Positions 1 to 64,000 of a stretch of 64,000 bases of DNA are shown piece by piece. A model generated the notes under the pieces. It did no database searches. It was not told the DNA's origin and saw nothing but the letters and a program-made list of their open reading frames with translations. Origin of the DNA: a virus. Lineage: Duplodnaviria; Caudoviricetes. The translations under genes were made by a program, and so were the position numbers. The number at the start of each line of letters is the position of its first letter. Within the stretch, counting starts at the first letter, position 1. The stretch spans positions 9,470 through 73,469 of the IMG/VR virus record IMGVR_UViG_3300012665_000704. One strand, 5' to 3'.

Positions 1-1
1 T

Positions 2-994
2 CAACAAATAGCCGCAAATGAAAATACACTACAAGAACCGCCTCAACTGTCTAATGAAGAAGTAGATGCGTATCTTCAAAATTTCCAAAATGATGCTGAT
101 CAGTATTCTATTGACAAGGTTGAAAGTGAAAATCCCGGAGCAACAACACGTGCGTTATCGGGACCGTTAGCAAAGACCCGAGGTGAGGCTACAAATCAAG
201 ATGCAAGTAATTTTCAACAAAAACAAGATTGGCGAGTAAGACTAAGTTTAGCTCCTGGATCAACTTATCTATATAATAATAAAGGTAATGAGGGAATACT
301 ATTACCGTTAGCACAAACTAATGGAGTTATATTCCCGTACACACCTGCAATTTCTGTTGCATACACTGCTTCATATGATCCAACTGAGTTAACACACTCT
401 AACTATAAATTTTTCTCTTATAGAGCCAGCTCAGTAGACAGTATATCAATTACATGTGATTTTACTGCACAGGATACTTTTGAAGCTAACTATTTGTTAG
501 CAGTTATTCATTTCTTTAGATCAGTTACAAAAATGTTTTATGGACAAGATCAAAATCCCAAACCAGGAACACCTCCTCCGTTGTGTTATTTAACCGGGCT
601 GGGTGCTTTTCAGTTTGATGCTCATCCATTAGCAATTACAGGTTTTACTTATAGTTTACCAACAGATGTTGACTATATACGTGCAGGTGTGCCGACTACC
701 CAACCAGGTGTTAACAAAGGAGCCGCCTTCCCTACCACCGGATTACTTGGAGCTATTAATAGTAGGTTGCAAAGTTCTGGATTGTTTCCAGGAGCATTAG
801 CAGCTCCGGTATACTTTACAGAAAATGCAGGAACAAGAGAACCTACATATGTTCCAACTAAGATTCAAATGGCAATAACAGCAATACCGATTGTAACAAG
901 AAATGATATTAGTAACCAGTTTAGTTTAAAAGAATATGGAACTGGTAAGTTATTAAGAGGAAGTAGAAATCGCAACGGTGGAGGAATTTGGTAA
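2..994 (+). CDS. Baseplate/tail-tube initiator-like protein (gp48/gp54-type), 5'-truncated by the window
   Basis: The frame of track ORF 494..994 is open back to base 2 (QQIAANE...DWRVRLSL...GVIFPYTPAISVAYTASYDPTELTHSNY...FTAQDTFEANYLLAVIHFFRSVTKMFYG), so 494 is not the true start. FPYTP and PPP motifs and the position before gp53/hub/gp5/gp25/gp6 fit a tube-like baseplate protein. Confidence 0.6.
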   Translation, partial: QQIAANENTLQEPPQLSNEEVDAYLQNFQNDADQYSIDKVESENPGATTRALSGPLAKTRGEATNQDASNFQQKQDWRVRLSLAPGSTYLYNNKGNEGILLPLAQTNGVIFPYTPAISVAYTASYDPTELTHSNYKFFSYRASSVDSISITCDFTAQDTFEANYLLAVIHFFRSVTKMFYGQDQNPKPGTPPPLCYLTGLGAFQFDAHPLAITGFTYSLPTDVDYIRAGVPTTQPGVNKGAAFPTTGLLGAINSRLQSSGLFPGALAAPVYFTENAGTREPTYVPTKIQMAITAIPIVTRNDISNQFSLKEYGTGKLLRGSRNRNGGGIW

Positions 995-1305
995 TGGCAA
1001 GTAATAGTTTTTATCCGGCAACAAGCCCATATTATAACACGGATGTAGTTAATAATAAATTTTTAGATGTTATGATAAACAGGTCTATACCTATGCAACC
1101 CTCAGATATATATTGGGAAATAACTCCGGTTTATGAATATAGACCTGATTTACTAGCATTTGACTTATATGCAAATAGTAGTTTATGGTGGGTGTTTGCA
1201 AGTAGAAATCCTAATAGATTAAAAGATCCTTATTTTGATTTTGTTACGGGTGTGGGTATATATTTGCCCAAAGCAGAATTACTTAATCAATTATTGGGAC
1301 TATAA
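994..1305 (+). CDS. Baseplate wedge protein, T4 gp53-like (LysM-like)
   Basis: YEYRPDLLAFDLY...LWWVFA..N..L.DP motif. ATG at 994 overlaps the upstream stop (TAATG) and has GGAGGA upstream, so it is preferred over the TTG at 988. Confidence 0.75.
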   Translation: MASNSFYPATSPYYNTDVVNNKFLDVMINRSIPMQPSDIYWEITPVYEYRPDLLAFDLYANSSLWWVFASRNPNRLKDPYFDFVTGVGIYLPKAELLNQLLGL

Positions 1306-4032
1306 ATGGCAGAAGTTAATGAATATGGCGAAGTGATTGAGACTTCGGATCCTAACGCTACTGCACAACAAAACAGGGAGTATATAGCATCAGGTGGAAT
1401 AGATGATGATTCCGGCACTGTGCAACGATTCGATGACGGATCTAGTATACAAACATTTGATGATGGTTCTACTATTGTTATTGATAATGAAGGTGCAATT
1501 AGTTCTACTCCTATACCACCTGAATATAGTAATGCAGGCACTACTCAAGCAGGAAAATCAGGCACCCGATCAGCTAGCAACAAAAGACCTAAACCAGGAA
1601 AGAGACTTCAAAATCCTTTAGGTAATTTTAGTAGTTATACGTATCAGATATCATTGTACATGATAACTCCCGAAGCATATAACACTTTTGTTCAATCAGG
1701 TAGAAAAAATATATCAGCCTTTCAAGGAGTAGACAATACTAGTAAAGGTGCATTTTTAATTGCACAAAGCGGAGGTATTAATAACTCTACTACCAAACGT
1801 GCTCCTGAGTTTGATTTAGATTTTTACATTGATGATTTAAAAATAAAATCAGCAATCACCGGTAAAGAAACTTTAACAGCAACTAATATTGAAGAAATAA
1901 ATTTTAATATATATGAACCTTATGGATTTTCTTTTTTAACTAGATTAAGAAGGGCATTAGACGCATTAAATCAATCACCGCCTAGTAATGCAAACGCCGC
2001 TAATGGGGTAGATGAAGAAGGTAGAAATGTTGGTATTGAAATTCGTGCGGAAGATGGTACACTTTCTCAATCACGCCGAAATCCTGAATCAGGAGAACTT
2101 TATAATCCGTCAGTTGAATCAACTACTGGAACTCCTAATTCATCATCAGGAGGAAAAACTAGTCCATTTTCAGCACAATCACAAAACCCCTCACGCCAAT
2201 TTTTTATATTAGGAATACGTTTTCAAGGATATGATAGAAATGGTAATTTAATTAACTCAAAAGATCAATCGGGATATAATGCTGACCCTACAGGAAATGC
2301 AAATGGTGTGTACGAAAGATTTTTTGATATTAGGATTCAAGAATTAAAATTTAAAATTGATGGTAGAATGGTTGTATATCAATGTACTGCGGTTGTTCCT
2401 AAAGTCAGTGAAGCAATGGGAACAAAACGAGGAATTATTGATAATGGCGTAACCATTATAGGTGGAACAGTAAACGATGCATTTTTGGGGGAGACAGAAG
2501 GTAACATTGGAATGTTTACTAAATTAAACAATGATCAAAAGAAGTTAAAAACACAAGGATCAATTAGTATACCCAATGAATTTACGGTTACATACTTAGG
2601 AAATACTGACATAACCGTTGGTGGTGCAAGTATTGTTAGCCCTGCCGACCTTGACAAGTTAAAATGGAAAATGACAAATGCAAAAACAACTACTGAAGTT
2701 AATGTAAAAACAGAAGAAAAAAGTACAGTTGACAATACTAAAAGACAAATTACTATTAGACGCGGCGTTCCTATATTACAAGCAATACAACAAATAATTT
2801 CACAAAGTTCTTTTTTAGAAGATGCTTTAAACAAAGTTTATAATGCTGCCGAACAACCTGATCCTCAAGGCGGAGATGATGAAACTGTAAATTCAGATGA
2901 AAATACTATTTCTTGGTATAATGTAAGTCCTGAGATAACAATTTTAGGGTGGGATGATTTAACAGGTGATTATGCATACAGAATTAATTATGTTATACAA
3001 CCTTATTCTACGCCAATAGTAAATACCCCGTATGTAAAAAAGACTCCTAAATATTATGGTCCACATAAAAGATATGATTATTGGTTTACTGGAAAAAATA
3101 GTGAAGTATTAAAGTATGAACAAGTGTTAGATAATGCATATTTTACAGTTGCGATTGATCCGGGAAATAGCAAGCAAGCATCTGGCGGAGAACAACAAGT
3201 TCCTACTATAGCAAACAAACAACAAAATCAACCCAAACAAGGAGCATTGAATTTAGGTAGAGAAGCACAAAATTCATATATGACTAGTTTATTTGAACCG
3301 GGCGCATATGCCGAAGCCAAAGTTTCAATATTAGGAGATCCTGATTTTTTAATGACCACTTCATCAAGCAGTGTGCAAGCAGTGTATGATAGATTTTATG
3401 GACCTGATGGTTATACTATTAATCCAAATGGTGGACAAGTTTTTGTTGAAATAAATTTTAAAGAACCGCAGGACTATAATAATAAAGATGGTTTATTAAG
3501 CATTAATGAATCTATATTGTTTTATCCTTATCCTGATGAAATTAGAAAAGATATTGATTCTCGTGGCGGAGGAGTAAGTTATTTGGTAAAAGTAGTTACT
3601 AGTAGTTTTAAGGGTGGTAAATTTGAGCAAGACCTTGAATTAGTAATTAATACGTTTGCGTCACTAACCAATACTCCTACAAATCCAGGTGCTCGACCTG
3701 CAACTACTGCTACTGACCCTGCTAATCAAACAGCTGCCGTAGCAGCCAGAACAGGTTTTGTGCCAAATGCTACTGCTGGTGGTGGCCGTGGCGCCCGAGG
3801 AGGCCCAACAGCCGCAGAACTTGCTGCATATCAAGTAAGCCAGGGAAAAGGTTTCCAACAATCACCACCTATAACTGATGCAACAGGTAATGTAACAGGT
3901 GGAGGAGCCGCATTTGGAAATCCAAATTTAATACGACAAGCTAATAGAGCTAGAAATAATCAAGCACAACAAGGTACTATAACAATACCTACAAAAACTG
4001 GACAGGTGCAAGATGATGATAGTGGAATGTAA
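1306..4032 (+). CDS. Baseplate hub-like structural protein
   Basis: 908-aa ORF between gp53-like and gp5-like genes. NPL..FSSYTY, IYEPYG, K.YDYWFTGKN and ILGDP motifs plus C-terminal F..GKFEQ.L resemble hub proteins of large myophages. Confidence 0.55.
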   Translation: MAEVNEYGEVIETSDPNATAQQNREYIASGGIDDDSGTVQRFDDGSSIQTFDDGSTIVIDNEGAISSTPIPPEYSNAGTTQAGKSGTRSASNKRPKPGKRLQNPLGNFSSYTYQISLYMITPEAYNTFVQSGRKNISAFQGVDNTSKGAFLIAQSGGINNSTTKRAPEFDLDFYIDDLKIKSAITGKETLTATNIEEINFNIYEPYGFSFLTRLRRALDALNQSPPSNANAANGVDEEGRNVGIEIRAEDGTLSQSRRNPESGELYNPSVESTTGTPNSSSGGKTSPFSAQSQNPSRQFFILGIRFQGYDRNGNLINSKDQSGYNADPTGNANGVYERFFDIRIQELKFKIDGRMVVYQCTAVVPKVSEAMGTKRGIIDNGVTIIGGTVNDAFLGETEGNIGMFTKLNNDQKKLKTQGSISIPNEFTVTYLGNTDITVGGASIVSPADLDKLKWKMTNAKTTTEVNVKTEEKSTVDNTKRQITIRRGVPILQAIQQIISQSSFLEDALNKVYNAAEQPDPQGGDDETVNSDENTISWYNVSPEITILGWDDLTGDYAYRINYVIQPYSTPIVNTPYVKKTPKYYGPHKRYDYWFTGKNSEVLKYEQVLDNAYFTVAIDPGNSKQASGGEQQVPTIANKQQNQPKQGALNLGREAQNSYMTSLFEPGAYAEAKVSILGDPDFLMTTSSSSVQAVYDRFYGPDGYTINPNGGQVFVEINFKEPQDYNNKDGLLSINESILFYPYPDEIRKDIDSRGGGVSYLVKVVTSSFKGGKFEQDLELVINTFASLTNTPTNPGARPATTATDPANQTAAVAARTGFVPNATAGGGRGARGGPTAAELAAYQVSQGKGFQQSPPITDATGNVTGGGAAFGNPNLIRQANRARNNQAQQGTITIPTKTGQVQDDDSGM

Positions 4033-4052
4033 ATTTTAATTATTTTTAATAT

Positions 4053-7000
4053 ATGGACAATTATTTTAAACCAATAGGCACAACTAAAGAAAGCGAACCT
4101 GATGCAGGTGGCGGAGCAGTACGATCTGAACCAGTATTAGCAATCGTTAAAAATAACATTGATCCTACAAGAGGAGGGAGATTACAAGTTTATATTTCAG
4201 ACTTTGGAGCCCCTGATCCCGATGATAGTTCAAGTTGGGTTACTGTTGGTATGATGGTGCCCTTCTTTGGTTCTACTCAAGGCAGCGGTGGTTCAGAAGG
4301 CTACGGTAGTTACACACAAAATCCAAGTTCATATGGTATGTGGTACAGCCCACCTGACATAGGAAGTACAGTAGTTTGTATTTTCATTAACGGTGACATG
4401 AGTTATGGTTATTACATTGGTGCAATACCTAAACCAGAAATATTACAAATGGTTCCTGCTATTGGTGCAACAGACAATGTTACATTAAATGAAGGTGAAG
4501 CAGAGAGTTACGGTGGCGCCACTGTACTTCCAGTCACTAATTTAAATACAGATAATTCAGCAATAGCAGATGGTGCAGAATTTTTAACTGAAGCAAAACC
4601 TGTACATAGTTATCTTGCGTCAATATATTCACAGCAAGGTTTAATTCGTGATACTATTCGTGGTCCAATTACAAGTAGCGCCCAACGTGAAAGCCCATCA
4701 CGTGTTGGATGGGGCGTAAGTACTCCGGGTAGACCTATCTTTGAAGGTGGATTTACTGATGAAAACATTGTTGATCAGTTAGGTGGAGATACACAAAGAG
4801 ATCCGTCTAGTTTAAAAGTAATTTCTCGCCGAGGTGGTCACAGTATTGTTATGGATGACGGAGACATTACTGGACAAGATCAATTAGTACGAATAAGAAC
4901 TGCATTAGGTCATCAAATTTTAATGAGTGACAACGGACAATGCTTACACATTATACATAGTAACGGTCAAAGTTGGATTGAGTTAGGTAAAGAAGGTACA
5001 ATAGATATGTACTCAACTAATTCAGTTAATATAAGAACACAAGGTGATTTAAACTTACACGCAGATAACAATATTAATATCAATGCAAAAAAAGATTTAA
5101 ACATTGCCGCAGATAACATAAAAATAACGTCAGAGAAAAATTTTAGTTTTAAAGCTGGTGCTAATTTTAACGGTTATGCTATGGGAACATACACTGTAAA
5201 AGTTAATGGTTCAATGAGTATGAATTCAGAAGGTGAGGGTTCGTATGCAAGTAGCGGAACAATGTATGTAAATGGTGCTGTAGTTAACTTAAACACCGGT
5301 TCAAGTTCAACTGTAGCGGCTGAAGTTCCACCTATTCCTGTAGTTGCACATACTGATACGTTATTTGATAGTGTAAAAGGTTATGCAGCCGCCCCAGGAA
5401 AACTTTTAAGTATTGTTAGTAGAGCACCAGCACATGCACCTTGGGCTAGTGCAGGACAAGGAGTAGATGTTAAAGTTTCTACTAATGCAAGTAGTGAATT
5501 ACCAAAACCACCTAGTAGCGAAGTAGCACAAGCAAACAAAACAACAGCAGGACCTCCTAATAATCCAACAAGTCCTGCAGTGGCAGCTACTGTTCCCCCT
5601 AGTGCTGAAGTAAGTCCGGCTATTGATAAAAATGTAACAGCCGCTATGGTAAGTGGGGTGTCATCACAAGCCGCCGCAACAGTACCTAATTTAAATAGTT
5701 TAGGTGCAACTACTGTAACAAATGCAACAGGACAATTAACTGCCGCAGTAGGTTCTTTAGCACAGACCCCTGCACAATTAGAAATTAGTAATGTATTGAA
5801 ACCTGGATCTTCTACATTGATTAATGGATTGATTCAAGGTGGTGCTAATGTACAGTCTGCAATGACAAGCAACTTGTTTAAAGGCGCTCCGGGAGCACCA
5901 AACTTAAATTCTTTAGTTCAAAATACCACAGCACAAGTAACAAGTCAAGTTACTAACTTTACACAGGCACAAGCAGGTCTTACTAAAACAGGATTAATGA
6001 CTGGCAAGGAAGCACCTGGACAAATTGCAGGAATTATTACTGCAGGTTCACAAATTGGATTGGGTGCTACAACAGCTTTTGTTAAAAATGCCGGCGCCGC
6101 ACTAACAGCCGGAACAGGATCACTTGCAAGTGCTGTCTCTGGAGCGGGCAGTGCAATATCAGGTGCTATGTCAGCCGGTGGCTTCGCCGCAAATATGGCA
6201 ACATCTATTTCAGGTGGATTAGGTTCTATCGCTACATCATTAGATGGCATGTCAAAGACAGCAAGTGCAGGTGTAAGTGGATTACTTGATAGTGCAAAAG
6301 GAATTTCCGGATCTGCATTTTCTGCAATTACTGCATCGTTCAAAGCATTTACACCTGGCATACCGCAAAATTTAACAGCAATTGCTGAAAAGAATGCAAA
6401 AGCTGCCGCAGCATCAGAAGCATCTTCGGGTGCAAATGCAGGACAACAACTTGCTAATGCGATATCTAACGCACCTGCAGGTTTAGCCGCGGCAGCAGGT
6501 GGATTAGCAGGTGGATTAACAAATTCAGTTGGTGCAGTTAGAAATGCATTAGGTGGGAGTACTGGAACAATAAGCGGTGGTATTTCTTCTATTGCAGGTA
6601 CCGCAGCCTCACTAACTAACTCAATATCATCTATCACTAGAGCAGCCGGTGTGACTTCGGTTACTTCTGCGTTAGGAACTGCATCTGCTATTAGTGGTAC
6701 AATTTCAAGATTAACAGCTAGTGTTCCATCAAGTGTACCCGGTCTTGCAAGTGGAGTAAATTCTTTACCCGGCGGAGTTAATGCAATTTCTTCTGTTGTC
6801 AATAATGCTACCGGAGCACTTAATAATGTTCCTGGATTGAGTGGAGTATCCGCACTAGTAAAAAATACGTCATCTTCAATATTAAATGGTATATCAGGAT
6901 CATCTACTTCATTGAGTTCGTTGGCAGGACCTTCTGCAGGATCATTGGGAGGTACAATTAATCAGTTAACTTCAAGTTTAGATGTTGCAGGACTTGCACA

Positions 7001-7478
7001 AAAAGTAGCAGCCGGAACATCATCGTTAACTTCTTTAGCTTCTACAGGATTATCTTCTGGTGCGGCTGCATCATTGGCGGCGGCATTTAATTCATTAAAT
7101 TCAGGTGGATCGTTGCCTATAAAATTACCTACAGTGGCTGCAAATACAACAGACAGAAGTGAATTAACTTCTCAAATTGCATCAGTACTTGGAAGTTCAA
7201 AGATACCTGCCCCAAATTTTAGTGGAGGCATTTCAAGTGGTGCAAAATCTGAAATATCACGTTTAGATGATTTACTTAAACAACAACAAAAATTAGTAGT
7301 TGAAAAAGAAGAACAAAATAAAGTTGTTCAAACTGCACGACAAGCGTTTCTTGAGGCAAAAAATAATCTTCCAGAAGGTGATCCGCAACTTGAAGAAGCA
7401 AAAGTCGCTTATATTACAGAAGTAGATAAATTTTCTGCAATAACTAAAAAGATAAGAGATATAGCTAACCAAGCATAA
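4053..7478 (+). CDS. Baseplate central spike, gp5/VgrG-like, with a long Ala/Gly/Ser-rich C-terminal extension
   Basis: N-terminal OB-fold signature (VKNNIDPTRGGRLQV...SYGMW..PPDIGS.V.C.F), GHSIVMDD, IRTALGHQILM and beta-helix-like repeats (NIRTQGDLNLHADNNININAKKDLNI). Directly upstream of gp25. Confidence 0.8.
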   Translation: MDNYFKPIGTTKESEPDAGGGAVRSEPVLAIVKNNIDPTRGGRLQVYISDFGAPDPDDSSSWVTVGMMVPFFGSTQGSGGSEGYGSYTQNPSSYGMWYSPPDIGSTVVCIFINGDMSYGYYIGAIPKPEILQMVPAIGATDNVTLNEGEAESYGGATVLPVTNLNTDNSAIADGAEFLTEAKPVHSYLASIYSQQGLIRDTIRGPITSSAQRESPSRVGWGVSTPGRPIFEGGFTDENIVDQLGGDTQRDPSSLKVISRRGGHSIVMDDGDITGQDQLVRIRTALGHQILMSDNGQCLHIIHSNGQSWIELGKEGTIDMYSTNSVNIRTQGDLNLHADNNININAKKDLNIAADNIKITSEKNFSFKAGANFNGYAMGTYTVKVNGSMSMNSEGEGSYASSGTMYVNGAVVNLNTGSSSTVAAEVPPIPVVAHTDTLFDSVKGYAAAPGKLLSIVSRAPAHAPWASAGQGVDVKVSTNASSELPKPPSSEVAQANKTTAGPPNNPTSPAVAATVPPSAEVSPAIDKNVTAAMVSGVSSQAAATVPNLNSLGATTVTNATGQLTAAVGSLAQTPAQLEISNVLKPGSSTLINGLIQGGANVQSAMTSNLFKGAPGAPNLNSLVQNTTAQVTSQVTNFTQAQAGLTKTGLMTGKEAPGQIAGIITAGSQIGLGATTAFVKNAGAALTAGTGSLASAVSGAGSAISGAMSAGGFAANMATSISGGLGSIATSLDGMSKTASAGVSGLLDSAKGISGSAFSAITASFKAFTPGIPQNLTAIAEKNAKAAAASEASSGANAGQQLANAISNAPAGLAAAAGGLAGGLTNSVGAVRNALGGSTGTISGGISSIAGTAASLTNSISSITRAAGVTSVTSALGTASAISGTISRLTASVPSSVPGLASGVNSLPGGVNAISSVVNNATGALNNVPGLSGVSALVKNTSSSILNGISGSSTSLSSLAGPSAGSLGGTINQLTSSLDVAGLAQKVAAGTSSLTSLASTGLSSGAAASLAAAFNSLNSGGSLPIKLPTVAANTTDRSELTSQIASVLGSSKIPAPNFSGGISSGAKSEISRLDDLLKQQQKLVVEKEEQNKVVQTARQAFLEAKNNLPEGDPQLEEAKVAYITEVDKFSAITKKIRDIANQA

Positions 7479-7479
7479 G

Positions 7480-7487
7480 ACTAAATA
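7480..7487 (+). promoter_or_regulatory. T4-late-like promoter motif
   Basis: ACTAAATA, 4 nt before the gp25 ATG, no SD. Confidence 0.55.
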
Positions 7488-7491
7488 TATC

Positions 7492-7941
7492 ATGCCTACA
7501 TATATCGGATTTAGTACAATCAACGCAAACAAACCAAGATCCACTGACCTAAATGCAGGGGCAGACGGAGGGACAGGTTCTATAACACAACCTGTAGTTT
7601 TTGGTAAAAAATTTAAAATTGTTGACACACAGTTAGTAATTCAAGATTTCTTAAATGCTTTGAATATACAACAAGGCGAAAAAGTAGGAAATCCGGGATA
7701 TGGAACAACACTATGGAGTTTTGTATTTGAACCAAATACAGCAGATGTACAGTTTCAATTAGAAAATGAAATACGTAGGGTTGCAAGTCTAGATCCCAGA
7801 ATGATATTAAATTCCGTAAAGGCTTATCCACAGGATAACGGAATATTAATTGAAGTTGAAATGGCTATTGCCCCATTCAATGATGCATTTCAACTGTCAG
7901 TTTTCTTTAATAACGCAACAAATACCGCAGTATTGCAGTAA
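7492..7941 (+). CDS. Baseplate wedge subunit, gp25-like
   Basis: LN.LNI..GEK...P.YGT.LW..VFEP...DPR motif typical of the gp25 family; lies between gp5-like and gp6-like genes. Confidence 0.85.
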   Translation: MPTYIGFSTINANKPRSTDLNAGADGGTGSITQPVVFGKKFKIVDTQLVIQDFLNALNIQQGEKVGNPGYGTTLWSFVFEPNTADVQFQLENEIRRVASLDPRMILNSVKAYPQDNGILIEVEMAIAPFNDAFQLSVFFNNATNTAVLQ

Positions 7942-7968
7942 CCCTAAAAATCCAGTGTTTTCAGGTAT

Positions 7969-7976
7969 GATAAATA
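7969..7976 (+). promoter_or_regulatory. T4-late-like promoter motif
   Basis: GATAAATA in the gap before gp6. Confidence 0.55.
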
Positions 7977-7996
7977 CATGAAAGAGAACACGATCC

Positions 7997-10900
7997 ATGG
8001 CTACAAGTTCAAGACAATCAGCAATATTCGGCGTAAATGACTGGAAAGCCATTTACCAAACTTTCCGTGAAGCCGACTTTAAGAGTTATGATTATGAAAC
8101 CCTTCGTAAAAGTTTCATAGATTACTTACGTATATACTACCCTGAAACATATAACGATTATATTGAGAGTGCAGAATTTATTGCATTACTTGATGTTATG
8201 GCATATATGGGACAAGGTCTTGCTTTCCGTAATGATTTAAACGCACGTGAAAATTTTATCGATACTGCTGAACGTAGAGATAGTGTTATAAAATTAGCAA
8301 ATCTAGTTAGCTATACACCAAAAAGAAATCTTGCTGGCCAAGGTTATCTTAAAATTAATAGTGTACAAACTACACAAAACATTACAGATTTAAATGGATT
8401 TAATTTAAGCAACGTTCCTATTTTATGGAACGATCCTGCTAACCCAAATTGGTTAGAGCAGTTCAATACAGTAATAAATGCATCATTAGTTGATGTTCAA
8501 CGAATAGGTCGCCCAGCAAATTCAGCACAAATTTTAGGGGTAAAAACTGATGAATATACTATGCAGATTCCTGCTAATAGTATACCTGTAGTTCCTTTCA
8601 ACTCTAGTGTTGATGGAATAAACATGAACTTTGAATTAGTTAGTGTGACTAGCGTTGGTGAAGATTATGTATATGAGATTCCTCCGCAACCAACAAATCA
8701 ATTCAATATGCTATACCGTAATGATAAATTAGGTTATGGTAGCCCAAACACAGGATTTTTCTTCTACTTTAAACAAGGTTCATTACAAACTTTTGATTTT
8801 AATTTAGCACAACAAATTTCAAATCAAGTAGTTGATATTGATATTCAGGGTATTAATAATACTGATACATGGTTATCTCAATTGACTGCAAGTAACGGAT
8901 TGATTGGTCTATGGAAACAAGTTGATAACATTTATGCAAATGCATATCTACAAACTGAAACTAGTTTTAAAAAGATTTTCTCTGTTAATAGTAGATTTAA
9001 TGACCAAGTTAGTTATGTATTTGGTGACGGTGTGTTCAGCGAAATTCCAGTTGGTTCATTTAGAGCATATGTTCGTGCAGGCAACGCACTAACTTATGTA
9101 ATTCAACCTACTGAAATGCAAGGCATTTCAATCTCATTTAGTTATATTAGTAGAGTTGGCCGTCAAGAAACATTGACTGTTGGCTTGTCATTAACAAATC
9201 CTGTTTCAAATGCCCAAGCACGTGAAACATTAGCTAATATTAAACAACGTGCTCCTACTCGTTACTACACACAAAATCGTATGGTTAACGGGGAAGATTA
9301 TAATAACTTTCCGTACACACTTTACAGTTCTATTATAAAGAGTAAAGCAATTAATAGAAGTAGTGTTGGTGTATCACGTAATTTAGATTTGTTAGACCCA
9401 ACAGGAAAATATTCAAGTACAAATACTTTTGCAAGTGATGGCGCGGTATATTTAGATACAGATAATGGTTTTTCAATATTAACTATTAATAGTTCAGGTG
9501 ATATCATTACCTTCTTATCTGACACACTAGCAGCCATACTTGCTGATAATCGTTCAATTCAATATTATATACAAAACTATACTAGATATGATGTTAATCA
9601 AGCATCAGGTGATGGTACAGTTTCTTGGCAAACTAGTACAGTCAATGCAAGTAGTTTGACTGGATATTTTTATAACATTACAAATAATGTTGACACTCCT
9701 ATTCCAACAGGAACATATTCTACATACAATGCAAAATATATAACAAAAGGTGCGTTGTTAAAATTTATTGCACCTCCTGGTTTTTATTTTGATAGTAATA
9801 ATCGTTTAGTTAGTGGAGTAGCAACACCAACAGATACTACTTTCATTTGGACAACCGTGTTAAATGTAGTAGGAGATGGCTATAATAACGGGTCTGGACA
9901 ATTTGCAAATGGTACAGGACCAATTACATTAAATGGTTACGTTCCGACAGAAGCAGTACTATCAGAAATTATACCTGCATTTGACAACACGTTACCAAAT
10001 TCAGTTATACAAGAATGTATTATAAAACTTGAATTGCAACAAAACTTTTCATTAGTGTTTAATAATTCACTAACGATTGCACAAGATCGTTGGAGTGTTG
10101 AAGCATATAATGCAACTGGATATTTTGTTAATTTTGAAAGTACTGGGTACAACAGATATACAGTTACGTATCGTTCATTAGCCTATTATTTTGGTAGCGT
10201 AGCTGATACTAGATTTACATTTGAATCAGGTAAATTAGTTTATGATCCATTCAGTGGTAAAATTTTACAAGACTTTGTAAAAGTATTAGCAACCAATACT
10301 CAACCTAGTTCTAATTATCCACTGACCACACCAATTTCTGCTAGTATCATAGGACAGACTGTGCAGTCCGATGGTTATATTGATGACTTTGAAGTTGAAG
10401 TAGCAAGCATTGATGTTAATGATAGAACAGTTGTTGAGAATCCAGATTTCTTTAATCAGATTACTGGGTATGTAACTGGTAATACCAATGTTGGAATTTA
10501 TGCATTTTTTGAAGAAGTACAAGATGCTATTAATTTATCTCGTTTGCAATTAATACCTACATCAGATGTTGTATATCAATATGCAACTACTAGTCAAATT
10601 GAAGTTGTAAAATACGAATACCCTGTGGGTCAGTTGTTCTATGCATCTTCAGAAAATGTATTTTATATAACTGTGCAAGATGAAACTATTAATACTCCTT
10701 ATTATGTATTAGTATTGCAACCACAGTATAGTATGAAGCCAGGACGTCAGGGTTTACAATTCCAATATCGTCATAATAGCAACAATACAACACGCATTGA
10801 TCCTGCTACTACAAATATTATTGATTTGTATGTAGTAACACAAGCATACTATACTGCATATCAAAATTGGATACAAGATAGTACAGATACTGTGCCGTTA

Positions 10901-11368
10901 CCAAATAGACCTACTATTAATGAATTAAATCAAGAATACGGACAGATACAAGATTTTAAAATGTTAAGTGATAGCGTAGTCTTAAATAGCGTTGTGTTTA
11001 AACCATTGTTTGGCCCTAAAGCCGCAAGCGCATTAAGAGCAACTATCAAAGTGATTCAAAACAGTAATACAAATGCTAGTGTAAGTGAGATTCGTAGTGC
11101 AATATTGGCTTCAATGGATACTTACTTTGATATTAATAATTGGAATTTTGGTGACACGTTTTATTTTAGTGAATTAGCCGCATACTTACACGCACAAAAC
11201 GGATCACTAGTCAGTTCAGTTGTTTTAGTACCCAATGATCCAACAATGCGTTTTGGAGATTTATATGAAATTAAATGCCAACCATATGAAATATTTGTTA
11301 ATGCCGCAACTGCTAATGATGTAGTAGTTATAGCTTCACTAACACCCGCCGAATTACAGATAGCATAA
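7997..11368 (+). CDS. Baseplate wedge subunit, gp6-like
   Basis: DF.SYDYETLR, E.FIDTAERRDSVIKLA.LVSY.PKR, FGDG.F.EIP and ETL..IK.RAP..YYTQNRMV..EDY motifs of gp6/baseplate J. Confidence 0.85.
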   Translation: MATSSRQSAIFGVNDWKAIYQTFREADFKSYDYETLRKSFIDYLRIYYPETYNDYIESAEFIALLDVMAYMGQGLAFRNDLNARENFIDTAERRDSVIKLANLVSYTPKRNLAGQGYLKINSVQTTQNITDLNGFNLSNVPILWNDPANPNWLEQFNTVINASLVDVQRIGRPANSAQILGVKTDEYTMQIPANSIPVVPFNSSVDGINMNFELVSVTSVGEDYVYEIPPQPTNQFNMLYRNDKLGYGSPNTGFFFYFKQGSLQTFDFNLAQQISNQVVDIDIQGINNTDTWLSQLTASNGLIGLWKQVDNIYANAYLQTETSFKKIFSVNSRFNDQVSYVFGDGVFSEIPVGSFRAYVRAGNALTYVIQPTEMQGISISFSYISRVGRQETLTVGLSLTNPVSNAQARETLANIKQRAPTRYYTQNRMVNGEDYNNFPYTLYSSIIKSKAINRSSVGVSRNLDLLDPTGKYSSTNTFASDGAVYLDTDNGFSILTINSSGDIITFLSDTLAAILADNRSIQYYIQNYTRYDVNQASGDGTVSWQTSTVNASSLTGYFYNITNNVDTPIPTGTYSTYNAKYITKGALLKFIAPPGFYFDSNNRLVSGVATPTDTTFIWTTVLNVVGDGYNNGSGQFANGTGPITLNGYVPTEAVLSEIIPAFDNTLPNSVIQECIIKLELQQNFSLVFNNSLTIAQDRWSVEAYNATGYFVNFESTGYNRYTVTYRSLAYYFGSVADTRFTFESGKLVYDPFSGKILQDFVKVLATNTQPSSNYPLTTPISASIIGQTVQSDGYIDDFEVEVASIDVNDRTVVENPDFFNQITGYVTGNTNVGIYAFFEEVQDAINLSRLQLIPTSDVVYQYATTSQIEVVKYEYPVGQLFYASSENVFYITVQDETINTPYYVLVLQPQYSMKPGRQGLQFQYRHNSNNTTRIDPATTNIIDLYVVTQAYYTAYQNWIQDSTDTVPLPNRPTINELNQEYGQIQDFKMLSDSVVLNSVVFKPLFGPKAASALRATIKVIQNSNTNASVSEIRSAILASMDTYFDINNWNFGDTFYFSELAAYLHAQNGSLVSSVVLVPNDPTMRFGDLYEIKCQPYEIFVNAATANDVVVIASLTPAELQIA

Positions 11369-11371
11369 GTA
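11364..11371 (+). promoter_or_regulatory. T4-late-like promoter motif (variant)
   Basis: CATAAGTA before the giant ORF, overlapping the gp6 stop. Confidence 0.4.
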
Positions 11372-11397
11372 ATATATAACAATAGAGATTTTAAAAG

Positions 11398-14300
11398 ATG
11401 GCAACAAGAATTAGAACGCTAAATTTTCTTCCAGAAATATTTAAAACACAAACCAATGCACAGTTCCTAGCGGCAACACTAGATCAACTTGTAGCACAAC
11501 CTAATACAAAAAAGATACAAGGTTATGTGGGAAGTAAATTTGGTTATGGAGTAAACGCAACTGATTACTATGTTACTGAACCTACTAAAGTTAGAACAGA
11601 TTATCAATTAGACCCTGGTGTTGTATTCTTAAAAGAAAATGATACTACTGCAAATGACTTTATTAGTTATCCTGGTATTGTCGATGGATTAAAACTTGAA
11701 GGTGGATTAACTCCTGATAACAATAGACTATTCAACAGTCAATTTTATTCTTGGGATTCGTTCACTAATCTAGATAAAATAATTAACTTTAATGAATACT
11801 ACTGGTTACCAGATGGACCTGATCGTGTAGTAATTTCTACAGACGTAGTGTTTAATTCTTCTAATTATCTAGTTCAAAGTTTATCAAATGAATATTTAAT
11901 TTCTTCTGAATCTCAATCTGCAACAAGCAATCCTACGCTTACTTTATTAAGGGGTGGGTCATATACTTTTAGTGTAAATCAAAATACACAATTTTGGATA
12001 CAAGGTGAACCTGGCGTCACTGGATACAGTCCAACACAGCCTAATGTGCAAACACGTGACGTATTCGGAGTTACTAATAATGGTGCTGAAAATGGAGTGA
12101 TTACGTTTGAAGTTCCTGCACAGAATGCATTAAACGAATATAATTTTCCTCCTGGCCCTGCCGTAGGAGTTGTATCTTCATTACCGTTTAGTCAAGTCAA
12201 TGGTGCAAGAGTAACTGAAATAGGCGGAATTGACGGCGTTACAGCATTGGATGGTTTGACTGTGATGTTTTATAATACCGGCATAGCTGATGAAATAGGT
12301 TATATTCAAAAATTTTACGATCAAACTTTATTTGATGAAGACGGTGGTGTCTCTTACGATGAAGCAACTGATTACCCTGGAACATCTGAATTTTATAATA
12401 ATTATGAAGGTGGTTTTTACAGCCCAGTAAATTCTAATTTTTACACAATTACTTTGTTAGGAGATCAATCTAATCCTATCATTCAACTTACTCCGGCAGG
12501 AACTATTCCTACTAATCAAACAATCACACCTACATTTGGTTCTGAGTGGGTAAACAGAAATTTTTATAGAAGTGTAGATGGTGCAATTGCTTTAGTTCCA
12601 TATAACAGTGCAATACTAGACACACTATATTATCAAGACGGTACCAATCCAAATAAAGTTGGTATTATTAAATTAGCTAATAGCAATGTTTCTAATTCAT
12701 TAGATGTTGTTACTGAGATTTTAGGAAAGCCACAGTATACTGCACCTAATGGAGTGGTGTTTACAAATGGATTGAAAGTTTTATTTCAAGGTAATATTAC
12801 TCCTGAAATTTATAATAACACTGAATTTTATGTTGAAGGTGTGGGTACCGCAATTGAATTAATACCAGTTGCAGATTTAGTTAGCCCCGGTGCATTTGCT
12901 GAAGGTTCTTATATCCCATTCGACACTACACCATATGATGTGGGTAACTTTGATTCAAGTTTATATCTTTTAATAGATCCAGATTATATTACTATTGCAA
13001 GAAATGCAATTAATAAAAATGCATGGTCACGCAGTAATAGATGGTTTCACATTGATGTGATAAACGCAACTGCAACTTATAATAATAATCCCGAGTTAGC
13101 CTCAGTTGCTACAATTTATAATAAAGCATCTCGTCCTATTATAGAATTTTATCCAAATCTTAGTTTATTTGATTCTGGTGTGATAGGTAAACAACCTATT
13201 GACTTTATAGATTTTAGAACTACTGATGCATTTACATTGGTTGCAGGTCAACCTACATATTATCCTGATGTTGCAGGATACACAGATTACACTGCAACTA
13301 TTGCACCTGTAACTTCAGCTATCACAAGCAAAACAGCAACACAAACTGTTGGTTTAGTTAATCAAGTTATACTAAGTCCAAACACAACTGGCATTCATGT
13401 TAATGACACTATTGTATTTGGTTTGGTAACTGCTGGTAGTTTTGTTTCGGGTACAACATATAAAATTGTCACGTCTGGTAATACTGACTTTACTGCAATA
13501 GGAGCTAGTTCTAATGCAGTGGGTACAGTGTTTGTTGCATCTGGCGCTGGATCAGGAACAGGCACTGCCGGTGATGTAGATTCAGAATTTGGTGGACTAA
13601 CTTCTGGGGTAACTTACTATATTAATGAAATCGTAGGTAGCAGAATAACAGTATCAACTGAAAAACAAGGTTCAAACATTGTATTAACCTCTGCTTCAGG
13701 TTCTATGGTTACTTCAATATATCCATATAGCACAAACATTACAATAGCAACAAGTGAAGTGTTTGGTTTATTTGAAGTAGGTCAATATATTGCAGACTCA
13801 ACAGGCATTCTTCCTGCAGTAACATTTATTACCGCAATAACAGAAGTTGGGTCTAATACAATCTTAACAGTTTCTTGGTATAATCAAGAAGTTATCACAG
13901 GAACTTCAGTTGCATCTATTGTATCTGCTGATACTACTTTATCGAACTATGCTTTATTTGATGGGGCTAGAGTAGTTTTTGCTGCCGACACTAATTTAAG
14001 TGTTAGAGATAAAATATATGTTTCTCGTTTTTCTTCTATTGATGGTACAGGAACTCCGGTAATCACACTAACTGAAGCCTTCGATGGTCAAGTATTAGCA
14101 GATGAACAGACTTCGGTTTATAGAGGATATAATTACAAGGGTAAAGATTTTTACTTCAACGCTGAAAATTGGCAACAAGCACAACAAAAAATTACAATTA
14201 ATCAGGCTCCTAAATTTGACATATATGATGAAAATGGTATAAGTTTTGGTGATAGCACAGTTTATATTGGTACGTCATTTACAGGTTGCTCACTATTTCA

Positions 14301-17300
14301 ATATGGCTTAGGAACAGGTATAAGTGATCCTGTTTTGGGTTTCCCATTACGTTATAGTACAGTAAGTAATATAGGTGATATTAGCTTTGATGTTACATTA
14401 GATTCACAAACATTTAATTATGTTCAAGGAACAAATCCAATTACACAAAAAGTGAATACAGGATACGTATACAACTATACATCACGTACTAGCTTTGTAA
14501 GACAATTAGGTTGGCAAACAGCAGTATCACCTAGTGTACAATATCAAATTTTTGAATTTAATTGGTCAATTGATAATCCAATAACTAACTTTACATGTGA
14601 CATAGCTCCGGTATCTTCTAGTTCAACTAATTGGCCAACCGTACAAGTCTATATAAATAATACCTATTTGCCAGAAACTGATTTTACAGTTTCAACAACA
14701 GGTGATACAACAACAGTTACTATACCTCAGATTGACGCAGTTGATACTGTAGTTCAGGTATTAATATTAAGTGACCAAGTAAGTTCTACTGCATATTATC
14801 AAATACCAATTAACTTAAGCAATAATCCTTTCAATGAAGACATACTAACTGTTAACATTGGTGATATTCGCGGACAGTATCAAAGTATGTTCTTTAATAA
14901 TCCAAATACTATGGGACCAGTATTTGGACGTAACAACTTCCGTGATTTAGGAAATCTTGTTCCTTGGGGAAATAGAATTATTCAAAACAGTGCTTCACTT
15001 GTGTTGCCTGGAACATTCTTGCGTAAACAAAATCATAATTTGTTTAATTCTATTTTATACAATAGTAGACAATACATTACGTTTAAAAATTTATTAATTG
15101 ATACTGTAAACAATACAGATTATAATCGTATGTTGTCTCCGGCAGAAATGTTAGATGATGCAATGGATCAAATAACATCTACAAAAACAGATAGTCAACC
15201 ATTCTTCTGGAGTGATATGTTGCCTTCTAAGGCACCTTATATTTCTAATACATATTCTTTTGCAAACACACTGGATGTTAGTATATATCCTTTAAGTAGA
15301 ATTTATGATTTTGACAAAGCAAATTATTATGGTGTATTGGTGTATCTAATTAGAGATGGTGTCACCTCACAACTAATTTTTGGAGTTGATTATACTGTAA
15401 GCACTAGTGCTCCCTCATTAACAGTTACATTAGATTTATTAGCTAACGACCAAATCGTTATCAATGAATATAATCAAACATACGGTAGCTATGTACCTAA
15501 CACGCCTACTAAATTAGGTCTTTACCCTTCAACTATTCCAGCAGTCGTTGTAGATACTGCATATTTTGAACCTACATATTTTATAGTAGGACATGATGGG
15601 TCATACAATAAATTGTTTGGACCGTATGATAGTACTACAGGACAATTAGAAGATTTCAGAGATCAGGTATTACTTGAGTATGAAACACGTATATACAATA
15701 ACTTAAAACTAAGCAACGTTATTCCAATTCAAACATATGAAGTAATCCCGGGTTTCTTTAGAGACCTTCAATATTCATATGATGAATTCTTAGAAGTTTA
15801 TTCTGAATCTTTCTTAGATTGGGTTGGACAAAACAGAGTTGACTACAAAAGACAATTTTATAATTCAACAAATGAATTTTCATACAATTACCGTAACAGT
15901 GGAAACAAAGTAAATAGAGAACCAATCCAGCAGGGATATTTTAGGGGATTGTATTTGTATTACTACGATACACCTACTCCTGATGTAACACCTTGGCAAA
16001 TGATAGGTTATACAGATCAACCAACATGGTGGACTGAGCGTTATGGTCCTGCTCCATATACAAGTGATAACTTAATTTTATGGAACGACTTAGCAGAAGG
16101 TATAGATTGGAATAATGGTAATCCTGTAGTAATAACAGAATACATTCGTCCTGAGTTATTGCAAGTATTACCAGTAGATAGTAACGGTGATTTAGTGTCA
16201 CCTCTTGCTTCTATTGTTGGAAACTATAACAACAACATTTTCAATCGTGATTGGAAAGTTGGCGATGTTGGGCCTACAGAATTCAGCTATCGTAGAAGTA
16301 GTACATGGCCATTTGATTTGATGCGTCTTTATGCATTAGCAAAGCCAGCTAATTTCTTTAACTTAGCAGTGGATGTTGACAATTACAAGTACAGTGCTGA
16401 GTTTGATCAATATTTGGTTAACAATAGAAGTCATTTACAATTAGGTGATATACCTATATATGGTCTGGGAACTCCTGCAACTAGCTACATTAACTGGATA
16501 GTTGATTTTGAAAAACAAGTTGGCATTGATGCAACAACTGATATCACTACTTTATTGAAGAATTTAGATGTACGTTTGGTATATCGTGTAGCAGGGTTTT
16601 CAGATAAGAATTTGTTAAAGTTTTACGTTGAAAAAAGTTCAGCAAACACAACTAACAGTTCATTATTAATACCTGATGAAAGTTATTCTGTATTATTATA
16701 CGATAATCAACCATTTGATAGAATTGTATATTCTGGTGTGGTTATTCAAATAACAGAAAATGGTTATCAAGTATACGGAAATTCTCAGACTAACGCATAC
16801 TTTAAAATTTTATTGCCAAAAAATTCAGGATACAGTGAAACTATTGAAGTTGAAAATTTATCAGTTAGGATAGCTGATCAATACTCAGATAAAGTTGGTA
16901 TCATTCCTTATGGTACTGAATTTTATAGTGTTCAGGAAGTTGCACAGTTTTTAAGTTCTTATGGAAAATACCTTGAAAGTCAGGGTATGAAATTTGACCA
17001 GATAGAAAATGGCATCCCTGTTAATTGGGCGCAAATGATTGCTGAGTTTTTATATTGGTCACAAATAGGTTGGGAAGTTGGTAGTATAACTACAATAAAT
17101 CCTTCTGCCTCTACATTAGTAATTGACAAAGACAGTAGTGTTGTGCAACCATTAACAGTAAGACAACGTAACTTTGTACTAAATCAAAACTTATTTCCAA
17201 TACAATCAATTGATTTAAATGTTGTTCGCCAAGATACTGCATTTACGGCACAACCATTGAATCAAGGTGATGCGATCAGTTATGGTCAATTTAATATTAG

Positions 17301-20300
17301 CAACTTTGAACACGGTATCGTGTTTGACAACGTTACACTATTTAATGACATAATTTATAATTTAATTACTGGCCTACGTCAATATCGTGTATCAGTCCGC
17401 GGAACTAAAACAGCAGACTGGAATGGTACAGTTGATGCAGCAGGCTTTATTTTAAATCAAGATAACATCCAAGAATGGAATAGAGAAATCAAATATACCA
17501 AGGGTGAAATTGTTCTTTATAAAAATAGATATTGGACATCTTTAACTATTGTACAACCTAAAGTATTATTTGACGAACGTGATTGGAAAGAAACAAACTA
17601 TAACGAAATTCAAAAAGGATTGTTGCCTAACAGTCAAACTCGTTCTTTTGAAAGTACATTATACTATAACACTGATTCTGCAAACTTAGAAAATGATGCA
17701 GATTTATTAAGTTTTAGTTTGATTGGATATCGTCCAAGAGATTACTTAGCACTTGCTGATTTAACAGATATCACACAAGTAAACGTTTACAAAAACATGA
17801 TTAAAGAAAAAGGTACATTGAATGCAGCCAGTGCGTTCAAGGGTGCTAATTTACCACAAGGTGGAATTAATTATGACATTTATGAAAACTGGGCTATTAA
17901 ATCAGGTGAATTTGGTGGCGTATTAAACAACAACTTTGTTGAATTTAACTTAAATCAAGCGTCATTGACAGGTAATCCAAGCATTGTTGGTTTAACTGAT
18001 GGAATATTTACTGATGGAGTACAGCAAGAAGTACCACTATATTCTATATTCAATTATGGTAGACCAATAACCAGTCCTAACATATTACCTACTATTTCAG
18101 CCACTGAGCCTTCTGCATTATTCCCTACAGCAGGCTATGTCAATTACAATGACGTTAAAATGTCAAGTTACTATTATTCTGGTTTAGCTACTGCAACTAA
18201 TGCTAGTGGAACAATAGTACCTATCAATGAATTTTATGTACGTGATTATGTTTGGTTAGCAAATTATCTATCTGATTGGAGAGTGTACACACCAGTCAGT
18301 TTAGGTTCAATCATTAATGCCAAGAATAATTTGAATGGTACTGTAACTATTACATTTAGCCAGGCTCATAATTTAACAAGATTTGAGTTATTTGGTATAA
18401 CAAACTTTGATGTAGCAATTAATAACTATTATCTAGTGGCAGCAGTTGTTGACCCGTTCAGAGTCATCATTAATCTTTCATTGAATCCTAGTACACTTAA
18501 TATCGTAGGTGAAGGTATTGGTTTAAGAATGCAAAGTCAACGTGTAGCAACTGCACCTGAAATTGTTGACTTGCCATTATTAAATAATGAATTTACTAAA
18601 TCAAAAGTTTGGGTTGACGAAAACAACGATGGCAGTTGGGCAGTATATCGCAAGAGTTTGAACTATCAGTATGATGCAGAAATCATTAGATCATCAAGTC
18701 AAACATTTGGTAGCGCAGTTGCATACACAACTCCTATGGGATATTTGATTGGTGATGCAGATGTTGGAGCAGTATACCGCTATACTTTCAATGCAGAAGC
18801 AAATACCTATACATTAGACCAAGCTATTACAAATAGTGCTTCATTTGGTTCGTACATATCTTACGCTGATGATTTATTTGTAATCTCAGAACCAACAAGC
18901 GGTTCACCTAAAGTATATGTATATCAATTAATAACTACTACTCTAATAGATAATCTAGACCCTTATCAAACTATTTCTGCACCAGGCGGAGTAACTGACT
19001 GGGGTAGCACAACTGCTATTTCAGGTGATCAAAATTGGTTATATATTTCAGACACAGGCAACGCAAGAGTGTATGCATATCGTAAATCAACAATTACTAA
19101 TTTATATGAGAGTGTAGGATATATTTCAGTAGCAGGTTTAACTTCCGCTGACAATTTTGGATTTTCGATTGCAACAGATTACTATGGTGATACTGTAGTA
19201 ATTGGCGCACCTGATCAAGATTATGATGTAAACACAGATAATTACGGATATACATATGTGTTTGCAAGAACAGTGCAGAATTTTATAGCACCTTCTACTA
19301 GTCAACCATATACCCCGCAGACATTTGCATTGTCTTGGTCACCTGTCACAGTTACACAAACTGCAACTGCCACAGATAGTACCAACGATAGAATCACTAT
19401 AACAAGTTCTGCTGGATTTAGTGTTAATGATCCTGTAGTGTTCTCTGGTGATATTTTATCTTCTGGTGCAATCGCTCAAAATACTGTGTATTATGTTTAT
19501 GATAAACCAACATCAACTACATTTAGAATTGCATCAACACGTAATGCAGCCGCACCAATCGAATTAGCTACAGCTTCAGGCCCACCTAACATGACTGTTA
19601 CTGTACAAACAACACCATTGTTTGTTAATATTAACGGAACATTACTTGAGGATGATACCTATGCAGTTATAGGGTCTACATTATATGTTTACAGTGGCTT
19701 AACCCCAACATTAAATGCAGGTGATATTCTTTCTGTTAGTGGATCAAATTTTGTATTGACACAAACATTAGACAACGGACAAACACCGCGTGTAGGAGTA
19801 CAGTTTGGACAAAGCGTAGATACAAATACATACGCTAATGAAATTTTAGTAGGTGCTCCGTTTGAATTAAGTGCCGACAATTATGAAGGTGCTATACATA
19901 GATTTACTAATGGTGGTGAAAAATATGGTTTTATTATTGGTACTACCGATTGTAATATCACAACACCAAGAACAATTTTAATAAATGGATATCAAGTTAT
20001 TTTACCAATAGGTAATGCAACAAATGCTTCAAACTTTATTAATGCAGCTAACATTCCCAATGTAAGTGCTACTTCAATTGATGGTAAATTAGTCATTCAA
20101 TTAGTTGACATTGCTATAGGATTTGCAGGTTCAAAACTTTCATTGACTGTGTTGGATTCTGCAACTCCTGCTGAAATGGGAATTAATATCTATACAGCAA
20201 CACAAACTATTGCTTGCCCACACTTAACTGGACCTACACAATTTGGAAGTGTAATTAAATTTAATGAGTTTGATTCATTTATAGCCAGCGCCCCTACAGG

Positions 20301-23300
20301 AACTCGCTACTCAGCTACAACATTTGATTTTACAGATGATGAATTAGATAATGATACTGTATTTGATAACAATGCTACACAATGGATTGATACATTTGCT
20401 AATGCCGGTGCAGTATACATGTTTGATTATATTTCTGCATATAATGAAAGTTTAAATAATCCAGGTAAATTCGTATATGCTCAAAGTACAAATGCAGAAA
20501 ATATTGATTATGGTTCACAACCTTATTATGGTCAGGCATTAGACTTTAATGATAATAGAGTCACAGTAGGAACTCCTAATTTTAGACCAGGTTATGATAA
20601 CGGTCAAGTGGTAGCATATACTAGTACTAGTACCGAACAAGACTGGGCAGTCTATAGAAGTTCTGCTCCTATCGTTGATATAAATGGTATTGCAAACATT
20701 CAGTTATTCAGCGCATCATCTAATACAACATTAGACAACTTAGATTACTTTGATCCGTTACAAGGAAAATTATTAGGGGCAATTAGAGAAAATATTGATG
20801 TTGTTTCTAATTCAGATCCTGCGGCATATAACTCTCCTAATAGCACACAGCGTGGTTTAGTATGGGGAGCAGACAAAGTAGGTCAACTATGGTTCGATAC
20901 ATCAAACACGAGATTTGTTAACTACCATCAAAATGACATTGTTTATAACAGTCAGTATTGGGGTAGAATTTTCTCAGGTAGTGACGTTGCAGTATATTCA
21001 TGGATAGTAAGTAATGTTAGTCCATTAGACTATATTGGCCCAGGCATTCCGTATAACATCGATACTTATACAGTTAACGGCGTAATCAATGCAGAAGGCA
21101 CTATTGTTCCATTATATTATTTCTGGGTAAGAAATACAAATATTGTATTTGAAAAGACTGGAAAAACATTAGCTGATTCTACATTAGAGGCATACATATC
21201 TCAACCTCAAAATACAGGTATAAGTTATTTCGCACCACTACAACCTGACATTTTTGCTTTATATAATTCAGGTGATTATTTAAATGGTAATGATACTGTA
21301 TTACATATTGGTTATGCAACAGGAACTAATGATGACCCTATACATAATCAATATGAATTGATTCGTGCTGATTATGCAGATGATTTCTTGCCAGGTGTTC
21401 CGGGATCAGGTGCTGGATATCAAGCACGTTCATCAGTGGGTATAACAGAACCAATTTCATTATATAATAGAATGTTAGATAGTATGTGCGGCGTAGATAA
21501 TGCCGGTGCAGTAGTACCTAACCCATTCTTACCAAAAGCAGTTCAAACCGGTGTTCTTGCAAGACCAAGACAAAGTTTCTTCTATGATAGATATGATGCA
21601 TTAAAGAATTATTTACAGTATGCCAATGAAGTATTAGCACAATTTCCTATAACAGAAATAAGAAACCCTTCATTCTTAAATACTACCGGTGCTACAAATC
21701 CATCGACAGTAGACAATCCTGATTGGACAGGAAGTGTATTGCCATTCTATGATACAACTAATTATTGGAGTTATATAAACTGGTGGGCACCTGGTTATGA
21801 TAATAATACAAAGTCTGCCTTACAAGTTTCGATTTATGCTGATTTATCAACATTAACTGTTACACCCGGAACAATTGTTACTGTAGCTACAAACGGTAAT
21901 GGAAATTCAGAAACATATATCTATAACATAGATGGTTCATGGACCCGTATTGGATTAACAAACGGTACAATCGAATTTAGTAGTGCATTATGGGATTACT
22001 CTACTTATAGACTAGGATTTGGTGACAATTTCTTTGACACTACTCCGTATGATGAGTACCCATCAGAAGAAACTAGATATATTATTCGTTCTTTAAATGA
22101 AGAAATTTACAACAATGAATTGTTAATTTTCAGAAATAAAAGTTTAATTTTATTATTTGAATACATTCAGAGTGAAACATCTGAAAATCAAAATTATTTG
22201 CCTTGGTTAAATAAAACATCATTCTTAGATGTAGCACACACTATCCGTGAACTACGTCCGATTGAAGTATTCCAATCAGATAACGAGTTATTCTTGGAAG
22301 GTTACATGAATGAAGTTAAACCATATCATGTAGTTATTAAAGAATTCTTATTCAAGTATACTGGCACTGATGTGTACGAAGGTGATATCACTGATTTTGA
22401 TTTACCTGCACAGTATAACAGTTCAGTGCAACAGTTTATAACACCGGAATTAGTTTATTCTAATCCAAACGGTGATAATCAGTATTTACCAAATGATCCT
22501 ATATGGCAAACTGCCCCTTATAGTCAATGGTTTAATAATCACGGTGTAAGTATTGTTGGTGAAAATGATTATCCTATATCAGTATTAACATCATATGTTG
22601 CAACAAATTCAAACTCATGCTATGTTGATAACGTAACTGGATTCCCTGTTACTGGAACAATTTTAATTGGCACTGAGTTGATTGGATATTCTAGTGTAAA
22701 TCTATTAACTAACCAATTATTAGGATTAGCAAGAGGATTAGAAAATACTGTAATACAACAACATATTCCAGGAGAAACAATCTTTATTGATTTGCCTGCT
22801 GTACTAGTGTTGAATGCAGGTAGATTGTATGACAATCCTCCTAAAATTACTGCAATAATTGATACTACTATATATCCTGAACCAACAGTTCCTGCACAGT
22901 TTGAAGCTGTAATGGGATTAGGTACTGTTATTGGTGTAAACGTTATAAATCCTGGACAAGGATATGCAGTACTTCCTAAAATTGAAATTGATCCTGCTAT
23001 TGTTGTTGAAGTTAATAGCACTCAAGTAAATATTTCAAATAATACAATAGAACTTACTATACCTATATTACAGACAGGAGATTTGATTGTATATCAGCCT
23101 GGCACAACCAGTACTGTAATAGGTGGATTAACTTCAGGACAAAAATATTATGTTAACTTGTTGGAAGTTTCTCCGGCACCAATTATAGCACTTTACGCTA
23201 GTTACATTGATGCTGAAAGAGATCATAACCGTGTAGTTTTAACTAGCACTGGTTCAGGAGTTCAAAAATTAAACTTGGGTGCAGTTGCGTCTTGTATAAC

Positions 23301-26300
23301 TAGCTCTGCACCAGTAAGAGAAAATAGTATTAATCTACGATTTGATAGAACTTCATATACTTCACAGGTAACTGAGTGGGCATCAGGTGATTTTTACGGT
23401 TCATTTTATGCAGGAACTTATTCAAACAGTGACCAAGTTTCATCTTCTTCAATAGCTTTGCAAAGCACTCAACCACCAATTGATACTATTTTGGCAAGTG
23501 CTCAGGGAGCAACATTTGAAATTTTAGATGCTACTAATGATCAAACATTAACATGGTCTTCACGCACAAGAGAAACGGTACAAACATATGGACCGGCTAC
23601 CCTATATCCAAATGCTATAAGAATCAATCCATCAACAGGTGGCTCACCTGTTGCAGGAGAATTAGGTTCTACTATAGGTTTCTATATAGGAATGCCAGTA
23701 AAATTTGTAGGTGCAACTGTAGGAAATCTAGTTAATGAAACTACTTACTATGTAAAATCTTTAATAGATTTACCTAATCTAGTTACATCAAATCTAGAAG
23801 CCACTGGTTTTACTGTATCAGCGACTGTAGATGAAGACGGTGTGCCAGGATCAACATTTGTTCTTTCAACAGCAACTGTTACGGCTGCTGGCTTACCAAT
23901 GTTTGTTGGTGAAGTCACTAATACTGCTGTGCTAACTATTAATTATAGCGGCATTAGAAACGCAACAGTCACTACAGCAGGTACCAACACAATTACAGTA
24001 TTGCTTACTGCTACTGGACAAAATGGCACTAATGGATTGTATACAGGTATACCTGTATACTTTACCGGAGATGTGTTTGGCGGAATTTCTGAGAACGAGA
24101 TTTACTATGTAACTACTGTTACTGGTCCACAGACATTCACTATGTCTACTCAAACAAATCCAACAACATTAACTATTACAGAAACAGACTCTGGAACTGA
24201 TGCAATTACTTGCGAAAGCACATTATCACTTTCTGTTAATGAACCCGTAGTATTCACCGGAGATGTATTTGGTAATATTGTTGCAGGAACACAATATTAT
24301 ATCAGAGAGTTATTCTCAGGAAATATAACATTCTCAATTTCTGAAACTATTAACGGACCTGTATTTGCACTTGCATCTGATACCGGTTCTTGCACAATGA
24401 CAAGTCAAAAGGACACCGTAACATTACAAGATGATACCGGTTCTATGACAATGAATGTCAGCTTACCAGTAAGTCCAGGACAAGTTAACGGACAACTGTT
24501 TACATTATATCCTACTTCTCAACAATATATCAACCAAACAGGTGTAGTTACAAACTTGATAGAAAGAGAAATTAGTGCAACCCTATCAACTGTAAACAGA
24601 TTGTGCTTATCAACCTTTAGTGGTGGCATTTTAAATCTATACAATAACTTTGATTTTGATGTTGCAAGCAATATAGGTGGTCTAACAACATCCGGTGGAC
24701 CATACACTGTAACCAATACAGGAACAACTATAGTTAACGTGTCTAGTACTAGCAGTTCAGGTAATTGGTTAACTGTACCATTAGATACTAACCCGTATAC
24801 AACTGATGTGTTGTATTCTGGAATGCCAATAATATTCAGCGGTGTATCATTGGGCGGTGTATTATTAAATGTAGTTTATTATGTAGATACTATTGATGGA
24901 AGCCCCCCAGTTGGCTCAGGAAGATTTACCATATCAGAAACTTCTGATTTTTCAAGCGGTATATTTGTGGTTACCAATGATAACGGGGACATGATTGGTA
25001 CAGGTGAGCCATTCATTCAGGTAGCAGATACGTTAAGTGATGCAACAGGTCCGGTAATGTTAACACAGGTTGTTGGCACTACCCCAACATTTGATGTGAG
25101 TTATATTTTAGGCGGGTACCGAGTAACAATCCAAAATTCAGGTAGTGGATATGCAATTGACAACACTATAACTATTTTAGGAACTAATTTAGGTGGCACT
25201 ACACCAGATAATGATTTAGTGATGACTGTTTCTTCAGTTAATGCTACTGGTGGAATAGTATCTACAATATGTAACGGAACACCTGCAGGCACAATTGATC
25301 AATACTATTTTAAAGTTGTGTCAGAAAATCAAGTAGAAGTTTACGAAAATGAAGCCTTGAGTGTTCCGGTAAGTGGACAAAACTTCCCTTATGGTGGAAT
25401 TACTTCAACTACCGCTACAGTAGCAACTGCTTCAAATGATAGATTTACAGTAACTAGTTCAGCCGACTTTAGTATAAATGATCCGGTCGTATTTACTGGA
25501 ACAGTATTTGGTGGAATTACATTAGGTCAAACATATTATATTAAATCTAAACCAACAGGCACTACTGTTACTATTACAGAAACTGTAGATGGTACTGTAT
25601 TCAATATCACGACAGATGCTACAGGTTCGATGACAATGGCAAAATCAGGTGATTATGCACTATTACCGGAGCCATTCTTCTTTAGTCCTAGTATCGTGAA
25701 ATATAACAATCGTGTTTATCAATGTATTATAAGTAACAATGACCCTGAATTTATTTTAGGTAAATGGGAACTACTAGATCCGGGTAGTAGAAAACTTAAT
25801 GGGTTAGACAGAGTTATTGCATATTACAGACCTACTGTAAATATGCCAGGTGTTGATTTAACTCAATTAGTTACCGGAATAACATATCCAAATAGTACAT
25901 ATTTGGGTAATGCATTTGCTCCGGATGACGAATTTACAGTAGATGTTAATTTAACAGATCAACCATTTTACCCAACCGGAATTGATTTAAGTACTATTAT
26001 TTGGAATGGGATAACATATCTTGCAGGATCAAATGCAGAAACGTATTCATCTATTAATTTAAGTGAGACTGGTTCATCTTGGATCATTAATAAAATTGCC
26101 AATCAATCAATTGGTGTTACTGATTTGCTTTTTGCAGGAGGCAGATATGTTCTAACTTCTACTAATCCAGCTACTCCTATATTAATAAGTGATAATGGAC
26201 TTACTTGGATTACTAACGGAACATTTACTCCGTTCGATTCAACACCATACGATTTAACAACTTTTGATATATCTTCTGTGAGTGTTCCTTCTCTATTATT

Positions 26301-29300
26301 GAATGGGGTAGCGTACCATAACGGAATATATATTGCAGTAGGTAATAATATTATTTCATCTACTGATTTGTATTCATGGGTTGAGCGTTATGCATTCACA
26401 AGCACTACATTATCAAATGTATTAAAAGATGTTGCTTATGTTAGCACTCCTGGATATACTGGATTTGTTGCAGTTGGATTAGGTCAGCGTTTAGTTAGTG
26501 GAACAGCAGTAAATGTCGCATTAATATTCACTAGTACGGACGGTTATAACTGGAATCAAGTATCGTTTACTGACACAGTATTCTCATTAAATGCAATTGC
26601 ATCAAACAGCGGTAGCATTGTTGCAGTTGGTGATGATGGTATTATTTATACTAGTTTCAATACTATTAACTGGTTCGCACAAACATCACCAGTGTCAGAA
26701 AACTTAAACAATATAATTTGGGATAGTTATAATAATCAATTTGTTGCAGTAGGTGACAATGGAACTATATTGACAGGTGATGCTAATGGCAATACATGGA
26801 CAGCACAAACATCTGGTACAACAGAAAATATTGAAAGTGTTGTTTGGAACAATGACGATGAAATTTATATTGCTGTTGGATTAAACAATACAATTTTACA
26901 AAGTGTCGATGCTATAACATGGGTCTCAATCGCTACATTTGAAGTATTACCTTCAGTCTATGATATACAAGGTGATGCATTTACTGCAGGCTATGGTCCG
27001 GAAGAAATGGTTCCTGGGGTAGTATCTGATACTATTACTATGACTGTTGCGACCCGTCCAGGAACTAACTGGGACGAAACTGTTTATCAACATGTTGGCT
27101 ATAATGTAGTATCTATTGAATTATCACCAATTAACGCACTGCAAACAGAGTACAGTTTTGTAAATGTAACCTCAACTCCTGCACAAGCAAGCGTGTTTAT
27201 TATTGACTATACAACAGAGTTAAGCACAACAATTTATGAAGGTATCGACTATACAATAGATTGGGTCAACAAAGTTGTGACTTTAACAACTCCATTAAGT
27301 TTCGTTACAGTAGGTACCTCAGATAGATTGCGTATTGATGTATATGAAGTTGGTAACGGTGATCAGTTAGTAAAAGCAAATACAGAGACTGATCCTATTA
27401 GATTAAACACCACTACTGGATTTCAAGAAATATATGTAAATGCTAATTATAGTGCAGACATTTATCAAGGTTCAGGTATTATTAGACCTGATACTAATCC
27501 ACTAGAAGCGATAGCGATTGCGACCGATGAAATAACGGACGCAATTACTTGTGAAAGTGTTGAGAATTTCGTATTGAACGGCACAATTACTTTTAGTGGA
27601 GCAGTGTTTGGTGGAATTGTAGAAGACCAAGTTTATTATGTAAAATCTATTAGTTATGTATCAAATAGAATTACTATTTCTGAAATATTTAATACAGGTT
27701 CAGGCACTGCAGGAGCAACGTTCCCGTTGACTACTGCAACCGGATTAATGACTGCAATTATTCAAGTTGGTACCGGTACAGTATGGACAACACCTAGCGT
27801 GTTCCACAATGGTACTAAGTTGGTATTGGGTCATACTGCAAATATAACTAGAACTAAATCAGGAACCAATACTATAACTACAAATACTACCGGTGACTTA
27901 GTTCCTAATCTATCTATTAAGTTTAGTTCAACTATGTTTGGTGGAGTAATCGTACCGTTACAAACATATTACATTAAAACAATTTATGATGGAAATGAAT
28001 TTACAATTTCAGAAACACCAGGTGGCGCAGAATTAGAATTGACTAACGCTACAGGTGGTGCAATCTTCATATCAGGTGATTATGCAATTGGTATTGCAGA
28101 TAATGGAATTTCTGCTGCGGTGTTGTTGGCAAATGAATATGATGCATTAACAGACTATATCACTTATACTTTCTTTGGACAAACATTACCTGTACAGTAT
28201 GGTTATACAATCCCAGAAGTGCAACTATTTGAGGGTGATGGATCAACCGCATCATTCACATTAACTAATTATGTGGGTGATAGTAATGTTACAAGTGCAA
28301 TTGTTGAAATTGATGGTGTAAGACAAACTATTTCTGCCTATACTATAAGTGCAATCTCTAACACTATATTGTTCAACACACCTCCGTCAAACGGATCAAC
28401 TATAGCAGTTACCTCATATAATTTGACAGACCGTCAATATTTTAATACACAGTATGGCATTACAGGTTCTTCTGGTGCAACTACGACTACTATCGTAGTC
28501 AGTGACACAACTCATAGCGTGGGCACGTTTGACCAAGATACTCCAACTGCTCAGACATTTGACCAAGATACTCCTAGTGTAGTTTTATATGATCAAGAAT
28601 TAGATTGGCTAACATTGGGTTCAGGCTCAACAAGTAGTCTATCAATTAATTTCCCAATCGTATTCCAAGCACCAACTTTAGGTGGATTAATTGCTGGACA
28701 AATTTATTATGTGGTAGAAATATTAAATTCAACTGATTTTGTTGTGTCTACTCAGGTAGATGGAACACCTACAACAGTTACTACTGATAGTGGTTCAATG
28801 AATGGTGTGGTTAATGGATTAACAGTCGCTAATATAATTAATATTAATAATGCTATTTCTAGTCCTTTGGCAACTGTGTTAGTAACTGGAACTACTGGTG
28901 GTGCATCAGATTATGTAGTGTGTGGTTCTACAACTGGATTAATTGTAAATCAACCAATTATATTTAAAGCCGCAATAACTACTGCTGGATCATTCACAGT
29001 AGGTGACACTTATAAAATTACTACACTAACCGGTACTTCACAAGTGCAGTGGAACACTACTGCTGGAACTTCGGGAGTAACATATGTAGTGGGTGATATA
29101 TTCACAGCCGCAACAGTGGGTGCTGGTACTGGTCAAGCATTGTTAACTAACTTAGGTGGAATCGACACATTAGGTGAAGTTTACTTTATTCGTTCTGTTG
29201 CAAGTGGAACTGAATTTACAATTAAAGATCAGTATGGTGCATTAGTTAATCTAACTACTGCTAGCGGTAGCTTAGTTGGGTTTATGGGTGGTCTATCTGC

Positions 29301-30789
29301 AATTAGTGTAACAACTGGTATAGATCATAATTTATCAGAAAATGAGATAGTTCGTATTGATGGAACATTAGGTTCAGTACAACTTAATAATAATACTTAT
29401 TATGCTAAGATAGTAACAGATACTATATTCATGTTGTATGATCAACCCTATAATCCGGCACTGAATGCAGTTAACTATCCAGTAACATTCTCATCTACTT
29501 ATATATCAGGTGGTTATGCTTGGTTGGATGGATTATTTACTATATCATGCACGAATACAATTAGTACTTCTTCTACTGGAAATAGAATTACAGTAGATAG
29601 CACTGAGTCATTAATTCCTAATACTCCTATATACTTTACTTCAATAGGTGAAAGTCAAGGTACTGACATATTAGGAAATATCCTAGCAAAAACTGAATAT
29701 TATGTTTTAGCGGTAAGACCTGAAGTAATTGCTGACGATTTCATCGTTGGTAATGAATATCAGATTGTAGACCTTGGTGATACTGATTGGAATACTTGTG
29801 CTGGAACAAGTAGTGTTACGTATGCAATTGGAGACACTTTTGTTGCAGCCGCAACTGATCCAGGAACTACCGGCATCGCAATCGGTTTACAAGAGTTTAC
29901 TATTACTGAAACTAGATTCCCTAATGACGCTGAAGTTGTATTAACTGATGCTACTGGTTCAGTTGATGTTTCACAATTCCAGCAAGTTAATGTTGATAGA
30001 TTGTGGGTAACAATAAATGGATACAGAGTTCCTTCTTCATTGTTAAGAATTAATGAATATAATAATTTAAGTATTCTGTCAACTGTTAGTACCGGCGATG
30101 AAATTGTTATTACAAGCATGATGCCAACAGCAACACCGAATGAAAATGTATATTTGTTAAATGTAACGACTACTAATCAACCTACAGTTTATAGAGCAAA
30201 TACTCAAACTAGAACTTGGTTAACTCAACCATTGAGTTTCACGGATGAAGTTATTTACTTAAATGATGCTACTAGGGTTACTGATTCTATCGTACAAGAA
30301 GTAATTGCGCCCGCGCCAGTTGACAGTAAATATAATATTGGATTAGAAGCTAATAAAAATGTAATATGTCACGTGACCGTTTACAACAATACAACTTCAA
30401 CTCTAGTAGATCCTGCTAATTTTGAAATTATTATTGTTGATTTAGCTCCAATATTACAGATTTCCGATGAAGTAAGCACTGGAGATTCGTTGACAGTGAC
30501 TACACTTGAAGGAAGATTGTTGTTTGTTAATGGAGAACAGATTGCGTTTGCTGAATGTGATATTGTAAATAATACAGTCAGTGGATTAACTAGAGGGGCA
30601 AATGGTACAGGGGAACAAACGTTTATCCCGTTATATTCTGAAGTATTTGGTATTATTCCTAATAACAGAATGACTAATGTAACCTACGGGGATGTGTGGA
30701 ATTCTTACATTTATAATCCAATAGACGGGGATCCATTGCAAATTAGTCAGACTACAGGTGCAAATTTCTTAAAAGTGGATAGAAGTTAA
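11398..30789 (+). CDS. Giant (6463 aa) baseplate wedge/fibre structural protein with repeated beta-modules and beta-propeller-like regions
   Basis: Uninterrupted 19.4-kb ORF after gp6. Contains an EVKPYH motif (gp7-like KP.H), FG-GAP-like repeats (FGFSIA, VIGAP, LVGAP), BNR-like SxDGxxW/AVGxxGxI repeats and about 13 copies of a PVxFxGxxxGG...YYV module. Confidence 0.75.
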   Translation: MATRIRTLNFLPEIFKTQTNAQFLAATLDQLVAQPNTKKIQGYVGSKFGYGVNATDYYVTEPTKVRTDYQLDPGVVFLKENDTTANDFISYPGIVDGLKLEGGLTPDNNRLFNSQFYSWDSFTNLDKIINFNEYYWLPDGPDRVVISTDVVFNSSNYLVQSLSNEYLISSESQSATSNPTLTLLRGGSYTFSVNQNTQFWIQGEPGVTGYSPTQPNVQTRDVFGVTNNGAENGVITFEVPAQNALNEYNFPPGPAVGVVSSLPFSQVNGARVTEIGGIDGVTALDGLTVMFYNTGIADEIGYIQKFYDQTLFDEDGGVSYDEATDYPGTSEFYNNYEGGFYSPVNSNFYTITLLGDQSNPIIQLTPAGTIPTNQTITPTFGSEWVNRNFYRSVDGAIALVPYNSAILDTLYYQDGTNPNKVGIIKLANSNVSNSLDVVTEILGKPQYTAPNGVVFTNGLKVLFQGNITPEIYNNTEFYVEGVGTAIELIPVADLVSPGAFAEGSYIPFDTTPYDVGNFDSSLYLLIDPDYITIARNAINKNAWSRSNRWFHIDVINATATYNNNPELASVATIYNKASRPIIEFYPNLSLFDSGVIGKQPIDFIDFRTTDAFTLVAGQPTYYPDVAGYTDYTATIAPVTSAITSKTATQTVGLVNQVILSPNTTGIHVNDTIVFGLVTAGSFVSGTTYKIVTSGNTDFTAIGASSNAVGTVFVASGAGSGTGTAGDVDSEFGGLTSGVTYYINEIVGSRITVSTEKQGSNIVLTSASGSMVTSIYPYSTNITIATSEVFGLFEVGQYIADSTGILPAVTFITAITEVGSNTILTVSWYNQEVITGTSVASIVSADTTLSNYALFDGARVVFAADTNLSVRDKIYVSRFSSIDGTGTPVITLTEAFDGQVLADEQTSVYRGYNYKGKDFYFNAENWQQAQQKITINQAPKFDIYDENGISFGDSTVYIGTSFTGCSLFQYGLGTGISDPVLGFPLRYSTVSNIGDISFDVTLDSQTFNYVQGTNPITQKVNTGYVYNYTSRTSFVRQLGWQTAVSPSVQYQIFEFNWSIDNPITNFTCDIAPVSSSSTNWPTVQVYINNTYLPETDFTVSTTGDTTTVTIPQIDAVDTVVQVLILSDQVSSTAYYQIPINLSNNPFNEDILTVNIGDIRGQYQSMFFNNPNTMGPVFGRNNFRDLGNLVPWGNRIIQNSASLVLPGTFLRKQNHNLFNSILYNSRQYITFKNLLIDTVNNTDYNRMLSPAEMLDDAMDQITSTKTDSQPFFWSDMLPSKAPYISNTYSFANTLDVSIYPLSRIYDFDKANYYGVLVYLIRDGVTSQLIFGVDYTVSTSAPSLTVTLDLLANDQIVINEYNQTYGSYVPNTPTKLGLYPSTIPAVVVDTAYFEPTYFIVGHDGSYNKLFGPYDSTTGQLEDFRDQVLLEYETRIYNNLKLSNVIPIQTYEVIPGFFRDLQYSYDEFLEVYSESFLDWVGQNRVDYKRQFYNSTNEFSYNYRNSGNKVNREPIQQGYFRGLYLYYYDTPTPDVTPWQMIGYTDQPTWWTERYGPAPYTSDNLILWNDLAEGIDWNNGNPVVITEYIRPELLQVLPVDSNGDLVSPLASIVGNYNNNIFNRDWKVGDVGPTEFSYRRSSTWPFDLMRLYALAKPANFFNLAVDVDNYKYSAEFDQYLVNNRSHLQLGDIPIYGLGTPATSYINWIVDFEKQVGIDATTDITTLLKNLDVRLVYRVAGFSDKNLLKFYVEKSSANTTNSSLLIPDESYSVLLYDNQPFDRIVYSGVVIQITENGYQVYGNSQTNAYFKILLPKNSGYSETIEVENLSVRIADQYSDKVGIIPYGTEFYSVQEVAQFLSSYGKYLESQGMKFDQIENGIPVNWAQMIAEFLYWSQIGWEVGSITTINPSASTLVIDKDSSVVQPLTVRQRNFVLNQNLFPIQSIDLNVVRQDTAFTAQPLNQGDAISYGQFNISNFEHGIVFDNVTLFNDIIYNLITGLRQYRVSVRGTKTADWNGTVDAAGFILNQDNIQEWNREIKYTKGEIVLYKNRYWTSLTIVQPKVLFDERDWKETNYNEIQKGLLPNSQTRSFESTLYYNTDSANLENDADLLSFSLIGYRPRDYLALADLTDITQVNVYKNMIKEKGTLNAASAFKGANLPQGGINYDIYENWAIKSGEFGGVLNNNFVEFNLNQASLTGNPSIVGLTDGIFTDGVQQEVPLYSIFNYGRPITSPNILPTISATEPSALFPTAGYVNYNDVKMSSYYYSGLATATNASGTIVPINEFYVRDYVWLANYLSDWRVYTPVSLGSIINAKNNLNGTVTITFSQAHNLTRFELFGITNFDVAINNYYLVAAVVDPFRVIINLSLNPSTLNIVGEGIGLRMQSQRVATAPEIVDLPLLNNEFTKSKVWVDENNDGSWAVYRKSLNYQYDAEIIRSSSQTFGSAVAYTTPMGYLIGDADVGAVYRYTFNAEANTYTLDQAITNSASFGSYISYADDLFVISEPTSGSPKVYVYQLITTTLIDNLDPYQTISAPGGVTDWGSTTAISGDQNWLYISDTGNARVYAYRKSTITNLYESVGYISVAGLTSADNFGFSIATDYYGDTVVIGAPDQDYDVNTDNYGYTYVFARTVQNFIAPSTSQPYTPQTFALSWSPVTVTQTATATDSTNDRITITSSAGFSVNDPVVFSGDILSSGAIAQNTVYYVYDKPTSTTFRIASTRNAAAPIELATASGPPNMTVTVQTTPLFVNINGTLLEDDTYAVIGSTLYVYSGLTPTLNAGDILSVSGSNFVLTQTLDNGQTPRVGVQFGQSVDTNTYANEILVGAPFELSADNYEGAIHRFTNGGEKYGFIIGTTDCNITTPRTILINGYQVILPIGNATNASNFINAANIPNVSATSIDGKLVIQLVDIAIGFAGSKLSLTVLDSATPAEMGINIYTATQTIACPHLTGPTQFGSVIKFNEFDSFIASAPTGTRYSATTFDFTDDELDNDTVFDNNATQWIDTFANAGAVYMFDYISAYNESLNNPGKFVYAQSTNAENIDYGSQPYYGQALDFNDNRVTVGTPNFRPGYDNGQVVAYTSTSTEQDWAVYRSSAPIVDINGIANIQLFSASSNTTLDNLDYFDPLQGKLLGAIRENIDVVSNSDPAAYNSPNSTQRGLVWGADKVGQLWFDTSNTRFVNYHQNDIVYNSQYWGRIFSGSDVAVYSWIVSNVSPLDYIGPGIPYNIDTYTVNGVINAEGTIVPLYYFWVRNTNIVFEKTGKTLADSTLEAYISQPQNTGISYFAPLQPDIFALYNSGDYLNGNDTVLHIGYATGTNDDPIHNQYELIRADYADDFLPGVPGSGAGYQARSSVGITEPISLYNRMLDSMCGVDNAGAVVPNPFLPKAVQTGVLARPRQSFFYDRYDALKNYLQYANEVLAQFPITEIRNPSFLNTTGATNPSTVDNPDWTGSVLPFYDTTNYWSYINWWAPGYDNNTKSALQVSIYADLSTLTVTPGTIVTVATNGNGNSETYIYNIDGSWTRIGLTNGTIEFSSALWDYSTYRLGFGDNFFDTTPYDEYPSEETRYIIRSLNEEIYNNELLIFRNKSLILLFEYIQSETSENQNYLPWLNKTSFLDVAHTIRELRPIEVFQSDNELFLEGYMNEVKPYHVVIKEFLFKYTGTDVYEGDITDFDLPAQYNSSVQQFITPELVYSNPNGDNQYLPNDPIWQTAPYSQWFNNHGVSIVGENDYPISVLTSYVATNSNSCYVDNVTGFPVTGTILIGTELIGYSSVNLLTNQLLGLARGLENTVIQQHIPGETIFIDLPAVLVLNAGRLYDNPPKITAIIDTTIYPEPTVPAQFEAVMGLGTVIGVNVINPGQGYAVLPKIEIDPAIVVEVNSTQVNISNNTIELTIPILQTGDLIVYQPGTTSTVIGGLTSGQKYYVNLLEVSPAPIIALYASYIDAERDHNRVVLTSTGSGVQKLNLGAVASCITSSAPVRENSINLRFDRTSYTSQVTEWASGDFYGSFYAGTYSNSDQVSSSSIALQSTQPPIDTILASAQGATFEILDATNDQTLTWSSRTRETVQTYGPATLYPNAIRINPSTGGSPVAGELGSTIGFYIGMPVKFVGATVGNLVNETTYYVKSLIDLPNLVTSNLEATGFTVSATVDEDGVPGSTFVLSTATVTAAGLPMFVGEVTNTAVLTINYSGIRNATVTTAGTNTITVLLTATGQNGTNGLYTGIPVYFTGDVFGGISENEIYYVTTVTGPQTFTMSTQTNPTTLTITETDSGTDAITCESTLSLSVNEPVVFTGDVFGNIVAGTQYYIRELFSGNITFSISETINGPVFALASDTGSCTMTSQKDTVTLQDDTGSMTMNVSLPVSPGQVNGQLFTLYPTSQQYINQTGVVTNLIEREISATLSTVNRLCLSTFSGGILNLYNNFDFDVASNIGGLTTSGGPYTVTNTGTTIVNVSSTSSSGNWLTVPLDTNPYTTDVLYSGMPIIFSGVSLGGVLLNVVYYVDTIDGSPPVGSGRFTISETSDFSSGIFVVTNDNGDMIGTGEPFIQVADTLSDATGPVMLTQVVGTTPTFDVSYILGGYRVTIQNSGSGYAIDNTITILGTNLGGTTPDNDLVMTVSSVNATGGIVSTICNGTPAGTIDQYYFKVVSENQVEVYENEALSVPVSGQNFPYGGITSTTATVATASNDRFTVTSSADFSINDPVVFTGTVFGGITLGQTYYIKSKPTGTTVTITETVDGTVFNITTDATGSMTMAKSGDYALLPEPFFFSPSIVKYNNRVYQCIISNNDPEFILGKWELLDPGSRKLNGLDRVIAYYRPTVNMPGVDLTQLVTGITYPNSTYLGNAFAPDDEFTVDVNLTDQPFYPTGIDLSTIIWNGITYLAGSNAETYSSINLSETGSSWIINKIANQSIGVTDLLFAGGRYVLTSTNPATPILISDNGLTWITNGTFTPFDSTPYDLTTFDISSVSVPSLLLNGVAYHNGIYIAVGNNIISSTDLYSWVERYAFTSTTLSNVLKDVAYVSTPGYTGFVAVGLGQRLVSGTAVNVALIFTSTDGYNWNQVSFTDTVFSLNAIASNSGSIVAVGDDGIIYTSFNTINWFAQTSPVSENLNNIIWDSYNNQFVAVGDNGTILTGDANGNTWTAQTSGTTENIESVVWNNDDEIYIAVGLNNTILQSVDAITWVSIATFEVLPSVYDIQGDAFTAGYGPEEMVPGVVSDTITMTVATRPGTNWDETVYQHVGYNVVSIELSPINALQTEYSFVNVTSTPAQASVFIIDYTTELSTTIYEGIDYTIDWVNKVVTLTTPLSFVTVGTSDRLRIDVYEVGNGDQLVKANTETDPIRLNTTTGFQEIYVNANYSADIYQGSGIIRPDTNPLEAIAIATDEITDAITCESVENFVLNGTITFSGAVFGGIVEDQVYYVKSISYVSNRITISEIFNTGSGTAGATFPLTTATGLMTAIIQVGTGTVWTTPSVFHNGTKLVLGHTANITRTKSGTNTITTNTTGDLVPNLSIKFSSTMFGGVIVPLQTYYIKTIYDGNEFTISETPGGAELELTNATGGAIFISGDYAIGIADNGISAAVLLANEYDALTDYITYTFFGQTLPVQYGYTIPEVQLFEGDGSTASFTLTNYVGDSNVTSAIVEIDGVRQTISAYTISAISNTILFNTPPSNGSTIAVTSYNLTDRQYFNTQYGITGSSGATTTTIVVSDTTHSVGTFDQDTPTAQTFDQDTPSVVLYDQELDWLTLGSGSTSSLSINFPIVFQAPTLGGLIAGQIYYVVEILNSTDFVVSTQVDGTPTTVTTDSGSMNGVVNGLTVANIININNAISSPLATVLVTGTTGGASDYVVCGSTTGLIVNQPIIFKAAITTAGSFTVGDTYKITTLTGTSQVQWNTTAGTSGVTYVVGDIFTAATVGAGTGQALLTNLGGIDTLGEVYFIRSVASGTEFTIKDQYGALVNLTTASGSLVGFMGGLSAISVTTGIDHNLSENEIVRIDGTLGSVQLNNNTYYAKIVTDTIFMLYDQPYNPALNAVNYPVTFSSTYISGGYAWLDGLFTISCTNTISTSSTGNRITVDSTESLIPNTPIYFTSIGESQGTDILGNILAKTEYYVLAVRPEVIADDFIVGNEYQIVDLGDTDWNTCAGTSSVTYAIGDTFVAAATDPGTTGIAIGLQEFTITETRFPNDAEVVLTDATGSVDVSQFQQVNVDRLWVTINGYRVPSSLLRINEYNNLSILSTVSTGDEIVITSMMPTATPNENVYLLNVTTTNQPTVYRANTQTRTWLTQPLSFTDEVIYLNDATRVTDSIVQEVIAPAPVDSKYNIGLEANKNVICHVTVYNNTTSTLVDPANFEIIIVDLAPILQISDEVSTGDSLTVTTLEGRLLFVNGEQIAFAECDIVNNTVSGLTRGANGTGEQTFIPLYSEVFGIIPNNRMTNVTYGDVWNSYIYNPIDGDPLQISQTTGANFLKVDRS
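28528..28574 (+). repeat. 17-bp direct repeat with 30-bp period inside the giant ORF
   Basis: TTTGACCAAGATACTCC at 28528-28544 and 28558-28574, encoding FDQDTP twice. Confidence 0.9.
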
Positions 30790-30791
30790 AA

Positions 30792-30799
30792 GATAAATA
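30792..30799 (+). promoter_or_regulatory. T4-late-like promoter motif
   Basis: GATAAATA, 5 nt before the ATG at 30805. Confidence 0.55.
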
Positions 30800-30804
30800 A
30801 ATAT

Positions 30805-30957
30805 ATGAACGAAAACTTGGAAAATTCAAAGCAAGAGCAACCCGAAAAATCTGGGCCAAAACCTAACGAACATGGTGGGTTTTATTTTTCTTCTAGTATT
30901 AAAATAACAGATCCTAATAGCAAAGAAATATTAGTCCACATGCGAGGCGATAACTAA
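30805..30957 (+). CDS. Small hypothetical protein (50 aa), missing from the ORF track
   Basis: MNENLENSKQEQPEKSGPKPNEHGGFYFSSSIKITDPNSKEILVHMRGDN*. Fills the intergenic gap, its stop overlaps the next start (TAATG), and GATAAATA lies 5 nt upstream. Confidence 0.75.
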   Translation: MNENLENSKQEQPEKSGPKPNEHGGFYFSSSIKITDPNSKEILVHMRGDN

Positions 30958-31577
30958 TGTCAGTAATTACACTATCATATAAAATAGAAGGATTTTTAAA
31001 AATCTATGACCCTAACAACGGGGAAATATTTGTAGATAAGAAAAATGCCATCAATTATGAAAATATGTCAGAAGCAATTGCTGACACTCTAAGTAGCCGT
31101 GGATACGGTGAAATATACGAGATGGCGTTTGGTAACGGCGGGGCAAGCGTTTCTGATACCGGTGTCATCACATATTTGCCACCTAATACTACAGGACAAA
31201 ATGCAGCCTTGTATAACCAAACTTACGCTAAAATAGTAGATGATACTAGCGTTTTTAACTTAGACCCAACTAGAAACAAAATGACAGTTTCTCATACGAC
31301 AGGTAAAGTTTATACGGATATTCTAGTGCAATGTTTATTAGATTACGGCGAGCCTGCAGGTCAGGCAGCTTTTGACAATAGTACGTCAACCGATTCAGCA
31401 TATATTTTTGATGAATTGGGTTTACTTGCAAATTACGGTACAGATAATGATGGAAACGTCATTACTAGACTATTAACTCATGTGATTTTTCACCCCGTAC
31501 AAAAGAGTTTAAATAGACAGATTCAAATAGACTACACAGTTAGAATTCAAAGTCTGACTAATTTAGTGACAATATAA
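30957..31577 (+). CDS. Baseplate/tail-collar-like structural protein
   Basis: 206 aa with MAFGNGG, FDELGL and LLTHVIFHPVQKSLNRQIQIDYTVRI motifs; context within the baseplate module. Confidence 0.55.
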   Translation: MSVITLSYKIEGFLKIYDPNNGEIFVDKKNAINYENMSEAIADTLSSRGYGEIYEMAFGNGGASVSDTGVITYLPPNTTGQNAALYNQTYAKIVDDTSVFNLDPTRNKMTVSHTTGKVYTDILVQCLLDYGEPAGQAAFDNSTSTDSAYIFDELGLLANYGTDNDGNVITRLLTHVIFHPVQKSLNRQIQIDYTVRIQSLTNLVTI

Positions 31578-31585
31578 GATAAATA
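31578..31585 (+). promoter_or_regulatory. T4-late-like promoter motif
   Basis: GATAAATA, followed by a GGAG SD and the fibre gene. Confidence 0.55.
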
Positions 31586-31608
31586 ACAGATATCGGAGAA
31601 ATTTTAAA

Positions 31609-32853
31609 ATGGCATATACAATTATAAAATCAAATGGACAGGTTTTAACCACCATTCCTGACGGTACTATCAATACTAGCAGTACATCACTGGGCTTACC
31701 CGGAAGAAATTTTGCTGGTTACGGACAGTACGTTGACACAAACTTTGTCCATATGATGGAAAATTTTGCCGACACTACCCCACCTGCTAACCCATTACAA
31801 GGTCAATTATGGTACAATACCAATGCTAATACATTGTATGTTTGTCCTGCTGACGGAACAGCAAACGCTAATGCATGGTTAGCACTGACTTCAACCTCAA
31901 GTGGCGGTACAACAACATTTGGTGCTGTTACAATCACAGGAAATTTAACAGCTAATAATGCAACTATTACAAACGGAATCACTGCTGATACAATCACAGT
32001 TAGATTAGCTACAGTAACAGATTTAGCTACAATTGCTAATGCAAACGTTACAACTGCTAACGTAGGAACAACAAATACAACAACAATTTCAGCTGGTTCA
32101 CAATCAACTAATGGCACGTTGACTGGTGTATGGACTGCTAATGGTTCAGGTACTGCAAACAGTGTTGCCGGAACAAGTATGTGGGTTACCGGTGGTAACT
32201 TAGTTATCACAGGCGGTGCAAGTTTAGGTATCAGAACAGATAATTATTATTATGCTAACGGAACACCAATCAGTTTTGCTGGTACATATAATAACGGCAA
32301 TGTGTTTGATTATTTGACAGGGTCGAATTCAGTTTCAAGATTTGGTGGCGCAATCGCGGTATCTAGTATTACTACAGCTAATATAACAACAGGAGCTTCA
32401 GGCACATCTGGTCAATTAACTGGTAACTGGACATTAAGTAGCGGTTCACGATTGAATGCAACATACGCTGACTTGGCAGAACGTTTTGAAGCAGATGCTT
32501 CATATGAGGCCGGTACAGTAGTTGAATTAGGCGGAGACAAAGAAATTACTGCTGTTCAGTATGAATTAAGCGAAGATGTGTTCGGTGTTATATCTGACAC
32601 AGCGGCTTATTTAATGAATTCAGCAGCCGGTTCAAATGATACTCACCCTCCAGTAGCAATGACTGGTCGAGTACAAGTTAAAGTAATGGGCGTAGTTAAA
32701 AAGGGTGATAGATTAGTTAGTGCAGGCAAAGGAATCGCTAGGGCAGCTAAAAAGGGCGAAGCTAATGCATTCAATACTATTGGTCGCTCATTGGCAAACA
32801 AAACTGATGAACAACTCGGCACCGTATTAGCAACCGTAGTTATTGCAAGATAA
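31609..32853 (+). CDS. Tail fibre/baseplate appendage protein with a C-terminal intramolecular chaperone (Peptidase_G2-like) domain
   Basis: N-terminal GR...GYG....NF..MMENFA...PP.NPLQGQLWY attachment-type motif; Thr/Asn/Ala-rich beta-repeat middle; C-terminal YADLAERFE...GTVV..GG...GVIS...P.VAMTGRV.VKV.G.VKKGDRLVS. Confidence 0.7.
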   Translation: MAYTIIKSNGQVLTTIPDGTINTSSTSLGLPGRNFAGYGQYVDTNFVHMMENFADTTPPANPLQGQLWYNTNANTLYVCPADGTANANAWLALTSTSSGGTTTFGAVTITGNLTANNATITNGITADTITVRLATVTDLATIANANVTTANVGTTNTTTISAGSQSTNGTLTGVWTANGSGTANSVAGTSMWVTGGNLVITGGASLGIRTDNYYYANGTPISFAGTYNNGNVFDYLTGSNSVSRFGGAIAVSSITTANITTGASGTSGQLTGNWTLSSGSRLNATYADLAERFEADASYEAGTVVELGGDKEITAVQYELSEDVFGVISDTAAYLMNSAAGSNDTHPPVAMTGRVQVKVMGVVKKGDRLVSAGKGIARAAKKGEANAFNTIGRSLANKTDEQLGTVLATVVIAR

Positions 32854-32862
32854 GGAATAAAA

Positions 32863-33819
32863 ATGGCATACGCACAATTTGGTACAATTCAAGCCGCAGA
32901 CTTCAACACATTAGTCGGTGGTGACCCAGTAACTTCATCGGGTACATTAAATGCTGTTTGGGCAACAGGTGGAACTAATGCTGGGTATGGTCAAACAGCA
33001 GTAGCTAACGTAGCAGTTGGTGCTGTAGTCTCAGCAAATCAGCAATGGGCAAATTTGGTAACATATACTGCTAACTCAGCAACACACCAAGGCACTTCAA
33101 TAACTGCGGTCACTGCACCAGTCACCGGCGGAACTATTACATATCTATCTGCAATTCCTTCAAACTTAACTTCAATTTATAATAGTAGATTAAACGCAGC
33201 TACACAGGGTGCAACTACTTCTAATTCAGTGGCATATGGTAGTACTTGGACAGCCGGTATCACGTTTACACATACTGTTACTTTTGCAAATGGAAATGCC
33301 GCAAGATATTTCTTTAACTCAGGTGGTCAATTAAAAGTAACATGTTCACATGCAAACTCAACTGCTGGTATTAACTTATTATTAAATAATTTAGCAAGTA
33401 ATGTGGGAACAGTTGTTATGAGTTCTCCTACATCAGGTGCAATTACAGTATCAGGTACATCTTATAACGGAATCACTAAGATTGGTGGAGGTGGCAATGC
33501 ACCTACTATTAGTACTAACACAGGGTACTTTGCGTTGACTACGTCCAATGCAACAATATTTACGCAAACAGCAAGCACAGGTCCTTCTGGATATTTGGGA
33601 ACATTTATTCGTATGATTGCAAAATCAAATGGAACCCAAGGTGCAAACGGAGATGCAGGTAGTGTTATAACCATATACACTATTTGGGATGAAGTTCCGG
33701 ACGGTCTTACTGCTGGCACAGGTTCAACTACAACTGTTACTGCACAGGCACCAGAAACAACTAATATAGCTAATACTTGGGGTGCAATTACTATCTCGGG
33801 TACAGTTTCCGGTTCATGA
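32863..33819 (+). CDS. Virion structural protein (fibre-associated, Thr/Gly/Ser-rich)
   Basis: 318 aa, AAGGA SD, I.AADFN, GYGQ and ARYFFNSGG motifs; follows the fibre gene. Confidence 0.55.
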   Translation: MAYAQFGTIQAADFNTLVGGDPVTSSGTLNAVWATGGTNAGYGQTAVANVAVGAVVSANQQWANLVTYTANSATHQGTSITAVTAPVTGGTITYLSAIPSNLTSIYNSRLNAATQGATTSNSVAYGSTWTAGITFTHTVTFANGNAARYFFNSGGQLKVTCSHANSTAGINLLLNNLASNVGTVVMSSPTSGAITVSGTSYNGITKIGGGGNAPTISTNTGYFALTTSNATIFTQTASTGPSGYLGTFIRMIAKSNGTQGANGDAGSVITIYTIWDEVPDGLTAGTGSTTTVTAQAPETTNIANTWGAITISGTVSGS

Positions 33820-33843
33820 TTTTTATTAACGTCTTTGTATCTA

Positions 33844-33851
33844 TCTAAATA
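33844..33851 (+). promoter_or_regulatory. T4-late-like promoter motif heading the tailoring cluster
   Basis: TCTAAATA, followed by an AGGAG SD and the ATG at 33867. Confidence 0.55.
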
Positions 33852-33866
33852 CTCTTAGGAGTACAC

Positions 33867-34172
33867 ATGGATACAAAGACATTGATTTCCGAAGCCAAAG
33901 CCCGCTTCAATCACAACTCAGCCAAAGCATATTTAAAAGACAAGTACGATAGCAAATTTATCGTAGCAGACCAATCAGGTCTTTGGAGAGCTGACTTAGA
34001 AACTATTAATTTTTTAACTGCCTATACGGATGACTGGGTTATTTTAATTGACACCTTTAAAAATCCAGTCAGAGTTAACAGAGTTACTCTACTTGAAAAA
34101 CTTTCTGAAACATACAAATCTGTTATGGATGAATGGTATACAGAATGGACTGCATTAGAGAAAAAAAGATGA
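33867..34172 (+). CDS. Hypothetical protein
   Basis: 101-aa ORF with AGGAG SD and an upstream TCTAAATA; its stop overlaps the next start (ATGA). Confidence 0.7.
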   Translation: MDTKTLISEAKARFNHNSAKAYLKDKYDSKFIVADQSGLWRADLETINFLTAYTDDWVILIDTFKNPVRVNRVTLLEKLSETYKSVMDEWYTEWTALEKKR

Positions 34173-34972
34173 GTAGAGGGGCTTTACTATTTGCATTTAA
34201 TAGTCCTAAATTTAACTACTATGATATGGCAGTAGCAACTGCTAAACGCATTAATCACTTTTTGGACATCCCGGTTACTATAGTAACGGATAAAGAATCA
34301 TTGCCTAAAAAACAAAGTTACACGTTTGACAATGTTATATTAGCAGAGGCTGATAAAAACAATAAGCGTGACTGGGGTATGTGGATAAATAAAGGTCGAT
34401 ATCGTGCTTTTAATTTAAGTCCGTATGATGAAACTTTATTATTAGATACGGATTACATGGTAAATTCAAATAAGTTGTTAAAAACTTTTGATTTACCTAC
34501 TGATTTTTGTTGCCATGATACCACTAGTTTTCTAATGTATCCTGATGCCTCACAAGAAGTACTCAGTGCATATAGTTTTAAAACATTATGGGCAACTGCA
34601 ATTACTTTTAAGAAAACAAAAAGATCAAAATTAATATTTGATTGTTTAGAAATGGTTCAGAAAAATTTTGAGCATTATGCAAACCTCCATGGTTTTATTT
34701 CTGTAACTTTTCGTAATGACTATGGATTGACCTTAGCTACTAGAATAGTTAACGGACATACTACTCCCATAGAAGACATAATTCCCTGGAATCTATTACA
34801 TGCAGGTAAAAACACCACCATATATAAAAACAGTGATGATGAATTTAATACTGACTATACTATAATGTTTGATAATTGGAATAGAGGTAAGATTCGTAAA
34901 GAATATATAACCATTAAAGATACTGACTTCCACGTTATGAACAAAGAAAACTTTTTGGAGTTAATCAAATGA
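34169..34972 (+). CDS. Putative GT-A glycosyltransferase (GT8-like)
   Basis: SPYDETLLLDTDY (DxD), FRNDY and late FHVMNK. Start moved to the ATG at 34169 (ATGA overlap). Confidence 0.6.
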   Translation: MSRGALLFAFNSPKFNYYDMAVATAKRINHFLDIPVTIVTDKESLPKKQSYTFDNVILAEADKNNKRDWGMWINKGRYRAFNLSPYDETLLLDTDYMVNSNKLLKTFDLPTDFCCHDTTSFLMYPDASQEVLSAYSFKTLWATAITFKKTKRSKLIFDCLEMVQKNFEHYANLHGFISVTFRNDYGLTLATRIVNGHTTPIEDIIPWNLLHAGKNTTIYKNSDDEFNTDYTIMFDNWNRGKIRKEYITIKDTDFHVMNKENFLELIK

Positions 34973-35733
34973 CCAAAGGTTTTGTAATAATGGCACAAGA
35001 TACAGCAAATGTGAAATATACTCATTGTGCCAAAGCATTAGAAAAAAGTATAAAGCGTGTTATGCCAAACGCTAATGTTACTATTGTTACTACTAAAATG
35101 CTGCCTCACGGAGATTTGGCTCCTGCGAGTGATTGGAAACTAATAAACGATTGGCAAGTCTATGAAGCAAGTCCATATGATGAGACTATTAAATTAGAAG
35201 CAGATATGTATATTCCTAGAAGTATTGAACATTGGTGGGATGTATTATCTCAAAAAGATGTTGTGGTGTGTAATACTATTAGGAATTTTAAACAAGAAAT
35301 TTCAGATGTGCGAGTCTATCGCAGATTTATTGATGATAATAATTTACCAGATGTATATAACGCAATTACGTATTTTAAAAAATCAGATACCGCTAAACAA
35401 TTTTTTGATATCGTAAAAAATGTATTTGATAATTGGAAAGAATATAAAGCTATACTAAAATGCAATCCAGAAGAACCGGCAACAACTGACTGGGCGTATG
35501 CAATTGCATGTCATATTGTTGGTATTGAAAAAACAATGTTACCTAACTTTACCGAAATGAGTATGGTGCATATGAAACAATTTATTAACAATACCCCCAC
35601 AGAAAATTGGACAGACACATTTGTTTATGAATGTTTGCCCAATCAAATTAGAATTCAAACCGTACCACAATTTTATCCTTTTCACTATCATATAAAAAAC
35701 TTTAGTGATAAAATATTAGAAAGTATGAAATGA
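34969..35733 (+). CDS. Putative GT-A glycosyltransferase (GT8-like), paralog of the upstream gene
   Basis: SPYDETIKLEADM, NAITYFKKS, VHMKQ and FHYHIK; aligns by eye with 34169..34972. Confidence 0.6.
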   Translation: MTKGFVIMAQDTANVKYTHCAKALEKSIKRVMPNANVTIVTTKMLPHGDLAPASDWKLINDWQVYEASPYDETIKLEADMYIPRSIEHWWDVLSQKDVVVCNTIRNFKQEISDVRVYRRFIDDNNLPDVYNAITYFKKSDTAKQFFDIVKNVFDNWKEYKAILKCNPEEPATTDWAYAIACHIVGIEKTMLPNFTEMSMVHMKQFINNTPTENWTDTFVYECLPNQIRIQTVPQFYPFHYHIKNFSDKILESMK

Positions 35734-36086
35734 ATACTGAAGACACCTCATCAGATTTTGTAATAATATGGGAACCTCCTAAACTAGAAACACCTGAGTT
35801 TAGGTTATATTATGATAGCACCGGCGCAGTAATATGTTATACCGGTGACAAATCTGTGCAGGGTAATTATATTGTAATTGATGCACATACATTCGCTGCC
35901 GCAAGACCTGACGTAAGAGTTATTGATGGTAGGATATCTAGTGTTGCACCTAATGCAGTAGTTTATAAATTAATGCCAGACAATATTGAAGGTAAAGACT
36001 GTCACATTGAAGATATAAGTATATTGGTTGACGAATTATATACTGGCAAAAAGAAAAAATGGAAATTAAACATATATGAACTCTGA
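35730..36086 (+). CDS. Hypothetical protein
   Basis: 118-aa ORF coupled by overlaps on both sides. Confidence 0.65.
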   Translation: MNTEDTSSDFVIIWEPPKLETPEFRLYYDSTGAVICYTGDKSVQGNYIVIDAHTFAAARPDVRVIDGRISSVAPNAVVYKLMPDNIEGKDCHIEDISILVDELYTGKKKKWKLNIYEL

Positions 36087-37029
36087 TGATATTATTGATG
36101 TTGCAGATTTAGATTGTGTTTATCTAAGCTATGATGAACCACAAAAAGAAGAATTTTGGATTAAAATAAAAAATATGGTGCCTTGGGCAAAACGTGTTGA
36201 TGGCGTTAAAGGAAGTGATGCCGCACACAAAGCCGCAGGAGAAGCAAGTGATACTGAACGTTTTATTCTAATTGACGGCGACAATATGCCAAACGAAGAT
36301 TTCTTCAATATTCAATTAGATTTTACAAACAAAGATCCTTCATTTAAGAAAGCACAGTTTCGTTGGAAAGCAGTAAACAGTGTTAATGGCTTGCGTTATG
36401 GCAATGGTGGCATGAGTAGCTGGACAAAAGAATATGTTGCTAACATGAAAACACATGAACATCAAACAGAAGGTGATGTTTCTCGAATTGCTGATTTCTG
36501 TATGGGCGGTAATGATAACTTATATTGGGCTATGTATAATTGCTACAGTACAACATATCCTAACCACACACCGTTCCAAGCATGGCGTGCAGGATTTCGT
36601 GAAGGTGTTAAAATGAGTTTAGACAGAGGTGCAAGGCCTTCTGTTGAAGCATTTAAAGAAACCGTAGCAAGTAGAAATTTAAATAACCTAACTATCTGGC
36701 ACAATGTGGGCATGGATGTAGAAAACGGCGAATGGGCTATAATGGGAGCCCGTATGGGTACACATATGACTATGCTCACTGATTGGGACCATGCTAACGT
36801 GCAGTGGTTTGATAACTACGTTGAAATGTGGGATAAAATAAAAGATGAAGATCCATTAACACTATCAGAAGCCTATGGAATTGAGTTAAAGACTAAATTA
36901 GATTTGCCTATGTGCGTATTAGATAGTGACCAAAGTAAATTCTTTAAGCGTCACTATAAAGCAGACTTTCATAACTTAGACCCGTTAGTAACTGAGATGG
37001 ATGTTATTCGTAAAATTGAAGGATGGTAA
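36076..37029 (+). CDS. Putative GT-A-fold glycosyltransferase
   Basis: YLSYDEP, RVDGVKGSDAAHKAA, FILIDGDN (DxD), NGLRYGNGG and AWRAGFREGVKM. Confidence 0.55.
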   Translation: MNSDDIIDVADLDCVYLSYDEPQKEEFWIKIKNMVPWAKRVDGVKGSDAAHKAAGEASDTERFILIDGDNMPNEDFFNIQLDFTNKDPSFKKAQFRWKAVNSVNGLRYGNGGMSSWTKEYVANMKTHEHQTEGDVSRIADFCMGGNDNLYWAMYNCYSTTYPNHTPFQAWRAGFREGVKMSLDRGARPSVEAFKETVASRNLNNLTIWHNVGMDVENGEWAIMGARMGTHMTMLTDWDHANVQWFDNYVEMWDKIKDEDPLTLSEAYGIELKTKLDLPMCVLDSDQSKFFKRHYKADFHNLDPLVTEMDVIRKIEGW

Positions 37030-38423
37030 TGAGTAGTGAACAACAACGTATAAAAGACATTAAGATTAAAATTGAGAATGAAGTAGGTCCAACCTTCTGT
37101 CTTGCTAAATGGCATCATGTTACTATGTATCTACAAACAGGAGAAACACATAGTTGTTATCATCCGCAACCTCACAAAATTCCAATGAGTGAGTTAATTG
37201 ACAATCCGTCAGCATTACATAATACGCAACAGAAAAAAGAAGAACGTAAACTAATGTTAGATGGAGGTAAACCATCAGGTTGTCAGTATTGCTGGAACAT
37301 TGAAGCAATGGGACCAGACTATATTAGTGATAGACATATACGCAACGCTAGTATATTCACAGAAGAACGATACGAACAGACTGTAAAAGGTCCTTGGAAT
37401 CAAAATATAAATCCAGAATACTTAGAAATTAACTTTGGTAACGAATGTAATTTTAAGTGCGGCTATTGTCATCCTAAGTACTCTACTAGTTTCTATAACG
37501 AAATTAAAAAGAATGGCCCTGTCACCGCAGTAAAAAATCATAGATGTGATATTGACTGGATGACACTTTATCAACGTGAAGAAGAAAATCCATATGTTGA
37601 TGCGTTTTGGAAATGGTGGCCTGAACTACGCAAAACATTGAACATCATGCGTGTAACGGGAGGCGAACCCACGATGCATACTAGTACATGGAAATTGTTG
37701 AAAGAGATTGAGCAAGATCCTATGCCTTGGTTAGAACTAAATATCAATAGTAATTTAGGAACTAAAACTGCACTAGTAGAAAAATTAGCTGATAGTGTTA
37801 AAAAATTAGTAGACGATAAAAAAATACGTGCATTTAAATTGTTTACTAGTATGGATACATGGGGCGAACGTGCAGAGTATATTAGAACCGGATTAGATTT
37901 AGAACTGTGGGAAAAGAATTTCCACACATATTTGGCCCGTACAGACAGTCCAATCACATTTATGATAACCTTTAATATATTTTCAGTCACTACATTTAAG
38001 TCATTGCTTGAAAAAATGTTAGAATGGCGTGAACAATATGGTTGGTATGAAGATATAAAAAGCCATCGTGTTAGATTTGACACCCCGTATTTGCGAGACC
38101 CAATCCAATACGATATGAATATATTGCCTAAAGAAGAATTCATGCCTTATATGAATGACACACTGGCATTTATGAAAGCTAATGTAGATGATGAAGCCAG
38201 TAATAAATTTACAACAGTTGAATATGAAAAATTTAAACGTGTTGTTGATTATATGGCTGAGACAGTATATCCAGAAAGTAAATTGATTGAAGGTCGCAGA
38301 GACTTTTATAATTGGTTTAATGAACTAGATGAACGCCGCGAAAATGATATGTTATCTGTGTTTCCTGAAATGCTAGGATTTTATAGATTATGTCAAGAGG
38401 TTAACCAAACACATCCAAAATGA
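37029..38423 (+). CDS. Radical SAM protein with an N-terminal twitch/SPASM-like Cys domain
   Basis: CNFKCGYC, TGGEP and INSN; N-terminal FCLAKW..SCYH..CQYCW. Start at 37029 (TAATG overlap). Confidence 0.85.
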   Translation: MSSEQQRIKDIKIKIENEVGPTFCLAKWHHVTMYLQTGETHSCYHPQPHKIPMSELIDNPSALHNTQQKKEERKLMLDGGKPSGCQYCWNIEAMGPDYISDRHIRNASIFTEERYEQTVKGPWNQNINPEYLEINFGNECNFKCGYCHPKYSTSFYNEIKKNGPVTAVKNHRCDIDWMTLYQREEENPYVDAFWKWWPELRKTLNIMRVTGGEPTMHTSTWKLLKEIEQDPMPWLELNINSNLGTKTALVEKLADSVKKLVDDKKIRAFKLFTSMDTWGERAEYIRTGLDLELWEKNFHTYLARTDSPITFMITFNIFSVTTFKSLLEKMLEWREQYGWYEDIKSHRVRFDTPYLRDPIQYDMNILPKEEFMPYMNDTLAFMKANVDDEASNKFTTVEYEKFKRVVDYMAETVYPESKLIEGRRDFYNWFNELDERRENDMLSVFPEMLGFYRLCQEVNQTHPK

Positions 38424-39697
38424 CAGAAAAAATATCAAACAATAAAGAATTCGATCTTACGCAAAGTAAAACTTTTTGCATGTCTCCTTGGATACACTTG
38501 TATTCAAGTCCAAGCGGAATAGCCGCGCCATGTTGTATTGCTGAATCAGGTGCTCACGGTGGCGTAGGCAACACTAGAACACAATCATTAATGGAAGTAG
38601 TCAATTCACCTAAAATGAATCAACTACGAAATGATATGCTATCTGGGGTAAAAAATAACGAATGCAATAAATGTTACATGCATGAAGACCAAAACTTATT
38701 AAGTTCACGTAATATGCTTAATACTAGATTTGGTCCTAATTTCTATGATGAAGTCATTGAAAATACAAACACCGACGGATCATTGTCTGAATTCAAAATG
38801 AGATATTTTGATATTCGTTTTAGTAACATATGTAATTTTAAATGTAGAACATGCGGTTCTGGCTTTAGTACACAGTGGGAACAAGAAGACTTAAAAAATA
38901 ATCTTTACCATGCAAAAATAATTCCAAAAAATGATAATCCAGATTTTTTAAAAGAAATATTTGATCAAATAGATTTTATGGAAACTGCTTATTTTGCAGG
39001 AGGGGAACCTTTAATCACAGAAGAACATTATATCTTGTTAGAAGAAATGATACGAAGAGGTCGTACTGATATTCAACTAAGGTATAACACAAACTTAAGC
39101 AATTTAAAATTTAAAAACAAAGATTTATTATCCCTGTGGAAACATTTTGGTAAAGGGGTCGATATATATGCAAGCATTGACCATTACGGAGAACGTGCAG
39201 AGTATATAAGACACGGAACAGATTGGGGAGTAGTAGAAAGTAATTTTTTACAAGCCAAAAAAACTCCGTATTTAAGAGTGAATATGAACACTGTATTAAG
39301 TGTTTTTAATTTTTTAACAATACATGAATTTTATCAATATCTAATAGATAAAAAATTATATACTCCTAGTAGTAGTGTTTATACACTATATAATATGTCA
39401 ACTCCTGATTATTTGGCTTGTCATATTTTGCCCTTAGATTATAAAGATGTTGGAAAAAATAGTATTGAAAAAACTATGCAATTATTAAAAGATAAGAGAT
39501 TTAAAAAACACCATATAACGCAACTATCAGATACTATTCCTTGGATTTATTCAAAAGATTCATGGGATGAAAACAAATATCAATTTAGAAAAGAAGTAAA
39601 AAGATTAGATTCAATTAGAGGGGAAGATTTTTCAAAAACTTTTCCTGAATTAGCTCCGTTGTTACTTCCAGATCGTAATAAATTTTTCCCTATATGA
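38420..39697 (+). CDS. Radical SAM protein with an N-terminal twitch/SPASM-like domain
   Basis: FCMSPW..PCC..CNKCY; CNFKCRTC; FAGGEP; YNTN. Confidence 0.88.
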   Translation: MTEKISNNKEFDLTQSKTFCMSPWIHLYSSPSGIAAPCCIAESGAHGGVGNTRTQSLMEVVNSPKMNQLRNDMLSGVKNNECNKCYMHEDQNLLSSRNMLNTRFGPNFYDEVIENTNTDGSLSEFKMRYFDIRFSNICNFKCRTCGSGFSTQWEQEDLKNNLYHAKIIPKNDNPDFLKEIFDQIDFMETAYFAGGEPLITEEHYILLEEMIRRGRTDIQLRYNTNLSNLKFKNKDLLSLWKHFGKGVDIYASIDHYGERAEYIRHGTDWGVVESNFLQAKKTPYLRVNMNTVLSVFNFLTIHEFYQYLIDKKLYTPSSSVYTLYNMSTPDYLACHILPLDYKDVGKNSIEKTMQLLKDKRFKKHHITQLSDTIPWIYSKDSWDENKYQFRKEVKRLDSIRGEDFSKTFPELAPLLLPDRNKFFPI

Positions 39698-40920
39698 ACA
39701 AAAATTATCTATTAAATGATAGCAAAACGTTTTGTATGTTTCCTTGGGTACATCTAAATGTAACACCTAAGGGTGATATATACCCTTGCTGTAGCAATGA
39801 CTACACACAACCTTTCGGAAACACAAAAGAAATAACATTAAAACAGGCATTTAACAGTGAACCAATGAAGCAATTGCGATTGGACATGTTAAATGACAAA
39901 CCTAATAAAATATGCAATTTTTGTTACAAGCACGAAGAAGCAGGTCCTCATTCGTTTAGAAATTACAGTAAAGAACATTTTGGTAAACACTTTGATGAAG
40001 TTGTGCCTACTACATTAGAAGATGGAACTGTTCCTGAATTTAAAATGCACTACTTTGACATTCGTTTTAGTAACATATGTAATTTCAAATGCAGAACATG
40101 CGGTAGTGAGTTTAGTAGTCAGTGGGGAGCAGAGATGCGAGCCAATCATGATCCTAAGCATCCTATTATTATTCATGCTGATGAAAAGGGTAATTTATTA
40201 CGTGAAGTGTTAGAACAAGTAGAACACATTGATTTGGCATATTTTGCAGGTGGAGAACCCACACTTACCGAAGAGCATTATATAATGCTTGAAGAAATGA
40301 TTCGTAAAGGCCGTACTGACATTACACTACGCTATAACACAAACGCTAGTAATATCAAGTTTAAAGACTATGATTTACTAGACATGTGGAAGCACTTTAA
40401 GAAAATTGAATTGAGTTGCAGTGTTGACCATTATGGTGAACGTGCAGAATGGCTACGTCATGGCACTGATTGGGGGTTAGTTGAAAGTAATCTGTTAAAG
40501 TTCCGTGAATTAGATTATGTTAGTTTCCAAATGAACACTGTATTCAGTATCTTTAACTATAGTACAATTGGTGAATTTTATCAGTACTTAAAAGACAAGA
40601 ATATTATTAGAGCAGAAGATTGGTATCATAGTTTGTACTTGGCAGTACATCCTAGTTATTATAGTGCTAAGAGTCTACCCAAAGAATTAAAAATTGAAGC
40701 CGCAAAGAAAGCACTTGAATGGGCAGATAAGAATACAGGTGATCATACCTCATTATCACGCTTAGTTACTGATGCAGTAAACTTTGCTACAGATGATGAT
40801 ACATGGACTGAAAATAAAGAAACTTTCATGTTGCACACAGGTTCAGGAGATAGAATTCGTAATGAAAGTTTCTGGAAAACATTCCCTGAATTAAATAAAT
40901 TGATGGATTTAACGGAGTAA
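39694..40920 (+). CDS. Radical SAM protein with an N-terminal twitch/SPASM-like domain
   Basis: FCMFPW..PCC..CNFCY; CNFKCRTC; FAGGEP; YNTN. Confidence 0.88.
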   Translation: MNKNYLLNDSKTFCMFPWVHLNVTPKGDIYPCCSNDYTQPFGNTKEITLKQAFNSEPMKQLRLDMLNDKPNKICNFCYKHEEAGPHSFRNYSKEHFGKHFDEVVPTTLEDGTVPEFKMHYFDIRFSNICNFKCRTCGSEFSSQWGAEMRANHDPKHPIIIHADEKGNLLREVLEQVEHIDLAYFAGGEPTLTEEHYIMLEEMIRKGRTDITLRYNTNASNIKFKDYDLLDMWKHFKKIELSCSVDHYGERAEWLRHGTDWGLVESNLLKFRELDYVSFQMNTVFSIFNYSTIGEFYQYLKDKNIIRAEDWYHSLYLAVHPSYYSAKSLPKELKIEAAKKALEWADKNTGDHTSLSRLVTDAVNFATDDDTWTENKETFMLHTGSGDRIRNESFWKTFPELNKLMDLTE

Positions 40921-40922
40921 AA

Positions 40923-42194
40923 ATGCAAGACCCAATAGTTGTAGAGAATTTAGTAAAACATGGTAAACACTTTTGTGTATTACCCTGGGTCCACTTTCAT
41001 TCATGGCCTGATGGCAGAGTTATGCCTTGCTGTGTTGCTGACAGTAATATGCCAGTGGCTGAGATTAAAAAAGATGAATCTATCATACAAATGGTTAATA
41101 GTGAAGATTTCAAAAAAATGCGTACTGCTATGTTAGCTGATGAACCAGTTGAAGCATGTAAGCGTTGCTATGACCTAGAGTTAATGGGTACTTGGACAAT
41201 GCGTTTAAGCCACAATAAACGCCGAGGATTAGAGTATGTTAATCATATAAGTGAAATTACAGAAGATGATGGTAGTTTGACTGAATTCAAAATGAAATAC
41301 ATGGATTTACGTTTTAGTAATATGTGTAACATGAAGTGCCGTAGTTGCGGTCCTGGCTGTAGTAGTTTATGGGCACAGGAGTTTATTGATGAACGCGGAG
41401 TTGATGTATACGAAGAATATTTTCACACAAAAAAAATTGTAATTAACAAAGCAGAAGAAATGGGCTTTATGAATAAATTAAAGCCATATCTAAAAGACGT
41501 TACTGAGGTTTACTTTGCTGGTGGTGAAATTATTATCACTCCTGAACATTATGAATGTTTAGATTATTGGATTGAGAATGGTTTAAACGAACAAGTTGAA
41601 CTAACATATACAACTAACTTTAGTTCGTTGAAATACAAAGACAAAGATTTAATTGGCTATTGGAAGAAATTCCCCCAACTTAAAATATGGGCTAGTTTAG
41701 ATGCAGAAGGATCAGTTGCAGAAACTATTCGTAAAGGAACAGATTGGGACAGAATTGTTAAAAATATTAAAACATTAAAAGAGCAAGTACCACATGCACA
41801 GTTTCAAATTACTCCTACTATTAGTATTTGGAATGTATTTCATTTCCCTGATTTCTTTGACTATATGATCGAACAAGGATTTATTGATACAACATCAAGT
41901 CCTAGATTTAATCTAGCAACTAATCCATGGTATGCAAATATTATGATATTACCTGTTCACGTTAAACGTAGATTAGCAGAGTTATATCGGGTGTATCAAA
42001 ACAAATATAAAGACAACGTTGATATCTACAATGGTTTTAAGATGATTATATACAACTTAACTGTAGGTGAAGAAAACAAAGGTGGAATCTTAGAATTCAA
42101 ACAGTTTAATGATGAGTTAGATGAATTCAGAGATGAAAAATTAATAGACATTATTCCAGAATTAAAAGAGGTATATGAATGGGCAAAAAGCTAA
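40923..42194 (+). CDS. Radical SAM protein with an N-terminal twitch/SPASM-like domain
   Basis: FCVLPW..PCC..CKRCY; CNMKCRSC; FAGGEI; YTTN; GGAG SD. Confidence 0.88.
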   Translation: MQDPIVVENLVKHGKHFCVLPWVHFHSWPDGRVMPCCVADSNMPVAEIKKDESIIQMVNSEDFKKMRTAMLADEPVEACKRCYDLELMGTWTMRLSHNKRRGLEYVNHISEITEDDGSLTEFKMKYMDLRFSNMCNMKCRSCGPGCSSLWAQEFIDERGVDVYEEYFHTKKIVINKAEEMGFMNKLKPYLKDVTEVYFAGGEIIITPEHYECLDYWIENGLNEQVELTYTTNFSSLKYKDKDLIGYWKKFPQLKIWASLDAEGSVAETIRKGTDWDRIVKNIKTLKEQVPHAQFQITPTISIWNVFHFPDFFDYMIEQGFIDTTSSPRFNLATNPWYANIMILPVHVKRRLAELYRVYQNKYKDNVDIYNGFKMIIYNLTVGEENKGGILEFKQFNDELDEFRDEKLIDIIPELKEVYEWAKS

Positions 42195-43153
42195 TCGCAA
42201 TTGAGGCGCCACAGCCCTATCTTGCAATCACATGGCAAGTTAACAACTATTGCAACTTTAAATGTAGCTACTGCAATCCTGGTAATTGGGGAGGCACAGA
42301 TATTAATGACGGTAATTTAGATTTGTATATTAGCAATTTAGCTACCATGATTAATAAGTATAAAGCTGCCGGATATAAGAATTTTAAGTTCTTCTTTAGC
42401 GGTGGTGAACCTACAGCATGGAAAAACTTTATTCCAATATGTGAATGGATTTATAAAGAACTACCACGTGCTACACTGGCAGTAAACACTAACCTATCCC
42501 GCCCGTTAGCATGGTGGGAAAAGCATTATCATTTGTTTGATGATGTTGTTGCTAGTTACCATGTTGAGTTTAGTGATAAAAGAAGATATGAAGAAAACAG
42601 TATTTTCTTATGTGATAAAGTAAACTATCTTAGCACCAAGATGCTAATGCATGAAGAAAGATTCTGGGAAGTAGTTGAGTATGGTAATTATTTAAAAACA
42701 GTAATGCCAAATTATTTCTTAGAATGGACTCCGTTGTTTGATGAGATGAGTGTTAATGCAGGGCCTTGGCAGTATAAAGATCCAGCAAAAGAACAATGGC
42801 TACGTGAACACACTACTGAGATTCAACAAACTAAACGTAAACCTATGAAGCGAACAACACTTACGGTTAGTTATAATAAATATGATGACGGAAGTAATGA
42901 AGTTTGTAATAGTAATGAAGTGATTGTAGCAGGTAATAATTTCTTTAGTGGTTGGAATTGTAATGTAGGTGATGCTATTTTTATTAATCCAGTGGGTGAA
43001 ATGAGTTTAGCAAGTTGCGGCATGGGCGGTTATGTTGGACATATATTAACTGACATTAATCGTGTAGGACCAAAACAAATTGTATGTGAAAAAGAACATT
43101 GTCATTGTGGTACTGATATTATCATTCCTAAATTTATAGAAGAAACAATATGA
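42179..43153 (+). CDS. Radical SAM protein with a C-terminal Cys cluster
   Basis: CNFKCSYC, SGGEPT and VNTN; C-terminal W.C..G...C...CEKEHCHCGTD. Confidence 0.85.
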   Translation: MGKKLIAIEAPQPYLAITWQVNNYCNFKCSYCNPGNWGGTDINDGNLDLYISNLATMINKYKAAGYKNFKFFFSGGEPTAWKNFIPICEWIYKELPRATLAVNTNLSRPLAWWEKHYHLFDDVVASYHVEFSDKRRYEENSIFLCDKVNYLSTKMLMHEERFWEVVEYGNYLKTVMPNYFLEWTPLFDEMSVNAGPWQYKDPAKEQWLREHTTEIQQTKRKPMKRTTLTVSYNKYDDGSNEVCNSNEVIVAGNNFFSGWNCNVGDAIFINPVGEMSLASCGMGGYVGHILTDINRVGPKQIVCEKEHCHCGTDIIIPKFIEETI

Positions 43154-44469
43154 GTGGCCCAATACGCATAGCATATAGTTGGATAGGGCCCAGAGGCCCT
43201 ATGATTAACACAGAGCTACCTAACATATTATCTTTTGCTGCCGTAGCAGAAGGAGCACAAACAACTTCTCGTAACTTTTGGGCAGATGATATATGGTGGA
43301 GAATATTCCATGAAAACGGAGATTATGAATTATCTAGCATATTTGGGCTAGATCAAAGACATACTTTTATATACCCTTTCACGTTAACTTGGCGTATTCC
43401 CTTTGCTAATTACTTTTATGGAAACTCAGGAATACTTGAATTTTCACATACCCCTAATCATATTATACATCATGTGCGTAGAAGTAATGGTTATATTTTA
43501 ATTGATTGTACTGCGGAAGCGTGGGTAGAAGATTCTCATTTGCAAGCAATGCATACTTATTTTGGTCACTTTAATCACATTCCAATGGGAAAAATTATAT
43601 ATCTTACTGGTTGTATGAATGCAACAGATGTATATGAAAAATTCTGTAAGGAAAATAACGTACCAAATAATAGTAGGGATAGAATGAAATTATTTTCTTT
43701 TCCTATATCTCAAAGTGGAATTGCAACTAATTTATTTCATCAGCCCAATGAACCTGTGTATGATGTTGATACTGTCCCTGAGAAATTATTTTTGTGTTGG
43801 AACAGAAGATTTCGCAGTCATAGAACATCTCTAGCCCTGGCTCTTAATAAACATGGATTAGTTGACAGGAGTTATTATAGTATGGGATTAGTAGACCCGG
43901 AAGCAACTACCGTAACCTTTCAAAGTACAGTCGATTTATATAACGGCAACACAAATGGAATAACAACAGATGATGTAACTAATTTTGTAAATAAATTACC
44001 ATTGATAATTGATGGTGAAAATGATATCCATCAAATGTGCCAAGACTTTGATGCCGCCGCCCGCAATTTTTATATCAATAGTTTAGTTAGTATAGTGACA
44101 GAAACTAATTTTGCATCCACAGCATTAACTTTAACTGAAAAATCATTTAAACCATCTAAAGAAAAACATCCATTTATTATTGTAGGAGTAAAGGGTGCAT
44201 TAAAATCAATGCGTGAGTTTGGATTTCAGACATTTGGTGAGTTTTGGGATGAATCGTATGACGAAGAAGAAAATCCAACAACAAGATTACATAAAATAAT
44301 AGAAGTTTGTAAAGACATAGGAAATTGGGATAGAGAAAAAATACTCGATTTTAAAAGAAAAGTAAAACCAATATTAGAGAATAACTATATGATGGTGCAA
44401 AGTAACACTGCTAAAGTTATAGCAGGAAAAATAGAAAATACAATAAGGCAAGGGAAAAACTTACTATGA
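43150..44469 (+). CDS. Putative GT-B-like (GT10-related 'TEK' motif) glycosyltransferase
   Basis: FLCWNRR.R.HR and SIVTET...LTEKSFKP....HPFIIVG....L..MREFGFQTF..FWDESYD. Confidence 0.45.
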   Translation: MSGPIRIAYSWIGPRGPMINTELPNILSFAAVAEGAQTTSRNFWADDIWWRIFHENGDYELSSIFGLDQRHTFIYPFTLTWRIPFANYFYGNSGILEFSHTPNHIIHHVRRSNGYILIDCTAEAWVEDSHLQAMHTYFGHFNHIPMGKIIYLTGCMNATDVYEKFCKENNVPNNSRDRMKLFSFPISQSGIATNLFHQPNEPVYDVDTVPEKLFLCWNRRFRSHRTSLALALNKHGLVDRSYYSMGLVDPEATTVTFQSTVDLYNGNTNGITTDDVTNFVNKLPLIIDGENDIHQMCQDFDAAARNFYINSLVSIVTETNFASTALTLTEKSFKPSKEKHPFIIVGVKGALKSMREFGFQTFGEFWDESYDEEENPTTRLHKIIEVCKDIGNWDREKILDFKRKVKPILENNYMMVQSNTAKVIAGKIENTIRQGKNLL

Positions 44470-45443
44470 AAAAAATATTAGTATGTGGTGCAGGTGGATT
44501 CATTGGCTCTCACCTAGTAGAAAAATTAAAAGAACAAGGCAACTATGTTATAGGTGTTGATTTACATTACCCATTGTATAGTTCAACTAAAGCTGATGTA
44601 TTTTATCTAATGGATTTGCGTGAACAAGAAAATGTTCGTAAATTAATTACACGTGATATTGATGAAATTTATCAACTAGCCGCAGACATGGGCGGCGCAG
44701 GATATATTTTTACAGGTGAGCATGATGCTGACATTATGCATAACAGTTGTCAAATTAATTTGAATGTATTAGATGCAATGGTTAAAGCTAACGTAAAGAA
44801 AGTGTTTTATAGTTCAAGCGCATGTATGTATCCGAGTCATAATCAGGAAGATCCTGATAATCCATTGATGGCAGAAGATAGTGCATACCCGGCTAATCCA
44901 GACAGTGAGTACGGCTGGGAAAAACTATTTAGCGAACGTTTGTATATGACATACGCTAAGAATTATGGATTTGATGTACGTATTGCAAGATTTCATAATA
45001 TTTTCGGACCACATGGTTCATGGGATAACGGTAAAGAAAAAGCTCCGGCAGCGTTATGTCGTAAAGTAGCACTATGCAAAGATGGCGGAGTTGTTGATGT
45101 TTGGGGTCCTGGAAATCAAACTCGTAGTTTCTTGTACATTGACGAATGTGTTGAAGGTATTCAACGCATTATGAATAGCAATTATACTAAACCAGTAAAC
45201 TTGGGTAGTACACGAATGATTAGTATCAATCAACTTGTATTTCTAATCGCAAAGTTGAACCGAAAGAATGTTAGTATTCGTAATATAGACGGCCCGCGCG
45301 GCGTAATGGGTCGCAACAGTGACAATAAGTTGATTAAAGAAGTTATCGATTGGGCACCAGACGAAGATTTAGAATCTGGTTTGATTAAAACTTATAAATG
45401 GATTGATGAACAGATTCAATTAGGTTTGAAGGATGTAGCATGA
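44466..45443 (+). CDS. NAD-dependent epimerase, GDP-mannose 3,5-epimerase-like
   Basis: GAGGFIG, LAADMGGAGYI, YSSSACMYP, YGWEK, RFHNIFGP, EKAPAALCRK and GVMGRNSDN are hallmarks of the GME subfamily of extended SDRs. Confidence 0.88.
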   Translation: MKKILVCGAGGFIGSHLVEKLKEQGNYVIGVDLHYPLYSSTKADVFYLMDLREQENVRKLITRDIDEIYQLAADMGGAGYIFTGEHDADIMHNSCQINLNVLDAMVKANVKKVFYSSSACMYPSHNQEDPDNPLMAEDSAYPANPDSEYGWEKLFSERLYMTYAKNYGFDVRIARFHNIFGPHGSWDNGKEKAPAALCRKVALCKDGGVVDVWGPGNQTRSFLYIDECVEGIQRIMNSNYTKPVNLGSTRMISINQLVFLIAKLNRKNVSIRNIDGPRGVMGRNSDNKLIKEVIDWAPDEDLESGLIKTYKWIDEQIQLGLKDVA

Positions 45444-46324
45444 AGAAATATATAATAGGATTAGGTTGTAGCTGGACACAAGGTGAGGGTGGATACCCGG
45501 AAGAAATATGGAAACAGTACAATGGTAGTCCACAAAGAGCATTGCGTTGCAAAGATGATTATCATATTAGGCACTATGAACATGAAAACAGTTGGGTTAA
45601 CGTTTTGTGCCGCGACTATTTCAATGATTACACTCCGGTCAACTTAGGTGTTAAGGGTATTGGTAATAGGGCGGCAGTTCATCAGTTACATTTTTGTGAT
45701 ATAATTGATTGGGAGAACAGTGAAGGCATTATTGTTTTAATGTTGAGTGGGTTTGAAAGATTTGATTTCTTTCAACAACATCCTAAACGTAACGAAGGTA
45801 ATGATAACACATACAGCACTCCGGGTGAGTTTGCACATCATAAGTGGCGCACAGCATGGCCTATACCCAATCAAGGTGGAGAAGAAGCACCTATATATAC
45901 TGTGTACAGTGATATGTTATGGAGTGAACAATTTGTTGCTTGTGAACAAATGATGGCTCTTTTAGATGTACAAACATTTGCAAAAGCACACGGGTTTAAA
46001 CTAGTGGTTGCAAATGGTTTTAATCAACGACAAGAAGGTATAAAAACTTATTTGCGAAACAATGCGGGAAGTTTAACTGACAAATTCAATTGGGATTCTT
46101 ACGTACATCACACTACCGATTATTCCGCATTTGTTGAAAAGTTAGTTCAACTAGATGGACTCATTCCTGCTCGTAATTGGGATAGATTCCATTCATTCTA
46201 TAGTCAGCGTGATTGGCCTGCTAAATATCTTACAAACTGTGAAGGTGCACATCCTACCCTTGAGGGTTATAAAGTAATAGGAAGTGAACTTGCACAATTT
46301 ATAAGATTGCGTGGTTATGTCTAA
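45440..46324 (+). CDS. SGNH/GDSL-like hydrolase or acyltransferase
   Basis: GCSWT.G, NLGVKGIGN and C-terminal EGAHPT..GY..I. Confidence 0.55.
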   Translation: MKKYIIGLGCSWTQGEGGYPEEIWKQYNGSPQRALRCKDDYHIRHYEHENSWVNVLCRDYFNDYTPVNLGVKGIGNRAAVHQLHFCDIIDWENSEGIIVLMLSGFERFDFFQQHPKRNEGNDNTYSTPGEFAHHKWRTAWPIPNQGGEEAPIYTVYSDMLWSEQFVACEQMMALLDVQTFAKAHGFKLVVANGFNQRQEGIKTYLRNNAGSLTDKFNWDSYVHHTTDYSAFVEKLVQLDGLIPARNWDRFHSFYSQRDWPAKYLTNCEGAHPTLEGYKVIGSELAQFIRLRGYV

Positions 46325-48242
46325 AAAAATAATTAGTTTTGTAAATCCAAATTTTCAGCAAGGCCCTAAAGAATTTAATGCATATTATCTTCCGTACAGC
46401 CCTGCTGTCCTATGGTCATACGTAGCACAATTTGAAAACATTACTAAAGAATATGAATTAGGCGAATTTATCTGGCGTAGAGATTTAATTGAAGAAGCAG
46501 TAGCTAGACTGAAAGACCATGCAATTGTTGGATTCAGTACATACATTTGGAATCGTAGTTATAATACTGTATTAGCACGTGAATTAAAAAAAGCTAACCC
46601 AAACATTCTTATTCTTGCAGGTGGACCAGAGTACCCTATTGAGAAACCACACTTCTTTAAAACATACCCGTTCATTGATATTTGTGCTAAGTTAGAAGGA
46701 GAGAAATCATTCAAAAAGATTCTTGAACATTTTTTAACAGATAAAGACTATACATCTATTCCTGGCTTGTTAATTAACAATAACGGAGAGACAATCGATA
46801 CAGGCGATGCTATACGTATTGATGATTTGGATACAATACCTAGTCCATACTTAACTGATGTATTCAAAAGTCTCATGGAAAAACATCCAGAGATACGTTG
46901 GAATGCCACATTAGAAACAAACAGAGGTTGTCCATATGCTTGTACTTTTTGCGACTGGGGTTCACTAACATATAACAAAGTTAAGAAGTTTAACCTTGAA
47001 CGTGTATATGAAGAACTAGAGTGGATAGGTAAAAATCAATGTGACTTTGTTTCACTAACTGATGCTAACTTTGGTATATTCCCTGAACGTGATAGTTTGA
47101 TTGCTGATAAACTAATTGCTGTTCAAAAAGAATATAACAATCCCAAAGCATATACAATTGCATGGGCAAAGAATCAAAAACGTGAAGTCGTAGAGATTGT
47201 ACGCAAGTTGATTTATGAAGGTGGCAGTAAGATGGGTCTTAACTTATCTGTTCAATCTATGGATGATAATGTATTAGAGATTATCAAACGTAAAAACTTA
47301 GAGATGCATAAGATTACAGAAGTATTTGAGATGTGTGAAGAATACAACATCCCATTGTATACTGAATTGATTTTAGGATTACCCGGCGAGACATTAGAAA
47401 CTTGGAAAGATAATTTCTACAAGTTGTATAAAGCAGGCAATCATACAGGCATCACTGTTTATCAAGCACAACTGTTAGAAAACGCTGAGATGAATTTGTT
47501 ACAGCGTAAGTTGTATAAACTAGAAGGTCAGATTGTTTATGATTATCTAGTTGGTACATATAATGAACACGAATTAAAAGAGGGTATTGAAGTTATTGTT
47601 TCAACAAAAGATTTACCATTTGACAAAATGGTTGATGCACAAGTCTTTAGTTGGTTTATGAACACGTTTCACATTAACGGTATTACTAACTATATCAGTC
47701 GATTTTTGTTCAAATATTCAAATATAGAATACGAAACATTCTATGGTAAACTATTAGAACACATTGAAAAAGATGATTGGTTTCTAAATGAAACAAAACG
47801 TATCAGAGAGCATTATAGTAATTGGAGTAAGTACGGCAGAATAGACCATGAACCTATTCAGGGTATGGAAATTCATGGCTGGAACTTAATTCATAGTACA
47901 TTGATTAACTTGCATGGTCAAGGTAAACACGAACATGTATTCAATATTATACGTGACTTTACAAAACAATTTAATCTACCAGAAGATATTTTTGAAGAAC
48001 TAATGAAGTTCCAAAGTACTTTCTTAGTTGACCACAATAAGATACAGCAATATCCTCAAGTATTAGAGTTTAACCATGACATTATGGGTTATATTCAAAC
48101 TGGCATGGAACTAAACAACACTGTTAAGTATGAATTTGATTTTCCAGAAGATAAAGATATGAGTTTACAACGATTCTGTGAACAGATATTTTTTGCTAGA
48201 AGAAGAAATTTTGGTAAGTCATGGGTAACTAAGCATGTCTAA
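46317..48242 (+). CDS. Cobalamin-binding radical SAM protein
   Basis: VGFSTYIWN, AGGP, EGE, ETNRGCPYACTFCDWG, DANFG and ELILGLPGET. ATG at 46317 is preferred over the GTG at 46311. Confidence 0.85.
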   Translation: MSKKIISFVNPNFQQGPKEFNAYYLPYSPAVLWSYVAQFENITKEYELGEFIWRRDLIEEAVARLKDHAIVGFSTYIWNRSYNTVLARELKKANPNILILAGGPEYPIEKPHFFKTYPFIDICAKLEGEKSFKKILEHFLTDKDYTSIPGLLINNNGETIDTGDAIRIDDLDTIPSPYLTDVFKSLMEKHPEIRWNATLETNRGCPYACTFCDWGSLTYNKVKKFNLERVYEELEWIGKNQCDFVSLTDANFGIFPERDSLIADKLIAVQKEYNNPKAYTIAWAKNQKREVVEIVRKLIYEGGSKMGLNLSVQSMDDNVLEIIKRKNLEMHKITEVFEMCEEYNIPLYTELILGLPGETLETWKDNFYKLYKAGNHTGITVYQAQLLENAEMNLLQRKLYKLEGQIVYDYLVGTYNEHELKEGIEVIVSTKDLPFDKMVDAQVFSWFMNTFHINGITNYISRFLFKYSNIEYETFYGKLLEHIEKDDWFLNETKRIREHYSNWSKYGRIDHEPIQGMEIHGWNLIHSTLINLHGQGKHEHVFNIIRDFTKQFNLPEDIFEELMKFQSTFLVDHNKIQQYPQVLEFNHDIMGYIQTGMELNNTVKYEFDFPEDKDMSLQRFCEQIFFARRRNFGKSWVTKHV

Positions 48243-49182
48243 AAGATTCTACACTTCAGTTAATGGTTTTAATTATAACGAAATACTAAAAACTGAAGCT
48301 AGTGAGATTGTTCTATTAAGTGAAACTGAATGGGAAATTAATATCCCTGAATATTTTCTAAACGAATTAAAAGTTCCACTAAGAATTGTATTGGGTTCGT
48401 TTGAATCTGAATACTATACTGAAAGATACAAAAACATTAATGTAGAATATTGGAATACGCATTGGCTGGGTTGGTCACAACTGCAACTCAAACATGAACA
48501 GTGGTTTAAAACATATAAACCTAATATTGAATTTAAATATCCGTTCATTTCATTAAACAATAGAAGTCATATTCATAGATGTGTATTCATTGATGAATTA
48601 GCAAAACAAAACCTAGTTGACAGAGGAATTGTTACCTGGATAAAACATCTAAATGAAAATAAAAATTATCCTTATCAATATTTTGACAATCAAATTAGAA
48701 AACTTGATGATGATTTTCAAACACAATTAAACAGTTTTATTATACCTCAAGAATTCCATGATTCGTTTTTTCATATAGTTACTGAAGCAACATGCGTAAC
48801 ACCTTTCTTAACTGAGAAAACAGCGATACCTTTGTTACTAAAGAAACCATTTATGATTATAGGTTCGCAGTACTATAATCAAAAACTTGTTGAATTGGGT
48901 TTTAAGTTATATGATGAAATAATTGATTATGCATATGACAATATAGTAGACCTACACGAACGAACACGATTGTTTGTAACTAATATACATAAAATTGTAA
49001 ATTGCAATTCTACAGAAATGTATGAACTATTAAAGCCTAAAATTGAGTTCAATTATAATCGTGCTTTAGAGATTATCAATGATACTAATTTTATTCCTGA
49101 TATCATAAAAGAACGATGTGTTTCTGGTGCAAATGATTTGATAGTAGATAGTAGATATGAAGTATTGATGAGGGGTATATGA
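48235..49182 (+). CDS. Putative GT-B-like ('TEK' motif) glycosyltransferase
   Basis: SLNNR.H.HR and HIVTEA....FLTEKT..PLL.KKPF...G......L..LGFKLYDEIIDYAYD. Confidence 0.45.
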   Translation: MSKRFYTSVNGFNYNEILKTEASEIVLLSETEWEINIPEYFLNELKVPLRIVLGSFESEYYTERYKNINVEYWNTHWLGWSQLQLKHEQWFKTYKPNIEFKYPFISLNNRSHIHRCVFIDELAKQNLVDRGIVTWIKHLNENKNYPYQYFDNQIRKLDDDFQTQLNSFIIPQEFHDSFFHIVTEATCVTPFLTEKTAIPLLLKKPFMIIGSQYYNQKLVELGFKLYDEIIDYAYDNIVDLHERTRLFVTNIHKIVNCNSTEMYELLKPKIEFNYNRALEIINDTNFIPDIIKERCVSGANDLIVDSRYEVLMRGI

Positions 49183-50267
49183 TAATTATAGGACAAATTT
49201 GGAATTATAATTTCAAATTGCTTCTAACACAATTAGAAGAAAATTTACCACGTGTAAAACATATTATATTTGATTTCTTATTAGAGAGTAGTTATATACC
49301 TTCTATAAATCAACAAGAAGCATACTATAAGATGGTTGATTTGGCATATGAAAATAATATACCAGTCACTATACTTACACCATTTGACAGAACAGCAGAA
49401 CCATTATTAGATTTTTCTCAACCTAAATTTTCACGTATTAAAATGATTCATTGGGAAACATTTTGGTTTAAACGCACCCACGTTGCATGGACATCACCTT
49501 ATAAAATTAGAGATAACTTAAAAAAGAATCTTGATATTGAAAGATTTGATAGCAGTAGAGAATTAAATGACTTTAAATATCCCTACATTACATTAAACAA
49601 TATTTCAAAACTACACAGATCACTAGTAATGGATTTACTTGCAAAACACAACTTAATTGACGTTGGTGCAATTGCATGGAGAGATATCAATCATGCATGT
49701 GATGAAGTTAGACATACATTCCCTGAGGGTATGACAGATAGTATGTATTTAGGATATCCGTATAAATATTGGAAACCAAAAAGAATGATATTGGATATGG
49801 GTATCGATGAGATTTTTAACCAAGAAACGATGCCGACTGAATTTAATCAATCATTTATGCAATTGGTTACTGAATCTGATCCAGATATTACTTTCTTTAG
49901 TGAAAAAACTGCTACACCCATACTGTTGAATAAACCATTTTTAGTTGCGTCAAATCAAAATTTTCACAGTAGATTGCGTAGTTTTGGATTTGTTGACTAT
50001 GATGAGTTATTTGACTATTCATTTGACAGTGAACCAGATATTGCATTAAGGTATGAGGGATTGATTGAAAACATAAAAAGATATGCATCCTTTGATAAAC
50101 AACAATTGAAAAAGTTACATGATAGTATATTTGACAAGTTATTGTACAACAAACAACAAGCAATGAATATTGTTAATAATATTCCACCTGAAATTGCAGA
50201 AATGGTTACTTACTTAAAACATGAAAACGTTCAAGGGTATGATGGCCCACTAAATATATTTCTATGA
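49179..50267 (+). CDS. Putative GT-B-like ('TEK' motif) glycosyltransferase
   Basis: TLNN...LHR and QLVTES....FFSEKT..PILLNKPF........L.SFGF..YDELFDYSFD. Confidence 0.45.
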   Translation: MIIIGQIWNYNFKLLLTQLEENLPRVKHIIFDFLLESSYIPSINQQEAYYKMVDLAYENNIPVTILTPFDRTAEPLLDFSQPKFSRIKMIHWETFWFKRTHVAWTSPYKIRDNLKKNLDIERFDSSRELNDFKYPYITLNNISKLHRSLVMDLLAKHNLIDVGAIAWRDINHACDEVRHTFPEGMTDSMYLGYPYKYWKPKRMILDMGIDEIFNQETMPTEFNQSFMQLVTESDPDITFFSEKTATPILLNKPFLVASNQNFHSRLRSFGFVDYDELFDYSFDSEPDIALRYEGLIENIKRYASFDKQQLKKLHDSIFDKLLYNKQQAMNIVNNIPPEIAEMVTYLKHENVQGYDGPLNIFL

Positions 50268-51040
50268 ATATTGATTGGTCAAAATATAAAAGATTTTTTG
50301 CATTTGGGTGCAGTTTTACTAGCTATATGTGGCCTACGTGGGCTGATGTTGTTTCTAAAGAAATGCCCAATGCTGAATTCTTTAATTTAGGTGTTAGTGG
50401 TTCCGGTAATCTTTTAATTTCATTACGTATTGCAGAAGCAAATACTAGATTTAAATTTACTGATACAGATTTAATTATGGTTATGTTTACAACATATACT
50501 AGGGAAGATCGCTACATAGATAATAAATGGGTTACAGCAGGTAATATATTTAACAATGACATTTATCCCAAAGATTGGGTAAAAGAATTTTGTGATGAAC
50601 GCGGATATTTAATACGTGATGCGGCTTTATTAGAAAACACGACTCGATATTTAGAATCATTACCCGCTGATAGTTATTGTATGCTAAGTGTACCGTTCAG
50701 AGAAGGGTCAAATGATTGTGATTCTCCGTATGAAGATGTAATCAGTGACGTATACACTTTGTACTCAGATACTTTTAGTAAATTCCCACTGTCAATGTAT
50801 GAACTTGAACTTAAAAATATGTGGGAACCTGACTATAATGGGTTCGCTGACGGACATCCTACTACAATGCGTTATTATAACTATTTAGAAAAATTAGGAT
50901 TATCACTATCTGAAAGTACAAAACAGTTTGCATTAGATGCAACACAAATATTAGTAGAATCAAAAAGCAGAGCCATACTGCCTATAATGTTTCCGGAACA
51001 AAATAATAATATTTCAAAAGCATGTAGATTAATGTTTTAA
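50264..51040 (+). CDS. SGNH/GDSL-like hydrolase or acyltransferase
   Basis: FGCSFT, NLGVSGSGN and DGHPT. Confidence 0.55.
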   Translation: MNIDWSKYKRFFAFGCSFTSYMWPTWADVVSKEMPNAEFFNLGVSGSGNLLISLRIAEANTRFKFTDTDLIMVMFTTYTREDRYIDNKWVTAGNIFNNDIYPKDWVKEFCDERGYLIRDAALLENTTRYLESLPADSYCMLSVPFREGSNDCDSPYEDVISDVYTLYSDTFSKFPLSMYELELKNMWEPDYNGFADGHPTTMRYYNYLEKLGLSLSESTKQFALDATQILVESKSRAILPIMFPEQNNNISKACRLMF

Positions 51041-51049
51041 AGGATTGTG

Positions 51050-52243
51050 ATGAAAAAAGTAGCAATGATTGGTGTTGGTAAATTGGGGCAAGATTGTGCA
51101 GAAGTAATGTATGATGCTGGCAATGATGTAGTTGGGTATGATGTAGAATATAGAACTCCTACATTTCCTATGAAAGAGACTATAGAAGAAGCAGTAAAAG
51201 ATAGAGATATTATCTTTATCGCGGCACCAACACCGCACGATCCTATCTATGGTGGCGAAACCCCAACAAGTCATTTACCTAATAAGGATTTTGATTATAC
51301 AATAGTTAAAAATATTTTAGAAGAAGTTAATAAACACGTTAATAAAAGTCAATTGGTTGTCCTCATCAGTACCGTATTACCCGGAACAGTTCGCTCTTTA
51401 CTTGAACCTTGTATCACTAACGCAAGATTCATTTATAACCCTTACCTAATTGCCATGGGAACAGTAAAATGGGATATGGTTAATCCCGAAATGGTCATTA
51501 TTGGTACAGAAGATGGTAGTATTACTGGTGATGCTAGTGAACTAATTGACTTTTATAAAATGTTTATGCAGAATGATCCACGCTATGAAGTTGGAACATG
51601 GGATGAAGCAGAGGCTATTAAAATATTTTATAATACATTCATAAGTACTAAACTTGCATTAGTTAATATGATACAGGATGTAGCAGAAACTAATGGTAAT
51701 ATGAATGTTGATATAGTCACACAAGCATTGGCAAAAAGTACAACTCGTATCATGGGACCTGCATACATGAAAGCTGGATTAGGTGATGCAGGTGCATGTC
51801 ATCCTAGAGATAATATAGCATTAAGATATCTTGCTGAACGATTAGATTTAGGTTATGATTTGTTTGATAGCATTATGACTGCTAGAGAAAAACAAGCCGA
51901 ACGTATGGCACAAAAGTGTTTACAATATGGTAAAAACATTACAATATTTGGCAAAGCATATAAGCCGGGTGTCCCGTATATAAACGGTAGTGCTAGTATG
52001 CTTGTGGGTCACTATATTCAAAAACACGGAGGTACAGTTCATTACTATGATGTAAATACCGGTGATATTGACTTACGTGAAGATTGGACTCATGTTTATT
52101 TGATTGGTTATTGGGAAGAATGGGTAGAAAAAATGTCCATACGTAACTCGGGCTGTGTGTTGATTGACCCCTGGAGGAAAGCAACGTACCAACATCATGC
52201 TGGTGAAATTGTTTACTACGGAAATACTAGAAAGAAAAAATGA
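51050..52243 (+). CDS. ugd: UDP-glucose/GDP-mannose 6-dehydrogenase family protein
   Basis: IGVGKLG, FIAAPTP, ISTVLPGT, YNP, AEAIKIFYNTF (catalytic Lys), GACHPRD (catalytic Cys) and GKAYKP. Substrate not determinable from sequence. Confidence 0.88.
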   Translation: MKKVAMIGVGKLGQDCAEVMYDAGNDVVGYDVEYRTPTFPMKETIEEAVKDRDIIFIAAPTPHDPIYGGETPTSHLPNKDFDYTIVKNILEEVNKHVNKSQLVVLISTVLPGTVRSLLEPCITNARFIYNPYLIAMGTVKWDMVNPEMVIIGTEDGSITGDASELIDFYKMFMQNDPRYEVGTWDEAEAIKIFYNTFISTKLALVNMIQDVAETNGNMNVDIVTQALAKSTTRIMGPAYMKAGLGDAGACHPRDNIALRYLAERLDLGYDLFDSIMTAREKQAERMAQKCLQYGKNITIFGKAYKPGVPYINGSASMLVGHYIQKHGGTVHYYDVNTGDIDLREDWTHVYLIGYWEEWVEKMSIRNSGCVLIDPWRKATYQHHAGEIVYYGNTRKKK

Positions 52244-54126
52244 GAATACCACAAGAAATAATGGCACGGCAAATGTTTATTGCTTTTCCAGAACTTGAAA
52301 AACATGCTGATCAAATGCATTTTATTGATGCAACTATTAATCAAAGAGAAGTATTTTTAACTAGAGATACGATTAGTATTGTTGAAGAAATAACAGAAGC
52401 ATATAAACAAGGTCGTTCTAAGTTTGTTTTTTTTATGTTTACTGAAGCAGTATTGGCACATATAATTTTCAAAATACATAGAATAGCTGAAATATTTAGA
52501 GGAGCTATTCCTTCTGAAAACTTCATATATCTTTCAGGTGCAATAAATGGAGAAGAAGCATACAAAAACTTAGCACAGGAATATAATTTTCCGTGTAGGA
52601 TAACAATATTATCTGCATCAATGTTTCATTTTTATCTAAAAGAAACAATAACAAATTACAATATTGATTATTCAGTTGATGTTAATCCAAAACTTAAAAA
52701 ATTTCTGTGTTTCAATAAAATGGAAAGAGAACAGCGACTACGGTTAATTGAACGCATGTTAGAAAATAAATTTGTAGAATTAGGATACTATTCATTTGAA
52801 TCAGGGGATAGTGAGAACTTTCCTAAGTTTATAGATTCCTTAGTACAAGAAAAGTTTCCTAATATAAAAAAACATAAGGATATGTTTCCGTTACGCTTAA
52901 ATATTAATCCAAATAGAACTAACCCTGTTAATGTTATTCCAGATGATATGGAATATTTTAAAAACAGTTATTTTAGCATTGTAAATGAGACAATATTTTA
53001 TGGAGTATATAGTACTGACGTTAATCCACTATTTCATCAACTTAATGCAGAGTATTCAAGTATATTCATTTCAGAAAAAACATACAAATGTTTGGCAGTA
53101 AAGCATCCTTTTGTTATTTTTGGAAGACCAGGCACCATTAAAGGACTACATAAATTAGGTTTCAAAACATTTAGTCCTTACTTTAATGAATCGTATGATG
53201 ATGTAATAGACGATGATGAAAGATTTGATGCTATCTTTAATGAAATAACCAGATTAATTAATTTAAGTGATGACGAATGGGTAGAGATATTAAAAAATAT
53301 ACAGCCAATTCTTGAACATAATCATTCACTATTTTTTAATAGCACTAGGTTCGGAGTAACTAAAGATGCAGAAAGATTTTTTAAAGACAATAACAAAGAA
53401 CAATCTTTATTATTTGATAAAGTCATACAAAATTGTGACACATTAGAATTAATGCCCTTAGCTGAAAATCCAGATTGGACATTGCAGAATAAAACATTAA
53501 AGAGCGGAATCGAAATACAATTTCCTACTCATTTAGATGGCGGTGGCATTGAAATGGTTGATGATTTAATTAGTGCAATTAAAAAAACAGGAAAACCATT
53601 TTATAACAGAGCATGTGAATGGTGTGCTGGATTTGGGGTATTGGGGTTTGAAGTATTAGGATTGGGTTTAGCAAAACATATCGTATTCACTGATTACTAT
53701 CATGTAGCAATTGATACCTGTTTAGAAAATGCTAGAAAAAATCATCTAATTAATCATGTTTCAGGACATGTATCAGGAACTATTAACGGCATACCTAATA
53801 TAGAAAAATGGGATTTAGTCGTAAGCAATCCTCCGCATGTACATGATAAAGCATATTTTTTAGAAAATATACCGGGTGGTAAAGAGCAACATGCTAATTT
53901 AGATAATACCTGTCGATTAATAGTAGATCAAAATTTTGGAATACATAAAGAATTTTTTAAAAATATAAAAGAAAAGTTAACCACTGACGCAGATGTATAT
54001 CTAATTGAAGCTGTAGTTCTAGACTGTTTCATAGAATGGGCAGAGCAGGGAGGGTTATACCTACATAGTAGACATCCTGTAAGTTTTTTACCACACGGCG
54101 AGATATTGCATTTTAAAGTAAAGTAA
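52240..54126 (+). CDS. Fusion of a 'TEK' GT-B-like domain and a class I SAM-dependent methyltransferase
   Basis: N-part FLCFN...R..R and SIVNET...ISEKTYK....KHPF...G...LHKLGFKTF..YFNESYD; C-part EWCAGFGVLG and DLVVSNPPH. Confidence 0.65.
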   Translation: MRIPQEIMARQMFIAFPELEKHADQMHFIDATINQREVFLTRDTISIVEEITEAYKQGRSKFVFFMFTEAVLAHIIFKIHRIAEIFRGAIPSENFIYLSGAINGEEAYKNLAQEYNFPCRITILSASMFHFYLKETITNYNIDYSVDVNPKLKKFLCFNKMEREQRLRLIERMLENKFVELGYYSFESGDSENFPKFIDSLVQEKFPNIKKHKDMFPLRLNINPNRTNPVNVIPDDMEYFKNSYFSIVNETIFYGVYSTDVNPLFHQLNAEYSSIFISEKTYKCLAVKHPFVIFGRPGTIKGLHKLGFKTFSPYFNESYDDVIDDDERFDAIFNEITRLINLSDDEWVEILKNIQPILEHNHSLFFNSTRFGVTKDAERFFKDNNKEQSLLFDKVIQNCDTLELMPLAENPDWTLQNKTLKSGIEIQFPTHLDGGGIEMVDDLISAIKKTGKPFYNRACEWCAGFGVLGFEVLGLGLAKHIVFTDYYHVAIDTCLENARKNHLINHVSGHVSGTINGIPNIEKWDLVVSNPPHVHDKAYFLENIPGGKEQHANLDNTCRLIVDQNFGIHKEFFKNIKEKLTTDADVYLIEAVVLDCFIEWAEQGGLYLHSRHPVSFLPHGEILHFKVK

Positions 54127-54154
54127 AGTAAATTATTGGGTAATATCTTATATT

Positions 54155-54162
54155 ATTAAATA
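54155..54162 (+). promoter_or_regulatory. T4-late-like promoter motif
   Basis: ATTAAATA, 4 nt before the ATG at 54167, no SD. Confidence 0.5.
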
Positions 54163-54166
54163 CAGT

Positions 54167-56419
54167 ATGGACTTTACACTAAGACACCTAGCTGTTGATA
54201 AGCTAGAAGCAAAAGAAAAACCAACTGAGGATATCGCTGACGCTCGCCATCGTAGTATGATGGAAGCTATTGCGCCATATGCAAAAACAACAGTTCAAAA
54301 GAATTTAACTCCCATATATGTAGATTACAAAACACGTAATACCAAATTAGTTCTAGTACTATGTCCTGAATGGAGTCCCTACATGCCACCCTTTAGTCTA
54401 GCAAGATTAAGTGGTGTTGCTAAGAGTGCAGGGTATGAAACGCACATCATGGATTTAAATGTACGTGCTTATAATGAATACAAAAATGATTGGAGACCTA
54501 ATCAAAAATTACCATTTAGATTATGGGATCCCAGTTCTAGTTGGCATTGGTTGGGTGATACATATCTTAACGATATTCATCCTGTATTAGAACCTATTCT
54601 TAGTAAAGCAGTAGATGATATTGTTGCATTAAATCCAGAAGTAGTTGGATTTAGCATATATTATATTAGTGAAGAACCTAGTAAATGGATGTGCCGTGAA
54701 TTGAAGCGCAGACTACCTAATGTAAAGATTGCAGTAGGTGGTCCTAACGTACATAAGTCATGGTTTAAAATTGAAGATTACTATGACTATGTTGTTGTGG
54801 GTGAAGGTGAAGCTAATCTACTTGTCTTGTTAGATGAAGTAGAAAATAAAATTGGGAATGATGCCCCAAAAATATTAAATCAACCAGAAGAAGAACGCAT
54901 TAATATCAATGGCTTACCTATGCCAGATTATGAATCTATTGATTTTAGTCAATATGAATTACCCAATGGGGTTAACACTGAAATTAGTAGAGGCTGCACA
55001 GCTAAGTGTACTTTTTGTGAAGAAACACATTTTTGGAAATATCGTCAGCGCCAATCAGTTGATTTAATTTCTGAAATCGAATGGTTGTACTATAATAAAG
55101 GTACGGATGTTATTTGGTTCATTGATAGTTTAGTGAATGGAAATTTAAAAGAACTACGTGCATTTGTTAAAGGTGTAGCTGCTAAAGGATTAGAGATTAA
55201 ATGGACCGGCTATGCACGTTGCGATGGTCGCATGGATTTAGAATACTTTAAAGACCTTAAAGCAGGTGGTTGCATTATGTTTAATTATGGCATTGAGTCA
55301 GGTAGCCAAAAAGTACTAGATGATATGGCTAAAGGAGTAACTATTGCTGAAATGGAACAAAACTTTCGTGATGGTAAAGAAGTAGGTATATGGGCCGCTA
55401 CAAACTGGATTGTAGGTTTCCCCACAGAAGATTATCAAGACTACGCTGATAGTATAACGTTATTGTGGCGTATGCGTAATATGAATATTAATAATGCAGG
55501 TCTAGGTGTAGGCTATGGATTAGGGCCAGAAACAATTGTAGGACAGAATCCGCATAAATTCAACATTAGTTGGCACAAGTATCAAGGTCATTGGATTACT
55601 AATGATTTTAAAATAGGTGGCACACATGTTATGACACGTGTAAAAACATTCCACATGTTTGCTGATTTTTTACAAGGATGTAGTGATGTTCCTATTGGAT
55701 ATCCTGTTAGAGTTAATTTAGCAAAAGAACACTATAAAATAAAATTAAATAACCCAACTTGTATTAAAGAAATCGAATATGAAAAGTTCGATTACAATAT
55801 AATTAAAGCAAACATTAATCCATTTGCTGATTCACTAGTAAATGAAATGTGGCCATTCTTTAGAATGTTATGGAAAACTCGCGGTGGATATGAAGCTGAA
55901 GTTTATTTTAATCCTGAGATTGATTTAAAAGAATTTGGAACTCAGTTTGGCCCGGGAATGTATAACGCTGTTTATAAGTTTAAGATTACTGATGATGGTA
56001 AGTGGGAAGCAGATTTTGATATTAAATTTGATCAAATAGATAATCCTTTTGATGATAGATTGCCTCCCCCAGAAGGACGCAAAGGCCCGTTCTATGCACA
56101 AGACTATAGCAGATTGCAAAGTAACACAACCAAACGTGCTAGAAAATTAGCAAAGCCTACGTGGAGCACTGAAGAAGGTCGCAGTGGGCAAGATTTTACT
56201 GATTTATTAAATGAAGAAAAATTATTAAATGAAACAATAGACTTTACATTCAAACTACATTGGATTGAATCAGGTGACTGGGGCAATTATGCTGATTATG
56301 AAATTAAGGTCTCTGATACTAAACGTGATATTATTCCTGAAAAAGAAGTAATGCATGTTCCTGAAGTAACTACTATTGATGTTTCACAAATTAAACGTAG
56401 ACCGGTATTTCCTATATGA
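54167..56419 (+). CDS. Cobalamin-binding radical SAM protein
   Basis: PPFSLARL, DLN, VVGFS, VGGP, VVGEGE, SRGCTAKCTFC, GIESGSQKVL and VGFPTE. Confidence 0.88.
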   Translation: MDFTLRHLAVDKLEAKEKPTEDIADARHRSMMEAIAPYAKTTVQKNLTPIYVDYKTRNTKLVLVLCPEWSPYMPPFSLARLSGVAKSAGYETHIMDLNVRAYNEYKNDWRPNQKLPFRLWDPSSSWHWLGDTYLNDIHPVLEPILSKAVDDIVALNPEVVGFSIYYISEEPSKWMCRELKRRLPNVKIAVGGPNVHKSWFKIEDYYDYVVVGEGEANLLVLLDEVENKIGNDAPKILNQPEEERININGLPMPDYESIDFSQYELPNGVNTEISRGCTAKCTFCEETHFWKYRQRQSVDLISEIEWLYYNKGTDVIWFIDSLVNGNLKELRAFVKGVAAKGLEIKWTGYARCDGRMDLEYFKDLKAGGCIMFNYGIESGSQKVLDDMAKGVTIAEMEQNFRDGKEVGIWAATNWIVGFPTEDYQDYADSITLLWRMRNMNINNAGLGVGYGLGPETIVGQNPHKFNISWHKYQGHWITNDFKIGGTHVMTRVKTFHMFADFLQGCSDVPIGYPVRVNLAKEHYKIKLNNPTCIKEIEYEKFDYNIIKANINPFADSLVNEMWPFFRMLWKTRGGYEAEVYFNPEIDLKEFGTQFGPGMYNAVYKFKITDDGKWEADFDIKFDQIDNPFDDRLPPPEGRKGPFYAQDYSRLQSNTTKRARKLAKPTWSTEEGRSGQDFTDLLNEEKLLNETIDFTFKLHWIESGDWGNYADYEIKVSDTKRDIIPEKEVMHVPEVTTIDVSQIKRRPVFPI

Positions 56420-57183
56420 CAAATAAAGAAAAAATTATGTTGGTTGCTGGATGCAGCCACACCTCAGGATCAGAGATAAACGGTCTAGAAGATAGTGTAT
56501 ACAATAGACAGAAATCTTATGGCAATCAATTAGCATATATGATGGGTTACACACCTATTAATATAGCAGAACCCGGCTCTACAAACCCTACAATTGCCCG
56601 TAGTATATTACAATGGTTTAGTGAAAAATACAATCCTTTTAGTATGGAAGTATATGTAGTAGTAGGGTGGACAGAAAGTACACGTATGGAAGTTCCATTT
56701 CATCGTCCGTGTCATTATAATCATCATTGTCCATTTGGTGATTATTATGCAAGTACTAGCACAAACTTTCTACGTGTTAATATGGGATGGACCGGTAGCG
56801 ATAACGAAGAAAAACAATTGATACCTGACTATCATAGATTTATGGCACAAAATGAAAAATATTTAGAAATTGTTAGTGCCAATGCAATACTACAAATTCA
56901 ATATTTTTTACAATCAAAGGATGTTGATTATATAATGTGCAATGTCATGCATATGTTTACTGAAAAAGATAAACATACAAAATTCTACACGGATCAAATA
57001 GATACATCTAAATACTTCAACATGCTGGATAATGATCAATCTTTTTATCCCAAATATAAAAATTTAGGTTACACTAATCCCAAAGCCAAATATTGGCATC
57101 ACAATGAAATTCCACACGCATTACATGCAGAAGAATTATACAAATTTATAGAGAGTGAAAATGTTTTTAATCAGATGGTTTAA
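56416..57183 (+). CDS. SGNH/GDSL-like protein
   Basis: AGCSHTSG, NIAEPGSTN, VVGWT...R.E and C-terminal YWHHNE..H. Confidence 0.5.
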   Translation: MTNKEKIMLVAGCSHTSGSEINGLEDSVYNRQKSYGNQLAYMMGYTPINIAEPGSTNPTIARSILQWFSEKYNPFSMEVYVVVGWTESTRMEVPFHRPCHYNHHCPFGDYYASTSTNFLRVNMGWTGSDNEEKQLIPDYHRFMAQNEKYLEIVSANAILQIQYFLQSKDVDYIMCNVMHMFTEKDKHTKFYTDQIDTSKYFNMLDNDQSFYPKYKNLGYTNPKAKYWHHNEIPHALHAEELYKFIESENVFNQMV

Positions 57184-57259
57184 AAATTTAGTCAGAGAAT
57201 ACAAATATCGTAAGCGTATCAAAGAATTGCGAAAGCGTGATCCGTTCATTTATAAGTAA
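57161..57259 (+). CDS. Small basic peptide (32 aa) ending DPFIYK, missing from the ORF track
   Basis: MFLIRWFKNLVREYKYRKRIKELRKRDPFIYK*. GAGAG upstream; fills the gap before the carbamoyltransferase. Confidence 0.7.
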   Translation: MFLIRWFKNLVREYKYRKRIKELRKRDPFIYK

Positions 57260-57262
57260 TCT

Positions 57263-58762
57263 ATGGAATATATAGGAATTAGCGCAGGTTTCCATGATGC
57301 CGCTATGGCAGTTGTTAATGACCACGGAGACATTTTATTTGCAAGCCACAGTGAACGTTATTGCGGAGATAAACACACTAAACATCTAAACATGTCAATT
57401 GTTAAAGATGCATTAACTCATGTAAAAGACAGACAAAACACAGAGATTCATTATTATGAACGTCCGTGGATGAAGTATCTACGTCAACTACGTGCAGGTG
57501 AACCTACAAGTATTGCTAATATATCTGCAAAAAATATTATTGGTGAAGGCTTATTATATCAGTTACAAGATGGTCGTGGTGGCAAAGTTTACACACACAA
57601 TCATCATTTGAGTCATGCGGCTGCTGGTTTTCAAACAAGTCCATTTAATGATGCTACTGTAGTGGTAGTTGATGCTATCGGTGAGTTTGATACTATTACT
57701 ATTTGGGATGCATGGTACGATAAAGATGGTATAGCCCGTTACAAAAAGATTTATAGTAAAAAGTATCCCAACTCAGTTGGATTATTTTATAGTGCAATGA
57801 CAGACAAAGTTGGCCTGCGTCCTATGGATGAAGAATACATTCTCATGGGCATGGCAGCGTATGGCAAGCCTAAATATACACAAGAAATGATGGATGAATA
57901 TATTCACAGTCTCGAAGATTTTGAATTCAAACAGAATCTTCATATAGGTGCAAGTCCTAATTTCTTACCTGATGCCAATGATATGGATATCGCCTGTTCT
58001 GCACAACATATTGTAGAATACTTTGTTAAGCAAATCATGAGTAAAGCTAGATTGATAGGTAAGAGTCGTAACTTAGTATACGGAGGTGGTGTAGCACTTA
58101 ATTGTTTAGCTAATAGATTGTTAGGAGATTATTTTGAGAATATTTGGATTATGCCTAATCCTGGCGACGCCGGCAGTAGTCTCGGGGCTTGCGCTCTTGG
58201 CTATGGGAGAAAACTTAACTGGACTAATGCTTATCTCGGTCATAATATACACGGTGATTATCCTGTTAATAGGTTGCTTGATGAATTACTTACTAGCAAG
58301 ATTGTGGGAGTGGCTTCCGGGAGAGCGGAATTTGGCCCGCGTGCCTTGGGTAACCGTTCGCTCTTGGCGGATCCAAGAGGAAATGAAATCAAGGAAAAAG
58401 TAAATGAAATTAAACGCAGACAACAATTTAGACCCTTTGCGCCAGTTATTTTGGAGGAACTGGCTGATATGTACTTTGATATGCCTAACGGCTGGAGTAA
58501 TAACAGGTATATGCAGTCAGTCGCTCGTTGCAGGGTTCCTGAGTTATTTCCTGCTATCGTTCATCATGATGGTACTAGTCGTGTACAAACTGTTCCAAAA
58601 GATGGATCAGGTATAAGAGAATTACTAGAAAAATGGTATGTACTAACCGGCTGCCCTATGCTATTAAACACTAGTCTAAACATTCGTGGGGAACCAATGG
58701 TTAATAATAGAGAAGATGCGGATCGATTTGAAAAACTGTATGGCATAAAAGTATTGTCATAA
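57263..58762 (+). CDS. Carbamoyltransferase, NodU/CmcH/TobZ family
   Basis: GFHDAA, SERY, HHLSHAA, DAIGE, EYILMGMAAYG, GGVALNC, GDAGSSLG, EFGPRALGNRSLLADP, FRPFAP, DGTSRVQTV and LNTSLN. Confidence 0.93.
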   Translation: MEYIGISAGFHDAAMAVVNDHGDILFASHSERYCGDKHTKHLNMSIVKDALTHVKDRQNTEIHYYERPWMKYLRQLRAGEPTSIANISAKNIIGEGLLYQLQDGRGGKVYTHNHHLSHAAAGFQTSPFNDATVVVVDAIGEFDTITIWDAWYDKDGIARYKKIYSKKYPNSVGLFYSAMTDKVGLRPMDEEYILMGMAAYGKPKYTQEMMDEYIHSLEDFEFKQNLHIGASPNFLPDANDMDIACSAQHIVEYFVKQIMSKARLIGKSRNLVYGGGVALNCLANRLLGDYFENIWIMPNPGDAGSSLGACALGYGRKLNWTNAYLGHNIHGDYPVNRLLDELLTSKIVGVASGRAEFGPRALGNRSLLADPRGNEIKEKVNEIKRRQQFRPFAPVILEELADMYFDMPNGWSNNRYMQSVARCRVPELFPAIVHHDGTSRVQTVPKDGSGIRELLEKWYVLTGCPMLLNTSLNIRGEPMVNNREDADRFEKLYGIKVLS

Positions 58763-58765
58763 GTA
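58758..58765 (+). promoter_or_regulatory. T4-late-like promoter motif (variant)
   Basis: CATAAGTA, 5 nt before the ATG at 58771, overlapping the upstream stop, no SD. Confidence 0.4.
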
Positions 58766-58770
58766 GATAC

Positions 58771-61700
58771 ATGCTAAGAGATGTATTTTATTACGGTAAA
58801 AAACCTAACGTTCACCCAAAAGAAAAATTCGCAACTTCATTAGAAGATGCAAGAAAGCAATCCACTACAGAACATTTTTGGATAATCAATGAATATTGTG
58901 ATTATCGAGGCTTTGATTGGGATTTTGATTTTGAATTCTTACCTGATGAAGATGTATGGGCAGAAGAACACATAAATGTTTGGCCAAGTCAACATCAAAA
59001 AGATAGCGGCACTTGGCTGTGCAATACAGATAATGATGAACCTCTAATAATCTATCGTGCAGATGTTGATGTAGTTAAACGCAAAAACATTAAATCAGAG
59101 TACTGGGTAGAGTTAGATACTGTTGATAGTAATAAGTTTGATTTTAGTTGGCATCCAGACCCAACTGATCCTCCGTATGTTTATAAGTGGGGTAGCAAGT
59201 TTGCACCTGTACAACTTAAAACTTGTTTAGAATACCATACACCGGGTGCGACACAAATCAAATACATGGATCAGATTGTTGAATTACTACCAACTGATAA
59301 CTGGGTAGAAGTTCAACAGATAGATAAAGATAAATTTGACATGTCATGGAGACCTGATCCAATGGATCCTCCTATGATATATGTATGGGGTAATAAATAT
59401 TTCCCAGCAGAAACATCACCTACATTAGAATATCATGTACCCGGTGGTACTGAACGAAAGTTCATGCCAGAGAAGTTAGTACTACTAACTAACATGAATA
59501 ACTGGGAACTATTAGAATCAGTAGACAAAAATAGTTTTGACTTTGCATGGATTCCAGATCCAACTAGCCCTCCATATATCTATGTTTGGGGTAATCAATG
59601 GAATAAACCAGAAGATAAAATATCTATTCAATATATAGTCGAAGGTGCGACAGAATACAAGTACATGGAAGCACGTGCTACACGTAAACCATCTATGGAT
59701 AACTGGATAGTACCTAAAAATATTGATGCAACAACATTTGATTTTAGTTGGGAACCTAGTCCTAAAGAACCGCCGTTTATATACCAGTTCGGTACGCAAC
59801 ATCAAAAAACAGGTGGCCCTCAATATGTAGTTGAAGGTGCAACTGACATTAAGTATGTAGAAGAAAACAGAGCAACAGCTACACTTATATCAATGAAACA
59901 CTGGGAAATTCCAGAAGGGTTAGACATATCTGAGTTTGATTTTACTTGGCACCCTGATGCAACAGAAAAACCCTACATATATGTTTTTGGAACTCAATGG
60001 GCGTTGACCGGTGGCCCTAAATATATTTCGCTTGGTGCAACAGAAGTGAAATATGTGGATTCACCTATAGCAAAGGCTGCACCAAATAGACAACACTGGA
60101 TTATACCTAACGGCATAGCAGTTGAAGAATTTGACTTTAGCTGGCATCCGTATATAGAAGATCAACCTTACATCTATCAATTTGGTACACAGCATCAAAA
60201 GACAGGTGGACCTCAATACATCACTCCCGGTTCAGATGAAATGTCACCTATCAAGTATGTTGACACACGTATTCTAAAGGCAAGACATTTAAAGTCTAAA
60301 GAAAGTTTTTCTATAGTAGGTGATATCAAAATTAAAGATTTTGATTACTCATGGCATCCTGATAGTACTGAACAGCCATTCATATATGTGTTTGGTAATC
60401 AATGGCATCCTGCTGAATTAGAACCTACAATTGAATATAGAGTACCGGGAGCAACCACTAAAAAATATATTAACAATGTTGTAGCAATCGCTGGTGCTGA
60501 CATGAACCTATGGGATGTTCCTGAAGGGTTTAATAAAGATACGTTTGATTTTAGTTGGAGACCTAATCCAACAAGCCCTCCCTACATTTATCAATTTGGT
60601 TCATTGCTTGACAAAGATGATGGGCCTAGATATATAACACCGGAGAACGACGGTGAAGTTGTCTACTTAGAAAGAAAAGAAATTGTAGTTCAACCAACTA
60701 CAATAGAATTTCCTAAATACTACGTTGAAACAACATTGGAAGATTTGATTAAAAAACATCCAAACGAAATCTTCTGGGCACTAAATCCTGAGTTAGATTA
60801 TAGTTCTTTTGACTTTGAGTGGAGACCTACGATTGAGCAAGCACAGTATGTACATGCATTTGGTTCTAGTGAAAGTGAAACTACACAAACCTACTTAGTG
60901 AATAGTAACATGTGGGAAAAAGGTTTCAGAGAACTTAATTGGGTACAAGATGAACAGCTTGATGAACAAACATTATCAAAACTATTTAAGAAACCTGATA
61001 TGTTTTTTGTTGATAGAGGTAACAAAGAAGCACAAGAACGTTTTGATAAACTCAAACAACAGTTCCCTACTATACAAAAAACTAGATATCTGAATACTTG
61101 GGTTGACACAATCAATCGCTGTATCAATCGTGCAACAACCAACCTATGTTGGATACTAAACAGTGAGTTAGATTATAGTAATTTTAATTTTGACTACTAC
61201 CCTAACCCTTGGCAAATGAAAATGATACAAGTGTTTGGTACGCAATGGAGTCATTGGGGAACAACCTTCATGGTCAATCGTGACACGTTTGCTAATGATA
61301 CGAAATATGTTAAAGTCATTGAACACTTAAACAATCTTAACTTTGTAAAAGACCGTAGAGCAATTTCAACAAATGTATTGTATGATAAAATATATATTGA
61401 CCACGGAAACAAACCTATTCCTGCTGACGCATTAGTGATTCAGTATGAAGAAAGTTATTTAAATACTTTTAAGAAATTGTTAGACAAGTTGCCTGAAAAG
61501 AAAGAACACTTTGTTTGGGTTACTAGTTCAATATGCGACTACACTGGATTTGATTTTACTTATATTTGTGATCCATTTGCACGTGAACAACTTCATGTAT
61601 TTCCTAGCGACAAGCAGAAATTTGGAGATACATTTTTAATAAATGTTAATAAATTACGTGAGTTGATTTCTGAAATGAATGTATTAGAAGATTACAACAA

Positions 61701-62688
61701 AGTAAATTATAATCAACATCAACGTGCAAAACGTTTACCCAGCCCAATTATTATTACAGAAGGTGATACACATGTCTCTAGTATTGACACTAATTTTGAT
61801 TTCCCTTATGCTACGTTTGTCACGATTGACAACAAAGACACACAAGTAATCGATTCTGAACCCATGAGTATATGGGATGCAGAGAGTAAAACTATTCAGG
61901 TTACTAGTGTAGGTGGAACACGTATTGTTGTGCCTAAGGAAATTAAAAAACATTTCAAGCGTGAATTATACGATTATCCATACATTAGTACAAATAGTAA
62001 ACTTGCAAAATCTACCCCAATGGATATTGTGTTCTTAAGTAACGGCGAAACAGGTGCAGATGAAAACTATGACCATTTAATAAAAACTACACAAGGCTTA
62101 CCTAATCGTGTAGTAAGAGTAGATGGTGTTAACGGTCGTGTGCAAGCATATCATGCAGCCGCAGAAGCAAGCAACACTCCCTGGATGTTTACTGTGTTTG
62201 CTAAATTAAAAGTTAGTAACAAGTTTGATTGGAACTGGCAACCAGACAGATTACAAATTCCTAAGCATTATGTATTTCACGCTAAGAATCCTGTCAATGG
62301 ATTAGTATACGGTCATATGGCTATGATTGCTTATAATAAAAAATTAACACTTGCTAATAAAGGTAAAGGGCTTGACTTTACTATGGATGATGAGCATGAG
62401 GTTTTAGAAATTAATTCAGGTACTGCAAATTTTAACACAGATGAATGGTCAACTTGGCGTACTAGTTTCCGTGAAGCATTAAAACTACGTGCTAATGAGG
62501 ATCAAGTCAGTAAAGATAGACTTGATATTTGGTTAACTGTTGGTATGAGTAAGTTCAACGAATATAGTATGGAAGGTGCTCAACATGCAGTTGAATACTA
62601 TGAAGAAGTAAATGGTGACTTTGATAAGTTAAAACTGTCTTATGACTGGCCTTGGCTACGTGCTTATTTTGATAAAAAATATAAGTAA
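58771..62688 (+). CDS. 1305-aa tandem-repeat protein with a C-terminal GT-A-like domain
   Basis: Eight ~66-aa FDFSWxP...PYIYxFG repeats plus degenerate copies. The C-terminus (DIVFLSNGE, RVDGVNGRVQAYHAAA, NGLVYG, WRTSFREALKL) is homologous to 36076..37029. Confidence 0.7.
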   Translation: MLRDVFYYGKKPNVHPKEKFATSLEDARKQSTTEHFWIINEYCDYRGFDWDFDFEFLPDEDVWAEEHINVWPSQHQKDSGTWLCNTDNDEPLIIYRADVDVVKRKNIKSEYWVELDTVDSNKFDFSWHPDPTDPPYVYKWGSKFAPVQLKTCLEYHTPGATQIKYMDQIVELLPTDNWVEVQQIDKDKFDMSWRPDPMDPPMIYVWGNKYFPAETSPTLEYHVPGGTERKFMPEKLVLLTNMNNWELLESVDKNSFDFAWIPDPTSPPYIYVWGNQWNKPEDKISIQYIVEGATEYKYMEARATRKPSMDNWIVPKNIDATTFDFSWEPSPKEPPFIYQFGTQHQKTGGPQYVVEGATDIKYVEENRATATLISMKHWEIPEGLDISEFDFTWHPDATEKPYIYVFGTQWALTGGPKYISLGATEVKYVDSPIAKAAPNRQHWIIPNGIAVEEFDFSWHPYIEDQPYIYQFGTQHQKTGGPQYITPGSDEMSPIKYVDTRILKARHLKSKESFSIVGDIKIKDFDYSWHPDSTEQPFIYVFGNQWHPAELEPTIEYRVPGATTKKYINNVVAIAGADMNLWDVPEGFNKDTFDFSWRPNPTSPPYIYQFGSLLDKDDGPRYITPENDGEVVYLERKEIVVQPTTIEFPKYYVETTLEDLIKKHPNEIFWALNPELDYSSFDFEWRPTIEQAQYVHAFGSSESETTQTYLVNSNMWEKGFRELNWVQDEQLDEQTLSKLFKKPDMFFVDRGNKEAQERFDKLKQQFPTIQKTRYLNTWVDTINRCINRATTNLCWILNSELDYSNFNFDYYPNPWQMKMIQVFGTQWSHWGTTFMVNRDTFANDTKYVKVIEHLNNLNFVKDRRAISTNVLYDKIYIDHGNKPIPADALVIQYEESYLNTFKKLLDKLPEKKEHFVWVTSSICDYTGFDFTYICDPFAREQLHVFPSDKQKFGDTFLINVNKLRELISEMNVLEDYNKVNYNQHQRAKRLPSPIIITEGDTHVSSIDTNFDFPYATFVTIDNKDTQVIDSEPMSIWDAESKTIQVTSVGGTRIVVPKEIKKHFKRELYDYPYISTNSKLAKSTPMDIVFLSNGETGADENYDHLIKTTQGLPNRVVRVDGVNGRVQAYHAAAEASNTPWMFTVFAKLKVSNKFDWNWQPDRLQIPKHYVFHAKNPVNGLVYGHMAMIAYNKKLTLANKGKGLDFTMDDEHEVLEINSGTANFNTDEWSTWRTSFREALKLRANEDQVSKDRLDIWLTVGMSKFNEYSMEGAQHAVEYYEEVNGDFDKLKLSYDWPWLRAYFDKKYK
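59130..60650 (+). repeat. Coding tandem repeat array, 8 units of ~200 bp
   Basis: FD(F/M/Y)xWxP units start near 59137, 59335, 59537, 59738, 59935, 60130, 60340 and 60544. Confidence 0.85.
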
Positions 62689-62708
62689 AAGCTAAAAATA
62701 TATTCATA

Positions 62709-62728
62709 GTGTAACACTACTGTAACAC
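62709..62728 (+). promoter_or_regulatory. Pho-box-like direct repeat (11-bp period)
   Basis: GTGTAAC-ACTA-CTGTAAC (TGTAACAC at 62710 and 62721). Same 7-4-7 layout as PhoB boxes (consensus CTGTCAT-N4-CTGTCAY), directly upstream of the plcP-like gene. Confidence 0.55.
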
Positions 62729-62750
62729 ACTTTGAAATAAATAAGTCTAT

Positions 62751-63632
62751 ATGAAGACTTACCGTTCTATCTTTGTCAGTGATGTGCATCTTGGAACTAA
62801 AGACAGCCAAGCAGGAAAACTAAACAACTTTCTGAAACACAACACATGCGATACACTTTATCTTGTGGGTGACATTATAGATGCATGGCGAATACAACAA
62901 AACAAATGGCGTTGGAAACAAAGTCATACTAATGTAGTCCGACGTATACTCGGTCATGCCAAGCGTGGTACTAGAGTTGTTTATGTTGCAGGTAATCACG
63001 ATGAATTCTTAAGGCCTATGATACCATATGGATTCAGTTTTGGTCTAGTAGAGATACACAATCAAATAGAACATATAGGTGCTGACGGCAAACACTATCT
63101 AGTAACGCATGGTGACTTGTTTGACGGTATCACTCGATTAGCACCCTGGATAGGTTTCTTAGGTGATAAAGCCTATGACTTTATATTATATCTCAATAGC
63201 AAGTTTAATTGGATACGTCATAAAATGGGTTTTGGATATTGGTCATTGAGTAAGTACCTTAAACATAAGGTAAAAAAAGCAGTGGACTTTATATTTCAGT
63301 TTGAAAGTAATCTAGCAGACTATTGCAAGAAGCGTGGCTTTGATGGTGTTATATGTGGGCATATACATCACGCAGAGATCAAGGAGATTAACGGTGTAAT
63401 GTATATGAATGATGGTGACTGGGTTGAGTCATGTACGGCATTAGTAGAACATCATTCAGGTACATGGGAAATTGTAACTTGGACTAAGGAGAAGGATGAT
63501 GTGGGTATTGATACTAATAGCAGTACACCTGAACGATCCAACAGATCAACCAGGGAGAGTGGAACTACAGTTCGCGGATCAAACAACTTGCGAGCAAGTC
63601 CTAAGCACCCTCAAGTGGCAACTGAAATTTAA
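62751..63632 (+). CDS. plcP: Metallophosphoesterase, PlcP-like phospholipase C (often annotated UDP-2,3-diacylglucosamine diphosphatase/LpxH-like)
   Basis: YRSIFVSDVHLG, LVGDIIDAW, GNHDE, HGDLFD, CGHIH and NDGDWVESCTALVE. Has GNHD rather than the GNRD of canonical LpxH and is adjacent to an Agt-like GT4. Confidence 0.75.
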   Translation: MKTYRSIFVSDVHLGTKDSQAGKLNNFLKHNTCDTLYLVGDIIDAWRIQQNKWRWKQSHTNVVRRILGHAKRGTRVVYVAGNHDEFLRPMIPYGFSFGLVEIHNQIEHIGADGKHYLVTHGDLFDGITRLAPWIGFLGDKAYDFILYLNSKFNWIRHKMGFGYWSLSKYLKHKVKKAVDFIFQFESNLADYCKKRGFDGVICGHIHHAEIKEINGVMYMNDGDWVESCTALVEHHSGTWEIVTWTKEKDDVGIDTNSSTPERSNRSTRESGTTVRGSNNLRASPKHPQVATEI

Positions 63633-63672
63633 AAGTTTTAAGGTAATAGGCGAATGCAAAAAACAATTCTGA
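63496..63672 (+). CDS. Small putative exported protein (58 aa) overlapping the 3' end of the plcP-like gene
   Basis: MMWVLILIAVHLNDPTDQPGRVELQFADQTTCEQVLSTLKWQLKFKSFKVIGECKKQF*. Strong AAGGAGAAGG SD, hydrophobic N-terminus, two Cys. Confidence 0.65.
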   Translation: MMWVLILIAVHLNDPTDQPGRVELQFADQTTCEQVLSTLKWQLKFKSFKVIGECKKQF

Positions 63673-64000
63673 TAGTTACAGACAATTTACCGGAGCAAAT
63701 TAATGGTGTGGTTACGACATATAAAAATATTGAGGCTTGTGCGCTTTTGGATGGTTATAGCGTTGTTTACATTACTCCCGGGGACTTCCGCCACTTTGAT
63801 TGTCCTGGCTACAACGAAGTCAAGATTGCCTATCCAAGGCAGATGGGCAAGAAGATTGAGGCGCTCAGTCCGGATTATATCCACATCGCCACAGAGGGTC
63901 CTATTGGTCTGTCTGCTAGAAAATATCTTTCAAAACATAATATTCGGTACAATACTGCTTATCATACTAAGTTCCCTGAAGGACTTAGAGCCCTATTTGG
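63654..64000 (+). CDS. GT4 glycosyltransferase (Agt/MgtA-like diacylglycerol glycosyltransferase), 3'-truncated by the window
   Basis: MQKTILIVTDNLPEQINGVVTTY...PGYNEVKIA...PDYIHIATEGPIGL...TAYHTKFPE; open to the window end; not in the ORF track. Confidence 0.8.
   Translation, partial: MQKTILIVTDNLPEQINGVVTTYKNIEACALLDGYSVVYITPGDFRHFDCPGYNEVKIAYPRQMGKKIEALSPDYIHIATEGPIGLSARKYLSKHNIRYNTAYHTKFPEGLRALF

Follow-up and report, generated by a model that had tools for sequence, protein, structure and literature searches.

The end of the window, i.e., of the whole 64,000-nucleotide stretch of DNA analyzed here, carries what is probably the bacterial PlcP-Agt lipid-renovation operon in phage-borne form, which would allow jumbo phages to carry out a phosphate-sparing membrane swap in their hosts. 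The grounds for this reading are threefold: the assignment of the genes to their families by sequence, tree and gene order, the fact that jumbo phages conserve the module, and a cis element in common with pstS. The predicted operon comprises a Pho-box-like promoter, a PlcP-type phospholipase C, a small overlapping gene, and an Agt-like glycosyltransferase of the GT4 family; its substrates and products, the binding of PhoB, and a benefit to the phage are what we infer from these parts. In an infected cell that runs short of phosphate, host PhoB (or a regulator recognizing the same site) would turn on the operon together with the phage pstS gene. The esterase would then remove the phosphorylated head group of host glycerophospholipids, and the resulting diacylglycerol could be converted by the glycosyltransferase into a phosphorus-free glycolipid, i.e., glucosyl- or glucuronosyl-diacylglycerol. 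The membrane would thereby be kept intact and its phosphorus would be freed, plausibly for the replication of the very large phage genome.

The setting of the gene pair is that of a phage, as stated in the initial annotation: on the same strand, the pair is preceded by genes for baseplate gp25, hub and wedge proteins, the wedge protein is ~35% identical to the wedges of jumbo myoviruses (Serratia phage BF, Pectobacterium phage CBB, and Sinorhizobium phage Phosso), and in relatives the esterase-glycosyltransferase pair is located deep within phage genomes of 330-525 kb. A search at the DNA level with positions 62000-64000 of the window retrieved no match among GenBank phages. The final base of the window (64000) is also the final base of the 73,469-bp virus record, for which CheckV estimates a completeness of 13%, and the truncation of the GT4 gene at this point is therefore attributed to the assembly. 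Parts of the esterase and GT4 genes are matched by short contigs (105-436 nt, 85-99% identity) in four RNA libraries, which stem from four studies, with the qualifications that RNA libraries may contain DNA, that the runs were picked for containing words of these sequences, and that the segment 62400-62777 is uncovered in every run and thus uninformative.

The first gene of the pair (62751..63632, plus strand) is an intact open reading frame of 293 amino acids, which matches the Pfam family Metallophos with 43 bits (cut-off 21.5). The encoded protein has the complete metal-binding set of metallophosphoesterases (DxH, GD, GNHD, H, GH, and GHxH), and an alignment of 40 diverse homologues shows no variation at residues D11, H13, D41, N82, H83, D84, H120, H204, and H206. 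Residues 79-86 read VAGNHDEF; at the aligned place, LpxH of E. coli and Klebsiella has GNRD. In an AlphaFold2 model (pLDDT 84), residues 253-293 are disordered. The catalytic part can be assigned to residues 1-250 (62751-63500, plus strand), the remainder being an extension of low conservation, which reaches into the next gene and varies among related loci, where the open reading frame ranges from 261 to 296 amino acids.

This next gene (63496..63672, plus strand) encodes 58 amino acids and overlaps both the 3' end of the esterase gene and the start of the GT4 gene. Its product is hydrophobic at the N-terminus (MMWVLILIAVHL), contains two conserved cysteines, and yields no match in Pfam or PHROG. 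Among the best 80 related loci, the frame (56-59 amino acids in relatives) is intact in all 71 that contain this stretch. Over the same bases, the mean identity to the window across 54 distinct loci is 0.65 in the 58-amino-acid frame vs 0.36 in the esterase frame. Because the overlapping frame is the better conserved one in this region, the last ~43 codons of the 293-amino-acid reading frame probably do not encode a functional enzyme tail.

By sequence comparison, the esterase is a member of PlcP and not of LpxH, in line with the initial proposal of a PlcP-like enzyme. It shares 55% identity with the PlcP orthologue from Pseudomonas aeruginosa (PA3219; 243 amino acids, E 2e-93), whose gene is located immediately upstream of a glycosyltransferase gene and adjoins cyaB, and 44% with the Sinorhizobium meliloti PlcP orthologue (261 amino acids, E 9e-86), whose gene lies near genes for a LuxR-type regulator and an AHL synthase and, unlike the esterase gene of the window, has no adjacent glycosyltransferase gene. 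The assignment of locus tags to these orthologues rests partly on their neighbors, which we take to be PA3217 for cyaB, and SMc00170 and SMc00168 for sinR and sinI; the PlcP of S. meliloti is reportedly SMc00171 (Zavaleta-Pastor et al., 2010). The two orthologues are 47% identical to one another, and the accessible part of the original description gives an identity of 46% between PA3219 and S. meliloti PlcP, and of 46-47% between PA3219 and the PlcPs of S. meliloti and Phaeobacter (Jones et al., 2021; PMC8528852). The metal-binding motifs of the window esterase match those of the PlcPs from S. meliloti and Phaeobacter sp. MED193. According to extracts of a published PlcP screen, a BLASTP threshold of E<1e-40 was applied with Phaeobacter MED193_17359 as the query (Sebastian et al., 2016; PMC4796936); with the P. 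aeruginosa and S. meliloti orthologues as stand-ins for this query, both alignments of the window esterase lie beyond that threshold.

The same assignment is obtained from a tree of 97 rows, inferred by a quick search with SH-aLRT values as the measure of support. Both characterized PlcP orthologues fall into one clade of 88 rows (support 98), the smallest with good support that contains the two, and this clade includes the phage clade (support 100). The six LpxH sequences are set apart by a branch of 4.63 changes per site (support 100). A phylogeny against characterized PlcP and LpxH thus groups the phage proteins with the PlcPs and separates them from LpxH by a long branch. The bacterial copies that are the nearest sisters of the phage clade (L084, L085, and L152) lack a GT4 gene within 4 kb, and no lipid genes were seen among the neighbors of the sister copy L084 and of a copy from Pseudomonas graminis (L135).

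The GT4 gene (63654..64000, plus strand) is represented by its N-terminal part, i.e., by 115 codons (63654-63998) that are open at the 3' end, where the contig is cut. The initial annotation had described a GNHD metallophosphoesterase followed by a GT4 with characteristic motifs, and both reading frames are indeed present, the second one as a 115-codon fragment containing IVTDNLPEQINGVV, HIATEGPIG, and YHTKFPE. Against Glyco_transf_4, this fragment scores 24.4 bits, which is under the cut-off of 28.5. A full-length relative from another locus (P0124, 334 amino acids, L048) shares 93% identity with the window fragment and is a two-domain GT4 (Glycos_transf_1 81 bits, Glyco_transf_4 52 bits). 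The full-length GT4 proteins of relatives have about 329-340 amino acids, and the window accordingly holds 115 of ~334 codons. P0124 shares 39% identity with the P. aeruginosa Agt1 orthologue (329 amino acids, E 1e-80), the gene of which is found immediately downstream of plcP. The earlier description of the glycosyltransferase as Agt-like is thus borne out for the full-length relative, to which the window fragment is closely similar, by comparison with the P. aeruginosa Agt1 orthologue. In the available sections of its description, Agt1 leads to monoglucosyl-diacylglycerol upon expression in E. coli and is 41% identical to Phaeobacter Agt (PMC8528852).

The neighborhood of plcP and agt, which the initial annotation had called frequent, is seen in most bacterial loci: a GT4 homologue (about 29-44% identity) is encoded within 4 kb of the esterase gene in 60 out of 80, mostly directly downstream. 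These loci, with 45-59% identical esterases, were collected by a profile scan of genome contigs with a 9-sequence alignment. An arrangement of plcP followed by agt or other glycosyltransferase genes in bacteria is also described in the portion of the earlier screen at hand (Sebastian et al., 2016; PMC4796936). The esterase gene is present on at least 598 viral contigs, and metagenomes contain thousands of near-identical proteins. Downstream of the esterase gene, the best 80 of the at least 598 viral loci carry either a GT4 gene (24 loci) or a GT2 gene (55 loci), and one locus ends at this point. The partner GT2 of the phage loci has 236-240 amino acids, and the ESM Atlas places it in generic GT2 clusters, some of which are auto-named carotenoid glycosyltransferases. 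A GT2 homologue was found within 4 kb of the esterase gene in none of the 80 bacterial loci, so that gene order lends no support to any particular acceptor of the GT2. The surroundings of the phage module also include a DesA-family fatty-acid desaturase gene within 4.2 kb in 18 of the 80 loci and a gene for a Gram-negative porin in 6 of them.

The link to phosphate starvation that had been suggested for the module gains substance from the promoter of the esterase gene, which contains a Pho-box-like repeat, and from the presence of the same repeat upstream of phage pstS. The direct repeat TGTAAC-ACTAC-TGTAAC (62710..62726, plus strand) consists of two hexamers with a period of 11 nt, which is the register of CTGTCAT-N4-CTGTCAT. 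A -10-like hexamer, TAAATA (62738..62743, plus strand), starts 11 nt past the end of the repeat and ends 7 nt ahead of the start codon (ATG), which implies a nearly leaderless mRNA. A TAAATA-like hexamer likewise starts 10-11 nt past the repeat in 40 of the 51 loci that have the exact motif, and the hexamer presumably acts as a promoter element. Pho boxes take the place of the -35 element. By the definition given in the accessible text of two papers, a Pho box has at least two 11-nt direct repeats with ~7 conserved CTGTCAT-type bases each (PMC4415409; PMC8528852). The window repeat fits this definition, and relatives include TGTCAC-N5-TGTCAC as well as three-repeat forms.

The exact motif (TGTMAY-N5-TGTMAY) is observed twice in the 64-kb window vs 0.33 expected, the second copy being located on the minus strand inside a giant open reading frame. 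With one mismatch, the window contains 10 copies vs 12 by chance, and exact copies alone were used since this count is no higher than chance. Among the 80 related loci, 51 have the exact motif at most 80 nt upstream of the esterase gene and 12 more have it with one mismatch; in 17, it is absent within 90 nt upstream even if 2 mismatches are allowed. Some of the loci that lack the motif at the esterase gene carry it upstream of an adjacent pstS gene. pstS adjoins the module in 13 of the 80 loci, and in 9 loci the motif is found just upstream of the adjacent pstS. One phage genome of 359.6 kb (G002) contains only two exact motifs, both on the forward strand, which precede the esterase gene and a pstS gene (391.6 bits vs a cut-off of 339) that lies 173 kb away. 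The motif shared with pstS and the adjacency of pstS together suggest that expression of the module is tied to phosphate supply.

Alternatively, the repeat could be recognized not by host PhoB but by a regulator that the phage itself encodes, or could belong to a class of phage promoters for one block of accessory genes, in which case expression would not be tied to phosphate. Some observations would fit such a phage-specific regulation: most copies of the repeat have the half-site TGTAAY, the commonest one in the phages, instead of TGTCAY, and are thus off CTGTCAT at one conserved position, and the motif also occurs upstream of a gene for a ~215-amino-acid protein with BPL_N and GATase-like domains. 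We nevertheless regard this explanation as unlikely. The 11-nt register and the half-site are those of a Pho box, and perfect TGTCAC/TGTCAT copies exist in several lineages (L018, L020, L037, L046, and L056). Moreover, the repeat is placed 10-11 nt upstream of the -10-like hexamer, i.e., at the position of a Pho box, and it marks pstS, the archetypal gene of the Pho regulon. Whole phage genomes also contain few exact copies of the motif, namely 2-3 in 345-367 kb vs 1-4 for the reversed control. With 2 exact copies within the 64 kb of the window and 2-3 in each complete genome, a general phage promoter was rejected as an explanation of the motif.

It is also possible, albeit improbable, that the enzymes act as proposed and that the pay-off for the phage is a changed envelope rather than phosphorus, with a glycolipid-rich membrane that might block superinfection, alter receptors or porins, or stabilize the cell until lysis. 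In bacteria, lipid renovation alters the membrane proteome and phage adsorption, according to excerpts of two studies (PMC9804370; PMC9938194), and the membrane genes near the module, i.e., those for the desaturase (18/80 loci) and the porin (6/80 loci), would be in keeping with an effect on the envelope. However, such a pay-off is at odds with a promoter motif that is common to pstS and with the pstS genes adjacent to the module in 13 of the 80 loci. A gain of phosphorus and a change of the envelope are not mutually exclusive.

The pair might furthermore belong to a sugar-modification cluster that is located upstream in the window and encodes radical SAM enzymes, an epimerase, a nucleotide-sugar dehydrogenase, and a carbamoyltransferase. 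In this case, the pair would contribute to a glycan of the virion or the cell surface, and the esterase would act on a sugar-phosphate or a lipid-linked intermediate. The pair indeed follows the cluster on the same strand at a distance of ~4 kb, and glycosyltransferases are common in such clusters. However, the pair moves independently of the cluster in relatives, where its upstream neighbors vary (pstS, porin, GATase-like gene, DUF4337, and others) and no nucleotide-sugar dehydrogenase is present among 98 neighboring open reading frames of 10 related loci; it has its own promoter motif, and its bacterial homologues are two-gene plcP-agt units. Membership in the sugar cluster is thus very improbable. 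The nucleotide-sugar dehydrogenase itself, encoded by a divergent ugd-like gene (51047-52243), scores 151.6 bits vs a subfamily cut-off of 189.8, and 103 vs 670 bits on the best UDP-glucose dehydrogenase model. The initial suggestion that this gene supplies UDP-glucuronate to the pair is not sustained by these scores below the cut-offs, by its position in a separate gene cluster, and by the 0/98 count in relatives.

Finally, a function as LpxH has to be weighed, which is the name given to the close relatives of the esterase by JGI and to its homologues in the phages Mosig and S-SRM01 in GenBank; likewise, surveys of auxiliary metabolic genes file viral 'lpxH' under LPS biosynthesis, in those parts of them that are at hand (PMC10653327; PMC9611531). 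The nearest solved fold is also LpxH, to which all of the 24 best PDB matches of the esterase model belong (E 7e-11, TM 0.5-0.66). LpxH is a lipid-binding metallophosphoesterase with a helical lid, and the modeled fold of the window esterase is LpxH-like, with a metallophosphoesterase core and an inserted helical lid in both. In contrast to this likeness in fold, identities to LpxH span 17-25% (25% over 121 amino acids for E. coli LpxH) vs 44-55% for the PlcP orthologues, and the esterase scores 43.7 bits vs a cut-off of 134 on one LpxH equivalog model (NF003743), and 32.9 vs 190.35 on another (TIGR01854). Bacteria keep the two proteins as separate paralogues: each of the five genomes examined that carry an esterase homologue also encodes a true LpxH (220-333 bits), and the homologue reaches 36-57 bits on the LpxH model in the four genomes where it registered. 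An LpxH-type UDP-2,3-diacylglucosamine hydrolase that acts with its partner in lipid A or LPS synthesis was rejected and is hardly tenable in view of these model scores, the separate LpxH of bacteria, the low identity, the long branch in the tree, GNHD instead of GNRD, and a partner that is an Agt1-like GT4 and no lipid A enzyme.

The preferred reading, a phage-borne PlcP-Agt operon, can be compared with the PlcP-Agt1 operon of P. aeruginosa (PA3219-PA3218), as far as the latter is documented in the available text (PMC8528852). In both, an esterase gene is followed by a GT4 gene on one strand (55% and 39% identity, respectively), and a Pho-box-type repeat is located upstream. Unlike the P. aeruginosa operon, the module described here is borne by jumbo phages, has a 58-amino-acid gene between the two enzyme genes, contains a GT2 in place of the GT4 gene in 55 of 80 loci, and is preceded by repeats of which TGTAAY is the commonest half-site. 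For the free swapping of GT4 and GT2 and for the conserved overlapping mini-gene, no description was found in the accessible portions of the literature on bacterial plcP-agt operons.

Homologues of the esterase are also encoded by two named phages. In the cultured Pelagibacter phage Mosig EXVC030M, Mosig_00120 is 46.6% identical and adjoins a pstS-family gene that is transcribed divergently; in Synechococcus phage S-SRM01, the 'LpxH' is 37.3% identical and is found among host-derived accessory genes. Neither has an adjacent glycosyltransferase gene, and a small open reading frame that overlaps the esterase gene of Mosig has no similarity to the 58-amino-acid protein. A word search in the accessible text of the two genome papers gave no mention of these homologues (PMC7892664; PMC8557907). 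Since a cultured SAR11 phage and a freshwater cyanophage possess such genes, the idea of viral lipid renovation is testable in existing host-phage pairs.

The pstS and phoA genes of cyanomyoviruses are reportedly under the control of host PhoBR (Zeng and Chisholm, 2012). The window module resembles these phosphate genes of marine phages in being a phage gene set derived from the Pho regulon, behind a Pho-box-like site and in the company of a phage pstS. However, pstS and phoA of marine phages serve the use of external phosphate, whereas the module would draw on the membrane lipids of the cell itself. To our knowledge, the phosphate-stress genes described in phages so far either concern external phosphate (pstS, phoA) or have an unclear role (phoH). 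A small Gram-negative cell contains ~10^7 phospholipids, and a few tens of 350-kb genomes require about as many phosphorus atoms. As the phospholipids of a cell are thus comparable, in order of magnitude, to the phosphorus needed for a burst, the stake would be non-trivial for a jumbo phage.

A more far-reaching proposal, which is quite possible although it falls short of being probable, is that jumbo freshwater phages have a regulon of their own that responds to host PhoB. Such a regulon would comprise pstS, PlcP, the small membrane-associated protein, and an interchangeable GT4 or GT2, and would convert phospholipids into glycolipids, directing the phosphorus into genomes of 350-520 kb. If this were true, the 'lpxH' genes that surveys report from phosphate-poor waters would be lipid-renovation genes, and a systematic mislabel of genes that are filed as LpxH or under LPS biosynthesis in databases and viral surveys would be corrected. 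A PlcP-Agt operon in phages would add an internal source to the phosphate available during infection, i.e., the host membrane, and would represent a new kind of virus-carried metabolic gene.

The final 1.3 kb of the window are occupied by three closely packed plus-strand genes: an ORF of 293 aa for a PlcP-like metallophosphoesterase (62751-63632), a small ORF of 58 aa in another frame, which overlaps the 3' end of the esterase gene and the start of the following gene (63496-63672), and the first 115 codons of an Agt-like family-4 glycosyltransferase (GT4; 63654-63998), which runs off the end. Because the window end coincides with the end of the 73,469-bp virus record (completeness 13%, CheckV), the GT4 gene is cut by the assembly. 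The genomic setting is that of a phage: all long ORFs lie on the same strand, including those for a gp25-like baseplate protein, a hub protein and a wedge protein that is ~35% identical to wedges of jumbo myoviruses of 350-470 kb (Serratia phage BF, Pectobacterium phage CBB, Sinorhizobium phage Phosso). The ORFs, their motifs and the baseplate, hub and wedge genes thus bear out the initial annotation of a GNHD metallophosphoesterase followed by a GT4 in a phage genome. The upstream neighbor of the pair is a 1305-aa protein (58771-62688) with ~ten repeats of the type FDFSW(H/R)PDP..PPYIYVWG and no match in Pfam, NCBIfam or PHROG; homologs also precede the module in two related viral loci (L012 and L056), which argues against a chimeric join.

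Elsewhere in the window, a single ORF of 6463 aa (11398-30789, plus strand) lies directly 3' of the baseplate wedge gene, and a dense cluster (37023-58762) encodes radical SAM enzymes (seven or more, of which three have SPASM domains and two are B12-binding), together with an NAD epimerase/dehydratase, a divergent nucleotide-sugar dehydrogenase, a methyltransferase-domain protein and a NodU-like carbamoyltransferase. This cluster looks like a sugar- or metabolite-tailoring pathway. The dehydrogenase is the ugd-like gene (51047-52243) once suggested to supply UDP-glucuronate to the pair, a role not upheld, since the gene sits in a separate cluster and has no link to the pair in relatives.

The esterase belongs to the calcineurin-type metallophosphoesterases (Pfam PF00149, 43 bits). 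Its top matches among curated models are those of LpxH (UDP-2,3-diacylglucosamine diphosphatase), with scores far under the cut-offs (43.7 vs. 134; 32.9 vs. 190); LpxH chains are its best solved relatives by sequence (E 6e-5), and it has GNHD where LpxH carries GNRD. In an AlphaFold2 model based on 40 homologs, residues 1-250 are confident (mean pLDDT 84) and residues 253-293 disordered. The 24 best matches of this model in the PDB (Foldseek) are all LpxH (E 7e-11 to 5e-9, 17-21% identity), and generic phosphoesterases rank after them. Because LpxH structural matches are combined with sub-cut-off scores and GNHD, the modeled protein folds like a lipid-handling phosphoesterase bearing a helical lid, yet it is not LpxH.

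Reference PlcPs were retrieved by a protein search of a plasmid collection, which returned two records with chromosomal regions. The Pseudomonas aeruginosa record holds an LpxH-labeled gene, a 4-base overlap, a glycosyltransferase gene labeled family 1 and then cyaB, a trio which we take from this neighborhood to be PA3219-PA3218-PA3217. The LpxH-labeled gene of the Sinorhizobium meliloti record lies near genes for a LuxR-type regulator and an AHL synthase and is, judged by these neighbors, presumably SMc00171 beside sinR/sinI. As a check on the identification, the two orthologs are 47% identical to each other; the value given for PA3219 and S. meliloti PlcP is 46% (Jones et al., 2021; PMC8528852). 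The window esterase is 55% identical to the P. aeruginosa ortholog (243 aa, E 2e-93) and 44% to that of S. meliloti (261 aa, E 9e-86), vs. 25% to Escherichia coli LpxH (121 aa, E 2e-6). All five examined bacterial genomes with an esterase homolog encode a separate, above-cut-off LpxH (220-333 bits), and in four of them the homolog is the second, sub-threshold match to the LpxH model (36-57 bits). A maximum-likelihood tree (quick IQ-TREE search, LG+G4, SH-aLRT support only) was built from 97 rows: 7 phage, 80 bacterial, 2 cultured-phage, 2 characterized orthologs and 6 LpxH, the phage rows having been thinned from 61 distinct sequences by dropping those at least 88% identical to one kept. The branch that sets LpxH apart measures 4.63 changes per site (support 100), and the phage esterases form a single clade (support 100), which is nested in the smallest well-supported clade with both characterized PlcP orthologs (88 rows, support 98). 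The predicted grouping with PlcP is therefore supported by tree and identities alike, while sub-cut-off scores, GNHD, the 25% identity and the long branch rule out LpxH.

P0124, a 334-aa GT4 relative encoded on a 191-kb viral contig, has both GT4 domains, and its start matches the window fragment at 93% identity. P0124 shares 39% identity over 329 aa (E 1e-80) with the P. aeruginosa glycosyltransferase downstream of plcP, and the GT4 motifs first quoted for the window are kept in this alignment. The Agt-like assignment is thus strengthened by the likeness of a full-length relative to one characterized Agt. In E. coli, Agt1 (PA3218) forms monoglucosyl-diacylglycerol, and Agt2 forms a glucuronosyl lipid (Jones et al., 2021; PMC8528852).

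Among the best 80 of at least 598 viral loci, the next long gene after the esterase is a GT4 in 24 and a family-2 glycosyltransferase (GT2) of 236-240 aa in 55, while one locus ends first; none of the 80 has both after the esterase. The glycosyltransferase starts ~24 bases past the esterase ORF stop in most loci, with other spacings where the esterase ORF differs in length and in L053, a GT4-type locus with an extra 296-aa ORF between the small gene and the GT4 (L053:6901-7791). Both types are intermixed in the esterase tree. GT2 is absent from five of five GT4-type contigs, and GT4 is absent genome-wide from four of five near-complete GT2-type genomes. The fifth, of 525 kb (G001, the record of L023), has two esterase copies (82180-83911 and about 184131-184973), one before a GT4 and one before a GT2, and either carries both module types or is a chimeric assembly. 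Pfam assigns the GT2 to family GT2, with a weaker match to GT21 (26.7-29.2 bits; cut-off 21.7). GT21 is the family of the processive diacylglycerol glycosyltransferase, reportedly another neighbor of plcP (Sebastian et al.).

The small ORF (63496-63672) has no family match. Wherever the stretch is present (71 of the 80 loci), this frame is open; it spans 56-59 aa, except in two loci where it begins at an upstream TTG (74 aa) and in one that ends within it (42 aa), and has a conserved pattern of a hydrophobic start, PGR and two Cys. Over these bases, the extension in the esterase frame stops variably, from residue 261 to 296, and mean identity to the window across 54 distinct loci is 0.65 in the small frame vs. 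0.36 in the esterase frame. The stretch is missing in the other nine loci, where the esterase has 252-254 aa. Because the small frame is always open and better conserved, and nine loci end at 252-254 aa, we take the functional enzyme to be ~250 aa long and consider the small ORF a genuine gene.

Esterase relatives occur in at least 598 viral contigs, the best 80 being 78-92% identical and on contigs of up to 525 kb, and the module is conserved across hundreds of jumbo-phage contigs. The protein database holds at least 8000 matches (top 120: 82-95% identical). A bacterial scan with one genome per species confirmed 598 relatives; the best 80, at 45-59% identity, were retained and belong to Alpha-, Beta- and Gammaproteobacteria, with single rows of other phyla. 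In 60 of these 80, a GT4 with ~29-44% identity to its phage counterpart is encoded within 4 kb, mostly directly downstream on the same strand. The esterase-then-GT4 order of the window is thus that of bacterial plcP-agt, the commonest context of plcP (Sebastian et al., 2016; PMC4796936).

Alignment of upstream regions revealed a direct repeat, TGTMAY-N5-TGTMAY, which in the window reads TGTAAC-ACTAC-TGTAAC (62710-62726) and is followed after 11 nt by a TAAATA hexamer and, 7 nt later, by the ATG. The window holds two exact copies (0.33 expected), the second of which falls within the giant ORF, on the minus strand. An exact motif lies at most 80 nt upstream of the esterase in 51 of the 80 loci and a one-mismatch form in 12; in 17, nothing motif-like was found within 90 nt upstream. 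The loci total 863 kb and contain 84 exact copies, most of them these 51; the remainder lie mainly just upstream of an adjacent pstS (nine loci) or just downstream of the glycosyltransferase and ahead of the gene after it, pstS or a GATase-like gene of ~215 aa. Each of three complete genomes (345-367 kb) has 2-3 exact copies (reversed control pattern: 1-4). The genome of one relative (G002) has just two exact copies, both in forward orientation: one precedes the esterase gene and the other, at a distance of 173 kb, a pstS gene (PstS equivalog model, 391.6 bits; cut-off 339). A Pho-box-like element common to esterase and pstS supports the proposed phosphate link of the module.

A Pho box is made up of 11-nt direct repeats in which seven bases are conserved (CTGTCAT in E. 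coli; PMC4415409), and its consensus is drawn upstream of PA3219 (Jones et al., 2021; PMC8528852), where the sequence reads CTGTCAC...CTGTCAC. Perfect TGTCAC/TGTCAT copies occur in several phage lineages. Most phage copies have TGTAAY instead, which would fit the possible alternative of a site for a phage-specific regulator; we read the repeat as a putative Pho box adapted to the host. Because the -10-like hexamer ends 4-7 nt before the start codon and a Shine-Dalgarno sequence is lacking (window 62738-62753 and relatives), the esterase mRNA may be leaderless. Unlike the esterase, pstS and the GATase-like gene have long structured leaders behind the same motif. RNA-library contigs cover parts of the esterase and GT4 genes, which is not proof of transcription.

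pstS adjoins the module in 13 of the 80 loci (10 directly upstream, 3 directly after GT2), and the ~215-aa gene with BPL_N and GATase-like domains does so in 26 (L046:5198-5845, L051:7710-8366, L056:7709-8356, L017:7990-8643, L066:4880-5524 and others), several copies being preceded by the Pho-box-like repeat, TAAATA, a conserved hairpin leader and a strong ribosome-binding site. A DesA-family fatty-acid desaturase gene (400.4 bits, cut-off 400), a second membrane-lipid gene of the accessory block, lies within 4.2 kb in 18 loci (e.g., L003:8243-8947). A Gram-negative porin (Porin_4; weakly like Neisseria PorB) is encoded within ~5 kb in six, directly upstream of the esterase in L010 (4845-5753), L014 and L015 and nearby in L018, L041 and L056, which hints at a beta- or gammaproteobacterial host. 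Genes for peroxiredoxin, superoxide dismutase, rubrerythrin, NifU, TerC, SHMT and ClpP also occur near the module. These varied host-type neighbors imply that the pair sits in a block of host-derived accessory genes of variable order.

Five GenBank phage records contain an esterase homolog. That of Pelagibacter phage Mosig (46.6% identical) adjoins a divergently transcribed pstS-family gene, and that of Synechococcus phage S-SRM01 (two records, 37.3%) lies among photosynthesis and redox accessory genes; the others are an unannotated fecal contig and a 595-kb uncultured phage. The gene is labeled LpxH in both cultured phages, and word searches gave no hit for it in either genome paper. Viral "lpxH" has been filed under LPS biosynthesis in surveys of eastern Mediterranean surface waters and Lake Baikal (PMC10653327, PMC9611531). 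Full-text searches of open-access papers and bioRxiv turned up no description of PlcP or Agt encoded by a phage, and a 2025 study describes the lipid strategies of infected cells at low phosphate as little known (PMC12282109). As far as sequence evidence reaches, the core interpretation of a phage PlcP-Agt-like pair holds up. We rate it as a known system in a new carrier, the phage, with a new anatomy in the overlapping mini-gene and the GT4/GT2 exchange, and a predicted phage-borne pair for lipid renovation is of real interest to viral ecology.
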